A stretch of 64,000 bases of DNA from Syntrophales bacterium (lineage in GTDB: Bacteria > Desulfobacterota > Syntrophia > Syntrophales > UBA2210). Below, piece by piece: positions 1 through 64,000 of this stretch (position 1 is its first letter; every line of letters starts with the position of its first letter). The notes below the pieces were generated by a model. That model was not told the origin of the DNA, searched no databases, and saw only the letters and a list, made by a program, of their open reading frames with translations. Both the position numbers and the translations under genes were made by a program. The DNA is taken from the NCBI GenBank assembly GCA_963662405.2, contig CAXXKT010000001.1, positions 2,464,001 through 2,528,000 of the forward strand, in the 5' to 3' direction.

Positions 1-1
1 G

Positions 2-991
2 GCGGCGAGTTTCGAACATGCCTCAAAAATGTCGGGGGAGACCTTCGCCAAGCAATATCTGGGGAGGAGGCTCGCTTGCTCCCACTGTCCGGTCGGCTGC
101 ATCCATATCGCCGCCCTCCGAGAACCCTATGAAGACGTCTCTTATTTTTATAAGACCTCCATGATATCATACGACTATGAACCAATCTATGCCCTCGGTA
201 CCATGCTGGGGATCACTCGACCCGCCGATTTTCTGAGGCTGATGGATCGGGTGGAAGAGGCCTGGGGGATCGACGCGATGAGCCTCGGCGTGATCCTGGC
301 CTGGGCCACTGAGGCCTTCGAGCGGGGGCTTATCACCAAGGAAGAGACCCGAGGGGTCAGGTTGAAATGGGGTGATGCCAAGGAATACATCAAGGCAGGC
401 GGTTATATCATCGACCAACCGAACGATTTCTATAAGGCCCTCGCCCGTGGTGTCGAGTACGCCGCGTCCGTCTATGGGGGAACGGATTTTTCCCTCGCCT
501 TCGGCGGCAACGAGATGCCCGGTTACCATACGGGTCCCGGTGCCCACCTGGGGGTCCTGATCGGTGCCCGCCACAGTCATCTGGACAACGCCGGGTACAG
601 TCTCGATCAGAAAATCCTTATCAGCCGGCGGCTGAAGCCGGAAGAGATGATCGATACACTCCTCGCGGAGGAACGGTGGCGCCAGATTCTTTCCAGCTTG
701 GTTATCTGTTTCTTTGCCCGGGGGATCTATACCCCCGAATTGGTCACTCGTCTCCTTGCTGTCGCGGGGATCGAACTCACGGTCGACGACCTGCAGCGAA
801 TCGGCCGGGAGATCCACACCGAGAAATACCGATTCAAGGTGCGGGAGGGGTTCTCCTTTGATACGCTCCGGCTGCCGAAGCGGATATTCGAGACAGCTTC
901 CCCCGTCAGTGGCCTGGAAAGGGAGTATTTTGTGAAGGCCCTCGTTTACGCGAACAAGACCATCCAAAAAGAGCTGGATGCAACGGAGTAA
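2..991 (+). CDS. Aldehyde:ferredoxin oxidoreductase family protein, C-terminal part (5' truncated by window edge)
   Basis: Frame is open from the window start; motifs ACxxCPVGC, EP..ALG, GIDAMSLG, E(M)PGY, SLVICFF are typical of W/Mo AOR. Confidence 0.85.
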   Translation, partial: AASFEHASKMSGETFAKQYLGRRLACSHCPVGCIHIAALREPYEDVSYFYKTSMISYDYEPIYALGTMLGITRPADFLRLMDRVEEAWGIDAMSLGVILAWATEAFERGLITKEETRGVRLKWGDAKEYIKAGGYIIDQPNDFYKALARGVEYAASVYGGTDFSLAFGGNEMPGYHTGPGAHLGVLIGARHSHLDNAGYSLDQKILISRRLKPEEMIDTLLAEERWRQILSSLVICFFARGIYTPELVTRLLAVAGIELTVDDLQRIGREIHTEKYRFKVREGFSFDTLRLPKRIFETASPVSGLEREYFVKALVYANKTIQKELDATE

Positions 992-1143
992 CCGAGCCCG
1001 CAGTCGTTGCCTCACCATGAATATCCTTGACTTTTATCACTCATGCACATACGGTGCTTCCTTGACGATGCGAGAGGCAGCCGGGGCACCAGCCGCCGGA
1101 AGGTCTCGCGCGGGGAGATTCCTTCATGGTTATAAGCAAGAAA

Positions 1144-1848
1144 ATGAAATTCGCCATCATCACGTCGAACCCCTTTATCTCGATCATGTACCGGTTTGTC
1201 CGTCTCTACTCGGCCACCTGCCGCCTGACCGTCGAAGGCGAGCGGCAGTGGATGGATCATATCAGGGAAGGGGGGAGGGTGCTCCTCTGCGGCTGGCACC
1301 AGCAGTTTTTCCCCGTCCTCCGGTATTTCAAGGAATATGAACCGTATGGGGCGAGTGTCATGATCAGCAGGAGTTCCGACGGGGAATTTATCTCCGGAAT
1401 CGCGCGCCTGATGGGTCTGCGCCCGGTCCGGGGATCGTCGTCGCGGGGCGGCCGCGAGGCGCTGACCGGTATGATCGAGGCACTGCAAAAGAGCGGTCTC
1501 GCCATCCACATCCTCGACGGCCCCACCGGCCCCATGGGGGTCGTCAAGGCCGGGGCGATCCGTCTGGCCTCCGCGGCCGATGCGGTTATCGTCCCGTTCT
1601 ACACGAGCGCGGACCGAGCCTGGTACTTCAACAGCTGGGACCGCTTCATGGTCCCCAAACCCTTCGCCCGGGTGGCCATCCGGTACGGTGACCCGATCCC
1701 CTGTCCTCCCGCGGCGGATAATGATACGTTCGAAGCGCAGCGCGCCTCTCTCGAGGAGACCATGCTTCCCGGGCTTCGCCGTCCGAAGGACTATCCTCCT
1801 CCTGATCGAAGTGGTTCCCCGGAGGGTGACCGCCAGAGGGGTGTATGA
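1144..1848 (+). CDS. DUF374 / lysophospholipid acyltransferase family protein
   Basis: WH, MISRSSDGE, VRGSSSRGG, DGPTGP, SWDRFMVPKPF motifs; start could be 1126. Confidence 0.85.
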   Translation: MKFAIITSNPFISIMYRFVRLYSATCRLTVEGERQWMDHIREGGRVLLCGWHQQFFPVLRYFKEYEPYGASVMISRSSDGEFISGIARLMGLRPVRGSSSRGGREALTGMIEALQKSGLAIHILDGPTGPMGVVKAGAIRLASAADAVIVPFYTSADRAWYFNSWDRFMVPKPFARVAIRYGDPIPCPPAADNDTFEAQRASLEETMLPGLRRPKDYPPPDRSGSPEGDRQRGV

Positions 1849-1885
1849 TTGAGATGATATCCGGTAAGTGTGGAGATCGGAGGAT

Positions 1886-2455
1886 ATGAACAGTTTTGAA
1901 GAGATTGTGAGGAACCGCCGGTCTGTCAGGGAGTTCGAGGAGCGTGAAGTCCCGGTGATGCTGGTACAGGAGATCATCAGGGAAAGCACGTTCGCGCCCA
2001 GTGCCAGCCATGGACAGCCCTGGCATTTCATCATTATCAATAACCGGGATATCATGAAACGGATCTCGGACGAGTGCAAACGCGGTCTTCTCAGGCAGAT
2101 CGAACTCAACCCGGAGCTTTCGCTCGGCGGATACAAGACAGCACTCGAGGATGCCGCCTTCAATATATTCTACAATGCCCCGTGCCTGATCTACATCGTC
2201 GGCCGCGCCGATGTGGGGTCGCTTGATGTCGACTGTGCCCTCGCGGCCTCGTACCTGATGTTCAACGCCGCCCGCCGGGGTCTGGGTACCTGCTGGATCG
2301 GCCTGGGAACGATTCTCCAGGACCCTGGGCTCCGGGAAGAGATTGGCCTGCCCGCCGGCTACCGAATCGTTGCGCCCATGATCGTGGGGTACCCCGTTTC
2401 GATTCCGGAGCCTCTCCCGCGGGAGGAACCAAAGATACTCAAAATCATTTCATGA
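1886..2455 (+). CDS. Nitroreductase family protein
   Basis: RRSVREF, APSASHGQPWHF, GLGTCWIG, VGYP; GGAGG RBS before ATG 1886. Confidence 0.9.
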   Translation: MNSFEEIVRNRRSVREFEEREVPVMLVQEIIRESTFAPSASHGQPWHFIIINNRDIMKRISDECKRGLLRQIELNPELSLGGYKTALEDAAFNIFYNAPCLIYIVGRADVGSLDVDCALAASYLMFNAARRGLGTCWIGLGTILQDPGLREEIGLPAGYRIVAPMIVGYPVSIPEPLPREEPKILKIIS

Positions 2456-3382
2456 TCATGGCTCGACGAGGATCTTGATCTCCTCGTCCTTGTGATTCGC
2501 CAGACGCTCGAATCCCCCCTCCACGATCCCGTCGAGGGAAACGGTGCTCGTCACGATCGCCTCCGGTTTGATCCCCTTGGTCACCATCCATTGCAGGGAG
2601 CGGAAGGGATTGGCGGAGTTGGAGCCGACCATCGTAATCTCCCGCGTCACGAACCCGAGCATGTGGATCAGGGCGCGTTCCGTAAAGATCCCCTGGACAA
2701 TGACCGTCCCCCCGTAGCGGGTGGAGGCGAGACAGTCCTTCAGTGTTGCCTCGATCCCGACGGCCTCGACCGTCACATCGATACCCCGCCCGCCGGTCAG
2801 CTCGCGGATCGTGGGCGGGATCTTCACTGCCGCCGGATCGAAGGTCGCCGTCGCCCCCAGTTCTTTCGCCATCTTTCTGCGTTTCTCGGACAGGTCGGTC
2901 ATGTAGATCGTTTCCGCGCCGAGGACCCTGACCGCCAGGAGGATCAGGAGACCGACCGGCCCCGCTCCCGCGATGAATACCGTGTCCGTGGGCTTGACGT
3001 TTCCCTTCTCCAGGGCGTAGATGGCTCCCGCCAGCGGTTCAAGCACCGCCGCGCGATCCCAGGGGAGATCATCGGGAAGCTTGAGGGTCTTCTCCTGCGG
3101 GGCGACGAGATACTCGGCGTATCCGTCCCGGATAAAGGTTGCCACGTGATCACCCACCGCGAAGCCCGTCACATCCGCGCCGACCGCGACCACCTCACCG
3201 CAGACCTCGTGCCCGAAGGGACTCTCGGGAAAGGGACCGTGCAGGTATTCGTGCAGGTCCGATCCGCAGATCCCGCAGTACTTGATCCTGACCTTGATCT
3301 CATTGCTCTTCGCCTCCGGCTCGGCGACCTCTTCGACCCGGACATCACGCACACCGTGGTACACCGCTTTTTTCATGTGCAT
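2456..3382 (-). CDS. Zinc-dependent medium-chain alcohol dehydrogenase (butanediol/sorbitol dehydrogenase-like)
   Basis: CGICGSDLH, GHE, GAGPVG motifs. Confidence 0.88.
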   Translation of the reverse strand: MHMKKAVYHGVRDVRVEEVAEPEAKSNEIKVRIKYCGICGSDLHEYLHGPFPESPFGHEVCGEVVAVGADVTGFAVGDHVATFIRDGYAEYLVAPQEKTLKLPDDLPWDRAAVLEPLAGAIYALEKGNVKPTDTVFIAGAGPVGLLILLAVRVLGAETIYMTDLSEKRRKMAKELGATATFDPAAVKIPPTIRELTGGRGIDVTVEAVGIEATLKDCLASTRYGGTVIVQGIFTERALIHMLGFVTREITMVGSNSANPFRSLQWMVTKGIKPEAIVTSTVSLDGIVEGGFERLANHKDEEIKILVEP

Positions 3383-3559
3383 TCCTTTCTCTCACAGAAT
3401 CGACGAGTACTCTAACGGTTTTGCCCGCTCTCCGTCAAGCATGTTTCCGCCCGTATTGTATTGACATCCGAGCACTCTTTTGCGTATGCTCCCCCCCTCA
3501 AGCCGGCGATACGGGTCAGACGGAGTCTTGCCGTGAAAGGCGCAATGAGGGGGGAATAT

Positions 3560-4623
3560 ATGAAGGACGTGTATGAGCGATTGGCCGAGTTTCTCGATAC
3601 CCTTTCGCATCGGTACCCGGTGCATACCGGATCGGGGATCGAACTGAAGATCCTGAGGCACATCTTCACCCCGGAGGAGGCGGAGTGGCTCATGCAACTC
3701 AAACCGGTACCGGAACCGGCGGAGGAAATCGCCCGTCGGATCGGAAGAGACCCGGAGGAAACCGAAAAGACACTCTACGACATGTCGAGGAAAGGGCTGC
3801 TTTTCCGCACGGGAAAGCCCGGAAACTACCGGTACATGGCAATGGACTTCCTGGTGGGAATCATCGAATTTCAGATGAACCGCATGACCCCGCCCTGGTG
3901 AAGGACATGGAGGAGTTCACTCCTGTCTTGTACGAGGCCACCTGGATGAAGGGGGAAACGCGGGACCTTCGCACCATCCCCGTGAGCGAGAGCGTATCGC
4001 CCGATTCCGAGGTTATGCCCTACGAAAGCGCCGAAGAGGTGATCAAATCGGTCCGGCACATCGCCGTTTCCGATTGCGTCTGCCGGCGGATGACCACTCT
4101 TCTCGACAAGGCCTGCGACCGTCCCGTGGAGACCTGCTTCCATTTCGGGAGCTCAACCCACTATTTTGTTGAAAACGGGCTCGGTCGCTACATCACGCAG
4201 GAAGAAGCCCTTGCGATCCTGAAAAAAGGGGTGGAGGCGGGGCTGGTCTGCCAGCTGGGTTCCTCACAGACCCCCAATGCCCTCTGCATGTGCTGCGGGT
4301 GTTGCTGCGCGGTACTGATGGAGCTGAAAAAACATTACACAAAATCGTCGGACCTGGTCAACAGCAACTTCTTTGCCCGCGTGGACCCAGACGAATGCAC
4401 GGGTTGCGAGATCTGCATCGATCGATGCCAGATGAACGCCATCACCGTCGATGACGTCGCCGAGGTGGACCTGGACCGCTGTATCGGGTGCGGGCTCTGT
4501 GCCGTCGCCTGCCCCACCGAGGCCATCAGGATGTACCGGAAAGACAAAGAGAAGCAATTTATTCCGGAACGCACGGTAATGGAATCCAACATGGCGATCT
4601 ACCGGCAGCGGCGGGAGCAGTAA
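3560..4623 (+). pseudogene. 4Fe-4S dicluster protein with N-terminal HTH-like region, split by a one-base frameshift near 3890
   Basis: Frame 3560-3901 (MKDVYERLAEFLD..) joins frame ending 4623 (..ALVKDMEEF..CxC..CxCCxCCC..CxxCxxCxxxC x2) if one C is added to the C-run in ATGACCCCGCCCTG. Confidence 0.75.
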
Positions 4624-4830
4624 TCGAACATTCCGAGGAAAATCTTCGTTTCAATCAAAAAAACGGCATACTGGTGGTGTGAAATCAATCACTCCGAAGG
4701 TGTAAGGGGTATCATTGCGTATTTTCTTACCATTGAGTACGAATATACCAACGAGTGCGTTAACCGGTCATATCGTGTAAATCCGGTCTGTTCCGGTCAA
4801 GGGCGCACGGCCACCACCAGTTCTCTCAAA

Positions 4831-4913
4831 ACCGATACAGACACACCGCCCGTGAAAGCGGGACGTAAAACCATGGGTCATCAATAGGGGGCCGATGGTT
4901 GCCGGGGTGCCGA
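4831..4913 (+). ncRNA. c-di-GMP-I (GEMM-I)-like riboswitch
   Basis: CGAtacaG-AC-ACA-CC-gccc-GTGA-aagc-GG-GAC-GT-AAA-accatgggtc...tgccGGGgtGCCGA matches GEMM-I layout and spacing; two mismatches next to the GNRA loop. Confidence 0.7.
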
Positions 4914-5166
4914 CGACTCTCCTTTTCCATCTCAATGTTTCTCCCAACGCATTTTTTCACAGGGGAGAGTCTCATCCGAAACATGACAAGGGGGATGGAT
5001 GCAAGAGGTTCTCTCTCCACACCCGGCGTGTCCCGTGCACCGGGCAACATACTGAAAAAAGTGTATTACTGAAAAGATTCAAGAAACACGAAAAATATTC
5101 GGTATAAGCAGGTGGATACCTGTTACTGCGATGTCAGTCACGGTTGAATGAGAGATAAGGGGCGTT

Positions 5167-5700
5167 ATGGAAAAGATCTGCATTGTGCGAAGGAGAAAAG
5201 ATATTCGAAGTGTCGGAGTCGATATGGATTCCGTGCCGGGGAACCAGCGCCTGGGGGTGGTCCTTCCGCGGGAGGCGCGGGATGATATGGGCACGCGCGA
5301 AGAGAACCCGTTTCCCGTTGAGGCAGTCGTCGGCAGGAAAAAGGATGCAATTTCCTTTCAATTGACGCCCGAACAAAGTGACATGATTCGATCCGGGGAT
5401 TTCGTTCCCTATCTTTCGAACGGGATATCAAAAGGCGCCGCTCTCAGCGTCCGGGAGCAGGCGGACGGTCAGATCAACCTCAGTTTTTACTTTGACCGGG
5501 TGAACACGCTCAGACTGCTCAAAGCGAGCCAGGTATGCGAGATGCTGCAGATCAGCAGAAGTTACCTGGGAAAGCTCATCAGGACAAAGAAGCTGAAGAG
5601 CTACAAGATCGGGGGACTGCGGCGTTTTGCATTGGAAGATATCATCGATTTTCTTGCAGGAACCGATCGCGAATCGAGTCGGCAGGATGATGTCTTGTAA
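5167..5700 (+). CDS. Protein with C-terminal excisionase-like helix-turn-helix (HTH_17) domain
   Basis: LLKASQVCEMLQISRSYLGKLIRTKKLKSYKIGGLRRF pattern. Confidence 0.8.
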   Translation: MEKICIVRRRKDIRSVGVDMDSVPGNQRLGVVLPREARDDMGTREENPFPVEAVVGRKKDAISFQLTPEQSDMIRSGDFVPYLSNGISKGAALSVREQADGQINLSFYFDRVNTLRLLKASQVCEMLQISRSYLGKLIRTKKLKSYKIGGLRRFALEDIIDFLAGTDRESSRQDDVL

Positions 5701-5737
5701 CCACGTATAACAGGAAAACAAGCGGGGAGATGAGATT

Positions 5738-7159
5738 ATGTATTACCAATACTGGGACCTGACCAAACCGCCCTTCGACAACGTTCCCGACCCGTCCATG
5801 TATGTGGATACTCACCTCACGTTGGAAAATGCCGTTGCGGAAACCCTCTTTGCCATTGAGGAAGGAGGAGAAAGTATTGCGGTGATCGTCGGGGACGTGG
5901 GACTGGGCAAAACCCTGTCGCTGCGTTTGATCATCGATTCGCTCGATCAGGACAGATACCGGATTGTCCTCATTACCAATCCGAGTATTACCTTTATCCA
6001 GCTGATGAAGGAGATTATCGGTCAACTGACGGGGGCGCCGTGCGACAAGACGCGAAAGGTGGATCTCCTGGAGACCTTCAACCGGCTCCTGTTCGAGACT
6101 ATCGACGAAGGGAAGAAAGTCCTCGTTTTTATCGACGAGGCGAACGCCATCCCACCGGCGAATCTCGAATACCTCAGACTGCTGACCAATATGCAGGACG
6201 ACCAGAGAAATCTGTTCACGATGATCCTCGCCGGTCAGAAAGAACTGGCCCGACGCCTGGAAGATCCGCGGCGTGCCAATCTCTTCCAGCGCATCGGCAC
6301 CTACAACAAGATCGAAAAGATACCGTCCGCAGAGGCCCTGAAAGACTATGTGGAGACCCGGCTGCGACTCGCAGGGTGCACACGGGCCGTCTTTGCCGAT
6401 GATGTCTACGGTCCCTTGTGGAACCGTTCCGAGGAAGGGGTCCCCCGTCTTGTCAATAAAATATGCAAGTTATCTTTAAAGGCCGGAGAGACAAACGGTC
6501 TGGATCTGATAACCGGCGCGATCGTTGATCAGATCGGTCAGCGCTTCCAGCGGTTGAGCGGATCTGCCGCGCGAAAGCGAAAACAGGCACCGGTACTCGA
6601 TACGACGGTTACCCCGGAAACGATCAGGGACACGGAACAGATTCTGGCGGACCATGAGCGGCAAGTCCCCGAGCCGGTTGTGGAAAAACCGGAACCTGTA
6701 CCTCCGGTGGAGAAACAGATCCCGCTGACGGAACAGGCAGAGACGTTTATCGAAGCACCGGAACCGGTGACGGTGATGTCCCCTGAACCTGTCGAAGAAA
6801 CCCCGACCATTCACACCACGGAATTACCGGAGAGAGGTCAGCCGCGTCTCGTCTACGAGCAGACCGAACCGGATACGCCGCCGCAGAAGAGCGCGCCGGC
6901 CGATGAAGATAAATCCGTAGAGGTCGAGATCGGGGGTATGAAGGCGACGGTGGTTCTGCCGTTCCAGGTCATCCGGCAGGCTCAATGCTCGACCGAGGAA
7001 CACTGCGTCAAGCTGGCGGGAGTACTCGCGGCCCAGTTTCTTAAAGAACATCCGACTTTTACCTCTTCATTCCTCTCCGATCCTGTCGATGTATGGAGCA
7101 GGATCAGGGAATCCGTTCTGCAGACATTTGCGGAGGAAAAGCGGATAGGGGTAATGTAG
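5738..7159 (+). CDS. ExeA/GspA-like AAA+ ATPase with Pro/Glu-rich linker
   Basis: MY..YW.L...PF.N.PDP start, Walker A GDVGLGKT, Walker B FIDEA, LAGQ.EL, GVPRLVNKIC. Confidence 0.88.
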   Translation: MYYQYWDLTKPPFDNVPDPSMYVDTHLTLENAVAETLFAIEEGGESIAVIVGDVGLGKTLSLRLIIDSLDQDRYRIVLITNPSITFIQLMKEIIGQLTGAPCDKTRKVDLLETFNRLLFETIDEGKKVLVFIDEANAIPPANLEYLRLLTNMQDDQRNLFTMILAGQKELARRLEDPRRANLFQRIGTYNKIEKIPSAEALKDYVETRLRLAGCTRAVFADDVYGPLWNRSEEGVPRLVNKICKLSLKAGETNGLDLITGAIVDQIGQRFQRLSGSAARKRKQAPVLDTTVTPETIRDTEQILADHERQVPEPVVEKPEPVPPVEKQIPLTEQAETFIEAPEPVTVMSPEPVEETPTIHTTELPERGQPRLVYEQTEPDTPPQKSAPADEDKSVEVEIGGMKATVVLPFQVIRQAQCSTEEHCVKLAGVLAAQFLKEHPTFTSSFLSDPVDVWSRIRESVLQTFAEEKRIGVM

Positions 7160-7208
7160 GGCGCGCCCGCGTCCCGAAAATCGCTTCAATCATAGTACAA
7201 CATTGCTT

Positions 7209-8102
7209 ATGGATAAAACCGAGATCGCACGGGAATGGTTTATAAGGGGATGCCGATACAACTGCCTTGAACCGGGTTCGGAACGGGCCATCGAGGCATA
7301 CCGGAACAGCATACAATTCGACGATACATTTTCAGATGCCTATGCCCACCTGGGATGTATCTGTTTCAAGAGAGGAAAGTGCGAGGAGGCGCTGGCATGT
7401 TTTGAAAAGATGATCGATCTGGATCCGGGAAACCCGCAGGCCTACAATAATCTCGCCTGCGTCTACGAAGAAATGAAGCGGATCGGCAGCGCCAAACAGA
7501 TGTATTACCGTGCCTTGGAGATCGATCCCGAAAACGTGTGCGCGATGATCAATATCGGCAGGATCCACGAACTGGAAGGGAACTATCATGGTGCCATGCA
7601 GCAATACCGGGAAGCAATGGAAACGGACCCCGGGGCGGCTGCCCCTCACTTCCGGCTGGCCGTGTTATTCGACCGGCACGATATGTTCGACGAGGCGATC
7701 CAGGAATATCGCCATGCCCTGAGCAATAATCCCGATTACAGCGATGCCCTCTTTCATCTGGGGAATCTGTATGTGCAGCTCGGCGAATATCCCGAGGCAG
7801 TTACTGTCTTTGAACGGGTGATACAATTGGAGTCCGGTAAGACGGAGACGCTCCATGATCAGGGGACTTTCCCCCAAGAAAGAGAGGGGTACGGCCAGGG
7901 CACGGCTGACTTCAAACAGGATTCCCTCCAAGAGGAAGTCCCTGCCGATCCGGCCCGTATGGGGGCCCTCGATTCTGATGATTCATCCTCGAACGGTTCC
8001 AAGAAAGAGGAGATCGCTCAGCGGCTTCACTTTATCCTTTCCCTCAATCCTCACAACAGCAGGGGACAAGCCCTCCTGGAGAAGCTGACGGAGGCGCACT
8101 GA
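7209..8102 (+). CDS. Tetratricopeptide repeat protein
   Basis: About 6 TPR units (AYAHLG, AYNNLA, INIG, HFRLA, LFHLG). Confidence 0.88.
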   Translation: MDKTEIAREWFIRGCRYNCLEPGSERAIEAYRNSIQFDDTFSDAYAHLGCICFKRGKCEEALACFEKMIDLDPGNPQAYNNLACVYEEMKRIGSAKQMYYRALEIDPENVCAMINIGRIHELEGNYHGAMQQYREAMETDPGAAAPHFRLAVLFDRHDMFDEAIQEYRHALSNNPDYSDALFHLGNLYVQLGEYPEAVTVFERVIQLESGKTETLHDQGTFPQEREGYGQGTADFKQDSLQEEVPADPARMGALDSDDSSSNGSKKEEIAQRLHFILSLNPHNSRGQALLEKLTEAH

Positions 8103-8238
8103 TCGGGGCTGCACCCCGAGCGATTGTCCCGGTATATCCCCTTCTACCTTGCCAAAGGAGCCGTTTTGGTCTATGGTACCTCGTTTGCTTGGGATCTCTT
8201 TCTCAGGCATGATACCAAAGAAAGGTACACAGTGAATA

Positions 8239-9456
8239 ATGACCGTACAGAATCAACAGAACAGTATCCCCGATAAAGAAGGATTTTTCGGAAAATACGG
8301 CGGCAAGTTTATCCCCCCCGAACTGGAAAAACCCTTCGCCGAGATCACCGAGGCATATCATCGGATTGAAAGCGACGCCGCCTTTATCGCCGAGCTGCGC
8401 TATATCCGTGAACATTTTCAGGGCCGGCCCACGCCGGTCTACCACGCACGGTCGCTGTCCCTGAAAAACGGCGGGGCCCAGATCTATCTGAAGCGTGAAG
8501 ACCTGAATCATACCGGTGCCCACAAGCTGAACCACTGCATGGGGGAGGTACTCCTCGCGAAATATATGGGGAAAAAGCGTGTCATCGCCGAAACCGGCGC
8601 GGGACAGCACGGCGTGGCCCTGGCCACTGCCGCCGCCTATTTCGGCCTGGAATGCGAGATCCATATGGGAGAGGTCGACATCGTCAAACAGGCGCCGAAC
8701 GTCAGCCGAATGAAACTCCTGGGCGCGACAGTGGTGCCGGTCACCCAGGGTCTCAGAACCCTGAAGGAAGCGGTCGACTCGGCCTTCGATGCCTATCTCG
8801 CGGATTACGAGAACTCGATCTACTGCATCGGCTCCGTCGTGGGGCCTCATCCCTTCCCGCTCATGGTGCGTGATTTTCAGCGCGTGGTGGGAATCGAGGC
8901 CCGTGAGCAGTTTTACGCAATGACCGGGATCCTCCCCGATGTCGTCTGTGCCTGCGTCGGCGGCGGTTCCAACGCCATGGGAATCTTTGCACCCTTCCTC
9001 GCGGATCCCTGCGCCCTGATCGGCGTCGAACCGATGGGAATAGGGAATAAACTGGGCCAGCACGCGGCGACGATGACCTACGGGCGGGAGGGCATCATTC
9101 ACGGTTTCAAGTGCTACCTGCTGCAGAACGAGGATGGCACCCCGGCCCCGGTCTACTCCTGCGCCAGCGGGCTCGATTACCCGGGTGTGGGGCCCGAACA
9201 CTGCTATCTGAAGGACATGGGCCGGGTCGAATACGTCACCTGTTCGGATGACGAATGCCGAGACGCCTTCTTCAAGCTGTGCCGCCTCGAGGGGATTATC
9301 CCGGCCATCGAAAGCGCCCATGCCGTCGCGTATGCCTTGGTGAAGGCGCGCGAGATGGAGACCGGGACGATCCTGGTAAACCTGAGCGGACGTGGCGACA
9401 AGGACCTGGATTACGTCCTCGAATACTGGGGCACCGGCGGTGAAGACGAGGCCTAG
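8239..9456 (+). CDS. trpB: Tryptophan synthase beta chain
   Basis: [50 protein letters not shown]. Confidence 0.95.
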
Positions 9457-9552
9457 AGGCCTTCAGCCTCCGGGGGTTTCTGATATCCGGTTCCGCGGGG
9501 TGGTCAATATATGGGGGAGGGCAGGGGGATGTCATTATCCGATCCGGGCGAA

Positions 9553-9612
9553 AATTAGGGACAGCGCCCATTTTTTCGAGAACTCCGCCGAAAATGGGCG
9601 CTGTCCCTAATT
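9553..9612. repeat. Perfect 22-bp inverted repeat (REP-like element or bidirectional terminator)
   Basis: AATTAGGGACAGCGCCCATTTT (9553-9574) / AAAATGGGCGCTGTCCCTAATT (9591-9612), between convergent genes. Confidence 0.85.
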
Positions 9613-9615
9613 AAA

Positions 9616-11028
9616 TTAGATTTTGTTGGAGCGGCGCCAGATCTTCATCTTCTCCGCCTCTTTGATCAGGTCGTCCCTGAAATCGGGGTGGGCGATACTG
9701 ATGATCTTTTCGGCCCGCATCCAGGTAGGACATGCGGTCAGTTTCACCGCGCCGTATTCCGTGACGATATAATCCACCATCTGACGCGGAATGGTGACCA
9801 CCGTTCCGAGGGGCATCTGCGGCTGTATCCGTGAAGACGTCACACCATTGGCGTCCGTGTGTGTCGACGCGAGGCAGATGAAGCTCTTTCCCTTCTTCGA
9901 CCACTGAGCGCCGAGGACGAAGTCCCACATCCCTCCGTTGCCGGACACCTGTTCCGTTCCACTCGTTTCCGCATTGACCTGCGAGAAGAGGTCGACCTGG
10001 ATGGCGTTGTTGATGCTCACCATGTCGTCGATCTGCCCGATGATCCGGGGATCGTTCGTGTAGTTCACCGGATAAGAAGCGAGGGCCGGGTTGTTGTTCA
10101 TGAAATCGTACATCCGCTTGCTCCCGATGGCGAAGGTGTACGCGCACTTGTGGCGGTCGATGCTCTTCATGGAACTGTTCATTTTCCCCGATTCAATCAT
10201 GTCCACGAAGGCATCGACGAACATCTCCGTGTGCCCCCCGAGGTTTTTCAGGTCCGAATCGGCAATCAGCTTTCCCACCATGTTCGGCATCCCGCCGATA
10301 CCGAGCTGAATGCAGCAGCCGTCATAGATGTATTCCATGACATGCCGGGCGATCTGTGTCTCCACCGCCGAGGGGTCTACCTGCGGCGCGTCATACAGCG
10401 CCTGATCCGCCGGTGCCTCAACGATATAGTCAAGCCGCGAGATGTGAACGGATTCCTCGTTCCCGCCGAGGCAGACAGGGGTATTGGGGTTTACCTCGAT
10501 AATGACGACATCGGCGGCGTCGATCTTGGCCGACGTCTCCGAGTTCTGGGGACCGAGATTGAAATGGCCGGTTTTGTCCATCGGGGCCACCTGGATCATT
10601 GTCACCCATTTTGCCGTCCCCTTCCAGTTCGGATCGTTGTAGTAGAGAGACCGATAGTTCTTGGTGAAGTTCTCATTGGGATCCTGGGTGATAAGCTCCC
10701 GATAGTGTGAAGGACCCCGATGATAGAGGATGGGGCAATAGGATGCCGGCTGCACGAAGGCGTGGAGCATCCGGGTCAGCTTGCTCCACTGCCAGTCGAT
10801 ATAATTGAAGCTTTCAGGGTGATTGATGACCTCCGGAACGGGCGGGACCGTGACGGCCGTATAGATACTGACATCCCGGAGTTCTTCCGCGCGTGCGGCG
10901 AGCGCCGCGTCGAGGACGACTGGTTTCCCGTTAAAAAATCCGTAATCCACGATGTCGCCGGATTCGACGACCTTGACCGCCGTATCGGCGGAGACCAGTT
11001 TTTCTTTATACTGTTGTGCGTAGTTCAT
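9616..11028 (-). CDS. Acetyl-CoA hydrolase/transferase family (butyryl-/4-hydroxybutyrate CoA-transferase-like)
   Basis: QLGIGGMPN, GGHTEM, SINNAIQVDL, SGNGG..DF, IVTEYG, IAHPDFRDDL. Confidence 0.92.
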   Translation of the reverse strand: MNYAQQYKEKLVSADTAVKVVESGDIVDYGFFNGKPVVLDAALAARAEELRDVSIYTAVTVPPVPEVINHPESFNYIDWQWSKLTRMLHAFVQPASYCPILYHRGPSHYRELITQDPNENFTKNYRSLYYNDPNWKGTAKWVTMIQVAPMDKTGHFNLGPQNSETSAKIDAADVVIIEVNPNTPVCLGGNEESVHISRLDYIVEAPADQALYDAPQVDPSAVETQIARHVMEYIYDGCCIQLGIGGMPNMVGKLIADSDLKNLGGHTEMFVDAFVDMIESGKMNSSMKSIDRHKCAYTFAIGSKRMYDFMNNNPALASYPVNYTNDPRIIGQIDDMVSINNAIQVDLFSQVNAETSGTEQVSGNGGMWDFVLGAQWSKKGKSFICLASTHTDANGVTSSRIQPQMPLGTVVTIPRQMVDYIVTEYGAVKLTACPTWMRAEKIISIAHPDFRDDLIKEAEKMKIWRRSNKI

Positions 11029-11315
11029 AGGACCCCCCATGTGAAATTTAGAGATTACTCCGTCCGTTTCCGATCAAGAAGCGATACGCATACGCTCCCT
11101 ACCCGAGCCGTACCCTCCCTGTCAAGCAAAGAGAGACCTCCGGCGCCGCGAAAAGGTACAGATTGTGTCGTAACAATCCAATTTGTTTTGGCATAAACTT
11201 TTTTCTCTCCCCTGCCTTTCAGGTTTGTTGCGTCCGCTAAAAATCAGCTAGTAGAGTAGGGGGGAATACGGTATCATCACCGGTATCTGAAATGATCAAT
11301 GGAGGTGACCATTGC

Positions 11316-11477
11316 ATGAGAGGAACCATAATCCTGATCTCGATCATCGTCATCTGGTATGTACTCCAGCGATTCATCCTGCCCCGGATGGGCGTATCTA
11401 CGTGACTCAAGCCATCCTGCCGGGCGGCGGACAAAAAGAGTCAAGATGACAACCCGGACGACAAAGACGCGGGATAA
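11316..11477 (+). CDS. Candidate small membrane-anchored selenoprotein (53 aa; in-frame UGA at codon 30, UxxxxC)
   Basis: GGAGGTGA RBS; MRGTIILISIIVIWYVLQRFILPRMGVST-UGA-LKPSCRAADKKSQDDNPDDKDAG*; SECIS-like hairpin directly after the UGA. Confidence 0.6.
11403..11443 (+). promoter_or_regulatory. Putative bacterial SECIS element
   Basis: Lower stem TGACTC/GAGTCA; upper stem TCC(T bulge)GCC/GGCGGA; G-rich loop GGGC after a 16-nt spacer from the UGA. Confidence 0.55.
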
Positions 11478-11563
11478 GACGTGAAACCTAAGCCGTCGGT
11501 TCTCACCCCGATTCATCGGGCTGAGGACTTTGCCTCTAAACAAGGATTGCAAAGGAGGTCATC

Positions 11564-11875
11564 ATGCCCGACCACCACACACCCTTGGAGACCGAACGCC
11601 GGACCGTCGAGGCGATGATCGGGATCTTCTGCCGCGGCCACCACGGCACGAAGGAGGAACTCTGCCCGGAGTGTCGGGAACTCCTTGACTACGCCGCCGG
11701 GCGTCTGGAGAAGTGTCCCCTCAAGGACGACAAGCCGACGTGCTCGAAGTGCCCCGTGCACTGCTACAAACCGGCCATGCGGGAGAAGATCAGGGCCGTC
11801 ATGCGCTATGCCGGCCCCCGGATGGTATACCGTCACCCCGTCCTTGCGGGGCGGCACTACTTATCTGGAAAATGA
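11564..11875 (+). CDS. ygbA: YgbA-like (nitrous oxide-stimulated promoter family) Cys-rich protein
   Basis: E..TV..MI.I.C..HH, LC.EC..L..YA..RL.KCP, KPTC..C.VHCY.P.MR..I..VMRYAGPRM...HP. Confidence 0.88.
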   Translation: MPDHHTPLETERRTVEAMIGIFCRGHHGTKEELCPECRELLDYAAGRLEKCPLKDDKPTCSKCPVHCYKPAMREKIRAVMRYAGPRMVYRHPVLAGRHYLSGK

Positions 11876-11886
11876 GAAGGAAAGAA

Positions 11887-12183
11887 CTACAAAACAGGTT
11901 TATCGATCCGCAGGAGCATGTGTCCTTCAAAGACGGTCAGTATCTCAACAAACTCTCCCTTAACACGGTACACAATGCGATACTTTTTGAAAACCAACTC
12001 CCGGATATCCGGATGAGAGATTTCGGGAACGATTCTCCCCGCCCGTGGTGTATCAGCCAGTAACTCCACATGTTGGATAAGCTGATCGACGAACCCCACC
12101 GCTCGTTCGGGACTGTCTTTCGAGATATAATCCCCGATCCCGGTCAGACGCTCAAGGGCTTCCTGGGTCCATATGATCTTCAT
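11887..12183 (-). CDS. RelE/ParE family type II toxin
   Basis: MKIIWT..A..L..I.DYI..DSP..A, GRIVPE, IREL...YRIVYR. Confidence 0.9.
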   Translation of the reverse strand: MKIIWTQEALERLTGIGDYISKDSPERAVGFVDQLIQHVELLADTPRAGRIVPEISHPDIRELVFKKYRIVYRVKGEFVEILTVFEGHMLLRIDKPVL

Positions 12184-12189
12184 CCGGAA

Positions 12190-12474
12190 CTATCTCTTGC
12201 TTCTGTTCGCTGTTAATGCCGCCCTGACTTCCTCGGTAGAGTAAGTTCGCCCGCTTTCAGCATCCGATATGCCTCTTGTGACGGAATCGAGAAAGGCCTT
12301 GCTGTAAACCAATTCATCGTAATCCTTCGGAGACAGCAGCACTCCGGCGGGTTTTCCGTTCTGTGTAATAACCAGGGGATGTTCCGTATCCTGGAGGCTT
12401 TTAAACCACTTGGAGATACCTTTCTTGAATTCAGCAATCGGAACGATACCGGTGGTGACCGAAATAGGCTTCAT
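12190..12474 (-). CDS. Phd/YefM family antitoxin
   Basis: PIAEFK, PLVITQNGKPAGVLLS..DYDEL; directly upstream of the toxin; AAGGAG RBS. Confidence 0.9.
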   Translation of the reverse strand: MKPISVTTGIVPIAEFKKGISKWFKSLQDTEHPLVITQNGKPAGVLLSPKDYDELVYSKAFLDSVTRGISDAESGRTYSTEEVRAALTANRSKR

Positions 12475-12491
12475 GAAATGGCTCCTTATTG

Positions 12492-12539
12492 TGACTCTTT
12501 TAATGGTCAAAATATAGATCAATAAATGCCGTAAATCAA
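12492..12539 (-). promoter_or_regulatory. Sigma70-type promoter and palindromic operator of the TA operon
   Basis: Minus strand TTGATT-17nt-TATATT, followed by a TGAC-N10-GTCA palindrome. Confidence 0.5.
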
Positions 12540-12555
12540 GTGTTAATAGCTTCCC

Positions 12556-12643
12556 GATCAGGCAGGTCATGCGCTACGCCGGCCCCCGCATGCTCTACCG
12601 TCACCCCGTCCTTGCGGGGCGGTACTACCTGACGGGCCGGTAA
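12556..12643 (+). repeat. Orphan copy 2 of the ygbA 3' end
   Basis: Reads IRQVMRYAGPRMLYRHPVLAGRYYLTGR*; colinear with 11788-11875. Confidence 0.92.
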
Positions 12644-12917
12644 TCACGAGAATCAAACAGCCACCGTGCGTTTTGGGCCCGGCCCCGCGTACCGTCCGTA
12701 CGAACATGGGTCGATCCCATTGGAATAATCATCTCCGTTTCACAAGATAATTGTGCGCATTTGCGGAAACACCTTGATCTCTATACGATCTGTTGCTAAG
12801 CATACCCCTTCATGTAAACTACGTGAAAATGAATGGTCGGCGTGTTTGGATGGAAGACATAGTAACCCCTCAGGGTGAAACTGCGGGTGGATACGAACTC
12901 AGATATAGGAGAAGAAC

Positions 12918-13106
12918 ATGGTAGAAGGAATGGGTTCCATAGATGGAAGCGAAATTTCATTTGAAGAATTTCTGCTGATGACGGCAATACAGATCGACAC
13001 CCTCTCCCAGATCCTTATAGAAAAAGGCATCATTACAGAAGAGGAATTTCACGCCAAGTTTCAGGAAGTGCAAACGAGATATATAGGAGAGGGGAATAAC
13101 TCCTAG
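12918..13106 (+). CDS. Small hypothetical protein (62 aa)
   Basis: AGGAG RBS; helical acidic protein with LIEKGIITEEEF motif. Confidence 0.65.
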   Translation: MVEGMGSIDGSEISFEEFLLMTAIQIDTLSQILIEKGIITEEEFHAKFQEVQTRYIGEGNNS

Positions 13107-13376
13107 AAGCCCCGGCAGGAGGGACTCTGAGACGCAGGGATTCTGTGAATTGATATCGAGCGGAGACGAGCTATAACCCCTGTCAGGGTGGAATCTTTGT
13201 CTGACGGATCGCCATGATATTCGACCGATCGGAGCAGTCGTGCGCTCCGTCGGTCCTCGGATGCTCTTCCGTCACTCCCTCCTAGCACCCAGCCCCTTGC
13301 CCCTAGCCCATCCTTCCTTGACCTCAACGGACGATTTCGCTATAGAACGTACACTACTCATCAGGGGGGGGTACTC

Positions 13377-14123
13377 ATGATCACGGTGGATACCGAAAAA
13401 TGTATCGGATGCGGGCACTGCACCGCGGTGTGCGAGCAGCAGGCGGTCACCCTCCTCGGCGACTACGACCCTGCCGAGATCATGGCATACGACGACCCCC
13501 GGAAGTTTCAGATTGAACCGGATAAACTCCTCAACCTGGTCAAATTCAGGAGGAGCATCCGTCAATTCACGGACGAACCGGTCAGCGACAGCGATATCCG
13601 GAAGATCCTGGAGATGGGCAGATACACGCAGACCGGCGCGAACATGCAGCTCCTCCGGTATATCGTCCTCACCAGGGATACCCTCCGTGAAATCGCGCCC
13701 ATCGCTCTGAAGGCCCTGTCCGAACTCGACATCGCGACAGTCGACAAGAAGGCCATGCGCGTTCCCTATCAGTTCCTGGATTTTCAACAGATCTGGCAGC
13801 ACTGGTACCGGGTGTATCAGAAAACAGGGCGGGATCTCCTGTTCCACGACGCCCCCAACGCCCTTATGGTCGTCAGCCGCAAGTGCAACGAACTGGACGG
13901 CGTCTTCAATATCGGCCACATGGAGCTGATGGTCAACGCCCTGGGCCTCGGCGCTTGCATGATGGGTTTCGGAACCTTTGCCTTCGATATATCCCAGGAA
14001 CTGAGAGAAAGAGTCGGCATTCGAGATGACGAAGCCGTCATCATCATGATGGTCTTCGGGCACCCCAAGGTGAAATACCTCAGGACCGTTAACAGGAAGA
14101 AACCCAGATATCAGATAATTTGA
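13377..14123 (+). CDS. Nitroreductase with N-terminal 4Fe-4S ferredoxin segment
   Basis: CIGCGHCTAVC, RRSIRQF, LGLGAC, FGHP. Confidence 0.88.
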   Translation: MITVDTEKCIGCGHCTAVCEQQAVTLLGDYDPAEIMAYDDPRKFQIEPDKLLNLVKFRRSIRQFTDEPVSDSDIRKILEMGRYTQTGANMQLLRYIVLTRDTLREIAPIALKALSELDIATVDKKAMRVPYQFLDFQQIWQHWYRVYQKTGRDLLFHDAPNALMVVSRKCNELDGVFNIGHMELMVNALGLGACMMGFGTFAFDISQELRERVGIRDDEAVIIMMVFGHPKVKYLRTVNRKKPRYQII

Positions 14124-14448
14124 TCGTATACTCATTATGCCCAATTGTGAGAATATCTTTCCCGGCAGTCATGCTGTATCAGAGAAGTATGCACTGATTA
14201 CCTAAATATCAGTGCATATTAAAAAATCGTGCACTGATTTAGTGCATTGAATGTTTGTACAATTCCCAGAAAAATTCCATATCGCAATAAATGCTATATA
14301 TCGACACGAAATACATATATATCGATGACATAGCCATGAGAAAGGTACGTGTCCATAAAATGGTATTTAGGGGACACGTTATGTGAACATGTCCACGCCA
14401 TGGACACGTTCTTTATCGTTCTCGATGATATTTGGCGATGAGCATCCA

Positions 14449-14528
14449 ATCAGGTGCGCTACACCGGTCCCCGCATGCTCTATCGCCACCCCGTCCTCGC
14501 GGGAAGACACAACCTGAAGGGGAAGTAA
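14449..14528 (+). repeat. Orphan copy 3 of the ygbA 3' end (degenerate)
   Basis: ATCAGG, then a 7-nt deletion, then RYTGPRMLYRHPVLAGRHNLKGK*. Confidence 0.88.
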
Positions 14529-14635
14529 CCCTGCCAACGTGAAACGTCATTTTACTTCCTTGACTTTCTTTTGAAATCTGCTATTTATTCTGGTGCTTGC
14601 CAAGGGGGACGAAAAAATGAAAAGAGACACAACAC

Positions 14636-14669
14636 AACCCTGCTTCTCACCATGGAGGCGGGGTTTTTT
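14636..14669 (+). terminator. Intrinsic terminator-like hairpin upstream of the HNH gene
   Basis: AACCCTGCTTC/GAGGCGGGGTT stem followed by a T-run. Confidence 0.5.
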
Positions 14670-14707
14670 GTTAGGTGAAACCTAAAAACAAGGAGGGTGG
14701 TCCAGCC

Positions 14708-16162
14708 ATGGCTGAAACGAGACAAATTTCAGAAAGTGAAAAGCAAGAAGTTCTGGAAAAACATGGGCGCAGATGCTTTGTTGATGCGGAGCCTATCCCG
14801 GAAGAAGATACTGTTGAATTCCACCATATCAAACCTTTTTCAGAGGGAGGCCCTACCAATATTGATAACATTGCACCAGTTTGTAGGCGGCATCATCAAT
14901 CAATAGGAACGATGAGTCTTCAAGAATACCGAGATAAACTTGAACTTGGGCGTTTTTTTGAGGGCGAACCCAAATATCTTGATGACGTGATTAAACATAA
15001 AGAAGGGATTTTGGGGGAAAAATTTCAATACGAGACAGATGATAAAAAAATTACATTCTACTTTGATGTGAAGCAAGAGTATCCGATACATAAATGTCCT
15101 ACAACTAACTGGGATTATCTTTATGCCACCCTGCCGATAAAATATCTGAAAAATGACAAAGAATTACAGCCACGAGCAATACGAGAAGTTTCAATGTGGA
15201 ACCTCTATCGCCACTTTCAACGAAACACTCAAATATCTCCCTCAATTTGTCGGATTGATTCTGATGGTGACATTCTTCTTTTTGATGGGCAGCACAAGGC
15301 AGCCGCACAGATCTGGGCAGGGCGAAAAACTATAGAATGCAAGGTTTACTTGTGTCCCGATGAAAAAATATTAAAAGAAACCAACCTTGAAGCACACGGG
15401 CAGTTTCGTCAAATGTCGTTCTATTCACATGAATTGATGAAGAAATATGCTGATATATTTGGGGAAGACTGGTCAGAATACATGCAAACCAAAGGTCCAA
15501 AATCTGAGAAGGAATTCTTGAATTTCTTAATGAATGCAAAAGGGAAAACAAAAGCACAAGCAAAAAACGAAATCTCAATGGCTATGTATAATGAAATAGT
15601 TGATGAACCCAGTAACAAATTATCAGGTTTTCTCTCAGAAAAAAGCAGGGGACGCAAGCAGCCTTTATCTTTCGCGCGTCTCAAAAAGACTTTTTTCCAG
15701 AGCATGTTAATCCCGCCCCCTGTTGAGGCCGAGTTTGAATCTGATGAAGATTTTAGAAAAGAAGAAAAAACTAATTTAATAAAACTAATGAACATTATTG
15801 CTGAAGAAGGCCTTCAAAATAAATGGGCACCCGAGCGAAACGATGCCACGCATAAAAAAACAGAAAAAATCTTTAGTGCAGGTGCAATAAGAGCTTGGAC
15901 AATTCTTTTAAGAGATGCCATTAATCAACATCTAAGACATTATTCAGATGATCAAAGGAGTACCTTTTTCTATCGTAATATTGCTGATGATGAATTTGAA
16001 TATTTCAAACAATTTGTTAAAAAAATCTTTTCTCATAAAATATGGGACGATCCTGATCCATCTGGTGAAATTGCAGCCCGACTTTCAAAAGATGATGCAA
16101 CAACGGCCAAGAGCCTTTTTGAAGAGCACAATCTCACCGCACAGTGGGTGTTAGGTTCGTAA
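14708..16162 (+). CDS. N-terminal HNH endonuclease fused to a ParB/DndB-like DGQH(K) domain; probable defence protein
   Basis: CFV..EFHHIKPFSEGGPTNIDNIAPVC..HH; LLFDGQHKAAA; GGAGG RBS; AT-rich. Confidence 0.78.
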   Translation: MAETRQISESEKQEVLEKHGRRCFVDAEPIPEEDTVEFHHIKPFSEGGPTNIDNIAPVCRRHHQSIGTMSLQEYRDKLELGRFFEGEPKYLDDVIKHKEGILGEKFQYETDDKKITFYFDVKQEYPIHKCPTTNWDYLYATLPIKYLKNDKELQPRAIREVSMWNLYRHFQRNTQISPSICRIDSDGDILLFDGQHKAAAQIWAGRKTIECKVYLCPDEKILKETNLEAHGQFRQMSFYSHELMKKYADIFGEDWSEYMQTKGPKSEKEFLNFLMNAKGKTKAQAKNEISMAMYNEIVDEPSNKLSGFLSEKSRGRKQPLSFARLKKTFFQSMLIPPPVEAEFESDEDFRKEEKTNLIKLMNIIAEEGLQNKWAPERNDATHKKTEKIFSAGAIRAWTILLRDAINQHLRHYSDDQRSTFFYRNIADDEFEYFKQFVKKIFSHKIWDDPDPSGEIAARLSKDDATTAKSLFEEHNLTAQWVLGS

Positions 16163-16290
16163 AGCAACAAAATGCAGTTCATCGGTGGGACGGAGAAAGC
16201 TTGCTGCATCAGCGCTCGATTCACAAATTGATTTGAACCCGCTTCGCATTTCTGTAGTGGTTTCTATCAGATGAGAGGCTTGAAATAGCG

Positions 16291-18042
16291 ATGGCCAAGA
16301 ATCAAAAACTGGAACTCACCTGGATCGGGAAGGAAAACCGGCCGAAGCTGGAACCGAGGATACTGATCGAAGACTCGGAAAAATCCTACGGCGATAAGAA
16401 CAGCGAAAACATGCTCATATACGGAGACAATCTTCTCGCCCTGAAGGCGCTAGAACAGGATTTTGCCGGGAAGATCAAGTGCATTTATATTGATCCCCCT
16501 TTTAATACGCAACAAGCTTTTGAACATTATGATGATGGTCTTGAACACTCAATCTGGCTAAATTTGATGCGTGATCGTTTAGTAATTCTACAAAAACTTT
16601 TAGCAACAGAGGGAACCTTATTCGTTCACATTGATGATAACGAGCTTGGGTATCTAATTGTTCTGCTTGATGAAATTTTTGGAAGATCCAACCGAATATC
16701 TATAATAACATTTAAGCAAGGGGCTGCAACAGGCCACAAAGCTATTAATCCTGGTTTAGTCACAACTTCCAACTTTGTGTTAATTTATGCAAAGAATCGA
16801 GCCTCATGGGCACCCAAACGTGTTTTTACAGAGAAGACTGGAAGAGACAAGAGATACTCACAATATATTGAAAATTATAATGAGGAATATCGTAAATGGA
16901 AATTCATAACTTTAACAACTGCTTTCGCAGATAGCCTTGGTTTGCCAACAAGCAGCTTAAAGAAAGCTTTAGGTGACCAATTCGAAGAAAAGTTGTTCCA
17001 ATTTGTATTAGAAAATGCGCATAGAGTGATTCGTTTTGCAAGACCCAATTATAAGGCAGTAGGTGCTGTAGCTCGATCATTAATTGATGAGTCGCTACAG
17101 CATAAAGAACAAGTAATGCTTTTGAAAAGAAAGAAGTTTTCTGACATGTATTTTATTAAAGGAGAACGGATTTTATTTTATGCAGATAAGCTGAGGTTAA
17201 TTGATGGAAAGCATATTGCTGGTGAACCTCTTACAAGCATATGGGATGATGTGCTCTCAAACAATCTTCATAATGAGGGTGGCGTAGATTTTCCTAAAGG
17301 TAAGAAGCCCGAAGCATTAATTAAGCGTTGTTTTGATCTTGCTTCTTCGCCGGGAGATATAGTTCTTGATTCGTTTGCGGGTTCTGGCACGACAGGTGCT
17401 GTTGCCCATAAAATGGGTCAGCGTTGGATTATGGTAGAGTTAGGTGACCAATGCCATACGCACATAATTCCACGTATGAAAAAAGTTATTAACGGCGAAG
17501 ACTCAAGCGGCATATCCAAGACATTGCAATGGAAGGGGGGAGGGGGATTCAAGTATTACTATCTTGCCCCCAGCCTGCTCAAGGAAGACAAGCACGGGCA
17601 CTGGGTGATCGATGAACGGTATAATGCAGACATGCTGGCTGCCGCCATGGCCAAACATGAAGGATTCAGGTACCATCCCGATGAGCAGGTCTACTGGAAA
17701 CAGGGCCGATCCACGGAAAAGGATTTCATTTACACCACTACCCAGCTCATTACCGTCGAAACGCTGGACCGAATCCGCGAAGAGATGCAACAGGGGGAGA
17801 GCCTTTTGATCTGCTGCAGATCCTTTCAAAAAGTCTGCGAAGATCGTTATCCGGAGATCACCGTCCGGAAGATACCCGGCATGCTGCTCGGCCGGTGCGA
17901 ATTCGGCAGAGACGATTACAGCTTCAATATCGTCTCTATGCCCGTCGATCCCGACGCGCCTGATTTCGTTCCCTCCGGTCCCCCGAAGGAGATTTCAAGA
18001 AAAAAGAAGAAAAACACGATGGAGCAGAAAGAACTTTTTTAG
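16291..18042 (+). CDS. mod: Type III restriction-modification methyltransferase (Mod)
   Basis: KLELTWIGK, GDNLLALKAL, IYIDPPFN (motif IV), GKKPEALI, DSFAGSGTTG (motif I), WKGGGGF. Confidence 0.92.
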   Translation: MAKNQKLELTWIGKENRPKLEPRILIEDSEKSYGDKNSENMLIYGDNLLALKALEQDFAGKIKCIYIDPPFNTQQAFEHYDDGLEHSIWLNLMRDRLVILQKLLATEGTLFVHIDDNELGYLIVLLDEIFGRSNRISIITFKQGAATGHKAINPGLVTTSNFVLIYAKNRASWAPKRVFTEKTGRDKRYSQYIENYNEEYRKWKFITLTTAFADSLGLPTSSLKKALGDQFEEKLFQFVLENAHRVIRFARPNYKAVGAVARSLIDESLQHKEQVMLLKRKKFSDMYFIKGERILFYADKLRLIDGKHIAGEPLTSIWDDVLSNNLHNEGGVDFPKGKKPEALIKRCFDLASSPGDIVLDSFAGSGTTGAVAHKMGQRWIMVELGDQCHTHIIPRMKKVINGEDSSGISKTLQWKGGGGFKYYYLAPSLLKEDKHGHWVIDERYNADMLAAAMAKHEGFRYHPDEQVYWKQGRSTEKDFIYTTTQLITVETLDRIREEMQQGESLLICCRSFQKVCEDRYPEITVRKIPGMLLGRCEFGRDDYSFNIVSMPVDPDAPDFVPSGPPKEISRKKKKNTMEQKELF

Positions 18043-18073
18043 ATACACAGATGTCATCACCTGACAGGAGCTC

Positions 18074-20758
18074 ATGACAATGGATCGTATCGCAACTTCC
18101 ATCAGGAACCGCCTGAGCCTGCGGGCACCCCAGGCGGAAAGCCTCGAAATACTCGCCGAACTTGTTGATAAACTGACACTGCAGAAGGATGCCGATCTGA
18201 AGACGGAATTGAGCAAGGTTCAGGAGAACTATCCGACATGCACCGATTTTGAGAGAAGTTTTCCCTCTCTCTGTTTCGCTCTCGCAACCGGCGTTGGGAA
18301 GACGCGCCTCATGGGCGCTTTTATCACCTATCTCTATCTGGAAAAGGGAATGAAGGATTTCTTTGTCCTGGCGCCCAATCTCACCATATACAACAAGCTC
18401 ATTGAAGACTTTTCACTTCCTACCAGCCCCAAATACGTATTCCAGGGGATCGGCGAATTTGCTACCAAAAGACCGCACATCATCACAGGCGACAATTACC
18501 TGTACGCCTCTCAAACGACCCTGTACGATTCCGAAGTACACATCAACATCTTCAATATCTCAAAGATAAACGTCGAGACACGGTCAGGGAATATGCCTCG
18601 GATCAAACGGCTTTCGGAATATCTGGGCGAATCCTATTTCAACTATCTTTCCGGTCTCGACGATCTTGTTTTGCTGATGGACGAATCACATCACTATCGG
18701 GCCGACAGGGGCATGGAGGTCATTAACGAATTAAACCCCATTCTCGGATTGGAACTGACGGCGACTCCGCAAGTGGAGCGTGGGCAAAAGACGATAAAAT
18801 TCAAGAATGTCGTCTATGAATATTCACTGGCAATGGCAATCCGAGACGGGTTTGTCAAAGAACCGGCAGTGGCGACGCGAAAGAACTTTGATCCCGCGCA
18901 GTACACCGCTCAGGAACTTGACAGAATCAAGCTTGAGGACGGGATGCGTATTCATGAAGATACCAAGGTGGCGCTCGACATATATGCAAAGGACAACGGA
19001 GCTGAAAAGGTAAAACCCTTTGTCCTTGTCGTTGCCAAGGATACGGAACATGCAAGTGCCCTGAAGATCTTGATCGGGTCTCCGGGATTTTTTGAAGGCC
19101 ATTATGCCGACAAAGTCATGGAGATCCATTCCGCCCAGAAAGGATCTGAGAAGGATGAAAACATCGCCCGGCTCGTTTCTCTGGAAAATCCCGACAACAC
19201 GGTGGAGATCGTGATCCATGTGAATATGCTGAAGGAGGGGTGGGATGTAACAAATTTCTACACCATCATTCCCCTTCGAACCGCCGCCTCAACTACTCTC
19301 CGAGAGCAGACCATCGGGAGGGGGTTGCGTCTCCCTTACGGCAAGAGAACCGGAAACGATAAGGCCGATAAATTAACAATTGTAGCGCACGATAAATTTC
19401 AGGAAATCGTCGATGAGGCGAACAAGCCCGGATCGATCATAAAGAAAGAACATATCATTGAGATAGATCCTGAGGATTTTTCACAGCAGAAGGAAGTAAT
19501 TACATCGGTCTCAAGCATTGAAGAAAGATTGAAAGAGGCCCGAGCGATCATTGATAACATCGCAGAGCCTGAGGAAAAGAGGAAGGCGTGGGTAAGTCTT
19601 GAACTGAAAAAGACGATTCTCGATGTCCTCCCCGAACTCAACAGAGCAGCCAAGAGCGTAAATGAACTTTCGAGATCGGATATCAAGGAAATCGCCATCG
19701 AAAAAATAAAGCACAGGATATACGGCGATCCTCAGCAATCCCTGTTTGCCGAAGAAGCGATAACAGGGGTAATGGAATTATATCAGTCTGTCGTCGATGA
19801 TTTTTCGGACAATATTATCGAGATTCCACGAATCACAATTCAGCAGAGTGGTGATGTCCTGTCGGGATTCAAGGATTTTGACCTTGACACCGGCAATCTC
19901 AATTACCAGCCTGTGTCCGAAGAGATACTGGTAAAAAAACTTCGTGAGCAAGAAAACAGCACGGATATTGTTATAGGGAAAGGCCGAATTATTGCCGACA
20001 GTCTTGATAATATAATAGTAACCGAACTCAAATCTTTCCCGGAAATAGACTACGATCGTCAGTCGGATCTTCTCTTCAAGCTTGCAGGTCAGGCTGTTGA
20101 AAAATTCAGGTCATATCTTGATGGTGATGCCGTTACCAATGTAGTGCAATACAACAAGAGGGAGATCGCAAACAGGATCTATGCTCAGATGATGGATCAT
20201 TTCTATTATGAAACACCGGGATTTATGAAAACGACCGTTCGCCCTTTCACAAAGATCGAAGAACATCACTTTTCAAAATTGTCTAAAGACAGCATCTTCC
20301 ATTACGCAGAGACAATTACGCCAGCCAGTGCCATACCGTCAAAGGTCTTCAGCGGATTCAAAAAGGCCTGGCATACCCTGTATAAGTTTGATTCAAAAAC
20401 GGAAAAAGATTTCGCCACGTTGCTTGAAAATGACTCAGCGGTGCTGAAATGGCTTCGGCCTGCGGATAGGCAATTCCATATTTATTGGAATCATAATTCG
20501 CAGAGATATCACCCCGACTTTGTGGTTGAGGCGGACGATACAATTTATATGGTCGAGACAAAAAAGGAAAGCGATATCGATTCGTCGGATGTACAGGAAA
20601 AAGCACGGGCCGCGCTTCAGTATTGTAGCTACGCAACAGAATTCACGACAAGTAATGGCGGTAAATCGTGGAAGTATATTCTAATTTCCCACAATGCCGT
20701 CATGAGAAACATGAGTGTCGAATATCTCATGAAAAATTATGAATATAAAGATAGCTAG
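18074..20758 (+). CDS. res: Type III restriction enzyme Res subunit (SF2 helicase + PD-(D/E)XK nuclease)
   Basis: LATGVGKT, DESHH, LTATP, LKEGWDV, QTIGRGLRL, PDFVVE..VETK. Confidence 0.92.
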   Translation: MTMDRIATSIRNRLSLRAPQAESLEILAELVDKLTLQKDADLKTELSKVQENYPTCTDFERSFPSLCFALATGVGKTRLMGAFITYLYLEKGMKDFFVLAPNLTIYNKLIEDFSLPTSPKYVFQGIGEFATKRPHIITGDNYLYASQTTLYDSEVHINIFNISKINVETRSGNMPRIKRLSEYLGESYFNYLSGLDDLVLLMDESHHYRADRGMEVINELNPILGLELTATPQVERGQKTIKFKNVVYEYSLAMAIRDGFVKEPAVATRKNFDPAQYTAQELDRIKLEDGMRIHEDTKVALDIYAKDNGAEKVKPFVLVVAKDTEHASALKILIGSPGFFEGHYADKVMEIHSAQKGSEKDENIARLVSLENPDNTVEIVIHVNMLKEGWDVTNFYTIIPLRTAASTTLREQTIGRGLRLPYGKRTGNDKADKLTIVAHDKFQEIVDEANKPGSIIKKEHIIEIDPEDFSQQKEVITSVSSIEERLKEARAIIDNIAEPEEKRKAWVSLELKKTILDVLPELNRAAKSVNELSRSDIKEIAIEKIKHRIYGDPQQSLFAEEAITGVMELYQSVVDDFSDNIIEIPRITIQQSGDVLSGFKDFDLDTGNLNYQPVSEEILVKKLREQENSTDIVIGKGRIIADSLDNIIVTELKSFPEIDYDRQSDLLFKLAGQAVEKFRSYLDGDAVTNVVQYNKREIANRIYAQMMDHFYYETPGFMKTTVRPFTKIEEHHFSKLSKDSIFHYAETITPASAIPSKVFSGFKKAWHTLYKFDSKTEKDFATLLENDSAVLKWLRPADRQFHIYWNHNSQRYHPDFVVEADDTIYMVETKKESDIDSSDVQEKARAALQYCSYATEFTTSNGGKSWKYILISHNAVMRNMSVEYLMKNYEYKDS

Positions 20759-20857
20759 AGCGTTTAGGTTTATTATGGGCATGTGATCATTAGGAAACAT
20801 AATGTAAAATTGTCAGCAGGAAGGGTTTTGCTAGTACATGAAAGGACATGTAGCCGG

Positions 20858-21122
20858 ATGAACAAGCAATTGAACACAGGAGAAATACTCATATACCAGA
20901 CGGAAGATGGGCAGGCCTTTAGAGGTTAACCTGACGGAGGATACGGTTTGGCTGAACCTGAACCAGATGGCGGTGCTTTTCGACAGGGATAAGTCAGTGA
21001 TATCAAGGCACATACACAGTATTTTTAAAGAAGGTGAACTCGAAAAAAAGGCAGTTGTTGCAAATTTTGCAACAACTGCTTCGGATGGAAAAACCTATCA
21101 AGTTGGATACTTTAATCGATTG
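20858..21122 (+). pseudogene. RhuM-family remnant, frameshifted and 3'-truncated
   Basis: MNKQLNTGEILIYQTEDG, frameshift, then EDTVWLNLNQMAVLFDRDKSVISRHI..IFKEGEL..VVANFATTASDGKTYQV.YFN; similarity ends near 21120. Confidence 0.8.
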
Positions 21123-21170
21123 ATGATGTGGTCGGATTGTGCTAGCGTGCACCCGCACACAACGTGAAGG

Positions 21171-22085
21171 ATGCGCGATCACATGCCCCTGCCATGGCCT
21201 CTCGATCTCGCGGGTTTTTATCTGCGGCGAAAACTGGGACGACTTACTCTTCCCCTGCTGGCAAGTTTCAAGGTAACGCACCGCTGCAATCTGGCGTGCC
21301 GGGCCTGTCCCTTTCACCGGCAGGACCAGCCGGGACAGATGACGTGGGGGACTGCCCTTGAGGCGATGGATGATCTCAAGAGTCTGGGAACCCGCATCGT
21401 GGTTTTTGAAGGCGGGGAACCGCTCCTCTGGCGCGACGGTTCTTACCGTATTCATGACCTGGTCCGCGAGGCCCGGAGGCGGTTTCTCCGCGTGGCGGTG
21501 ACAACCAACGGGACCTTGCCGCTAGATGTTCCCGCCCACATCCTCTGGGTCAGCGTCGACGGTCTCAAGGAAAGCCACGATGATCTGCGGAGTGGTTCCT
21601 TCGACCGGATCAGGGAGAACCTGGAACGGGCGGACCACGAACGGATATTCGTCCACTGCACGGTGAACCGGAGGAATCTGGAAGACATCGAGGGACTGGC
21701 ACGGTGGGCCCGCGGGGTCTCCGTGGTGAAGGGGATGACCTTTCAGTTTTTCTACCCCTACAACCAGGGAGAAGAGGATCTTTCCCTCTCACCCGGTCAG
21801 CGGCGGCGGGCGGTGGAGACCCTGCTCGATCTCAAGAAACGGGGGTTCCCCGTCCTGAATTCGGCCGGGAGACTGGCGGCAATGGTAAACGGCGGGTGGA
21901 CCTGTCATGACGATATCCTGGTCAATGTCGATCCCGACGGGTCCGTCACCCGAGGTTGCTACGTGAAAAGCCGCGGCGAGATCAACTGCGCCGCCTGCGG
22001 CTTTACGCCCGTCGCCGAGGCATCCGGCGCGCTCGATCTCGTTCCGGGGTCGATCTACGCGGGGTGGCGGCTGTTCCTGCGGTAG
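21171..22085 (+). CDS. Radical SAM protein with Cys-rich C-terminal extension
   Basis: CNLACRAC, GGEPLL, TTNG, SVDG, C-terminal C..GCY..C..CG. Confidence 0.9.
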   Translation: MRDHMPLPWPLDLAGFYLRRKLGRLTLPLLASFKVTHRCNLACRACPFHRQDQPGQMTWGTALEAMDDLKSLGTRIVVFEGGEPLLWRDGSYRIHDLVREARRRFLRVAVTTNGTLPLDVPAHILWVSVDGLKESHDDLRSGSFDRIRENLERADHERIFVHCTVNRRNLEDIEGLARWARGVSVVKGMTFQFFYPYNQGEEDLSLSPGQRRRAVETLLDLKKRGFPVLNSAGRLAAMVNGGWTCHDDILVNVDPDGSVTRGCYVKSRGEINCAACGFTPVAEASGALDLVPGSIYAGWRLFLR

Positions 22086-22218
22086 GCGTTTTCATTCGGT
22101 GGGCGATGCGTGGGAGTTTTTTCTTCCTTTCTTTTTCAAATGAGGATACTCACGATATCATGATTGGTGTGATTATTGATAATCGGGCGGTATCGACAGC
22201 ACTGATCGAGGGGATGGT

Positions 22219-23142
22219 ATGGACGTTATCCCGACCCTGGCAGGCTATGTCCTGTTCGGCCTGGCCGTGGCGCACGCGGTGGTGGACGGGCGCGATAATC
22301 GGGCGCAGCGGCTGTGCATGATCGTGACGCTACTGGTGTTCGGCACCCTCCTGGAATATATGGGGGTATCCAGCGGCAGTTATCAGTATCCCAGAGAAAA
22401 ACTGGTCAATCTGGGCCCGGTGCCGCTGTCGGTCAGTCTCGCCTGGGTGGGCCTTATCTACAGCCTGATGATTATCGGGGAACGACTGCGGTTGCCGTGG
22501 TGGTCCCGGATTCTCGCGACGACGCTGATCGCGCTGAGTCTGGACTGGGGGATGGACCCGGTCGCCGTTCATATCGGCGCGTGGACCTGGTCGCGGCCCG
22601 GCGCGTACTTCGGCGTGCCCCTGTTCAACTTTGTGGGGTGGTTTTTTATCCCCATCGCGTATCTCCTGGCCTATGGTTTGAGCTGGGATCGAGAGCGGCG
22701 GCGCCCGACGTTACTGACCATCGCGGAAATTGACCATGACCCGGGATTCGGCAAATGGGGACGACTGGTCTATACCATCCTGCTGGTCGTGCCCGTCAGC
22801 CTGATCCTGCTGACACTGACCGCCGGTAAAATCGGGGGATTGGGGGTTATGACCGACACACCCTTTGCCGTCTTTGTGATCTGCGCGGTATGCACCGTTC
22901 TGGCTGCCGCGGGGGTGGTGATCCGGAGGCGGGAAACCCTCGGCCATGCGCGGAAGATCGACCTTGTCCCCCCGGTCATTCTGTTGGTTATCAGCATCAA
23001 CTACACCGTTTTCGGCCTCATCACCGGCCGCCCGTCGCTGGGTCTTCTCATGTTATTCTCGGCCATCCCGCTGTGGCTGGTCTTTTTTTTCAGCGTGAGG
23101 AGAAGGAAACGGGCAACTGATTCAAGAATGATCCGTGGGTGA
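22219..23142 (+). CDS. DUF422/CruF-like (carotenoid biosynthesis family) membrane protein
   Basis: E.MGV..G.Y.Y, GPVPL...AW, D..MDPVAV..G.W.W, YFGVPL.NF.GWF. Confidence 0.75.
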   Translation: MDVIPTLAGYVLFGLAVAHAVVDGRDNRAQRLCMIVTLLVFGTLLEYMGVSSGSYQYPREKLVNLGPVPLSVSLAWVGLIYSLMIIGERLRLPWWSRILATTLIALSLDWGMDPVAVHIGAWTWSRPGAYFGVPLFNFVGWFFIPIAYLLAYGLSWDRERRRPTLLTIAEIDHDPGFGKWGRLVYTILLVVPVSLILLTLTAGKIGGLGVMTDTPFAVFVICAVCTVLAAAGVVIRRRETLGHARKIDLVPPVILLVISINYTVFGLITGRPSLGLLMLFSAIPLWLVFFFSVRRRKRATDSRMIRG

Positions 23143-23306
23143 AACCTTTCACATTTTCTCATGGACATTATCCGGGGCGGCGGATAGGATGCGCTGTGCC
23201 GGGAGGTGGTGATATTCGCCGCTCAATGAGGTTGCCAAAAACGGTGTTATGGTGGATAATGCGTCTCCCTTAAGACCCGACCCCCTGCAGTCAGGAAAGG
23301 ATAGAC

Positions 23307-23591
23307 ATGTTTGGATTTCAGGAGATACTCTTTATCGTGGCTGTTGTCCTGGCAGTTATATTGATTCCTAAAGTACTCTCTCGAAAGCCCGCGCGCAGGC
23401 AGGTGAGTACCGCCGTGCCTCTGTCCGGTCTGATGCGTTTTGCCATCGTGGCCTCTGTTCTCTATCCGGCCCTTGCCGCCGCTTATTTCGAGCCGTGGCG
23501 GAACGATCCGGTTCTGTTTTTCTACGTCGGCGTCGGTCCTGTCGTTCTCATATGGCTCTTGTTTTGGGCGACGAAGGGATTCAGAAAGTGA
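23307..23591 (+). CDS. Small hypothetical membrane protein
   Basis: Three hydrophobic segments; MFGFQEILFI start; RBS present. Confidence 0.7.
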   Translation: MFGFQEILFIVAVVLAVILIPKVLSRKPARRQVSTAVPLSGLMRFAIVASVLYPALAAAYFEPWRNDPVLFFYVGVGPVVLIWLLFWATKGFRK

Positions 23592-23755
23592 AAACACCAA
23601 AAGAATGTCAGGCCTCACCACTTGACATATGGGAATTGGGAAGGCAATCCGGGATGGAACGGCTGAGAACCCCGGAAGCAGTAGAGTAGTTTTCCCCGCC
23701 GGGGCGGCCGACAGGATGGTGACCTCAGATCATTTTTTCCGGAGCGACCAGTTTC

Positions 23756-24307
23756 ATGTACGCATCGATATACGTCGTTTTTTTGGTCGTGGCCATTGCC
23801 ACGGTTGCCGTCCTGCTCGTCAGTCTCTCTATCATCGTGGTCTCTCCCGTCACCCGGGGGGCGATGTTCCATCCCTCGGCGCGGATCAGGGTGAAGACCG
23901 CCCTCGATAACCTTCCTATGCGGGAGGATCAGTATCTCGTTGACGTGGGGTGCGGCGACGGGCGGGTGATCCGGGAGGCGGCGAAGCGCTCCGGCGTGCG
24001 CTGCCGGGGGTATGAGATCAATCCGCTCCTGTTCGCGATTGCCTGGCTCCTCAGTCTGGGGAGGCGGGGGGTCAGCGTCCGGTGCCGGAACTTCTGGAAC
24101 GAGGACCTGGGGGAGGCGGATGTGGTCTTCTGCTATCTCTTTCCCGATGTCATGCCGCGGCTGGCGAAAAAACTCGAAAAGGAACTGCGGCCGGGTGCCC
24201 GCGTTGTCTCCTGCAACTTCCCCCTGCCGGGGTGGCGGCCGGTGAAGACCGTCCGTCCCTCCGCGACGATGCACGACGATCCGATCTACTTCTATGAGCA
24301 TTCATAG
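23756..24307 (+). CDS. Class I SAM-dependent methyltransferase with N-terminal membrane anchor
   Basis: VDVGCGDGR, GYEINP, ADVVFCYLFP, ELRPGARVVS. Confidence 0.88.
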   Translation: MYASIYVVFLVVAIATVAVLLVSLSIIVVSPVTRGAMFHPSARIRVKTALDNLPMREDQYLVDVGCGDGRVIREAAKRSGVRCRGYEINPLLFAIAWLLSLGRRGVSVRCRNFWNEDLGEADVVFCYLFPDVMPRLAKKLEKELRPGARVVSCNFPLPGWRPVKTVRPSATMHDDPIYFYEHS

Positions 24308-24606
24308 CGCTTTCGATTTGTTCCATCCGTGGAAGGAACAGGTGAAAAAGAGTAAACCCCTCTGTCACTCCTCGTCTCATCGCTGTGGTTCCGGGTAACC
24401 GTGCCCGTGCGGTAAGAAGCCATTCTCTGGTTTTTTCTTGACAATACCGGCAAAAAGGGTATGAATTCAACAAAGCACGACCATCTATGCTGAATCTTTA
24501 CGGGAAAACGAACTTCCACCACCATCGTGCCATTTCATAAGATTGAGGGGAAAAGAGAGGGTATATATGTGATGTGAAATACAGGACACTATAAGGGGGG
24601 GGTATC

Positions 24607-25047
24607 ATGCAGGAATATCTTTTATTTTCAATCTTTATCATTTTTTTCTTTCCGTTGATTCTCATGATCGTCAACGCGATTCTCGATTACCACCAGATTA
24701 AGGCCGGAGGTAAAAAACCCGATGAGAAAGGGGTGTCCGGATTTCGCCGATCCACCATTGCCCTGACCTTTATCCTGATCATCGGCATCGCCCTCTTTCA
24801 CCTGATCGCGGGAGGAGTCGTAAAGGAGATGTCGGGTGACGTGGTCGGGAATATTCTCAGCATGCTGGCCGGCGTTGTCGCGTCGATCGCTGGGTTCTAT
24901 TTCGGCGGGAAAGTTGCGCTCGATTCTTCAAGTGAAGATTCGACGGGAAAGTCCCGACAAACGACTGACGAAGATCACGAAAGCAAAGAATCTCAGAAGG
25001 AATCACTGGAGAAAACACATCCTCAGGGGGACAGTGTCACCGTGTGA
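24607..25047 (+). CDS. Hypothetical membrane protein
   Basis: Three TM segments, R.TIAL and GFYFG motifs, charged tail. Confidence 0.7.
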   Translation: MQEYLLFSIFIIFFFPLILMIVNAILDYHQIKAGGKKPDEKGVSGFRRSTIALTFILIIGIALFHLIAGGVVKEMSGDVVGNILSMLAGVVASIAGFYFGGKVALDSSSEDSTGKSRQTTDEDHESKESQKESLEKTHPQGDSVTV

Positions 25048-25136
25048 TATCTTACAACGGGGAAGACGGACCCTTGGATCGATAAGGCTCGGAGCGGACT
25101 TACTGAGATCTGTGTGATGTGCCGCTCCCTCCGTAT

Positions 25137-25170
25137 GAGGCAGCCGCCTGATGAATCAGGCGGCTGCCTC
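25137..25170. terminator. Hairpin terminator between convergent genes
   Basis: GAGGCAGCCGCCTGA/TCAGGCGGCTGCCTC perfect stem. Confidence 0.75.
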
Positions 25171-25174
25171 TTTC

Positions 25175-26266
25175 TCATACCTTTTTTATCAGCGTGTAAT
25201 ACACTTCCGCCGCCTTGCAGACCTGGTCGAAGGGGATGGATTCATCCACGGTATGGGCCTGGTCGAGGCTCCCCGGTCCGAGCATGATGGGCTTCAGGCC
25301 GCTCTCCCAGAGGCTGTTGGCGTCGGAGTGGCTCCTGAACGACGAGGGCGCCCAGGGGATGTCTTCGTCCGTAAAGGCCTGCTTCAGCGATGTCACCAGT
25401 CCTCCCTTTTCGGGGATCTCGTACCCCGTCTGGATGGTGTGAAACCGCATGGCGAGGTCGAGGTGGCTCTGCTTCTGCTGGAACTGGTCGATAAATTCCT
25501 CCAGGTCCCAGGTGATTTCTCCCGTGGGCGCGTCGGGCGGGTGGTGCAGATCGATCCAGACGTCGCATTTCTCGGGGACGGCAAACCCGGAGCGGGAGCT
25601 GGAAAGATCGCGTATATTATAAATGATCTGGGGGTACCGTTTCTCGAAATAGGTGGAAAGGTCCAGGAGAAACCGGAGGAGGGCGTCGACGGGGTTGAGT
25701 TCCTTGTCCGCCAGCGAGGCGTGACGCCTCTTCCCCCGCGATGATACCTGAAATTCCAGGTATCCGTAGTGGCTGAGGCAGGGCTTCAGTTCCGTGGGTT
25801 CGCCGATGATGGCCCAGGGGAAGTAGTAATCCTTGACGAATGCCTCCGCGCCGTCACCGGTTTCCTCTTCACCCACCACCAGCGCCAGGGCGGCCGGGGT
25901 CGCCTTTCCCTGTTCGTGCCAGACGGCAAGATAGGCCTCGATCATGGCAGCGCATCCCCCCTTCATATCGGCGCTCCCGAGGCCGGTGACGGTGTTCCCC
26001 TTTCTGACAAAGCCGTAATGGTCGAGATCGGAGGCGGTCACGGTGTCGAGATGCCCCACCAGAACGAGCTGGGGATCCGTGTCGGGGGGGACGACGATGA
26101 CGTTGTAGCGGCTCTCGTCGACCTCCTGCCGGATCACGGGGAGGTGCTCCTTCGTCAGATAGCGATAGACAAAATCGAGAACCTCCTCCTCCTTGCCTGA
26201 GGGGCTGTAGATGTCGATGATTTCCTGGAGCAGGTGGCGGATCTTCTGTTTTCTAATTACGGCCAT
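25175..26266 (-). CDS. M20 family metallopeptidase/deacylase (ArgE-like)
   Basis: SPSGKE, GHLDTV, GLGSADMKGG, GEEE, GEPT, GPG...AH..DE. Confidence 0.9.
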   Translation of the reverse strand: MAVIRKQKIRHLLQEIIDIYSPSGKEEEVLDFVYRYLTKEHLPVIRQEVDESRYNVIVVPPDTDPQLVLVGHLDTVTASDLDHYGFVRKGNTVTGLGSADMKGGCAAMIEAYLAVWHEQGKATPAALALVVGEEETGDGAEAFVKDYYFPWAIIGEPTELKPCLSHYGYLEFQVSSRGKRRHASLADKELNPVDALLRFLLDLSTYFEKRYPQIIYNIRDLSSSRSGFAVPEKCDVWIDLHHPPDAPTGEITWDLEEFIDQFQQKQSHLDLAMRFHTIQTGYEIPEKGGLVTSLKQAFTDEDIPWAPSSFRSHSDANSLWESGLKPIMLGPGSLDQAHTVDESIPFDQVCKAAEVYYTLIKKV

Positions 26267-26813
26267 TCTTCCTCGTTTTGTTGTTCCCGTTTTTTCGCCT
26301 TGTTTCCCTGAGTTTGTCGTCCACGTTCAGCGAGAGGTACAGGTGCTCCTCCGGTTTCCCGAATCCCATGCGGGAGAAGAATTTGAGGGACTTGGTGTTG
26401 TCCGCCTCGGTGTCGACAAAGACGATCCTGACCCCTTCTTCCAGCATGGCGTCGCGCATCTCCTTGAACAGCCTCGTGGCGATGCCGTACCGTTGCAGTT
26501 CCGGCTCCACGCCGAGCCAGACGAGATACCCGTACTTCCAGGCGGAATTGCGTTTCGTGACGACGTAGCCGAGCGCAAAACCCACGATCTTTCCATCCAT
26601 ATCAGCCACGTAGGCGTCGCTCGTATCACTCCCGAAAAAGTCGATCACCTCGTACTCGTCCCAGGTCCGGTACAGATTGGGCATCGTGCGGGCCTTGAAG
26701 AGCTTCTCTCCCAGGTTGAAGACCGCGGCGAGGTCCTCGATTTCCATCTCGCGTATGTCGATCTCGGGTCTCTTCCGTCTACTGCCGGGGTCCTCGTTGT
26801 CTTGTGATTCCAT
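26253..26813 (-). CDS. GNAT family N-acetyltransferase
   Basis: LGVEPELQRYGIA, N..SL.FF..MGF; overlaps the M20 gene start. Confidence 0.9.
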   Translation of the reverse strand: MESQDNEDPGSRRKRPEIDIREMEIEDLAAVFNLGEKLFKARTMPNLYRTWDEYEVIDFFGSDTSDAYVADMDGKIVGFALGYVVTKRNSAWKYGYLVWLGVEPELQRYGIATRLFKEMRDAMLEEGVRIVFVDTEADNTKSLKFFSRMGFGKPEEHLYLSLNVDDKLRETRRKNGNNKTRKNGRN

Positions 26814-26919
26814 AAATGATCTGTGCTCTCCGTAAAAAATAAGGTCATCTGTACTATATTCATTACCACCCGGAATGTAAAGTGATTACCTGTTGCAAAC
26901 AGAGGACGTCGTATAGCCC

Positions 26920-26962
26920 GAGGTGAAGCCCCCCGCGGCTTGCCGCGGGGGGGCTTCACCTC
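26920..26962. repeat. Long GC-rich palindrome (REP/MITE-like)
   Basis: GAGGTGAAGCCCCCCGCGGC-TT-GCCGCGGGGGGGCTTCACCTC between divergent genes. Confidence 0.7.
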
Positions 26963-27095
26963 TTGACATTCCGGAATCGAAGCAGTATTCGTTGAACGAT
27001 TTGTTTGGTTCATCTCAATTATTTGTCCAATTTTTGTCATTGTAACATGTTTGGCCGTGTTTCAAACAAGCGGATCAGAAAGGAGAGATCAACAT

Positions 27096-27959
27096 ATGTC
27101 ATCACCGAACGTGATTATTACCGCAGCCCTGGCGGGGGCCGGTACCTATAAAAATCAGAATCCTCATGTGCCGTATACGTTGGAAGAATTTGCTGAAGAG
27201 GCCCATAAGTGCTGGAAGGCGGGGGCCGCTATGGTCCATGTGCATCCGCGGCAGGATGACGGTATTCCGACTCATGATATCGAAAGGGTCCGGGCGACAT
27301 ACGATGCCATCCGAGACCGCACGCCCGAGTTGATCGTCAATCTGAGTTCCGGTCTGGCGTTTGATACGACGAAGGAGAAACGATTGGAGCAGATCATTGC
27401 CGTCAAGCCGGAGATGGCGTCCCTCAACACGAATACCATGAATTTCAGCTTTTTTAATCGAAAAACCGGTGAACTTCTCAGCGACGGCGTTTTTGAGAAT
27501 ACCTTCACCATGCTTCAGGAGTTCGGCAGGACAATGGAGGAGAACGGGATCAAACCCGAGATCGAGGTGTACGATATGAGCGGTATCGATAACGCACTCC
27601 TGGTTGCCAAGCAGGGATTCTTCTCCGACCCCATGGTCTTCAATTTCGTGTGGGGGGTTGCCGGCGGTGCGGCATTCAGGGCCGATTCGTTTGTCGCCAT
27701 GATGCATGCCTTACCCCGGGGGGCCGTTTATACCACTTGTGGTGTGGGTCGCGAACAGTTTCCCTGTATCGCACAGTCCTGTCTCCTTGGGGGTCACATG
27801 CGGGTGGGTCTGGAAGACAATATCCGCATGCCGAACGGTGAACTGGCCAAGGGAAACTATGAACTCGTGGAGGTCGCGGTCAAAATGGCCGAATGTCTCG
27901 GGAGAGAGCCGGCAACGCCGGATAAAGCGCGTGAGATCATGGGGCTTGTGAAGAGATAG
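27096..27959 (+). CDS. 3-keto-5-aminohexanoate cleavage enzyme (BKACE/DUF849) family
   Basis: IITAALAG, GAAMVHVH.R, PEMASLN, KPEIEVYD, HMRVGLEDN. Confidence 0.92.
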   Translation: MSSPNVIITAALAGAGTYKNQNPHVPYTLEEFAEEAHKCWKAGAAMVHVHPRQDDGIPTHDIERVRATYDAIRDRTPELIVNLSSGLAFDTTKEKRLEQIIAVKPEMASLNTNTMNFSFFNRKTGELLSDGVFENTFTMLQEFGRTMEENGIKPEIEVYDMSGIDNALLVAKQGFFSDPMVFNFVWGVAGGAAFRADSFVAMMHALPRGAVYTTCGVGREQFPCIAQSCLLGGHMRVGLEDNIRMPNGELAKGNYELVEVAVKMAECLGREPATPDKAREIMGLVKR

Positions 27960-28163
27960 AGATACGGTATCATACGGATATAGCGTCCATCTCGATTTTC
28001 ACACCAGAGATGTGAAAGGGGAACCGGACCGAATCGGGTATGACCGGCCGTCGATCACGGGTCCCTCGCCTGGCGAGGATAAGAGAACAGCCGGCCGTGT
28101 GCAATGGGTTGCCACACGGCCGAGCAGTGGGACGAATCAAACGGTTTCGTTCCCCTTTGGCTA

Positions 28164-29759
28164 CTACCAGCAGTCGATATTGGGGCGTTTCTTGCCCGTG
28201 CGCCTTTCGGGTTTCGGCGCGGAGCGCAGGCCGGTCATGACCCACCGCCGCGTCTCGGCGGGGTCGATCACGTCGTCGATCTCCAGGGTTGCCGCCATGT
28301 TGATCGCTTTCCCGTGTTCGTAGTGCATCGCCACCAGTTCCTCGAACCGCTGTTCCCGTTTTTCGGGATCTGCGATTGCATCCAGTTCCTTTTTGAACCC
28401 GAGCCGCACGGCCCCTTCGAGTCCCATCCCGCCGAATTCGCCGGTGGGCCAGGCGACGATGAAATCGGAGATGTGGAAACTGCCGCCGGCCATGGCCATT
28501 GCGCCGAGGCCGTATCCCTTGCGCAGGACGACGCTGAGAATCGGGATGGTCGCATTGACGGCGTTCGTGAAGATCCGGCAGAAGTGACGGACCTGGGCCG
28601 TTTTCTCCGCCTCCGGTCCGACCATGAAGCCGGGGGTGTCGATCAGGACGAGCATCGGGATGTCGAAGGCATCGCATAACTGGATGAAGCGGGACAGCTT
28701 GTCGGCGCCGTTCGCGTCGACGGCACCGCCGAGGTGGAGGACGTTGTTCGCCACGAGGCCGACCGGTTTTCCCTCGATCCTGATCAGGGCCGTGATGATC
28801 CCGACACCGAATTCCCGTCGCAGTTCGAGGATGGAATCCGTATCGGCCAGGATGTTGATGACCTTCCGGACATCATAGGCCCGGCGGCGGCGCTCGGGGA
28901 TACAGTCACGCAGCAGAAGCTGATCGGGACATTCCCAGTCGGGGAGGTCGCCCTGGAAATAGGAGAGATATTTCTTGGCCGTCCGTACCGCGTCGGCATC
29001 GTCCTCGACGAGGATGTCGACGACGCCGTTGGGTGATTGTACCGACATGGGGCCGACCTGGTCGGGCCGGTATACCCCCAGCCCGCCCCCCTCGATCATC
29101 GCCGGACCGGCCATCCCGATATTGGAATTCTTGGTCGCGATGATCACGTCGCTCTGTCCCAATAGGGCCGCGTTTCCCGCAAAACAGTATCCGCTCACGA
29201 TCCCGACGACCGGGACGAGGCCGCTGAGGCGGGCGTAGTGCGAGAAGGACATGAACTCAAGCCCCGCCACGATTATCTGCATCATGTCCACATCGCCGGG
29301 TCGTCCGCCCCCTCCCTCGGCGAAGAGGATCGTCGGGAGCCGCCATTTGTAGGCGAGTTCAAGCATCCGGTCCTTTTTCTTGTGGTTGAACCACCCCTGG
29401 GTGCCCGCCAGGACGGTATAGTCGTATCCGATGACCATGCAGCGGGTCTCTTCACGGTCGAAGAGGTCGCCGTTGACGGAGCCGATCTCGGCAACCAGAC
29501 CGTCCGCCTGCGTTCGTTTGATCAACTCTTCCATCGGCAGGCGACCGCGCTGGGCGGCGAGGGTGAGAGATCCGTATTCGATGGAATCGTCCGGATCGAG
29601 AAAGTCCGCGATATTTTCGCGGATCGTGCGCTGTCCGGTCTTGCGGCGCTTTGCCACCGCTTCGGGACGCGCATCGTCCATCAGGATCTTGTGACGTTCC
29701 ATCACCTCAGCCAGTTCGGGCCGGATCGCATTCGGGTCTGTGCTCTTTCTGTCGCTCAC
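28164..29759 (-). CDS. Acyl-CoA carboxylase/decarboxylase carboxyltransferase subunit
   Basis: YDYTVLAGTQG, EGGGGRPGD, DTPGFMVG, GGMGLEGAV, DDVIDPAETR. Confidence 0.92.
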   Translation of the reverse strand: MSDRKSTDPNAIRPELAEVMERHKILMDDARPEAVAKRRKTGQRTIRENIADFLDPDDSIEYGSLTLAAQRGRLPMEELIKRTQADGLVAEIGSVNGDLFDREETRCMVIGYDYTVLAGTQGWFNHKKKDRMLELAYKWRLPTILFAEGGGGRPGDVDMMQIIVAGLEFMSFSHYARLSGLVPVVGIVSGYCFAGNAALLGQSDVIIATKNSNIGMAGPAMIEGGGLGVYRPDQVGPMSVQSPNGVVDILVEDDADAVRTAKKYLSYFQGDLPDWECPDQLLLRDCIPERRRRAYDVRKVINILADTDSILELRREFGVGIITALIRIEGKPVGLVANNVLHLGGAVDANGADKLSRFIQLCDAFDIPMLVLIDTPGFMVGPEAEKTAQVRHFCRIFTNAVNATIPILSVVLRKGYGLGAMAMAGGSFHISDFIVAWPTGEFGGMGLEGAVRLGFKKELDAIADPEKREQRFEELVAMHYEHGKAINMAATLEIDDVIDPAETRRWVMTGLRSAPKPERRTGKKRPNIDCW

Positions 29760-30011
29760 GGTCTCTTCCTTTCGTATCTTCGGGATTTCGGTCGGGCCGG
29801 GGATCGTCCCGGATCGGTTTCACAATATCGCAGATGCTACCACTGTATAGGCCTGAAACGGGTTTGCTGTCAAGGGCTCCGTATCCAAAAGAAAAATCGT
29901 CCTTACATCACCACCGTGACTGCCATTACAGCATTTCGTTGACTCTCGGGGGCGTTCATCTTATAGTGCGTCACGGGGGGGATTTTTAACGGATGGGGGG
30001 TAAATCAGGGT

Positions 30012-31454
30012 ATGGGTGGTAGCGGCGTGTCTCTCGAAGAAGTGTTCTCCCCGCGGGGGGTCGCCGTGGTCGGGGCCTCCGAGGTGTCCATGGAAGGAAA
30101 AATTTCCTTCGGCGGACTAGTCGTTCTGGGCCTGATCATGGCTCGGTTTCCCGCCGTGTACCCCGTGAATCCGAGATTCGAGAAATTGCTCGATCTGCCC
30201 TGTTTCCCGGACCTGGTCAGCATCCCCGGTCCCGTTGATCATGTGGTGGTTACCATCCCGGCCGAGGGGAGCCTCGATCTCCTCGATCAATGCGCCGCCA
30301 AAGGCGTCCGGTCGGTGCACTTCTTTTCCGCCGGCTTTGGTGAGAGCGGCGAGAAGGATCGGGTGGATCTGGAACGGGCCATGTTGGAGCGGGCGCGGAT
30401 CGGCAATTTCCGGATCATCGGTCCGAACTGCGTGGGTATCTACGTTCCGAAGAACGGGGTGGTCAATGCCCCGAACCTTCCTCTGGAACCGGGACCCATC
30501 GCCTTCATCTCCCAGAGCGGCGGGCATGCCCAGACCCTCCCCGTCTTCGCGGCCGGCCGGGGCCTGCGGTACAGCAAGGTGGTCAGCTACGGGAACGCGC
30601 TGGACGTGGATGAGTGCGAGCTTCTCGATTACCTGGCCGAGGACCCGGAGACGGAGATCATCGCGGCCTATTTCGAGGGGGTGAGGGACGGACGCCGGTT
30701 TATCGATTCCATGGCGCGGGCGGCGCGTCGCAAACCGCTGATCGTCTATAAGGGGGGGAAAACGGAGGCGGGCAAGCGGGCCGCCTTCGGCCACACGGCC
30801 AGCATGACCAGTTCCACGACCCTCTTCGATGCCGCCTGCCGGCAGGTGAACGCGATCCCGGTCGATAACATCGAGGAGTTGATCGATACACTCGTGGCAC
30901 TGCGGTTCATGCGGTCGATTCCCGCCGGTCCCAACGCGGCCGTAGTCGGCGGGGGCGGCGGACCCAGCGTCCTCGCCAGTGACGATATGGAGATCGAGGG
31001 ACTCCGTGTCCCCCGTCTCTCATCCACGGTACAGGAAGAACTGAGGCGTTATCTCCCCCTGGCGGGGAGTATCTTTACCAACCCCGTCGATACGAACAAC
31101 ATGGTCGTCCCCGACGTCATCTCCTTTACCCTGCGGACCGTCGGCGGCTCGCCCGATATCGATATGATCATCTATCATCTCGGGTTTCATCCCATCGGGA
31201 GTTGGGGCATGGGGCGCTTTTCAACACCCTCCTTTCTCGACCCCGCCATCGAGGCCATCCTCGGTGCCCGTGAGGAGATCGGCAAACCGGTCCTGATGGC
31301 CCTCAGGCCTCCCCAGGACCTGGAGAGCATGAAGGAGTACCTGATGGTCCAGGAGGCCCTGGTAGAGGCGGGACTCCCCGTTTTTGTGTCACTGCGGGAT
31401 ATGGCGCGGGCCATCCATCGCATCATCACCTGGAAGGAGAGAAGAACTAAATGA
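30012..31454 (+). CDS. NDP-forming acyl-CoA synthetase, alpha-type (CoA-binding) subunit
   Basis: VAVVGAS, IGPNC.G, SQSGG, GHTAS, NPVD; no ATP-grasp domain. Confidence 0.88.
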   Translation: MGGSGVSLEEVFSPRGVAVVGASEVSMEGKISFGGLVVLGLIMARFPAVYPVNPRFEKLLDLPCFPDLVSIPGPVDHVVVTIPAEGSLDLLDQCAAKGVRSVHFFSAGFGESGEKDRVDLERAMLERARIGNFRIIGPNCVGIYVPKNGVVNAPNLPLEPGPIAFISQSGGHAQTLPVFAAGRGLRYSKVVSYGNALDVDECELLDYLAEDPETEIIAAYFEGVRDGRRFIDSMARAARRKPLIVYKGGKTEAGKRAAFGHTASMTSSTTLFDAACRQVNAIPVDNIEELIDTLVALRFMRSIPAGPNAAVVGGGGGPSVLASDDMEIEGLRVPRLSSTVQEELRRYLPLAGSIFTNPVDTNNMVVPDVISFTLRTVGGSPDIDMIIYHLGFHPIGSWGMGRFSTPSFLDPAIEAILGAREEIGKPVLMALRPPQDLESMKEYLMVQEALVEAGLPVFVSLRDMARAIHRIITWKERRTK

Positions 31455-32881
31455 AACAGCGGTTCGTGGTTGGCCTGAGAATACTGGGCATCCTGGTTAT
31501 CGGTATCATCATTGCGGCCGGGTGGTATCTCAACAGGGCGATGCCCGTGGGTGTGGGGTATGTGGCAAAGTATCTCTGCTCCAGCACCTTTGTTTCACAG
31601 CGGGACCCCGATACCGTCTTTCAGGAGGACGTGAAACCGGTCAATCCCCTGGCGCACGTGATTCAATGGGAGGTCGACCGGGACGAACGGTCCGTGACGG
31701 CGTCAATGTTCGGGAAAGTGCCGGCGAAGGCCGTCTACCTTGAGGGGTGCGGCTGCACGCTGGTGCGCGGCGTGCCGGAAGAAACGGTGCGAAAGCAGAC
31801 ATTCTATGGTGCCGATCCGGAGAATCGTTTTCTCCGGCCCGACCCCGGCCGTCCCTGGCCGGGGGGGGACGGTCCGGCGGTCGATCCCGTCTCCCTGGGG
31901 GTGGACGGCGTGAAACTTGAGAAGGCGCTGGATGCGGCATTTGCCGAGCCGGGGCCCGATAAGGTCCGCAAGACCCGCGCCGTCGTGGTCGTCTATGACG
32001 GCCGGCTTGTCGCGGAGCGCTACGCCCCGGGATTTGACGCCGATATGCCTCTCCTCGGGTGGTCGATGGCCAAGAGCGTCACCAACGCCCTCGTCGGGAT
32101 CCTGGTACGGGAGGGGGCGCTCGATATCCACCGCCCGGCCCCGGTCCCCGAGTGGCAGGGTCCGGACGACCCCCGACGCGCGATTACGCTCGATCTGCTC
32201 CTGCGAATGAGCAGCGGCCTCGCCTTCGAGGAGCGGTACGATCCCCTCTACGACGCGGTGGACATGCTCTACGGGAGTTCCGATTTCGCGGCCTTTGCCG
32301 CCGATAAATCCCTTGCCTTCGAGCCGGATGCAACGTGGAGCTACTCCAGCGGTACGGCGAATATCATCGCCCGTATCGTCCGGCGGGCGGCGGAGGAGCG
32401 GCATGATCACTACTACGATTTTCTGCGCCGGGAACTCTTCGACCGGATCGGAATGACCAGCGCCCTCATGGAGGCCGATTCGTCGGGGACCTTCGTCGGC
32501 TCGTCCTATTGCCTTGCCACCCCGCGTGACTGGGCCCGCTTCGGTCTCCTCTATCTGCAAGACGGCCTGTGGGGAGGGGAGCGGGTCCTCCCGGCGGGGT
32601 GGGTTGCCTACAGTACGACCCCGACGGAAAAGGCCCCCCGGGGGGAGTACGGCGCCCTCTTCTGACTGAACGCCGGAGCGCCGGATAATCCCGCAAACCG
32701 CCTCTGGCCGAGCGCGCCCCGTGATACCTTTGCTGCAAAGGGATATCAGGAGCAGGCGGTAATCGTTATCCCCTCGCGCAAGGCGGTCCTCGTCCGTTTC
32801 GGGGCGACGTCGCGTCGCACGGCCTGGGATACCGACCGGTTCATCGCCGATGTCGTGGCGGCCCTCCCGCCGGGGGAGTGA
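31451..32881 (+). pseudogene. Beta-lactamase-family serine hydrolase with internal TGA at 32663-32665
   Basis: SMAKS, YSSG motifs; the frame continues 71 codons past the TGA (YGALF*LN..AKGYQEQ..VIPS..VLVRFG). Confidence 0.8.
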
Positions 32882-33029
32882 TTGGGGGGTGCTCGATGGC
32901 AAAGGAACGGGTCTCGAGGAGACAGAAGGACCTATCGCGGCTCCTGCGTGAACGGAGCAGGGTCCGGAAGGATCGTGTCAGGAAGGGGAAACGACATGAG
33001 AAGTGAGGATATACGAGAGAGGTGAAAAA

Positions 33030-33686
33030 ATGATGACGTGGGAAGAAATCTCTGAATTGGTAATGACGCGGCGCTCGGTCCGCCGTTTTGAGGACCGGCC
33101 GGTCCCGGAGGACCTCCTTCTGAAGGCCCTGGAACTGGCGACCTGGGCCCCCAACGGGGGGAATCAACAACCCTGGCGGTTTCTGATTGTTACCAACCGG
33201 GAACTGATCGGGAAGATGGCGGATGCGGTAAGGGGCAAGACCGAACTGATGGCTTCCTGGCCGGAGGCCGGGCAGTTTGAAGAGACCGTGGCGCGATGGC
33301 GGAAGAGTTCCGATTTTTTCCGGGGGGCGCCGGCATGCATCGCGGTCCTGATGGGGCGTTATTCCAGCATCGCCGATCAGATCCTCCGGGAGCGCGGGGA
33401 GCAGGATCCCGTTGCACGCGAGATCCGCTCCTGGCGGGATACCGGGAAGTCCAGCCTCCAGAGTGCGGCCGCGGCCACCGGTTACCTCTGTCTCTTTCTC
33501 CATTATTTCGGTCTGGGGACCACCTGGATGTCCGGTCCCCTGCAGGCCAAGAAGGAGATCGAGGAGCTTTTGGACGTTACCGGTGAATGGGACCTGGTGA
33601 ACCTCGTCCCCGTGGGATATCCGGCGAAGGTGCCCGAGACGCCGCCGCGCAAGCCGATTGAAACGGTAGTCCAATTCTTCCGGTAG
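33030..33686 (+). CDS. Nitroreductase family protein
   Basis: RRSVRRF, WAPNGGNQQPWRF, GLGTTW, VGYP. Confidence 0.9.
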   Translation: MMTWEEISELVMTRRSVRRFEDRPVPEDLLLKALELATWAPNGGNQQPWRFLIVTNRELIGKMADAVRGKTELMASWPEAGQFEETVARWRKSSDFFRGAPACIAVLMGRYSSIADQILRERGEQDPVAREIRSWRDTGKSSLQSAAAATGYLCLFLHYFGLGTTWMSGPLQAKKEIEELLDVTGEWDLVNLVPVGYPAKVPETPPRKPIETVVQFFR

Positions 33687-33791
33687 CCGGCACAACGGGT
33701 GACCCGGAGAATTCCCCTGCCGACGATCTGATGCTGATGCCGCTATTCTGTTTCCAGACTCACCCGTATATTCTTTTGGAAAGGTAACATT

Positions 33792-35891
33792 ATGGAAAAA
33801 CTGTTTTATCCGGCATCGATCGTCATCATCGGCCTTTCTTCAAAACCGAGCAATATCCCCCGGATCACGTTGGAGAACCTGCTCAGGTGGGGATACCGGG
33901 GGCGGATATTCGGTGTCAATCCCGCCGGCGAGGATGTCCATGTCGACGGGATTCGGATGTACCGGAATATCGAGGATCTTCCTGAGGTTCCCGATCTCGC
34001 CTTCTGTCTGGTACCGGCACGGTATGTCCCCGGGATGGTCGAACAGTGCGGCCGGTTCGGGATCACGCGGATGGCGATTCCTACGGGAGGCTTTGCTGAG
34101 TTCAGCGCGGAGGGAGAACAACTTGCCGCCCTCACCCTTGAGAGCGCGCGAAGGTATGGTGTGCGGTTCGTGGGCCCCAACGGGGTCACGGTTGCGAACA
34201 CGGCGAACGGTCTCTGCCTCCCTTTTATCCCGCTCCATCGGGCCCCGGCGGGAGAGATGTCCATTATCGCCCAGAGCGGTGGTGTCTCGCTGATGATGCT
34301 CAATTTCCTTCTGGATGAGAACGTGGGACTCGCGAAATTCGCCAGCATCGGGAACAAACTCGATCTCGATGAGGTCGATTTTCTGGAGTACTTCGGGACC
34401 GATCCCGAGACGAAGATCATCTGCCTCTATCTGGAGAGCATCGTTCGGGGGAGGGCCTTTGTCGAGGCGGCGCGGAAGATCGATAAGCCGATTATTGTCT
34501 ACAAGGCCAACACTACCGGAGCGGGGGGAAAGGCCGCCATGAGCCATACCGCTGCGGTGAGCAATGATGATGATATCATCGATTCCGCCCTGGAGGGGGC
34601 GGGGGTGATCCGCATCCACAATTTTCTCGATTTCTTTGCCATGGCGAAGGCCTTTCAGCTTCCACCCATGAAGGGGAGACGGATAATGGTCATGAGCCCC
34701 GCCGGCGGTTTCTCCGTCCTCACGGCGGACCTGTGCGAAAAGGCGGGATTCGAATTCGCCGACCTGGGTGATGATTTCTATCAGGGATTGCAGAAATTCA
34801 GCAATGCCGGGGTGATCAAGTTCTCCAACCCCCTCGATATGGGGGACATCTATGACCCGCAGCTCACGGCGCATGTGATCTACGCGGTGATGCACTCACC
34901 CCAGGTCGATGGTGTCGTCTTCGTGAGTCAGCGGCCCCAGATGCCCCAGGGGGAGAACGTCTTTCACCGCATGTTCCTGACCGATCTCTCCAAGGAGACG
35001 TGGGGGGCGATCCTCTCCGCCGGGAAGCCTTTCGGGCTCTGCCTCTTCGGGCCGACGCGACAGATTCAGCAGACAAAGCGGTATGTGTCCTTTCCGGTCT
35101 TCGACAGCCCGGAAGAGATGGTCCATGCCCTTGCCGTTCAGATGCGGTTTTACTCCCGTGAGCGGATTACCCCCGCCGAAGAAATCCCCGCGGGGACTGA
35201 TCTGGACAGCGCTTGCGCATGGATGAAGGGGAGGGAAGGGAATTTCGGGGAGGAGGGCCTGGCGCTCCTGCGATCATTCGGGATACCGGTTCCGGAGTCC
35301 TTGGTTGCCCGCGATGCGGATGAAGCGGCAGGGCATGCCGAGCGTCTCGGCTACCCCGTGGTGATGAAGGTGGTTTCGCCGGATGCCCTCCACAAGACCG
35401 ATGCGGGTGGCGTCTTTGTCGGTGTGGGGGATGGTGCCGAAGTGAAGGAACGGTTTGCCGTGATTCGAGATAACCTCTTCCACTTCAAGGCGGAGGCCCG
35501 TTTCGAAGGGGTGCGGTTGCAAGGGCTGGCCCCGGAAGGGTACGACCTGTTCGTCGGGGGGAAGAATGACGAATCCTTCGGTCCCGTGGTCTTTTTCGGG
35601 ATGGGGGGGATCTACGTGGAACTGTTCGGCGATGTGGCCAATACACTCTGTCCGGCGCAGAGTGGCGAGATAAGAAAGCGCCTCGAACGGCTGAAGGCAT
35701 TTTCCGTCCTGGGAGGGTTGCGGGGCCGGAAACGAGGTGACATCGATGCCTTTATCGACCTTGTTGAGAGGGTGTCGCACCTGCTGGCCGCCTTCCCGGA
35801 GATAAGGGAACTGGATATCAATCCGGTGCGGGTCTTCGGCGAGGGGAAGGGTGTGATGGCCCTTGACGCGCGTATGCGGATTCAGCAATAG
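33792..35891 (+). CDS. Acetate/acyl-CoA ligase (ADP-forming), alpha-beta fusion
   Basis: GPN, QSGG, SHTAA, NPLD, ATP-grasp GYPVVMKVVS..HKTDAGGV, ELDINP. Confidence 0.92.
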   Translation: MEKLFYPASIVIIGLSSKPSNIPRITLENLLRWGYRGRIFGVNPAGEDVHVDGIRMYRNIEDLPEVPDLAFCLVPARYVPGMVEQCGRFGITRMAIPTGGFAEFSAEGEQLAALTLESARRYGVRFVGPNGVTVANTANGLCLPFIPLHRAPAGEMSIIAQSGGVSLMMLNFLLDENVGLAKFASIGNKLDLDEVDFLEYFGTDPETKIICLYLESIVRGRAFVEAARKIDKPIIVYKANTTGAGGKAAMSHTAAVSNDDDIIDSALEGAGVIRIHNFLDFFAMAKAFQLPPMKGRRIMVMSPAGGFSVLTADLCEKAGFEFADLGDDFYQGLQKFSNAGVIKFSNPLDMGDIYDPQLTAHVIYAVMHSPQVDGVVFVSQRPQMPQGENVFHRMFLTDLSKETWGAILSAGKPFGLCLFGPTRQIQQTKRYVSFPVFDSPEEMVHALAVQMRFYSRERITPAEEIPAGTDLDSACAWMKGREGNFGEEGLALLRSFGIPVPESLVARDADEAAGHAERLGYPVVMKVVSPDALHKTDAGGVFVGVGDGAEVKERFAVIRDNLFHFKAEARFEGVRLQGLAPEGYDLFVGGKNDESFGPVVFFGMGGIYVELFGDVANTLCPAQSGEIRKRLERLKAFSVLGGLRGRKRGDIDAFIDLVERVSHLLAAFPEIRELDINPVRVFGEGKGVMALDARMRIQQ

Positions 35892-35910
35892 AAAAAGGAG
35901 TAGATAGAAT

Positions 35911-36711
35911 ATGGATCGTGCACGGATAAACGGTATCGATATGGCGTACCGTGTCAGTGGCAAAGGAGAGCCGGTGGTTCTCATCGGGGGGTTCGGTATG
36001 ACCAAGGAGGGATGGGCGGATCAGTTGGTCCCCTTGGAGGAGCGGTTCCAGGTCATCACATTCGACAACCGGGGGGCGGGGGAAAGCACGGTCCCGGTGG
36101 AGCCCTTTACAATAGATGATATGGCGGACGATACGGTTGGTCTCCTCGATTATCTCGGGATCGATGCGGCGTATTTTTTCGGTGTCTCCATGGGGGGGCT
36201 GATCGCCCAGATGCTGGCCCTGGATTATCCCGACCGTGTCCGGAAGGCGGTCCTGGGCTGCACGAGTCACGGCGGCCGGCATGCCGTCCAGCCGAAGCCG
36301 GAGGTCATGGAGGTCCTGGCATCCGTCGCCGCCGTGGGGGTATCGGCCGAAGAGGCGGCGCGGAGGCGACTCCCCATTCTCTTTTCCGACCGGTTTCTCC
36401 GGGAGGAGCCGGGGAAGGTTGAGACCTTTGTCGAACGGTCGATCCGGTATCAGCCGACACCGCAGGGTGCCACCGGGCAGATGCGGGCGCTCAGTTTCTT
36501 CAATGTGAAACGGCGTCTCGGGGAGATCCGTTGCCCCGTCCTGGTGATGACGGGGAGCGAAGACCGTATGATGCCCCCTGAGAATGCCGGGCTCCTGGTC
36601 GAAGGCATCTCCGGGGCCGAGCTGTATATTGTCAAAGGTGCCGGACATAGCTTCTTCCTGGAAAGCCCCGAGGTAGTCATCCGGGTCCTAATCGATTTTT
36701 TCAAGGAATAG
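35911..36711 (+). CDS. Alpha/beta hydrolase
   Basis: FDNRGAG, GVSMGG nucleophile elbow, G.ED, GH. Confidence 0.9.
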   Translation: MDRARINGIDMAYRVSGKGEPVVLIGGFGMTKEGWADQLVPLEERFQVITFDNRGAGESTVPVEPFTIDDMADDTVGLLDYLGIDAAYFFGVSMGGLIAQMLALDYPDRVRKAVLGCTSHGGRHAVQPKPEVMEVLASVAAVGVSAEEAARRRLPILFSDRFLREEPGKVETFVERSIRYQPTPQGATGQMRALSFFNVKRRLGEIRCPVLVMTGSEDRMMPPENAGLLVEGISGAELYIVKGAGHSFFLESPEVVIRVLIDFFKE

Positions 36712-36862
36712 GACGGGACGGGGTATCTCGGGAAGAGGTTTTTTGCCCGGTGTGTCATTATTCCTTGACAGGGGCGTATGCTTTGTATAGTCCCGCAAGG
36801 GAGCCGATGTGTTATTCCATTGAAACGGCGGTTGAACCATTACTATGTGAGGAGGCGTGAAG

Positions 36863-37612
36863 ATGAGGCTGAATGACAAGGTGGCAATCATAACGGGTTC
36901 AGGGCGTGGTATCGGCGAAGGAATCGTTATGCGATTTGTCGAAGAAGGAGCGAAGGTCGTCGTCAATGATGTCAATGAGGCGGATGCGAACGCGGTCGTC
37001 GAAAAGGTGAAGGCCGCGGGCGGTCAGGCCGTGGCCGTTATCGGGAGCGTGGCCTCCCGGGACGTGGTTCAGAACATGGTCGATACGGCGGTCAACCAGT
37101 TCGGTACCCTTGATATCATGGTGAACAACGCCGGCATCACCCGTGATGCCATGCTCCACAAGATGACGGACGAGCAGTGGGACCAGGTGATCGCCGTCAA
37201 CCTGACCGGTGTCTTCTACGGGATTCAGTGCGCGGCGCGGTATATGCGCGAAAAGGGCTCGGGGAAGATCGTCAATATCTCCTCAACCAGCGCCCTCGGC
37301 AACGCGGGACAGCTCAACTATGCCGCATCGAAGGCCGGTGTGATAGGGATGACGAAGACCGCCGCCAAGGAACTCGGTCCCAAGAATGTCAATGTCAACG
37401 CGATCGCCCCCGGGATGATCTGGACCGACATGATGAAGAACATGCCCCAGGATGCGAAGGATCGGTTGGACGCGATGCTCCCCTCCATCGTTCCCCTGAA
37501 CCGCAAGGGGTCGCCCCTTGATATCGCCAATCTGGCGCTCTTTCTGGCCTCCGATGAGAGTTCATTCATCACCGGCCAGGTCATTTTCTGCGAAGGCGGC
37601 ATGAAGATGTAG
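36863..37612 (+). CDS. 3-oxoacyl-ACP/CoA reductase (FabG-like SDR)
   Basis: TGSGRGIG, NNAGITRD, YAASK, NAIAPG. Confidence 0.92.
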   Translation: MRLNDKVAIITGSGRGIGEGIVMRFVEEGAKVVVNDVNEADANAVVEKVKAAGGQAVAVIGSVASRDVVQNMVDTAVNQFGTLDIMVNNAGITRDAMLHKMTDEQWDQVIAVNLTGVFYGIQCAARYMREKGSGKIVNISSTSALGNAGQLNYAASKAGVIGMTKTAAKELGPKNVNVNAIAPGMIWTDMMKNMPQDAKDRLDAMLPSIVPLNRKGSPLDIANLALFLASDESSFITGQVIFCEGGMKM

Positions 37613-37620
37613 GATATTCA

Positions 37621-37650
37621 GGGGGATGATAGCGGTGTTTATCATCCCCC
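37621..37650. terminator. Hairpin downstream of the SDR gene
   Basis: GGGGGATGATA/TATCATCCCCC 11-bp stem. Confidence 0.55.
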
Positions 37651-37804
37651 GTCTTTCCTCCGGCAGTCGGTTACGACAGACATCGGTTGTTGACTGTTCG
37701 TCCTGAACGGTATAAAATCCTTCCCGAAATCGATATATCTTCAGACGGAAGATAAGCGGAAATCTTCCCGGACTACATGCCACCCGGCAGGAAGGAGGGA
37801 ACCC

Positions 37805-38098
37805 ATGCCGATATTTATGATGTTCGGAAAGTATACCAAAGAGGCCTTGGCGCATGCCTCTTCTGAGAGGACCACGGAGGCCATGGAGATCATCAAGCGG
37901 AATGGGGGGAAGGTGATATCGATGTACGCCGTGGCGGGGGAGCACGATCTTGTTTTTACCCTTGACCTCCCCGATATGGAGAAGGCGATGGCCACATCGG
38001 TGGCACTCAACAAACTGACCGGGATATCTTTTACCACCTCCCCGGTCGTCGATGTAGAGCAGTTCGACCGCCTGCTCTCCGAGGTGAAAGATCTCTGA
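37805..38098 (+). CDS. GYD domain protein
   Basis: MP.F...KYT, GGKV...Y...GEHD pattern; 97 aa. Confidence 0.8.
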   Translation: MPIFMMFGKYTKEALAHASSERTTEAMEIIKRNGGKVISMYAVAGEHDLVFTLDLPDMEKAMATSVALNKLTGISFTTSPVVDVEQFDRLLSEVKDL

Positions 38099-38119
38099 AT
38101 GAGATGACCATGACGATTA

Positions 38120-38968
38120 TCACGACGCGATCAGGACCAGGGCCGCCAGGGCGACGGCAACGCCGAACCACTGGCGCGCACCGAGACGTTCCCTCAGAAT
38201 CAACCAAGCGAGCAGGACGGTTACGGCGGGGTACAGTGAGGTAAGGATCGTTGAAACATCGAGTCTTCCCAGGCTGGATGCGAGGGCGAAGAGGATGTTC
38301 CCTGCGGCGTCGAAGATCCCCGCGAAAAGGATGATGAGAAACAGGCGTACGCCCCACGGGGAGGCCGTTTTCTCGCGGCGCGTCGTGATGAATATCGATA
38401 CCATCGCAATCGAGACGACCCGCGCCGCCGCCAGCGGCCAAAAGATGGCGGTCTCGCTGACCTGATTGATGCAGATAAAGAAGAGGCCGAAGCCCGCTCC
38501 GGCGAGGACGGGGAGTCCCACCTCGCGAGTGCGGATTGAAACGGCACCGTTGCCGCCTGCGAGATACCAGATCGCGCAGATTCCCAGCAGGAGACCGGCC
38601 GTATGACCCGTTGAGGGGGTTCCTTCCAGGAAGATCCCGATGATAATGGGAAGGACGGCTCCCACGACGGCACTGATCGGAGCGACGATCCCCATGCGCC
38701 CGGCGGAGAGTCCCGTGTAAAGGGCGATAAGCCCGAGTGTCCCGAAGAGACCGGCCAGTCCGCCGAAAAGCAGGTTTTCGCCGGAGGGGATTGCCTCACC
38801 CAGCGCGACGGCCAGCGCAAGCAGGAGTATGAGGCCGAAGATCTGTGATACGACGATGACGCCGAAGACACTGCTCCGTTTCGTCGCCAGCCCGCCGCAG
38901 AAGTCGCCGGTGCCGAAACTCACCGCTGCAGCCAGGCCGCAGATCATCGCCAAAGCCTCCAATCCCAT
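38120..38968 (-). CDS. EamA/DMT family transporter
   Basis: About 10 TM segments, G.GDF.GG, G.MGIVAP, SLYPAVTVLLA...L.ERL. Confidence 0.88.
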   Translation of the reverse strand: MGLEALAMICGLAAAVSFGTGDFCGGLATKRSSVFGVIVVSQIFGLILLLALAVALGEAIPSGENLLFGGLAGLFGTLGLIALYTGLSAGRMGIVAPISAVVGAVLPIIIGIFLEGTPSTGHTAGLLLGICAIWYLAGGNGAVSIRTREVGLPVLAGAGFGLFFICINQVSETAIFWPLAAARVVSIAMVSIFITTRREKTASPWGVRLFLIILFAGIFDAAGNILFALASSLGRLDVSTILTSLYPAVTVLLAWLILRERLGARQWFGVAVALAALVLIAS

Positions 38969-39147
38969 TAGGTCCTCCGTGTCGTTCGTATCGCCTCCGC
39001 TCCTAGTGCCTTTCTCCGGTGATGTCAAGTAAATTGCGCCCCTCGTCTTGTGCCGGTTCGGAGCGGAACCATCATTCTCTCTTGCTTTTTCTTTTCTCCA
39101 TCGATTATATGGATGGTCACTGAACTGCGGGAGAGAGTGCGAGAGCC

Positions 39148-40347
39148 ATGGACGATCAGAAGACGGAGGACAGCGAACAGCAGGAAGGACTGAATCCCCA
39201 CTCCTACGTCATGCCGGTCGTCTTCCTGACCGGTGTCTTCTGTATCAATTTTATCTCTCGTATCATTCTATCCCCGCTTGTCCCTGCCGTTGAGGCGGAC
39301 CTGGGGGTCGGTCACGGGGCCGTCGGGTCGTTCTTTCTTTTGATTACCGCCGGATACTTTGTTTCTCTCGTGGGCTCCGGTTTTATCTCGTCGTGGATTT
39401 CCCACCGCTTGACCATCGTCCTTTCCTCCGTATCGCTTGGTTGTGTCCTGGGCCTCGTCTCTCTCGCGGGCTCGGCGGATGTCATCGCCCTGGGGATGTT
39501 CTGTATCGGTCTGGCAACCGGCTTCTATCTCCCCTCGGGGATAGCGGCCATTACCGACCTCGTGCATCCCGGACGGTGGGGGAGGGTACTTGCCATTCAT
39601 GAACTCGCTCCGAATATGGCCTTTCTGATGGCCCCTCTTATTGCCGAGGCGCTGCTCCTTTTTTTCTCGTGGCGGGGGGTCATTGCCGCCATAGGGATCG
39701 GTGCCCTCCTCATGGGGGTGTTCTTTTCGCGTGTCTGCCGTGCGGGTGATTTCCATGGTCAAAAGCCGGAAATGCGCTCCTCTCTCGCTCTCTTTCGGAA
39801 TCCACCATTCTTGATCATTACCCTCCTCTTTTCGTTGGGAATCGGGAGCACGATCGGTGTCTACTCCATGCTCCCTCTCTATCTCGTTGTTGACCACGGG
39901 ATCGAACGGGTGGAGGCGAATACCTTGATTGCCCTCTCTCGTCTCCTGACGCTCGGGACCGTCTTCCTGGGGGGATGGGCTGCGGACCATTTCGGCAAGG
40001 TCAGGACGATCAGGACTGTCTTCTTCATTACCGGAATCCTAACGATCCTTCTCGGATTCGTTCCCGCCCCTTGGATACGGGGTGTTGTGCTCTTTCAGCC
40101 CCTCTGCTCGGTCTGCTTTTTCCCGGCGGGGTTTGCGGTTCTCTCCGCCATTGTCCCCCCCGCGAGTAGAAACATAGCCGTTTCTCTGTCGATCCCCATG
40201 GCCTTCCTGGTGGGGGCGGGGTTGTTCCCGGCCGGGATCGGTATTGCGGGTGACGCGGGGATTTTCGGGACCGGGTTTATAGTGGTGGGAGGGTTGATCT
40301 TCACGGGGAGTTTCATCCCCGGGTTTGTGCGATTGAAGGACGAGTAA
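39148..40347 (+). CDS. MFS transporter
   Basis: About 12 TM segments; GWAADHFG. Confidence 0.85.
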   Translation: MDDQKTEDSEQQEGLNPHSYVMPVVFLTGVFCINFISRIILSPLVPAVEADLGVGHGAVGSFFLLITAGYFVSLVGSGFISSWISHRLTIVLSSVSLGCVLGLVSLAGSADVIALGMFCIGLATGFYLPSGIAAITDLVHPGRWGRVLAIHELAPNMAFLMAPLIAEALLLFFSWRGVIAAIGIGALLMGVFFSRVCRAGDFHGQKPEMRSSLALFRNPPFLIITLLFSLGIGSTIGVYSMLPLYLVVDHGIERVEANTLIALSRLLTLGTVFLGGWAADHFGKVRTIRTVFFITGILTILLGFVPAPWIRGVVLFQPLCSVCFFPAGFAVLSAIVPPASRNIAVSLSIPMAFLVGAGLFPAGIGIAGDAGIFGTGFIVVGGLIFTGSFIPGFVRLKDE

Positions 40348-40547
40348 TCGGAAGATACTGTGCGGTGACGTTCCCCATCGGTTGCGAATCCGGGGGGGGA
40401 TGGAGGGAGTCGTAGGCGCATAGAAACCGGACGATCATCGGGTAGTCCGGCGACATAATCACAGAAAGCGTTTTAAAGAATCGAACTCGAAGGGCTTTCC
40501 TGCGAGGGGAAAAACATGATGGACATGATACGGGGGAAGGGCACGAA

Positions 40548-41816
40548 GTGAGAGACTCAAGGATATATTACGGATGGTTTGTCGTGGGCGGTCTTGTGGG
40601 GGTTGCCTTTTTCGGTCCCATGGGGCGCTATATCCTCACCTCCCTCTTCCCGTTCATCATGGAAGATCCCGGTTGGTCACGGCAGACGATCGGGCTTGCC
40701 TTTACGATCCATTTCTGGGCCTACGCCTTCTTCGCCGTCCTTGCGGGGCGAATGGTTGACCGAATCGGGGGGAGAAAGACCATCGCGGCAGGAGGCGTCC
40801 TGATGTTGGTTGGACTGATCTGCTTGTCATTGATGCGTCAGATATGGCAGTTCTACCTTATATTCGGTGTTCTGCTGGCGGCCGCGGTTTCCATGACCCA
40901 TTTCGTTCCGAATACCGCCATTGTCAGGAAGTGGTTTGTCAAAAAAGCCGGGATGACGACGGGGATGGTCGGGGTCGGAACGGTTCTCGGTCTCGCCGCT
41001 CTGCCTCCCGTGATAAGCCGGATCAGTGCGACGATGGGGTGGCGGTCTGCGTGTCTTATCTGTGCCCTGGTCATCGGTACCATGATCATTTTGATCGCCG
41101 TCCTGATCATAAAAAATACGCCCGAATCCATCGGTCTGAAGCCGTATGGCGAAGGCGACCCCGTTTTCACCCCTTCAAGAGGCACTGGTCCCGCTATCCC
41201 CGGCCGGTGGGTTGAATTATCCCTGCGTCAGTCGCTCCACACAAAGGCATTCTGGTATTTTTTTATCGTCTATTCGCTGACCGGGATCCCGTTGCAGGGG
41301 ATGTTGAGTCACGTGATCATATGGGGTGTCGAGGTCGGGGTCCCCTCCGAGCATTCGGGATTGATCATGGCGGTACTGGCGCTCCCTTCAATCCCCCTCC
41401 GGATTATGGCGGGATGGCTGGGGGATCGCTTCGGCAAGAAACAGGTCCTCGTCTATTTCAATCTGTGTGCGGGGTTGCTCTGGTTGTGGGGCTGGTTCTT
41501 TATCAAGGACGGCACAAGTTTTTTTATATTCTGTTTTCTCTTGGGGTTTGTCTATTCAGCTCCCCTCTCGCTCTATACGCCTTTCCTGGGGGATATCTTC
41601 GGCCGATTCTCGGTCGGGACACTGATGGGGGTCCTTACCCTCGGTCATGGGATCATCGGGGGCGCCGGTCCCTTTTTGTGGGGATGGATTGCCGATGTGA
41701 CCGGTTCCTATGCCGTCAATTGTGTCATCTGTGCAGGGTGTTATCTGCTGATCGTCGTATTTCTCTCCATGATTGATCCGTTGGCATCCGAAAAGGTCCG
41801 GGAACACACGGCCTGA
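40548..41816 (+). CDS. MFS transporter (MCT/OFA-like)
   Basis: YYGWFVV, GRMVDRIGGR, GWLGDRFG. Confidence 0.88.
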   Translation: MRDSRIYYGWFVVGGLVGVAFFGPMGRYILTSLFPFIMEDPGWSRQTIGLAFTIHFWAYAFFAVLAGRMVDRIGGRKTIAAGGVLMLVGLICLSLMRQIWQFYLIFGVLLAAAVSMTHFVPNTAIVRKWFVKKAGMTTGMVGVGTVLGLAALPPVISRISATMGWRSACLICALVIGTMIILIAVLIIKNTPESIGLKPYGEGDPVFTPSRGTGPAIPGRWVELSLRQSLHTKAFWYFFIVYSLTGIPLQGMLSHVIIWGVEVGVPSEHSGLIMAVLALPSIPLRIMAGWLGDRFGKKQVLVYFNLCAGLLWLWGWFFIKDGTSFFIFCFLLGFVYSAPLSLYTPFLGDIFGRFSVGTLMGVLTLGHGIIGGAGPFLWGWIADVTGSYAVNCVICAGCYLLIVVFLSMIDPLASEKVREHTA

Positions 41817-41861
41817 TCGATGACTCTCGGGGACAACGGCACGAGATAGCACTTCGATTTT

Positions 41862-42719
41862 TCAGCTCGTCAGATAGCGGCACAGTTCATCGTAGACGCG
41901 GGCGGTATCGAAGTAGCCTTGGTCATAGGTTGCGTAAAGCCTGCCTGTATCCCGTTCGATCCGTCCTGCGGGTAGTGCCGACCGGGGACGGATGATGAAT
42001 GCCGCGCCGCTCTGTTCCATCTCATCGATGAGCCCCATTGTTTCGTTGTAGCCGTCCTGCCTGCGGGAGAGGGCGTCGGACAGGCCGGGGAGACGGGGAT
42101 AGACAATGCGCGCGAGGCTCCCGACGGGGGAGGGTTTTTTTCGATACCCCTTCGGTCTGGTCAGGACGAGGACATGCCGGGCATTCCCATCGTTAATACT
42201 TCTCCTGATCGGAACGGAATCGGAAATCCCGCCGTCCATCAGGATCAGTCCGTTAAAAGAGACCGGCCTGGATATGAAGGGAAGGCAGGTTGAGGCCTGG
42301 AGAATCGAGAAGTACTGGTCCCCCAGATGGTTCTTCTCGAAGTAGAGCGGCTGCCCGGTCATGCAGTTTGTGACCACGGTGACGCAAGTGACGGTGCTTT
42401 TCCTGAAGGTTTCATGGTCGAACGGGACGAGGGAATTGGGGATCGTGTCGAAGATGAAATCCATCCCGAACAGTTCTCCTCCCGTCAGGAGGCGTCGATA
42501 GCTGAGATAGCGTGAATCGTTGACGTACCGGGTATTGACGATGCGATTCCGCTCAGGTTGGCGGGAGACATAATTGGCGGCGTTACAGGCCCCCATGGAG
42601 ACGCCGATTATATAGGGGAAGAAGAGATTTTTGTCCATAAAGAAACGGAGGACCCCCGAGGTATAAATTCCCCGCAGCCCTCCCCCTTCGAGAATAAGGG
42701 CGCTGTGTTTCAAGTCCAT
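41862..42719 (-). CDS. Patatin-like phospholipase family protein
   Basis: EGGGLRG, GVSMGA, DGG. Confidence 0.9.
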   Translation of the reverse strand: MDLKHSALILEGGGLRGIYTSGVLRFFMDKNLFFPYIIGVSMGACNAANYVSRQPERNRIVNTRYVNDSRYLSYRRLLTGGELFGMDFIFDTIPNSLVPFDHETFRKSTVTCVTVVTNCMTGQPLYFEKNHLGDQYFSILQASTCLPFISRPVSFNGLILMDGGISDSVPIRRSINDGNARHVLVLTRPKGYRKKPSPVGSLARIVYPRLPGLSDALSRRQDGYNETMGLIDEMEQSGAAFIIRPRSALPAGRIERDTGRLYATYDQGYFDTARVYDELCRYLTS

Positions 42720-42810
42720 AGAATCAAATTACCTGTCGAGCGTGGCTGTCTGTTATCATCGTAGTGTCCATGATACGATTTTTTCGGTAATGGTTCAAGG
42801 GGGGGGCGGC

Positions 42811-43986
42811 CTAGTTGAGGAGGTGTTCTTCGAAGACCTTGACTTGGTTGCGATCGTCCTTTGCTTTATAAAGGGCGATATCGGCTTCCTTTGCTAACTG
42901 ATCGAAAGACTTCTCGCCGTGGAAGGTGCTCGAGACCCCGAGACTGATCGTGATATAAATCGGTTTTTCTTCGAAGAGTACCGCCGAACGTTCGATCTCC
43001 AGGCGGAGCCGTTCTGCGATCTCGAGGGCATAGGCCCTCTCCGTCTCCGGGAGCAAGACCATAAATTCTTCGCCCCCTGTTCGTCCCAGGATATCCCCGG
43101 ATCTCAGGCTGCGTGTGATGACGGATGAAAAATGCTGAAGGGCCCTGTCTCCGGCCGCGTGTCCGTAGGTGTCATTGACGTCTTTAAAGTGATCGAGGTC
43201 TATGGCGATCAGGGACAGCTCCGAACCGTTCCGATTCGCGGCGGCCCGGGCCTTTTCGATAAGCTTGATGAATGAACGCCGGTTGAAGGCATCCGTCAGG
43301 GAATCGACCTCCGCCTGTTGCTTGACTTGAAACATGAGATGATCCAGAATCAAAAGGACATAGGCTAGGGTAAAGGCGAAAACGGCGATGAACGATTCGC
43401 AGAATGTCGCCTTTGCCATCATGCCCCCCTCCACGAACGCTCGCATGTCGGGGATGGTCAGTACCACGGTCGAGCGAATGAGATTAAAGATGCCGTGCAG
43501 GGTCATCAGGATGGCGAACCCGGACGTCAGTATGCGATTGGACCGGGTAATGCCGGCAATCTCGAAGGCGATGAAAAAGCACAGGCATGCGATGAACGCA
43601 GTGACGAGGGAAGAACGCAACGCCTCGTTTTTCTCAAAGTATGTCAGATAGATCATGATCCCCGTAACGAGGATGACAAAGGCGGGAAAGAGGGCACATG
43701 CCTGATGTGCCTCCGCTTTTCCCCTGTGTGCCCGAAATCCGATGTACAGGGAGTAGAACCCCGCCGTGATGGAGATATTAAAGGCAACGGTGAGGAGGGG
43801 GTGGGGGGTCGTCGTCTCTCCGGCGAGGAAGAGAAAGCTCATGATAAACAGCAGATTACCCAGAGCCCAATAGTGAACCCCCGGGACACCGGGGTTCCAC
43901 CTGAGGATTACAAGAGATATGACCAGAACCGCGACCAGCAGAATGAAATTGGCCGCTATCAGTGTTGGGACGTACAGTATCTCCAC
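42811..43986 (-). CDS. Membrane-bound diguanylate cyclase
   Basis: About 7 TM segments, D.LT..FNRR, DLDHFK.VND.YGH, RxxD, GGEEF. Confidence 0.92.
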   Translation of the reverse strand: MEILYVPTLIAANFILLVAVLVISLVILRWNPGVPGVHYWALGNLLFIMSFLFLAGETTTPHPLLTVAFNISITAGFYSLYIGFRAHRGKAEAHQACALFPAFVILVTGIMIYLTYFEKNEALRSSLVTAFIACLCFFIAFEIAGITRSNRILTSGFAILMTLHGIFNLIRSTVVLTIPDMRAFVEGGMMAKATFCESFIAVFAFTLAYVLLILDHLMFQVKQQAEVDSLTDAFNRRSFIKLIEKARAAANRNGSELSLIAIDLDHFKDVNDTYGHAAGDRALQHFSSVITRSLRSGDILGRTGGEEFMVLLPETERAYALEIAERLRLEIERSAVLFEEKPIYITISLGVSSTFHGEKSFDQLAKEADIALYKAKDDRNQVKVFEEHLLN

Positions 43987-44251
43987 AACAAAAGATCTTC
44001 CTTTCTATCCGTGTGTCTCGTTCGATCAGGAAAAGCGAAGGCTCGAGGGGTACAAAACAGCCCACTCATACACCATATCGGCATCAATTGCCATTCTCAT
44101 CTTACCGCCTGAATGGTACAATTCTCCCCAGGGGAAGGGCGATCAAGGGGGACCCTCGGTCTGTTGGCGGGATGCCGTTGCCGTGGATGACGCGAACCAA
44201 AGGACTACTTTTCCGATTCCCCCTGGGGCTTTCAGTGATGGAGAGATTCTT

Positions 44252-45469
44252 TTATAGAGTAGGGTTTGTCTGTCCCGACCAACCGGTGGTGAGTTTGCCG
44301 TCATCGCCTTCCTCAAAGAAGGCCACCCTGTTGCGTCCCGCTCTTTTTGCCTTGTAGAGGGCGATGTCGGACTCCTTCGCCAAGAGGTCAAAACTCTTCT
44401 CTCCGTGTGGGGCGTTGGCGACCCCCAGGCTAATGGTCAGCGCAACTCGGATTGCTTCAAATTGTACGACCGATTGCTCCACATTCATACGGAGACGCTC
44501 GGCAACGCCGGAGGCCTCTGACATCTCTGTGTCAGGGAGGAGAACCATAAACTCTTCACCGCCCATGCGCCCCAATATGTCCCCGGGTCTCAGGCTTTCG
44601 GTTACCGTGGCGGAAAAATGTCGGAGGACCGCATCTCCGGCCGCGTGACCGTAGGTGTCGTTGACTTTTTTGAAGCGATCGAGGTCTATCGAGACGAGGG
44701 AAAGGGTTGTTTGATCACGTCGCGCGGTGGCGAGGGCCTTTTCGACCAGCTTGATGAAGGAACGGCTGTTGAAGACATTCGTCAGAAAGTCGATCTCGGC
44801 CTGCTGCCGAAGCTGCCCCAGCAGATGGTCCGATATGAGAAGGATATACCCCACGGTGAAGATGAAGATCGCGACGGAGGATTCGATGAAGGCCAGCGCT
44901 GCCATTCCGCCCCCTTCAAAAAAGGCCTTTGACGGGGGAATGACCAGGGTCGCAACGGAGCGGGTAAGGTTCCATACACCGTTGAACATAATCAGGACGG
45001 CAAACCCTTGGGTCAGGAACCGGTCTCGACTGGGAATCCCGGCGACCTCGATTGCGATAACAAAGCAGAGAAACGCCGTGACCCATGAGACAAGAGCAAC
45101 GCGGAGCGCCAGGTCCCGCCACCCGTATGTCAGATAGGCAAACGCTGCCGCAAAGAGGAACACAAGCAGCAGGAGTGGAATGATGGTTGCCATGTCTGCG
45201 GCCTTTTTCCCCCGATGGGCCCGAAATCCGAGGTACAGGATATAGAAGCCGATTACGATAAGGGTATTTGCCAGGACGATGCTGTAGAGAGAGGGGATCG
45301 TGGTCCTTGAAAATATGAGGAGGAGACCGGAGGCGTTGACCAGGTTTCCCACGACCCAGTAGCGGACCCCCGTAACCTCCGGGTTCCACTTCAGGACCAC
45401 AATATTGATCATCACGGCCACAAAAATCAGGATGATGTTCATTGCTATCAGTGTCGGAACATCCAACAT
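44252..45469 (-). CDS. Membrane-bound diguanylate cyclase (tandem paralogue)
   Basis: Same architecture as its neighbour; RPGD, GGEEF. Confidence 0.92.
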   Translation of the reverse strand: MLDVPTLIAMNIILIFVAVMINIVVLKWNPEVTGVRYWVVGNLVNASGLLLIFSRTTIPSLYSIVLANTLIVIGFYILYLGFRAHRGKKAADMATIIPLLLLVFLFAAAFAYLTYGWRDLALRVALVSWVTAFLCFVIAIEVAGIPSRDRFLTQGFAVLIMFNGVWNLTRSVATLVIPPSKAFFEGGGMAALAFIESSVAIFIFTVGYILLISDHLLGQLRQQAEIDFLTNVFNSRSFIKLVEKALATARRDQTTLSLVSIDLDRFKKVNDTYGHAAGDAVLRHFSATVTESLRPGDILGRMGGEEFMVLLPDTEMSEASGVAERLRMNVEQSVVQFEAIRVALTISLGVANAPHGEKSFDLLAKESDIALYKAKRAGRNRVAFFEEGDDGKLTTGWSGQTNPTL

Positions 45470-45757
45470 CTTCACGGCCCTCACTTGCCGGACGGTGTTA
45501 CCGCCCCACATGAGTGGAAGCAGATGCGCTCCTGAAAAGCAATGCACGCATCGAAACGGTGTGACAAATCTATTTCCCCTTACTATACCATATCTTGGCA
45601 TCAATCTCCATTCCCATCCTCATGCCGGCAACAGAACGCCGTGAAGAAGGGATCAATAAGGAGTGAAAGCTGGAAAGGGAGCTGAAATCAGCGACGAAGG
45701 AGGCGAAATCCACGGCGGGGATATGTTATGGATGTCCCGCGGTTGTTCGTGAGGGCG

Positions 45758-46690
45758 TCAGGGTCCGGTCGGGAGGGAGCCCCGGCGATTAAACCGATAG
45801 CAGCTGCCGTCCTGTTCCTTGGCGAAGCCCTTCACTTCCGATGCAATCTGCGAGATTTCTCCATAGTGGGAAAACCGATTACCTTCAGAAACAGCCACCC
45901 CGATGGATATGCTCAACAGGGGGAACTGTCTTTCCGCTCCGGCCCGGTCGTGACTCAGGATGTAGCCGAGGTCTCGATCCCGGGGGTCATAAAAGGTGGG
46001 AATAATGCGGTCGAATGCCGTGATTACCTCACGGCAGGTTTCTTCGATCAGGGCGGGTTCCGTCATAAAAACAAAATCGTCCCCGCCGATATGTCCCACG
46101 AAGCTGTTTCGAGACTGCCTGCCTTTGGTTATGTTCAAAAGCAGCCGTCCCGTGATTCTCAAGACCTCATCGCCCCGGCTGAAACCGTAGGTGTCATTGT
46201 AGGGCTTGAAGTTATCCAGGTCCGCATAGGCAAGGGCGAACGGTTCATTCCGGTCAATACAGCTCTGAATCTGGCGGTTGATGGAGATATTGCCCGGGAG
46301 ACGGGTCAGGGGATTGACCTCGACTGCTCGCTGTGCACGGAGGAGGCAGAGCCTGACCCTCATGACGATTTCCCGCTCCACGTCGTTTTTCCAGAGATAA
46401 TCGTCCACCGGAAAGGCGTCCCAGCCGGAAAAAGCGTCCGGCTTATCGAACAGGGCGATGATGGGCAGGCCGGAAAAGAGGGGATCATCCTTGAGGATGT
46501 TCAAGAATGTTGCCGTTTCCGGATCGGCTCCTGCATCGACGATGAGCAGGAGGGGCATCTCGTTACAGATGGTGTCGTATGCCGACGAAAAACGACTCAA
46601 TGCCACCGGGTCTCCCTCCGCGGAGAGTTTTTCGGCGAGTATGGACGTCATCGCGGCATCGGGAGACAGGATAAGGATGGTTCGAGACAT
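45758..46690 (-). CDS. Degenerate receiver + GGDEF (GGDDF) domain protein
   Basis: NPLTRLPGN, DLDNFKPYND.YGF..GD, GHIGGDDF. Confidence 0.88.
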   Translation of the reverse strand: MSRTILILSPDAAMTSILAEKLSAEGDPVALSRFSSAYDTICNEMPLLLIVDAGADPETATFLNILKDDPLFSGLPIIALFDKPDAFSGWDAFPVDDYLWKNDVEREIVMRVRLCLLRAQRAVEVNPLTRLPGNISINRQIQSCIDRNEPFALAYADLDNFKPYNDTYGFSRGDEVLRITGRLLLNITKGRQSRNSFVGHIGGDDFVFMTEPALIEETCREVITAFDRIIPTFYDPRDRDLGYILSHDRAGAERQFPLLSISIGVAVSEGNRFSHYGEISQIASEVKGFAKEQDGSCYRFNRRGSLPTGP

Positions 46691-47527
46691 TTATGAGACC
46701 TCGGTTTCCGAAGATGCGGCCTCTTCCAGTTCCGCCAGGATACCTTTCACGTCGCCGTCGGATAGCTGCAGCAGGCTCCAGGCGTTGGGATCGAGATCAG
46801 GCACGCGGGCATCACAATCGCTGCCGATTCCCCGCGCACGGACCAGCACATCGGAGACGTGAACGATGGCCGTTTCCAGAACCGCCTGCTTCGATAACTG
46901 GGGACGGTGATGGTATTCAAGTGCTTCCACGAGGTTTATGGGGAATCGCCACTTCCGTGCCAGCCAGGAACCGACATCGGCGTGCGTGGCTTCGAAGAAT
47001 ATCCTTTCGGCCTCGTGAAGCGGGATGCCCTCCGCGTGGGCATGTTCCCGGGCCTTTTCATATTCCGTGGGAAATTGAAGGATGAGGATCACCTTGCCGA
47101 TATCGTGAAGCAATCCGCAGACGGATACCTCTTCCGGTTCTTTGATCTCTCTCTTCTGGGCGATCAATCGAGACACGACGGCGCACCCCATGGAATGTTC
47201 CCAGAGACCGGAGATGGTGTTCTGCATCAGTTCGAAGACCGATACACCGAGAAGGAGACCCCTCACGACATTGAGACCCAGGAGCATGATGGCGTGTGAT
47301 ATGGAGGATATCCTGTTGGGAAAGCCATAGGCGGCGGAATTGACCATCTTGAGAATCTTGCTGGTCAAGGCCGGATCATTGGATATAAACCGTCCCAGCT
47401 CGTCGATCGACAGCCGGGGGTTTTCCAGCATGGACGAGATTTGTTTCAAGGTCGAGGGAACGGTCGGGAGCGCGCTGATGGATTCGACCTTGTGCCGCAT
47501 GATGGTGGCGCTGATGGGTTCACTCAT
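46691..47527 (-). CDS. HDOD domain protein
   Basis: LPT.P, DPALT.KILK.VNSA, LWEHS, GLLHDIGK, HH.P. Confidence 0.92.
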   Translation of the reverse strand: MSEPISATIMRHKVESISALPTVPSTLKQISSMLENPRLSIDELGRFISNDPALTSKILKMVNSAAYGFPNRISSISHAIMLLGLNVVRGLLLGVSVFELMQNTISGLWEHSMGCAVVSRLIAQKREIKEPEEVSVCGLLHDIGKVILILQFPTEYEKAREHAHAEGIPLHEAERIFFEATHADVGSWLARKWRFPINLVEALEYHHRPQLSKQAVLETAIVHVSDVLVRARGIGSDCDARVPDLDPNAWSLLQLSDGDVKGILAELEEAASSETEVS

Positions 47528-47813
47528 AAAGATCCACGATATGTTGTCTGACGATTTGTTTTATGTGCGCCATGATCTCATTGTCTCCGCTGTTCCCGAA
47601 CCGGCTGTTCAGTGACGCCATGGCTTCGTCAAGGGAGATTGGTTGCTCCGCCGGGCCGTGGATAGAGACGAAACCGATTTCCATGGACTGTAGGCGCGTT
47701 ATAACGCTTTCGGTGAGGAGTGAGCCTTCACCAAGGAAGACTGTTGAACCCCTGAGGATAGGTTTCGCCAGTTTCATCCCCGGTTCGAGCCTGTCTGGAG
47801 TGAGCTTACGCAT
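47520..47813 (-). CDS. Hypothetical protein resembling the N-terminal module of HD-GYP proteins
   Basis: L.PGM.LAKPI...G..LT...I..L motif; overlaps the HDOD start. Confidence 0.7.
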   Translation of the reverse strand: MRKLTPDRLEPGMKLAKPILRGSTVFLGEGSLLTESVITRLQSMEIGFVSIHGPAEQPISLDEAMASLNSRFGNSGDNEIMAHIKQIVRQHIVDLYE

Positions 47814-48262
47814 GATCTTACAACCGATCCGTGATGAAGCCCCCGATCGTGACTTTACCCGCGGTCGCCACGAAAGAGAACTGCGATTTTGAAACATAGC
47901 GGTCGTGTAAGCCGATACCCCCGAACAGAGCGTTCACCCTGAAGGTTGACAGGAAGGTGCTTCCACGGCTTAGGGAGGATAGGCAAAACACTGCTGTATG
48001 TCAACGAAAAAATCGTCTTGGCGTTTTCCCTGATCGAAGCAGTCTGGCTGGTGATTTCCGTATATCCGGGGACCGATTGTTTGCTTCCCTTCCTGGGCTT
48101 GCCAGGAAGCGGGCAATTCCATCACCGGGCGGACGGTCATGGTAGAGGGGGGATGGACCAGCATGTGACGGCTGAGGATCCGATTGCGGGACCCCTCATT
48201 TCTGTGGTAACCTTCCATGAGTGTTTGTGTATGGGGGGTCATTGATCGGCAAGGAGGGACCC

Positions 48263-49216
48263 ATGAGAAAAATATTGGTAGACTTCACCTTGGGGAAGGA
48301 GCACCTTGCACAATTGCGAAATAGTTGTGATGAGTGTGAGGTGGTTCTTTGTGCCGACAGGGGGATTTTCTCCGAACAGCTCAAGGACGCGGAAATCCTC
48401 ATTACCTATCTCCATCCCATTCCGACGGAGATGATAGAAGGTGCCTCACGGCTCAGATGGATACAGGCCCTGACGGCAGGGGTCGACATGCTCCCTCTCG
48501 ATATTATCCATCGGCGGGGTATCATCATTACCAGCGGAAGAGGGATCCACCGGATATACATGGCGGAGTATGCCATCGCGGCGATGATCATCCTCGCGCG
48601 GAACCTCCATCATATCTTCAGGAATCAGATAGAGAGGAAATGGGATCGCTCGGCGCCTCAGGGAGAGATCTACGGGAACACTCTCGGGATCCTCGGTCTG
48701 GGGAGTATCGGCCGGGAGATCGCGAAAAAGGTATCCTGTCTCGGGATGCGGGTGATCGGTGTCAAGCGCACCCCGGGGCCGGTGGAGTCAGTCGAAGAAG
48801 TCCACGGATTTGGCGGAATGAATGAGGTCTTCAGCAGAAGCGACTATGTGATCAACCTCCTCCCCGATACGGCAGAGACGCGGGGGGTGATCGACAGGAG
48901 TTGCTTTGACCTCATGAAGGATACGGCCTGCTTCATCAATATGGGCCGTGGTGCGACGGTAAACGAAAAGGACCTGGTCGATGCCCTCCGGACGAGAAAG
49001 ATTCGCGGGGCGGCCTGTGATGTCTTTGCCACCGAACCACTCCCGGACGATAGCCCCCTGTGGGGTCTTGACAACGTCATCCTGACCCCTCATGTCTGTG
49101 GGGTGTCCCTCACCTACATGGAACGGGCAATACCTATTGTCCTCCGGAATCTGGGCGCATATCTGACCGGTTCCGGGAAGATGGAGAACGTGGTGGATTT
49201 CGCGACGGGGTATTGA
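48263..49216 (+). CDS. D-2-hydroxyacid dehydrogenase
   Basis: GLGSIG, LP.T.ET, INMGRG, DVF..EPLP, LTPH. Confidence 0.92.
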   Translation: MRKILVDFTLGKEHLAQLRNSCDECEVVLCADRGIFSEQLKDAEILITYLHPIPTEMIEGASRLRWIQALTAGVDMLPLDIIHRRGIIITSGRGIHRIYMAEYAIAAMIILARNLHHIFRNQIERKWDRSAPQGEIYGNTLGILGLGSIGREIAKKVSCLGMRVIGVKRTPGPVESVEEVHGFGGMNEVFSRSDYVINLLPDTAETRGVIDRSCFDLMKDTACFINMGRGATVNEKDLVDALRTRKIRGAACDVFATEPLPDDSPLWGLDNVILTPHVCGVSLTYMERAIPIVLRNLGAYLTGSGKMENVVDFATGY

Positions 49217-49435
49217 TCCATCACCGATTCGTTATCCTCCTGACGGGTGCCTCCAGCCGGGAGGTTGTTCTTACACCGCATCCTTCCATATTCTTCTATC
49301 CAGGCAGTTCAAAATACCTGTGCCATTATTGCCTTTCATGTCCCGAATATCAGATCCTCAAACCGTTTCTCCCCTTTTTGCCTTCTGATCATCTCCCGCG
49401 ATCATGTGCCTCCAACAATGTGTGTGGTGCCCTCC

Positions 49436-49462
49436 TAAAGAAACGCTCAGGACTACCGATAT
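49436..49462 (+). promoter_or_regulatory. Sigma28 (FliA)-like promoter
   Basis: TAAA-N15-ACCGATAT vs consensus TAAA-N15-GCCGATAA. Confidence 0.5.
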
Positions 49463-49599
49463 CCCGGTAAAGCACACCATCTTCTCCGCGAGGGCCGGAG
49501 ACGGAACTTCATCGCTGCGTGATATGCTCAGAAACGTCCCTTTGCCTGACGAGATGGAGGGCTTCTCGTGTATCGGCGATCAAAAGAGCGGATAAACAT

Positions 49600-51651
49600 A
49601 TGGTGGAGATAGGCACAATGATGTGTCCCCGAATGAAATATTTCTGGTTGGTCTTCGTTCCCGTGGCGATATTGACCTTCTGCCGGATTGGTCTCGTCAG
49701 GGCCGAGACAGGAGACCTGACCGGCCTGAGTATCGAGGAACTGATGAGTGTTCAGGTGACCTCGGTGAGCAAGAAGGCCCAGAGTCTCTCGGACAGCGCA
49801 GCTGCCATCTTCGTTATCACGAATGACGATCTGAGACGTTCCGATGTTACCACCATTGCTGATGCCCTGCGTATGGTCCCCGGCATGAACGTGGCGCGGA
49901 TCAATGCGAACAAGTGGGCGGTGAACAGTCGGGGGAGCACCAGCCGTTTCGCCGGCAAACTCCTGGTCATGATTGATGGACGCAGCGTGTACACCCCTGA
50001 CTTTTCCGGTGTGTACTGGGAAGTACAGGACGTGATGCTGGAAGATGTCGAGCGGATCGAGGTTATCCGTGGTCCGGGTGCGGTACTCTGGGGGACCAAC
50101 GCGGTCAATGGGGTTATCAATGTCATCACCAAACACGCGGCGGACACGCAGGGCGGCATGGTGACGATCGGGGGCGGGACCGAGGAGCGCGGTTTCGCCG
50201 GGGCCCGATACGGGATGTCTCTGGGTGAAGGGGCATACGGACGCCTGTATGTCAAGGGATTCAGGCGTGATCAATTCGTTACCGAAACGGGGAACAATGC
50301 CGGGGATGACTGGGGTATGCTGAGAAGCGGCTTCCGCTTGGACTCTACCCCCAACGCCACCGACAGTATCACACTGCAGCGTGACATCTATGAGGGGGAG
50401 ATCAATCGGTGTGTTACCCTCTCATCATTGGTGCCTCCCTATTATCATTCCCTTGAAGATGATGTCGACCTGTCCGGCGACAATCTTATCACCCGCTGGC
50501 AGAGAACCATTTCATCAACCGAGGAATGGACGGTCCAGGTCTCCTATCACCGGACGGAGCGTGAGGAGGCCCTTATTTCCGTGCGGAGAAACACCCTCGA
50601 TCTTGATCTCCAGCATCGGCTCGCGGTCAGTGCTCGGCATGATGTGGTCTGGGGAGCGCGGTACCGCTATACCCATGACAAGGCGGAAAGCTCGATGTTC
50701 TCCATCCTCGATCCGGCGAGTCGAAGCGATGATCTTTTCAGCCTCTTCGTTCAGGATGAAATTACGATCGTTCCGAAACTGCTGTTGCTGACGGTAGGAT
50801 CAAAATTCGAACATAACGATTACAGCGGGTACGAGGTACAACCGAGCGCGCGTTTGCTCTGGGCACCTTGCCCCACCCACAAACTGTGGGCGGCGGTATC
50901 GCGGGCGGTTCGTACCCCTTCACGCTACGAACAGGACGGGTGGCTTATCAATGTCGTGATGCCCCCTCATTCACCCCCCAGCAATCCGACACCATTTCCA
51001 ATGGCCGTCACCGCCGCCGGTAGTCAGAAATTTGACGCCGAGGACCTGATGGCCTCTGAAGTCGGATACCGGTTCGTGCCGGCCCGGGCTTTCTCCGTTG
51101 ATGTTGCCGTTTTCTACCATGACTACGAGGACCTTCGAAGCATTGCCTATGATCCGATTGTAATCCATGGGACGTATATCGAGCAACCGCTTCGATTTGA
51201 AAACGGTTTTTCCGCATACAGCTACGGCGTCGAAGTGGCGGCGTCATGGCAGGCGAATGCCCTGCTGAAACTGAACCTGTCCTACAGCTACCTCAACAGC
51301 GACATGGAGGAAGGCGTGGAAGTCGGTGACGAACCGCGACATATGGTGTCGTTACGGGCGGCCGTCGACCTGAGGAAAGACATCGAGTGCGATATCTGGT
51401 TCCGGTATGTCGATCAGGTGACCGCGCTGTATACGGGCTCGCCGGATCTGTTATACACGATAGACGCATATGTGGCCCTTGATCTGCGGTGCGCGTGGCG
51501 ACTCAGGAAGAACCTGGAACTTGCCCTGGTCGGCCGGAACCTTCTCGATGACAGCCATGTGGAATTCGTTCAGGAGGCGTACACCTCGCCGACCGAGGTC
51601 GAGCGGGGGGTGTACGGTATGGCGACATACCGGTTTGAATTGATCGCATGA
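49600..51651 (+). CDS. TonB-dependent receptor (start uncertain)
   Basis: LSIEELM.V.VTSVSK, plug ERIEVIRGPGAVLWG.NAVNGVINVITK, beta-barrel ending YRF. Confidence 0.92.
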   Translation: MVEIGTMMCPRMKYFWLVFVPVAILTFCRIGLVRAETGDLTGLSIEELMSVQVTSVSKKAQSLSDSAAAIFVITNDDLRRSDVTTIADALRMVPGMNVARINANKWAVNSRGSTSRFAGKLLVMIDGRSVYTPDFSGVYWEVQDVMLEDVERIEVIRGPGAVLWGTNAVNGVINVITKHAADTQGGMVTIGGGTEERGFAGARYGMSLGEGAYGRLYVKGFRRDQFVTETGNNAGDDWGMLRSGFRLDSTPNATDSITLQRDIYEGEINRCVTLSSLVPPYYHSLEDDVDLSGDNLITRWQRTISSTEEWTVQVSYHRTEREEALISVRRNTLDLDLQHRLAVSARHDVVWGARYRYTHDKAESSMFSILDPASRSDDLFSLFVQDEITIVPKLLLLTVGSKFEHNDYSGYEVQPSARLLWAPCPTHKLWAAVSRAVRTPSRYEQDGWLINVVMPPHSPPSNPTPFPMAVTAAGSQKFDAEDLMASEVGYRFVPARAFSVDVAVFYHDYEDLRSIAYDPIVIHGTYIEQPLRFENGFSAYSYGVEVAASWQANALLKLNLSYSYLNSDMEEGVEVGDEPRHMVSLRAAVDLRKDIECDIWFRYVDQVTALYTGSPDLLYTIDAYVALDLRCAWRLRKNLELALVGRNLLDDSHVEFVQEAYTSPTEVERGVYGMATYRFELIA

Positions 51652-52222
51652 AGAAAGATGCACGCATACCATACCTCAGCACGAGTCTCATCTGCTCGTG
51701 TATTTTGTTTCTCTTGTTTTTGCTCTGGTGGGCGAACGAGGATATCGGTGCGGCACCTGTGGACGAGTACGCACTCAAGGCGGCCTTTGTTTTGAATTTT
51801 AACCGTTTTGCCCAGTGGCCCGAGAGCTCCTTTGACGGGGGGAACGATCCCTTTCGTCTCTGTGTCGTGGGGGGGGAGACAGTGGAACATGCCTTTCGCG
51901 TCATAGACGGCAAGGAGGTCGGTGCCCGTCAGCTCCACGTGTATTTCGCACGGGGGGTTGCGGATGTACAGAGGTGCAACACCGTCTTTATTGCCAAGGA
52001 TACCGATCGTTCCACTGTGCTGCGGATATTTGCGGCGGTCAAGGACAGGCCGATTCTTACGGTTGGTGAAACGGAAGAATTTATCAGGCTTGGGGGGATG
52101 ATTAATTTTTTCACCGAAGAAGGGCGACTGCGTTTTGTGATCAACCCTGAAAAGAGTCGCCAACAACGGATCAAACTCAGCTCCCGTCTGTTGAGCCTGG
52201 CGGTTATTGTGGAGGAGATGAG

Positions 52223-52226
<4 letters not shown>
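51648..52226 (+). CDS. YfiR family (DUF4154) periplasmic protein
   Basis: EY.LKAAF..NF..F..WP, ILTVGE, GGMINF, LSSRLL.LA. Confidence 0.9.
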
Positions 52227-55119
<2,893 letters not shown>

Positions 55120-55123
<4 letters not shown>

Positions 55124-57246
55124 CTTCAAGAAGACAGGCGATAGAAAATCCGCTGGCCCTGATTGTCGATGACGAAACGTCTCTTCGCATCACCATGGGC
55201 GCGGCTCTCAGGAAGGCCGGCTTTAATGTCGTCGAGGCGGAGAATGGTCGACATGCCCTCTCTCTTTTCCGCGATGAGAGACCCGACCTTGTCCTCCTTG
55301 ACGTTGTCATGCCCGAGATGGACGGTTTTGAGACCTGCAGTGCCATCCGCACGTACCCCGAAGGGGCATACACACAGGTGCTGATGGTGACCGGGTTGGA
55401 TGATACCGAATCCATTAATCGCGCGTTCGATGCCGGCGCCGACGGGTTCATCCCGAAGCCGGTCAATCTCGCCATGCTGGGGCACCAGGGCCGGTATATG
55501 CTGCGGGCCGGTCGTGCCTTCAGGGAGCTGTACCGGAGCAGAAACCGTCTGTCCAAAACACAGCGGCTCGCCAAGCTCGGTAACTGGCAGGTGGACCTTA
55601 CCACCAATGAATTTACCTGCTCCTCAGAGGCCAAACGTCTCCTTGGATTAAATCGAAACGGGAACAAAGTGACCTTTGATGATTTCCTGGCCCAGATCAT
55701 CGAGCAGGAACGCAACACGGTGCGACGTGAAATTAACAAGGCGGTAAAGGCAAAGAAAACAATCAACCTTGATTACCGTATCCTTCTCTCGAATGGAACG
55801 CAGAAGCACATACTCAACCAGGGGGAAATACTCTACGGTGAGAACAGAGCCCCCGAGATGATGCTGGGAGTTGTACAGGACGTGACCCAGTTGAAAGAGG
55901 CGGAAGAGGAAATCCGTCTCCTGGCTTTCTACGACGGACTGACCGGCCTGGCGAATCGCATGCTTTTCCAGGATCGACTGGAGCTTGCAATTGCCACGGC
56001 CAAGAGGAACAATCAGATATTCGCCCTCTTGTACCTTGATATTGATAACTTCAAGCGAGTGAATGACTCCCTTGGGCACCATATCGGTGATCTGCTCTTG
56101 AAACACGTGGCGGAGACACTCAAAAAAAATATCCGCTGCGGCGATACGGTCACGCGACTCGGTGCCGATTCCATGGATTCGATCATCGCCCGACTCGGGG
56201 GGGATGAATTTACGATTCTCCTTTCCGATATCGGGGATACGGAGAGCGTAGCAAAAATTGCCAGGCGCCTGATCGAGGCGATTCCGACCACGTATAACTG
56301 TAACGGACATGACGTTTCGGTGACCGGCAGCATCGGTATCAGTGTTTTCCCCGAGGATGGAGCCAACTCCGAAACGTTGATGAAAAATGCCGACTCTGCC
56401 ATGTATCAGGCAAAGGATTGCGGCAGAAATAATTACCAATTCTATGAGGAATCACTCAATCGCGCCGTTATTGAACGGTTTGCGCTCGAAAAGGACCTGA
56501 GAGAGGGGCTGCGGAAAGGGGAGTTTGTTTTTTATTATCAACCCCAGATAGAGATCGTCACGAGAAAGATCGTCGGCGCCGAGGCGCTGATCAGGTGGGT
56601 GCACCCCCGGAGGGGTTTGGTTATGCCGGATGAGTTCATTCCCGTCGCGGAAGGATCTGATCTGATTATTGATTTTAATAAATGGGTCTTGCAGGCGGCA
56701 TGCCGGCAGGTGCGTGCGTGGGAGGAGGCCGGTCTTCCATCGGTAAAGGTGGGGGTCAATCTCTCCGGATATAAATTTGTCCATCAGGGTATCGTGCAGA
56801 GTATCAGGGATGCCCTCAGGACCTTCCGGGTCGATGCATCCAGACTGGAGATAGAAATAACGGAAAACGTCCTGATGCAGAATACCGACGAAACGGTCTC
56901 GATACTGAATCAGATAAAGGCGCTTGGTGTCACCATGTCCCTGGATGATTTCGGAAAGGGATATTCATCCCTGAGTTATCTCACCACATTCCCCTTTGAT
57001 GCCATCAAGATCGATCGTTCCTTTGTCATGGATTGCACCCGACAGCAGGAGAACCGCGTCATTATCCGGACGATCATTGCCATGGGACACAGTCTCGAAA
57101 AGAAGGTCGTGGCGGAGGGCGTTGAAACGGAAGAGCATCTCGATCTGCTGAGAGAATATAACTGTGATGAGGCGCAGGGCTATTATTTCAGCCGTCCTGT
57201 CCCTGCCGATACATTCGCCGGTCTTCTGACCCGGGGAACCATGTGA
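55120..57246 (+). CDS. Response regulator with REC-PAS-GGDEF-EAL domains
   Basis: LLDVVMP, RLGGDEF, EALIRW, DDFG.GYSSL, EGVE, QGY. Confidence 0.93.
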
Positions 57247-57388
57247 CGAAATCGCCCCCTCCCTGGGCACGAGAGCGTTGCCTTCTTTCTCCTTGACATC
57301 CCATTCCTGTCTTTTTATGGTGGTGCACCCGGGGGAGATATCCCGAACCACAGGCAGCCGTCGCCGTGTTATCAGATTGGGGGGAAAT

Positions 57389-58777
57389 ATGCGGTCCGTT
57401 CGAGAGGTTATGGAATCCAGAAATATTGCCGTCTTCGGTGCCTCACAGGACCCCTTCAAGCCGGGGGCGCTCCTGATGGAGGTGTTGTGTCAAACGGGGT
57501 TCAAGGGCCGGGTCGCCGGGATCAATCCCCGCGGTGGTTCATATCGTGAAGTGCCCCTGTATCCTGCTCTCGAGGACGTTCCCTTCGATATCGATCTGGC
57601 CGCCATGATCATTCCCCCCCGTGCGGTGCCTCAGGCACTGAGGGACTGCGCCCGCAAAGGGGTCAAGGGGGTGGTGATATCTTCCGAGGGATTCGCCGAA
57701 GCGGGTGAAGAGGGGATGGCTATCCAGGAGGAAATCCGCTCGATTCTGCGCTCCGCCGATATCCGTGGCTTCGGGCCGAACACGCTGGGGCTGGTCAATA
57801 CCGAAACGGGGCTCCTGACATCGTACTTTGCGAACAAAAACACAATTATCCCCGGTTCCGTCGGGTTCGCCGCCCAGTCGGGGATCTTTGTGGGGGCGTT
57901 GCTCCTCTACATGAGTTCCTTTCCCGTCTATCGGATCTCGAAGGGCTTGGGTCTGGGGAACAAGGTGGACGTTGACGAGAGCGAGGCCCTGGACTATCTG
58001 GCCGGGGATGAGCAGACACGGATCATCGGTCTCTATCTGGAGGATATCCGAGACGGAAGACGGTTCTTGGAGGCGGCCCGGAGCGCCGTCAGAAGGAAAC
58101 CGGTGATTCTCCTCAAAGGCGGGCGGAGCGAGGAGGGGAGCGCCGCTACGGCGTCCCACACGGCAAGTCTCGCCGTCAATGACGCCGTCCTCGACGGAGT
58201 CCTTCGCCAGGCGGGGGTCCTGCGGGTGACGGGGGTCGATGAGATGCTGGCGACGATCATGGGGTTCCAGTGGGCACCTCTCCCCCGGGGGAATCGGATC
58301 GCCCTGGTCACCTTCAGCGGGGCCCAGGCGATCATGTCTGTCGATCAGGCGGCCGACGAGGCCCTCTCCCTCGCCCGGTTCGGGACGGAGACCATGGATA
58401 GGCTCTCCACCGTCATATCGACCTATCCCAAGCGGAAAAATCCGATCGATACCTATCCGGACATGAACGTGCACGGCTTTGAGAAGACGTCGACGGAGAT
58501 AGTCGCGGCTCTCCTCGATGATGACACCGTGGACGGGATCTTCTTTATCACCTTTGCCGCCTACGGTACGGAGATGATGGGCCCGCTGGTGGAACTCGTC
58601 AAAGAGAAGGGGAACAAGCCCTTTTTCGTGTCTCTCCTGGGGGATGCCGATGACATCGCCGAATCACGGGCTTACCTGATGGAACGACACATCCCCGTCT
58701 TCGATTTTCCGGAGAAAGGGGTACGGGTTTTCTCCCGGATGTGGCGGTACGCGCGCAGGGTCGGATCGCCGGTCTGA
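57389..58777 (+). CDS. NDP-forming acyl-CoA synthetase, alpha-type (CoA-binding) subunit
   Basis: IAVFGAS, GPNTLG, QSG, SHTAS, NPID; no ATP-grasp domain. Confidence 0.88.
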   Translation: MRSVREVMESRNIAVFGASQDPFKPGALLMEVLCQTGFKGRVAGINPRGGSYREVPLYPALEDVPFDIDLAAMIIPPRAVPQALRDCARKGVKGVVISSEGFAEAGEEGMAIQEEIRSILRSADIRGFGPNTLGLVNTETGLLTSYFANKNTIIPGSVGFAAQSGIFVGALLLYMSSFPVYRISKGLGLGNKVDVDESEALDYLAGDEQTRIIGLYLEDIRDGRRFLEAARSAVRRKPVILLKGGRSEEGSAATASHTASLAVNDAVLDGVLRQAGVLRVTGVDEMLATIMGFQWAPLPRGNRIALVTFSGAQAIMSVDQAADEALSLARFGTETMDRLSTVISTYPKRKNPIDTYPDMNVHGFEKTSTEIVAALLDDDTVDGIFFITFAAYGTEMMGPLVELVKEKGNKPFFVSLLGDADDIAESRAYLMERHIPVFDFPEKGVRVFSRMWRYARRVGSPV

Positions 58778-58791
58778 GAGGGCCTGCTTCC

Positions 58792-59025
58792 CTACTCCAC
58801 GGCATCCCTGATCAGGTCCTTTACGCCGGCCTTCACCAGGACCGGATCGAGGATCAATTGGAGCCCTTTGGTCCCCCGGGCGTCGACGAGGGTCTTATCA
58901 AGGCTGATCTCGCTCTTCTTCAAGACCTTGACTTCATTTTTGTCCAACAGGATGAAGTGATAATTCAGCGCCGCCCCGAAGGCGAGAATCGCTCCCACGG
59001 CGATGATCACCAGGATCTTGTTCAT
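58792..59025 (-). CDS. Small hypothetical protein with N-terminal hydrophobic segment
   Basis: GGAG RBS; YHFILLD..K.LKK..TLVDARG; follows panB. Confidence 0.7.
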   Translation of the reverse strand: MNKILVIIAVGAILAFGAALNYHFILLDKNEVKVLKKSEISLDKTLVDARGTKGLQLILDPVLVKAGVKDLIRDAVE

Positions 59026-59079
59026 AGTCTGTCTCCGTTATCCCGCATCCACGTTTTCCCCCGGAGGACATGGTGCTTA

Positions 59080-59895
59080 TCAGTACGAGTGCTCTTCCCC
59101 CGGGAAGGCCCCGCCTTTGACATCTTCGATGTAGTGTCCGACCGCGTTTTTGATTTCCGTGCTGAGGTCTGCGTACTTTTTGACGAATTTCGGGGTGAAT
59201 CTTTCAAATGTCCCGAGCATGTCGTTGACGACGAGGACCTGGCCATCGCATTCGACCCCCGCCCCGATCCCGATGGTGGGGATCGCCAGGGCCCGGCTGA
59301 TCTCACCTGCCAGCGTTGCGGGGACGCACTCCAAAACGATGGAAAATGCACCGGCCTCTTCCAGGGCCTTGGCATCCTCCATCAGCTTGCGGGCCGCCTT
59401 GGCGTCTTTCCCCTGCACCTTGTACCCACCAAACTGGTGGACTGATTGGGGAGTCAAACCGAGGTGTCCCACCAGGGGGATCCCCGCGGCGGTGATCTTC
59501 CCGACGGCCTCCGCCACCTCTCGTCCCCCTTCCAATTTGACGCCGTGGGCGCCGGTCTCTTTCATGAGCCGCCCCGCGTTTCTCACCGCCTCCTCGACAG
59601 AGACCTGGTATGACAGGAAAGGCATGTCGGCGATCACCATCGCACGCTGTGCCGCACGAACGACGGTCTGTGTGTGGTGGATCATATCCTCCATCGTGAC
59701 CGGAAGCGTGCTGTCGTACCCCAGGACGACCATCCCGAGCGAGTCTCCTACCAGGATCATGTCCACCCCTGCTGCGTCCACCAGCGCGGCGATGGAGTAG
59801 TCATACGCGGTCAGCATGGAGATTTTTTCACCCTCCCGCTTCATCTTCAATATCGCGGCCGTTGTTACCTTATTGATCTTCCCCTGTGTACTCAT
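59080..59895 (-). CDS. panB: 3-methyl-2-oxobutanoate hydroxymethyltransferase
   Basis: [38 protein letters not shown]. Confidence 0.96.
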
Positions 59896-60772
59896 CTGTA
59901 TTTCCTTTCAACAGTGATGTTAACTCCGCGGCCTTGCCCGCGGACAGTGTCTTGTTCCCGAGTGCTATGCCGACGGTGAAAAGGCCCATCTCCCGGTACA
60001 GATCCAGGAGATGCGGCATCTTTTCATCGAGGGCCTTCAGATGTCCCTGGATGGTTCCGATGTCGCCCCGGGCGATGGGACCGGTGAGCGATTGCTCGGT
60101 TCCTCTTTCTTCGATATTGCGGATGGTGCCCCGGACGAGGGGCCAGAAAGACCGGATCGCATCGTCTTCCTCCATCCCGAGATTCCCGTAGATTTCCTTG
60201 ACCAAGTTCATGAGCGTGACAAGATAGTTGGATGCCATGCAGGCCGCCGCGTGATAGAGGGGCTTGTCCCTGTCCGCCACGAAGAAGGATGTCCCTCCCA
60301 GGTCGCGTACGATCCGTACCGCCCAGTCCCTGATCTCGCCCTCGGCGGTGATGCTGAAGGTGCTTCCCGGAATGGTTTCGATGACCCCTTCGATATCGGC
60401 GAAGGACTGGAGCGGATGGATCGTGCCGATCTCCGCACCGGAGTTGCGTGCCGGTGCCAAAAGACCGAGCCCTCCTGCCCCGCTCATATGGACGACCCTC
60501 ATACCGGGGGCAAAACCACCCCCCCGGGCGATCTCAGCGCAGACGGTTTGTATGATATCGTCGGGTGTTGTAATGAAGATGGATCGTGAGGATCGTGCGG
60601 CCTGGAGGGGTGATTTACAGGCAATTCCGCCGGTATACCCCACTCCCCGATCGAGGGCCTCCGGCGAAGGGTCCGCGACGGCGACTATCTCGTATCCGGC
60701 ATTCCGGAGAAGATACCCTACGGCGGTGCCTACCTTGCCCAGCCCTATGATGGCGATCGGGTCTCTGTTCAT
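59870..60772 (-). CDS. Rossmann-like + DUF2520 oxidoreductase (PanG-like ketopantoate reductase)
   Basis: [35 protein letters not shown]; overlaps panB. Confidence 0.85.
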
Positions 60773-60776
60773 CTCA

Positions 60777-60900
60777 TAAAAAAGGGGCGCTCCGACCGAT
60801 TTTCGGAAAGGCCCCTCAGGATATACTGCCACCGCACATTCTGTTTTCGACCATTCCGTCTCAGTCCGACGCTTCCGGATCCAAGCGGTTTTACAGACGC
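60777..60900 (-). ncRNA. pan RNA motif leader with intrinsic terminator
   Basis: Minus strand CGCTTGGATCCGGAAGCG-TCGGACTGAGACGGA tandem stems, then GGGGC..GCCCC-T-run terminator; upstream of pantothenate genes; TTGACA promoter at 60923-60928. Confidence 0.7.
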
Positions 60901-61073
60901 GCTATCACAGGGGGCGGCGACTTGTCAACAGGTATTTGCCGTATCGTCCGCCTTTTTATCCCTTGTATTTCTCAGGGGAGTGATTATACTAGTTTCGTGT
61001 TGTACGATACTGATCCGGAAGTGCCGCGTAATCAGAATGATCCGTTGCCCCGAGCCTATTCTTCAGGAGTGAT

Positions 61074-61718
61074 ATGAAATCGGTTACATTGATGGTCTTT
61101 GATTTTGACGGGACCCTGGTGAAATCCGGGGATGATCTTGCTGCCTCCGTGAACCATACCCTGGATACCTTAGAACTCCCGCTTCTCGATACGGATACGA
61201 TCATCGGCTTCATCGGCGACGGGGTGGCGAAGCTGATTGAACGGTCCCTGGGCGATGAATACCGGCACCGGTTTGAAGAGGCGATGGGAATATTCGGCGC
61301 TCATTATGCGGACCATCTTCTCGATACGACGTGTCTCTATCCGGGGGTGTGCGATACCCTGGACCATTTCCGGGAAACGAAGAAAGTGATTGTGACGAAT
61401 AAACGGTACGATTATACGCTCAAGATTTCCGATGCCCTGAGGATTGCCGGTTGCTTTGAGGAGATTATAGGAGCGGACAGTTTCCCCGTCAGGAAGCCCG
61501 ATCAAGGAATCCTCCTCCCGCTCCTCGATCGCTACGGGGCGAAAAGGACGGATACCGTGGTTATCGGTGACGGAACCAACGATATCCTTCTGGCCAAAAA
61601 CAGCGGGACTCTGAGCTGCGCGCTTCTGAACGGCCTCGGGAACAGGGCGCATCTCCTTGCCCTTCGTCCGGATTATTGTTGCGAGGAGATTGCGGAATTG
61701 AAAGAGCTGTTTGCGTGA
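61074..61718 (+). CDS. HAD family hydrolase (phosphoglycolate phosphatase-like)
   Basis: FDFDGTL, VTNK, KPD, IGDG.NDI. Confidence 0.9.
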   Translation: MKSVTLMVFDFDGTLVKSGDDLAASVNHTLDTLELPLLDTDTIIGFIGDGVAKLIERSLGDEYRHRFEEAMGIFGAHYADHLLDTTCLYPGVCDTLDHFRETKKVIVTNKRYDYTLKISDALRIAGCFEEIIGADSFPVRKPDQGILLPLLDRYGAKRTDTVVIGDGTNDILLAKNSGTLSCALLNGLGNRAHLLALRPDYCCEEIAELKELFA

Positions 61719-61739
61719 CGGGCAAACCGGATGTGACTC

Positions 61740-63113
61740 ATGATGCGGAAAGTGAGAGAGACGATCGAGCGGCACACAATGGTCACGCCCGGTGACCGGG
61801 TGGGGGTTGCCGTGTCCGGCGGGGCAGATTCAGTCACCCTCCTGCACCTGCTTTTTGAACTTGCCGACGAGTATAATCTTACCCTGACAGTGCTTCACCT
61901 GAATCATGGTATCAGGGGTGAGGAGGCCGACCGTGACGAATCGTTCGTGAAAAAACTGGCCGAATCGATGGGGATTCCCTGTGCGGTCGAACGGGTTTCC
62001 GTCCCGAAGCTGCGCCGGCAGCGGGGAGGGTCCATCGAAGATATCTGCCGGCAGGAACGATACGCCTTCTTCGACCGGTCAGTCCGCAAACAGGGACTGA
62101 GCCGGATCGCCCTGGGACATACCTTGAACGATCAGGCGGAGACGGTGATCATGCGCTTTCTCAGGGGGAGCGGACTGGATGGATTAAAGGGATTCCTCCC
62201 GATCCGTGAGAGGATCTACATACGTCCCCTTATGGAGGTGACGCGCGATGAGGTGGTCTCTTTCCTGAAGAAGAGAAAGATTCCCTTTATAACGGACAGT
62301 TCGAATGAAGATCCCGCATTTGCGAGAAACCGGATACGAAACCATCTGGTCCCGGAGCTCCGGGACCAGTATAATATGAGGCTGGAGGAAAATATCAGTC
62401 GGACAGCCGGGATCCTCCGGCTCGAGGACGATTTCATCCGTGAATCGGTCGCGGGTATTGTCAGCGAGTGGGGGATCGATCTTCACAGGGCCTGTCTCCC
62501 GGTCCTGAAACTGAGGCAACTCCATCCGGCCCTCCGGTGGAGACTGATCAAGACGATCCTCGAGGGGCATTCGCCTCAGAGGAACGGAATCGGGTACCTC
62601 CACGTAAAGGCCGTGGCCGAACTGATCGATGGCTCCGGCCCAAGCGCCTCCGCGGATCTTCCTTTCGATCTTGTGGCCCGGCGGGAGTATGATGACTTGG
62701 TTATCGAACCGAATGACGGATATCCTGATGCAGGAGATTTTGCGTACGATGTCCTGATCCCGGGAGGGGTTGATATTGTTGAGACGAGGCAGCGAATGGC
62801 TTTTGACCTGGTCGACGCGGGGGAAGTCGATCCCCGGTCGAGCAACCCCGTTTTCATGGACCGGAATGCCATCTCTTTTCCCCTTGTCGTACGGAACATC
62901 AGACCGGGAGACCGGATACAACCCCTGGGTATGGGCGGGGTAAAGAAGGTGGCGAGGCTTATGGTGGATGAAAAGGTGCCGAAGGCCGCACGGGGATCGA
63001 TTCCCCTCCTCACTGATCGTACATCGGTTCTCTGGGTGCCGGGTGTGCGCCTCAGCGACCGGGTGAAGATAACGGATATGACGGAAAAGGTGGTAAAAGC
63101 GGAAATTATTTGA
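61740..63113 (+). CDS. tilS: tRNA(Ile)-lysidine synthetase
   Basis: AVSGGADS, HLNHGIRG, GH..DQAET, RPL, D.SN..RNRIR; upstream of ftsH. Confidence 0.95.
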   Translation: MMRKVRETIERHTMVTPGDRVGVAVSGGADSVTLLHLLFELADEYNLTLTVLHLNHGIRGEEADRDESFVKKLAESMGIPCAVERVSVPKLRRQRGGSIEDICRQERYAFFDRSVRKQGLSRIALGHTLNDQAETVIMRFLRGSGLDGLKGFLPIRERIYIRPLMEVTRDEVVSFLKKRKIPFITDSSNEDPAFARNRIRNHLVPELRDQYNMRLEENISRTAGILRLEDDFIRESVAGIVSEWGIDLHRACLPVLKLRQLHPALRWRLIKTILEGHSPQRNGIGYLHVKAVAELIDGSGPSASADLPFDLVARREYDDLVIEPNDGYPDAGDFAYDVLIPGGVDIVETRQRMAFDLVDAGEVDPRSSNPVFMDRNAISFPLVVRNIRPGDRIQPLGMGGVKKVARLMVDEKVPKAARGSIPLLTDRTSVLWVPGVRLSDRVKITDMTEKVVKAEII

Positions 63114-63150
63114 TAGTGAAAAATCTCAAAATTACTGACAGGAGTGAATA

Positions 63151-64000
63151 GTGAATCAATCGCAGAAAAATATTGCGCTCTGGATTGTGATCAGTCTGGT
63201 ATTCGTCTTTCTCTTCCAAATGTTCAATCAACCGCAGGGGAAAAAGGAAGAGATAGCCTACAGCGATTTTATCGGTTACGTCGACAAGGGACAGGTAACC
63301 GAAGTGACCATGCAGGGGGAGAATATCGACGGAAGACTTGCCGATGGGAAGGAGTTCAAACTCTTCGCCCCCTACGATCCGAACCTGGTATCTCTCTTGA
63401 AGGATAAGGGCGTGCGGATCTCGGCCAAACCGGCCGAAGGGTCTTCGTGGTATATGACCATCCTGATATCGTGGCTCCCCATCATACTCCTCATCGGCGT
63501 CTGGATCTTCTTCATGCGGCAGATGCAGTCCGGCGGCGGGAAGGCGATGTCCTTCGGTAAGAGCAGGGCCCGTTTGATGACCGAGAAGACGCAGAAAACC
63601 ACCTTCGCCGATGTGGCGGGGGTCGATGAGGCCAAGGAGGAACTGGAAGAGGTCGTCGAATTCCTGCGTGATCCCCGGAAGTTCACCAAGCTGGGGGGAC
63701 GGATCCCGAAGGGGGTTCTCCTGGTGGGTCAGCCCGGGACGGGAAAGACGCTTCTCGCACGGGCGATCGCCGGTGAAGCGGGGGTTCCCTTCCTGAGTAT
63801 CAGCGGCTCCGATTTTGTCGAGATGTTCGTAGGGGTCGGCGCATCCCGCGTCAGGGACCTGTTCAATCAGGGGAAGAAAAATGCCCCCTGCATCATCTTT
63901 ATCGACGAGCTTGATGCCGTCGGGAGGCAGCGGGGGGCCGGTCTTGGCGGCGGGCATGACGAACGGGAGCAGACCCTCAACCAGATGCTCGTGGAGATGG
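63151..64000 (+). CDS. ftsH: ATP-dependent zinc metalloprotease FtsH (3' truncated by window edge; missing from the ORF track)
   Basis: GTG start; [59 protein letters not shown]. Confidence 0.96.

Follow-up and report, generated by a model that had tools for sequence, protein, structure and literature searches.

Serial copies of the ygbA gene end separate small cassettes beside a type III restriction-modification block in a Syntrophales genome

The window analysed is a stretch of 64,000 nucleotides from a Syntrophales bacterium (assembly GCA_963662405.2, contig CAXXKT010000001.1, positions 2,464,001 to 2,528,000), on which an intact ygbA gene was identified on the forward strand at 11564..11875. 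This target gene encodes a protein of 103 aa of the nitrous oxide-stimulated promoter family (PF11756, E 3.9e-42; NF007714, above cut-off). Its last 88 bases, here termed the tail, are found in four copies in series in the window, all on the forward strand, with a common start at G|AT of the Ile76 codon. Copy 1 lies inside the gene (11788..11875). Copy 2 (12556..12643) is an orphan with a frame open to its stop and 89% identity over 73 nt (E 7.6e-21 in a search of the whole 3.8-Mb genome). Copy 3 (13227..13290) begins at the shared G|ATC and is decayed, being 75% identical over 60 nt, truncated after about 60 nt and altered at the invariant M80 and P92. Copy 4 (14449..14528) is a further orphan, with 82% identity over 49 nt to the gene and 84% over 67 nt to copy 2, and its start is not clean, as the first 6 bases (ATCAGG) are followed by a 7-nt loss. 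The initial annotation had reported three copies, and those at 11788, 12556 and 14449 are real, with the decayed fourth at 13227 having been overlooked; its statement that both orphans start at ATCAGG is accurate for copy 2, at the shared start, and has to be qualified for copy 4 by the loss directly after these bases. No other tail copy was found in the 3.8-Mb genome, where the remaining matches were of at most 30 nt with E 0.006 or worse.

As had been described, orphan copies 2 and 4 end in stops at the equivalent codon and many of their differences are synonymous. Compared to the gene, copy 2 has 9 synonymous and 7 non-synonymous differences (pN/pS 0.28) and copy 4 has 14.5 and 5.5 (pN/pS 0.13). 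Across these two copies and the orphans of L203 and G233 pN/pS was 0.13-0.34, the replacement ends keeping the protein with mostly synonymous changes; for the decayed copy 3 it was 0.34-0.61. Identity among the tails is 75-93%. Copy 4 matches the intact gene of L203 at 64/69 nt versus 49/69 for the resident gene, and copy 4 together with the 47 nt downstream corresponds to the end of the intact L203 gene (91% over 122 nt). The earlier proposal that each tail was once functional in a different allele is supported for this one orphan; synonymous divergence is no proof that tails were borne by elements, because recombination with intact alleles yields the same pattern. No Rfam RNA was identified within 11000-21500, and the tail was rejected as a candidate conserved hairpin of the attC kind, its folds varying by copy (z -0.5 to -2.8).

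Cassette 1 (11876..12555, reverse strand, 0.68 kb) encodes a ParE toxin (11887-12183) and a Phd antitoxin (12190-12474), both assigned with Pfam, and its promoter ends about 16 nt short of tail 2. Homologues of this toxin-antitoxin pair elsewhere in the order are integron cassettes linked to attC. Cassette 2 (12644..13226, forward strand, 584 bp) carries a 62-aa ORF (12918-13106) that belongs to no Pfam or NCBIfam family and has a paralogue at C1:299951-300099. Cassette 3 (13291..14448, forward strand, 1149 bp, about 1.15 kb) contains a ferredoxin-nitroreductase gene (13377-14123, Pfam) and a palindrome-rich remnant (about 14130-14440). The cassette sizes given initially were 0.7 and 1.8 kb; the former agrees with the 0.68-kb toxin-antitoxin cassette, and the latter is in fact two cassettes, of 584 and 1149 bp, because the decayed fourth tail at 13227 divides it.

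Beyond the last tail lies a defence block (14529..21114, forward strand) consisting of a leader, an HNH protein (14675-16162) and type III Mod (16291-18042) and Res (18074-20758) genes, with a fragment of a PDC-S05-like gene (20907-21167, forward strand) in its right part. Its GC content is 43% compared to 58-59% in the flanks. Its right side has no closing tail and adjoins a flank (21115..21304, forward strand) comprising the upstream part and start of a radical SAM gene, at which G007 (88% identity) and L203 (86% identity) rejoin the window. In G007, L203 and L205 other type III or type I systems take the place of this restriction-modification (R-M) block, which is a swappable neighbour and not a tail-bounded cassette. 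Different cargo behind each tail copy, as initially described, was thus found for the toxin-antitoxin pair, the small ORF and the nitroreductase, whereas the HNH/type III R-M block is not closed by a tail. The cargo is also not all of the stress or defence type, since the nitroreductase, and the transporter/thioesterase found in a second family, are ordinary genes placed elsewhere in relatives. In G005 the same nitroreductase gene lies upstream of trpB and ygbA, at 2.3 kb from ygbA.

In this lineage the G or A before the AT of Ile76 is the start base for three different upstream sequences, and G233, a genome of another family, breaks at the same base. The break falls at the same base for copies 2 and 3, the L203/G007 junction and G233; copy 4 is untidy, and in a Bacteroidales repeat (L223) the break lies 22 nt before this point. 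Compared to intact alleles, upstream identity drops to chance at -2. Assuming independence, the probability that one, two or three additional breaks fall within 1 nt of the first is 0.013, 1.7e-4 and 2e-6; all three junctions in this genome may go back to a single one. A break at codon 76 was found in 4/4 insertion-type cases in the order and in at most 1/5 deletion remnants (Fisher p 0.048), the latter breaking at about -70, -30, -17, +10 and -6 to 0. With the Bacteroidales case added the proportions become 4/5 versus 1/5 (p 0.21).

A likeness between the bases upstream of copies 2 and 4, proposed earlier, was not upheld, 6/17 anchored bases being alike, which is chance level. For copies 2 and 3 the figure is 8/17 (p 0.04), copies 3 and 4 have one upstream 8-mer in common (p 0.006), and a weak upstream motif is common to copies 2, 3 and 4; the upstream sequence of G233 is without the motif of the other junctions (3-5/17). 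A short upstream motif with GATC was matched in 34/38 family genomes and is too common to inform. Among 12 junctions tested, the sole significant one is that of the 15-nt stub before tail 4 (14433..14447), which repeats part of the tail's interior in inverted orientation (p about 5e-4 when compared with 20-mers of the genome) and has a fold-back signature (fold z -2.4). The L203/G007 junction has an 8-of-9 dyad, alone not significant, and the G233 junction a short microhomology. The 40 nt before each orphan are unlike the 5' part of ygbA (p 0.06-0.94). Ligation of GATC restriction ends was rejected as a source of the joints, as copy 4 and G233 are without GATC and GATC is not depleted (O/E 0.97).

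Relatives were found to vary cassette by cassette, with the joints falling in the tails. Cassette 1 is common to G007, L203 and L205, which share the same toxin-antitoxin|tail junction and carry different R-M systems. It is absent from record 18 of run X4, where cassette 2 directly follows the intact ygbA and the 55 intervening letters (19 + 36) are the exact length for cassette 1 loss; cassette 2 is in turn absent from record 19. Empty or reduced sites were identified in G005, G230 and these two X4 records. The left end of each cassette was found behind an intact ygbA: the toxin-antitoxin pair in G007, cassette 2 in X4, the tail 4 leader in L203 and the transporter in G237. In G233 the native ygbA end is displaced at the same codon 76, and the orphan ends in the native gene end that is present in G228, G229 and G230. 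The initial expectation of variable cargo and orphan tails at the ygbA of relatives is thereby supported, cassettes and R-M systems differing and a second family breaking at codon 76. ygbA is a recurrent insertion point, and an integrative element or recombinase is a putative maker of its joints.

The tail-repeat layout was identified by pattern scan in 2/339 genomes of the order, with a short decayed tail in a third; 80 flanked loci from the contig pattern scan served as control only. No tail copy followed any of 68 intact ygbA genes from other lineages, and none was found in 5,419 chromosomes of E. coli, each with a single ygbA match. Four genomes of the same genus (G001, G002, G004, G006) gave no ygbA match. 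Metagenome matches (n=33) comprised two of the genus type (L203, L205), two of the G233 type (L201 and L210, both too short to contain the ygbA gene), the Bacteroidales repeat, one of the G043 type, three of the G192 type, 14 frameshifted or variant intact genes and 10 tail-only remnants with no gene nearby. Several orphan candidates were rejected as contig ends (G303, G248, G309, G102, G304), a scaffold gap (G280), a frameshift (G307) or spurious matches (G139, G255). G043 is an internal deletion compared to the intact G266, breaks about 17 nt earlier and shares an upstream motif that is merely the Met72 codon; G192 has no intact gene within 20 kb or in a genome search and looks like a deletion; joints from 11772 in X4 and X2 were cross-matches of other organisms' ygbA.

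No recombinase was identified in the window, in agreement with the initial annotation of the cassettes; these are too small to encode one, and the DNA between the repeats carries no genes for integration or transfer. Neither was a recombinase found beside any orphan-bearing ygbA. Tyrosine-recombinase matches occurred in 3/227 loci with a ygbA match (overlapping loci counted apart) and in none with an orphan, so that the search proposed earlier for relatives with an integrase beside ygbA gave no such case among these loci. The nearest integrase of G233 is located at tRNA-Val. Large serine recombinases (PF07508) were present in 0/8 genus and 2/38 family genomes, none at ygbA. On C2 there is an ORF of over 550 aa with a resolvase domain, unlinked to the site. 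No tail-only copy was found in 50,697 phage records, among the plasmid matches listed (40/46) or in viral contigs, and searches of the order genomes, the loci and the phage, plasmid and viral sets, among which orphan-bearing loci are few, gave no complete element with the same target.

By analogy with known systems, the odds are about even that the blocks at ygbA represent an insertion of the e14/icdC type combined with CIME-like accretion. As described in the available parts of PMC13626634 and PMC3530522, e14 or phage 21 at E. coli icd (icd with icdC) likewise leaves an intact gene on one side and a C-terminal fragment on the other with cargo between, mostly synonymous differences, and a chimeric working gene upon cargo loss; however, e14 is an excisable prophage of 15 kb that has a site-specific system of its own, whereas the ygbA blocks are of 0.6-2 kb, without a recombinase and three deep. 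Of the features of this type, a displaced 3' fragment, a protein-keeping end and an empty site were found at ygbA, and an integrase beside the site was not. CIMEs and tandem accretion at gene 3' ends (PMC5704250) and the ssrA islands of Dehalococcoides (PMC3146451) are, in the portions consulted, tandem islands bounded only by target 3'-end repeats, some without integration genes and with a short conserved motif upstream of the repeat; their repeats are of 8-60 bp with integrase-bearing relatives, while at ygbA the repeated unit is an 88-bp coding segment derived from different alleles, and a relative with an integrase was not found. Rhs loci, consisting of a main gene and orphan 3' modules, are alike in that displaced gene ends follow a full gene, that main gene and orphan undergo homologous recombination, and that an orphan of one strain is the main gene end elsewhere, as for copy 4 and L203 (PMC3967940, in the part available). 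There, and in CDI loci, the repeat is a variable toxin C-terminus with an immunity gene, whereas at ygbA the C-terminus is conserved and unrelated DNA behind it varies. In enterobacteria ygbA also borders a variable region, the fhlA-ygbA-mutS island hotspot, but the accessible sections of PMC7232297 report no repeats or attachment sites at that locus, and E. coli has a single ygbA match.

Site-specific insertion at codon 76 by a recombinase that is lost or acts in trans, followed by homologous shuffling through the tails, is the reading that we favour, with a probability of about 0.5. In its favour are the common start base in two families, the empty or reduced sites, the displaced native end in G233, the match of tail 4 to the L203 gene end and the low pN/pS of the orphans. 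Weighing against it are the failure to find a recombinase beside any orphan-bearing ygbA or a tail-only copy in the phage, plasmid and viral sets, the small cassettes with two housekeeping cargos, the untidy copy 4 junction, the G233 microhomology and the rarity of the layout. A possible though clearly less probable account does without a dedicated enzyme: a relative's ygbA allele and the DNA following it would enter by homology on the left and be end-joined on the right near codon 76, at a break-prone or microhomology-rich spot, after which unequal recombination between tails would build the array, as at rhs loci. The process invoked is homology-facilitated illegitimate recombination. This would fit the left ends of cassettes behind intact ygbA in relatives, the scars (at tail 4 the inverted stub and the loss of 7 nt, the L203/G007 dyad, the G233 microhomology), the housekeeping cargo, the lack of any integrase found, and the rhs-like identity of one strain's orphan with another's main gene end (PMC3967940, as partly available). 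Alone, however, it leaves unexplained the same base in two families with differing surrounding DNA, and deletion remnants, likewise products of end-joining, break at scattered positions. It is improbable that the orphans originated from duplications, of the whole gene or of a segment, that later lost their 5' parts: deletion remnants of ygbA are common (G043, G192, G093, G315/G079, G245), G258 has a two-copy tandem duplication and the G005 nitroreductase lies 2.3 kb upstream of ygbA, but the 40 nt before the orphans are unlike the ygbA 5' part, the tails are nearer to alleles of other strains than to the resident gene (copy 4, 64/69 versus 49/69), and three deletions would need one end point.

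It is similarly improbable that the junctions were made by the genome's integron integrase, working in trans on a G|AT within ygbA as a secondary site of the attG type. An intact IntI lies 263 kb away in this genome (G000; TIGR02249 above cut-off, C1:2211990), which also has attC arrays, and homologues of the toxin-antitoxin pair occur as integron cassettes in other members of the order. Known attG insertions (bioRxiv 10.1101/2022.09.11.507474 and PMC10127599, each in the part available) resemble the locus in the crossover at G|AT, the integrase in trans and a toxin-antitoxin pair that is a cassette elsewhere, and the G at -1 in copies 2 and 3 and the L203 orphan fits the GWT consensus given there (bioRxiv 2022.09.11.507474). 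That consensus is of IntI1, though; GWT is present at -1 to +2 in the gene and copies 2 and 3, CRGM is absent at +6 to +9, and the G233 orphan and copy 4 are without the G. Furthermore, insertion at attG disrupts genes and would split ygbA, not duplicate its end, and no attC was found at any junction by motif scan or covariance model (whole window with filters, about 10.1-14.1 kb without), the model being only moderately sensitive, with 4/5 control attC loci recovered (E up to 1), one of which belonged to its training set. IntI above cut-off is absent from G007 and G233, both drafts, and present in the orphan-free G003 and G005. The stubs were also considered as attI-like, but the genome's attI sites do not match them by eye. 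An assembly artefact or strain chimera is highly improbable: the genome is assembled in three contigs from reads of unknown type, but a contig of run X6, possibly of the same sample or source, spans 9500-22500 without difference, independent contigs (G007, L203, L205) have the same junction, and the copies differ by 11-25%.

Under the favoured reading of site-specific insertion and shuffling, codon 76 of ygbA would be the attachment site of a recombinase now lost or acting in trans. Each incoming block would have brought the 88-bp gene end of another allele, thereby restoring ygbA and displacing the previous end downstream, in the manner of e14 at icd; like CIMEs, the blocks would have kept, or ever had, no mobility genes. 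Tails of 75-93% identity would then provide homology for RecA-type recombination, which may pop cassettes out, stack cassettes of different strains and refresh orphan tails from intact alleles; between the tails and the right-hand flank, it may also swap the R-M block.

ygbA can thus be counted among protein genes in which insertion takes place at the 3' end; no description of it in this role was found in full-text searches of the non-subscription literature. It is also conceivable, if rather unlikely, that the locus is a cassette platform other than an integron, in which a host or trans-acting recombinase uses the stub and ygbA tail as a reusable recombination unit. If so, a protein-coding gene would, in at least two families of one order, be where sub-kilobase cassettes without mobility genes, and the R-M block behind them, are taken up, stacked and traded. 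As a natural record, the locus documents in compact form the stacking of integrase-less islets and R-M block swapping between strains, and, with tiny cassettes and a junction defined to the base, what moves such islets is therefore directly testable here. Confirmation of a trans-acting recombinase would make this a cassette system parallel to integrons; otherwise, it would be a well-resolved recombination scar.

The ygbA gene (11564-11875, plus strand, PF11756) was found to be followed by further copies of its own 3' end, the 88-bp tail that starts at the Ile76 codon occurring four times in total, namely within the gene (11788) and at 12556, 13227 and 14449. The initial annotation had described three of these, overlooking that at 13227; its observation was confirmed in part and is extended here, with its interpretation of ygbA as an attachment site or recombination anchor being partly supported. 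No comparable tail was found elsewhere in the 3.8-Mb genome of this bacterium (G000), in which the window occupies C1:2464001-2528000. Numbered from the gene onward, copies 1 and 2 enclose a ParE/Phd toxin-antitoxin pair on the minus strand (cassette 1, 681 bp), copies 2 and 3 a 62-aa ORF belonging to no family (cassette 2, 584 bp) and copies 3 and 4 a ferredoxin-nitroreductase (cassette 3, 1149 bp). Behind copy 4 lies an HNH gene with a type III restriction-modification (R-M) system, having no closing tail on its right side. GC content was 48-51% for the cassettes, 43% for the R-M block and 58-59% for the flanks.

Copies 2 and 4 retain an open frame to the stop, and the earlier claim that many differences among the tails are synonymous holds (pN/pS against the gene of 0.28 for copy 2 and 0.13 for copy 4), with copy 3 being decayed. 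The same G/ATC opens copies 2 and 3, identity to four intact alleles being at chance from position -2. Copy 4 begins with ATCAGG followed by the loss of 7 nt, and the 15 nt ahead of it form an inverted copy of a stretch internal to the tail (p about 5e-4; one of the 12 junctions tested). This copy is nearer to the intact gene of metagenome contig L203 (64/69 nt) than to its own gene (49/69), the match to L203 continuing 47 nt beyond the stop. Upstream of the tails, copies 2 and 3 share 8 of 17 bases, and copies 3 and 4 share one 8-mer.

Other elements were noted along the window. A run of short perfect palindromes precedes copy 4 (14130-14440), with related runs located after a fragment of a Fic-like gene (identified by eye) on L203 (2000-2260) and ahead of a type I R-M locus in genome G036 (L233 7039-7113); these may be operator arrays or the remains of a gene. 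The leader of the HNH gene (14543-14673) comprises a promoter and a terminator-like hairpin, gave no Rfam match, is 80-83% conserved ahead of unrelated defence genes in G005, G036 and G011 (L232, L233, L237) and is similar by eye to the leader of the intI gene of G000. Repeat families D2, D7, D17 and D20 (43163-46222) were identified as three paralogous genes at a spacing of ~1.5 kb.

Within the same lineage, genome G007 carries ygbA, the same toxin-antitoxin pair and a short decayed tail that opens on the same base (L031:7797), after which come a helicase and a type III system unlike that of the window; G007 meets the window again at 21115. Metagenome contigs L203 and L205 each possess ygbA, the antitoxin with a toxin remnant and an intact orphan tail (a tail outside the gene) at the same base, behind which two different type I R-M blocks are situated; L203 meets the window again at 21116. 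In G005, ygbA is directly next to the ATPase gene that comes after the island in G007, and the nitroreductase is placed upstream of trpB. Comparison of metagenome runs covered four of the nine listed, among them a sediment metagenome from another study (X4) with contigs from relatives at about 89-93% identity. Judged by joint positions and lengths, one X4 contig runs from the gene (11750-11856) to 12680 across 55 letters, equal to the 19 + 36 expected without cassette 1, and another connects the toxin-antitoxin promoter (12517) with the nitroreductase leader (13313) across 81 letters, cassette 2 being absent and the joint 43 letters short of its clean loss. Where this variable region ends on the right, G007 shows a second partial-gene duplication, the start of the radical SAM gene being present twice and flanking an AAA_14/DUF4143 gene (L031 17934-18123, L238 357-1334).

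An orphan tail from the same codon was also identified in a second family, represented by G233, where ygbA is followed by 2.0 kb that hold a thioesterase and a gene of the bile-acid-symporter family, then by the tail and a PDC-S06-like ATPase. Genome G230 represents the empty site for this insertion, the orphan finishes with the 3' end that the native gene has in G228, G229 and G230, and both cargo genes are located elsewhere in G230, G042 and G235. The genus of G233 also harbours a 70-nt non-coding promoter-like element at unrelated loci (83-90% identity; L051 12250-12380, L271, L277, L279, L281), frequently preceded by a perfect 19-bp palindrome, and one copy stops just ahead of the orphan tail.

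A ygbA match was obtained for at least 200 of the 339 genomes of the order (34 genomes re-queried). A pattern excluding intact genes, which is blind to the short tail of G007 and to copy 4, matched four of the 339 (G000, G233, G043 and G192), and a stricter pattern matched G000 alone among 401 genomes of the phylum. G043 was rejected as an orphan-tail case, being a plain deletion with its break about 17 nt before codon 76, as was G192, apparently a deletion whose end lies 0-6 nt ahead of that codon; for other ygbA remnants the break is near -70, -30 or +10. Behind 68 intact genes from other lineages (of 80 flanked loci, at least 3 kb downstream) no tail copy was found except for one 20-nt match (E 0.001), and in E. 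coli 5,419 chromosomal ygbA places were counted in 5,419 genomes. The tail site is thus not universal, the searches having shown its use in two genera of a single order. Two other repeats were observed. On Bacteroidales-like contig L223 (lineage by eye), the 3' part of ygbA stands twice in direct orientation, as perfect 109-bp copies (4122-4230 and 10005-10113) on either side of 5.8 kb of hypothetical genes, with a break 22 nt before codon 76 and no integrase by Pfam; this is probably an independent insertion system at ygbA. In L056 (G258 C23), a 4.25-kb tandem duplication holds two full ygbA copies whose final 100 nt are 95% identical.

As the initial annotation had stated for the array, no recombinase was found, and this extends to the whole window; the recombinase matches of G000 (24 PF00589, 3 PF00239) all lie outside it. 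For an integrase beside ygbA, which it had proposed to look for in relatives, custom recombinase profiles gave three tyrosine recombinases among 227 ygbA-bearing loci (overlapping loci counted apart) and none at an orphan-bearing ygbA. PF07508 had no match in G000, and was present in two of 38 genomes of the family and in none of eight of the genus. Phage, plasmid and viral collections contained solely whole or record-end ygbA and no tail-only copy (for plasmids, among the best 40 of 46 matches). A nearby integrase in G233 was dismissed as it belongs to a tRNA-Val. Ellagibacter contig L132 (9442-9900) has a tyrosine recombinase gene on the opposite strand within about 60 bp of an intact ygbA end, its 10-kb flank containing no orphan tail. 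In G000, a resolvase-domain protein of >550 aa missed by PF07508 is encoded after a small resolvase (C2:288597-291194, L326); the two are reminiscent of the DsiA/DsiB pair and lie some 9 kb away from a tRNA-Met that has a 48-bp repeat. This genome also carries at least six copies of a MITE-like element of 85-95 nt, in which long terminal inverted repeats enclose a variable core (C3:119855-154130).

Repeats, modular alleles, empty sites, a displaced native end and allele-like divergence are all present at ygbA, and from these we infer how the joints may have formed. A site-specific reaction at codon 76 is our main reading, at a probability of roughly 0.5, and is favoured by a shared base occurring in two families with different surrounding DNA while being rare in deletion remnants (four of four insertion-type cases vs one of five deletion remnants in the order; p 0.048, a small, post hoc comparison). 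The three junctions of G000 may share ancestry, judging from their sequences, in which case G233 would be the sole independent case (chance 0.013). Allele exchange with end-joining is a possible but less probable origin; the scars at copy 4 and G233, the housekeeping cargo and the failure to find an enzyme agree with it, but it accounts poorly for the same base in both families and for the breaks of most deletion remnants lying elsewhere. The integron integrase (IntI) of G000 acting in trans was considered because toxin-antitoxin homologues are attC-linked cassettes elsewhere and this genome encodes IntI. The ygbA junction fits the GWT consensus of IntI1 but not CRGM, no attC was left at the junctions (motif scan and a moderately sensitive covariance model, recovering four of five control attC), and IntI presence does not follow orphan presence in five genomes checked, making this origin very unlikely. 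Across other genomes of the order (L289, L290, L292, L293), the same ParE/Phd pair occurs in some as an integron cassette in reverse orientation that bears attC, and in others (G033, G032, G149) it lacks attC, as in the window.

Under either a site-specific reaction or allele exchange, the tails would later provide the homology by which cassettes are deleted or stacked and the R-M block is swapped. This would account for a fresh-looking copy 4 and for the strongest decay being that of copy 3, which lies closer to the gene, so that tail order is not an age series.

The ygbA array works alike to e14 at icd/icdC (PMC13626634, PMC3530522) and to CIME accretion (PMC5704250, PMC3146451), and is similar to rhs in the exchange of orphan and main ends (PMC3967940). 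Unlike integrative elements, it has no integrase of its own, and no complete element targeting the tail was found in the searched genomes, loci and phage, plasmid and viral sets; it is therefore not classed among them. Full-text searches of papers outside subscription gave no account in which ygbA serves as an attachment site. The ygbA gene is a new target gene for a kind of structure that is already known.
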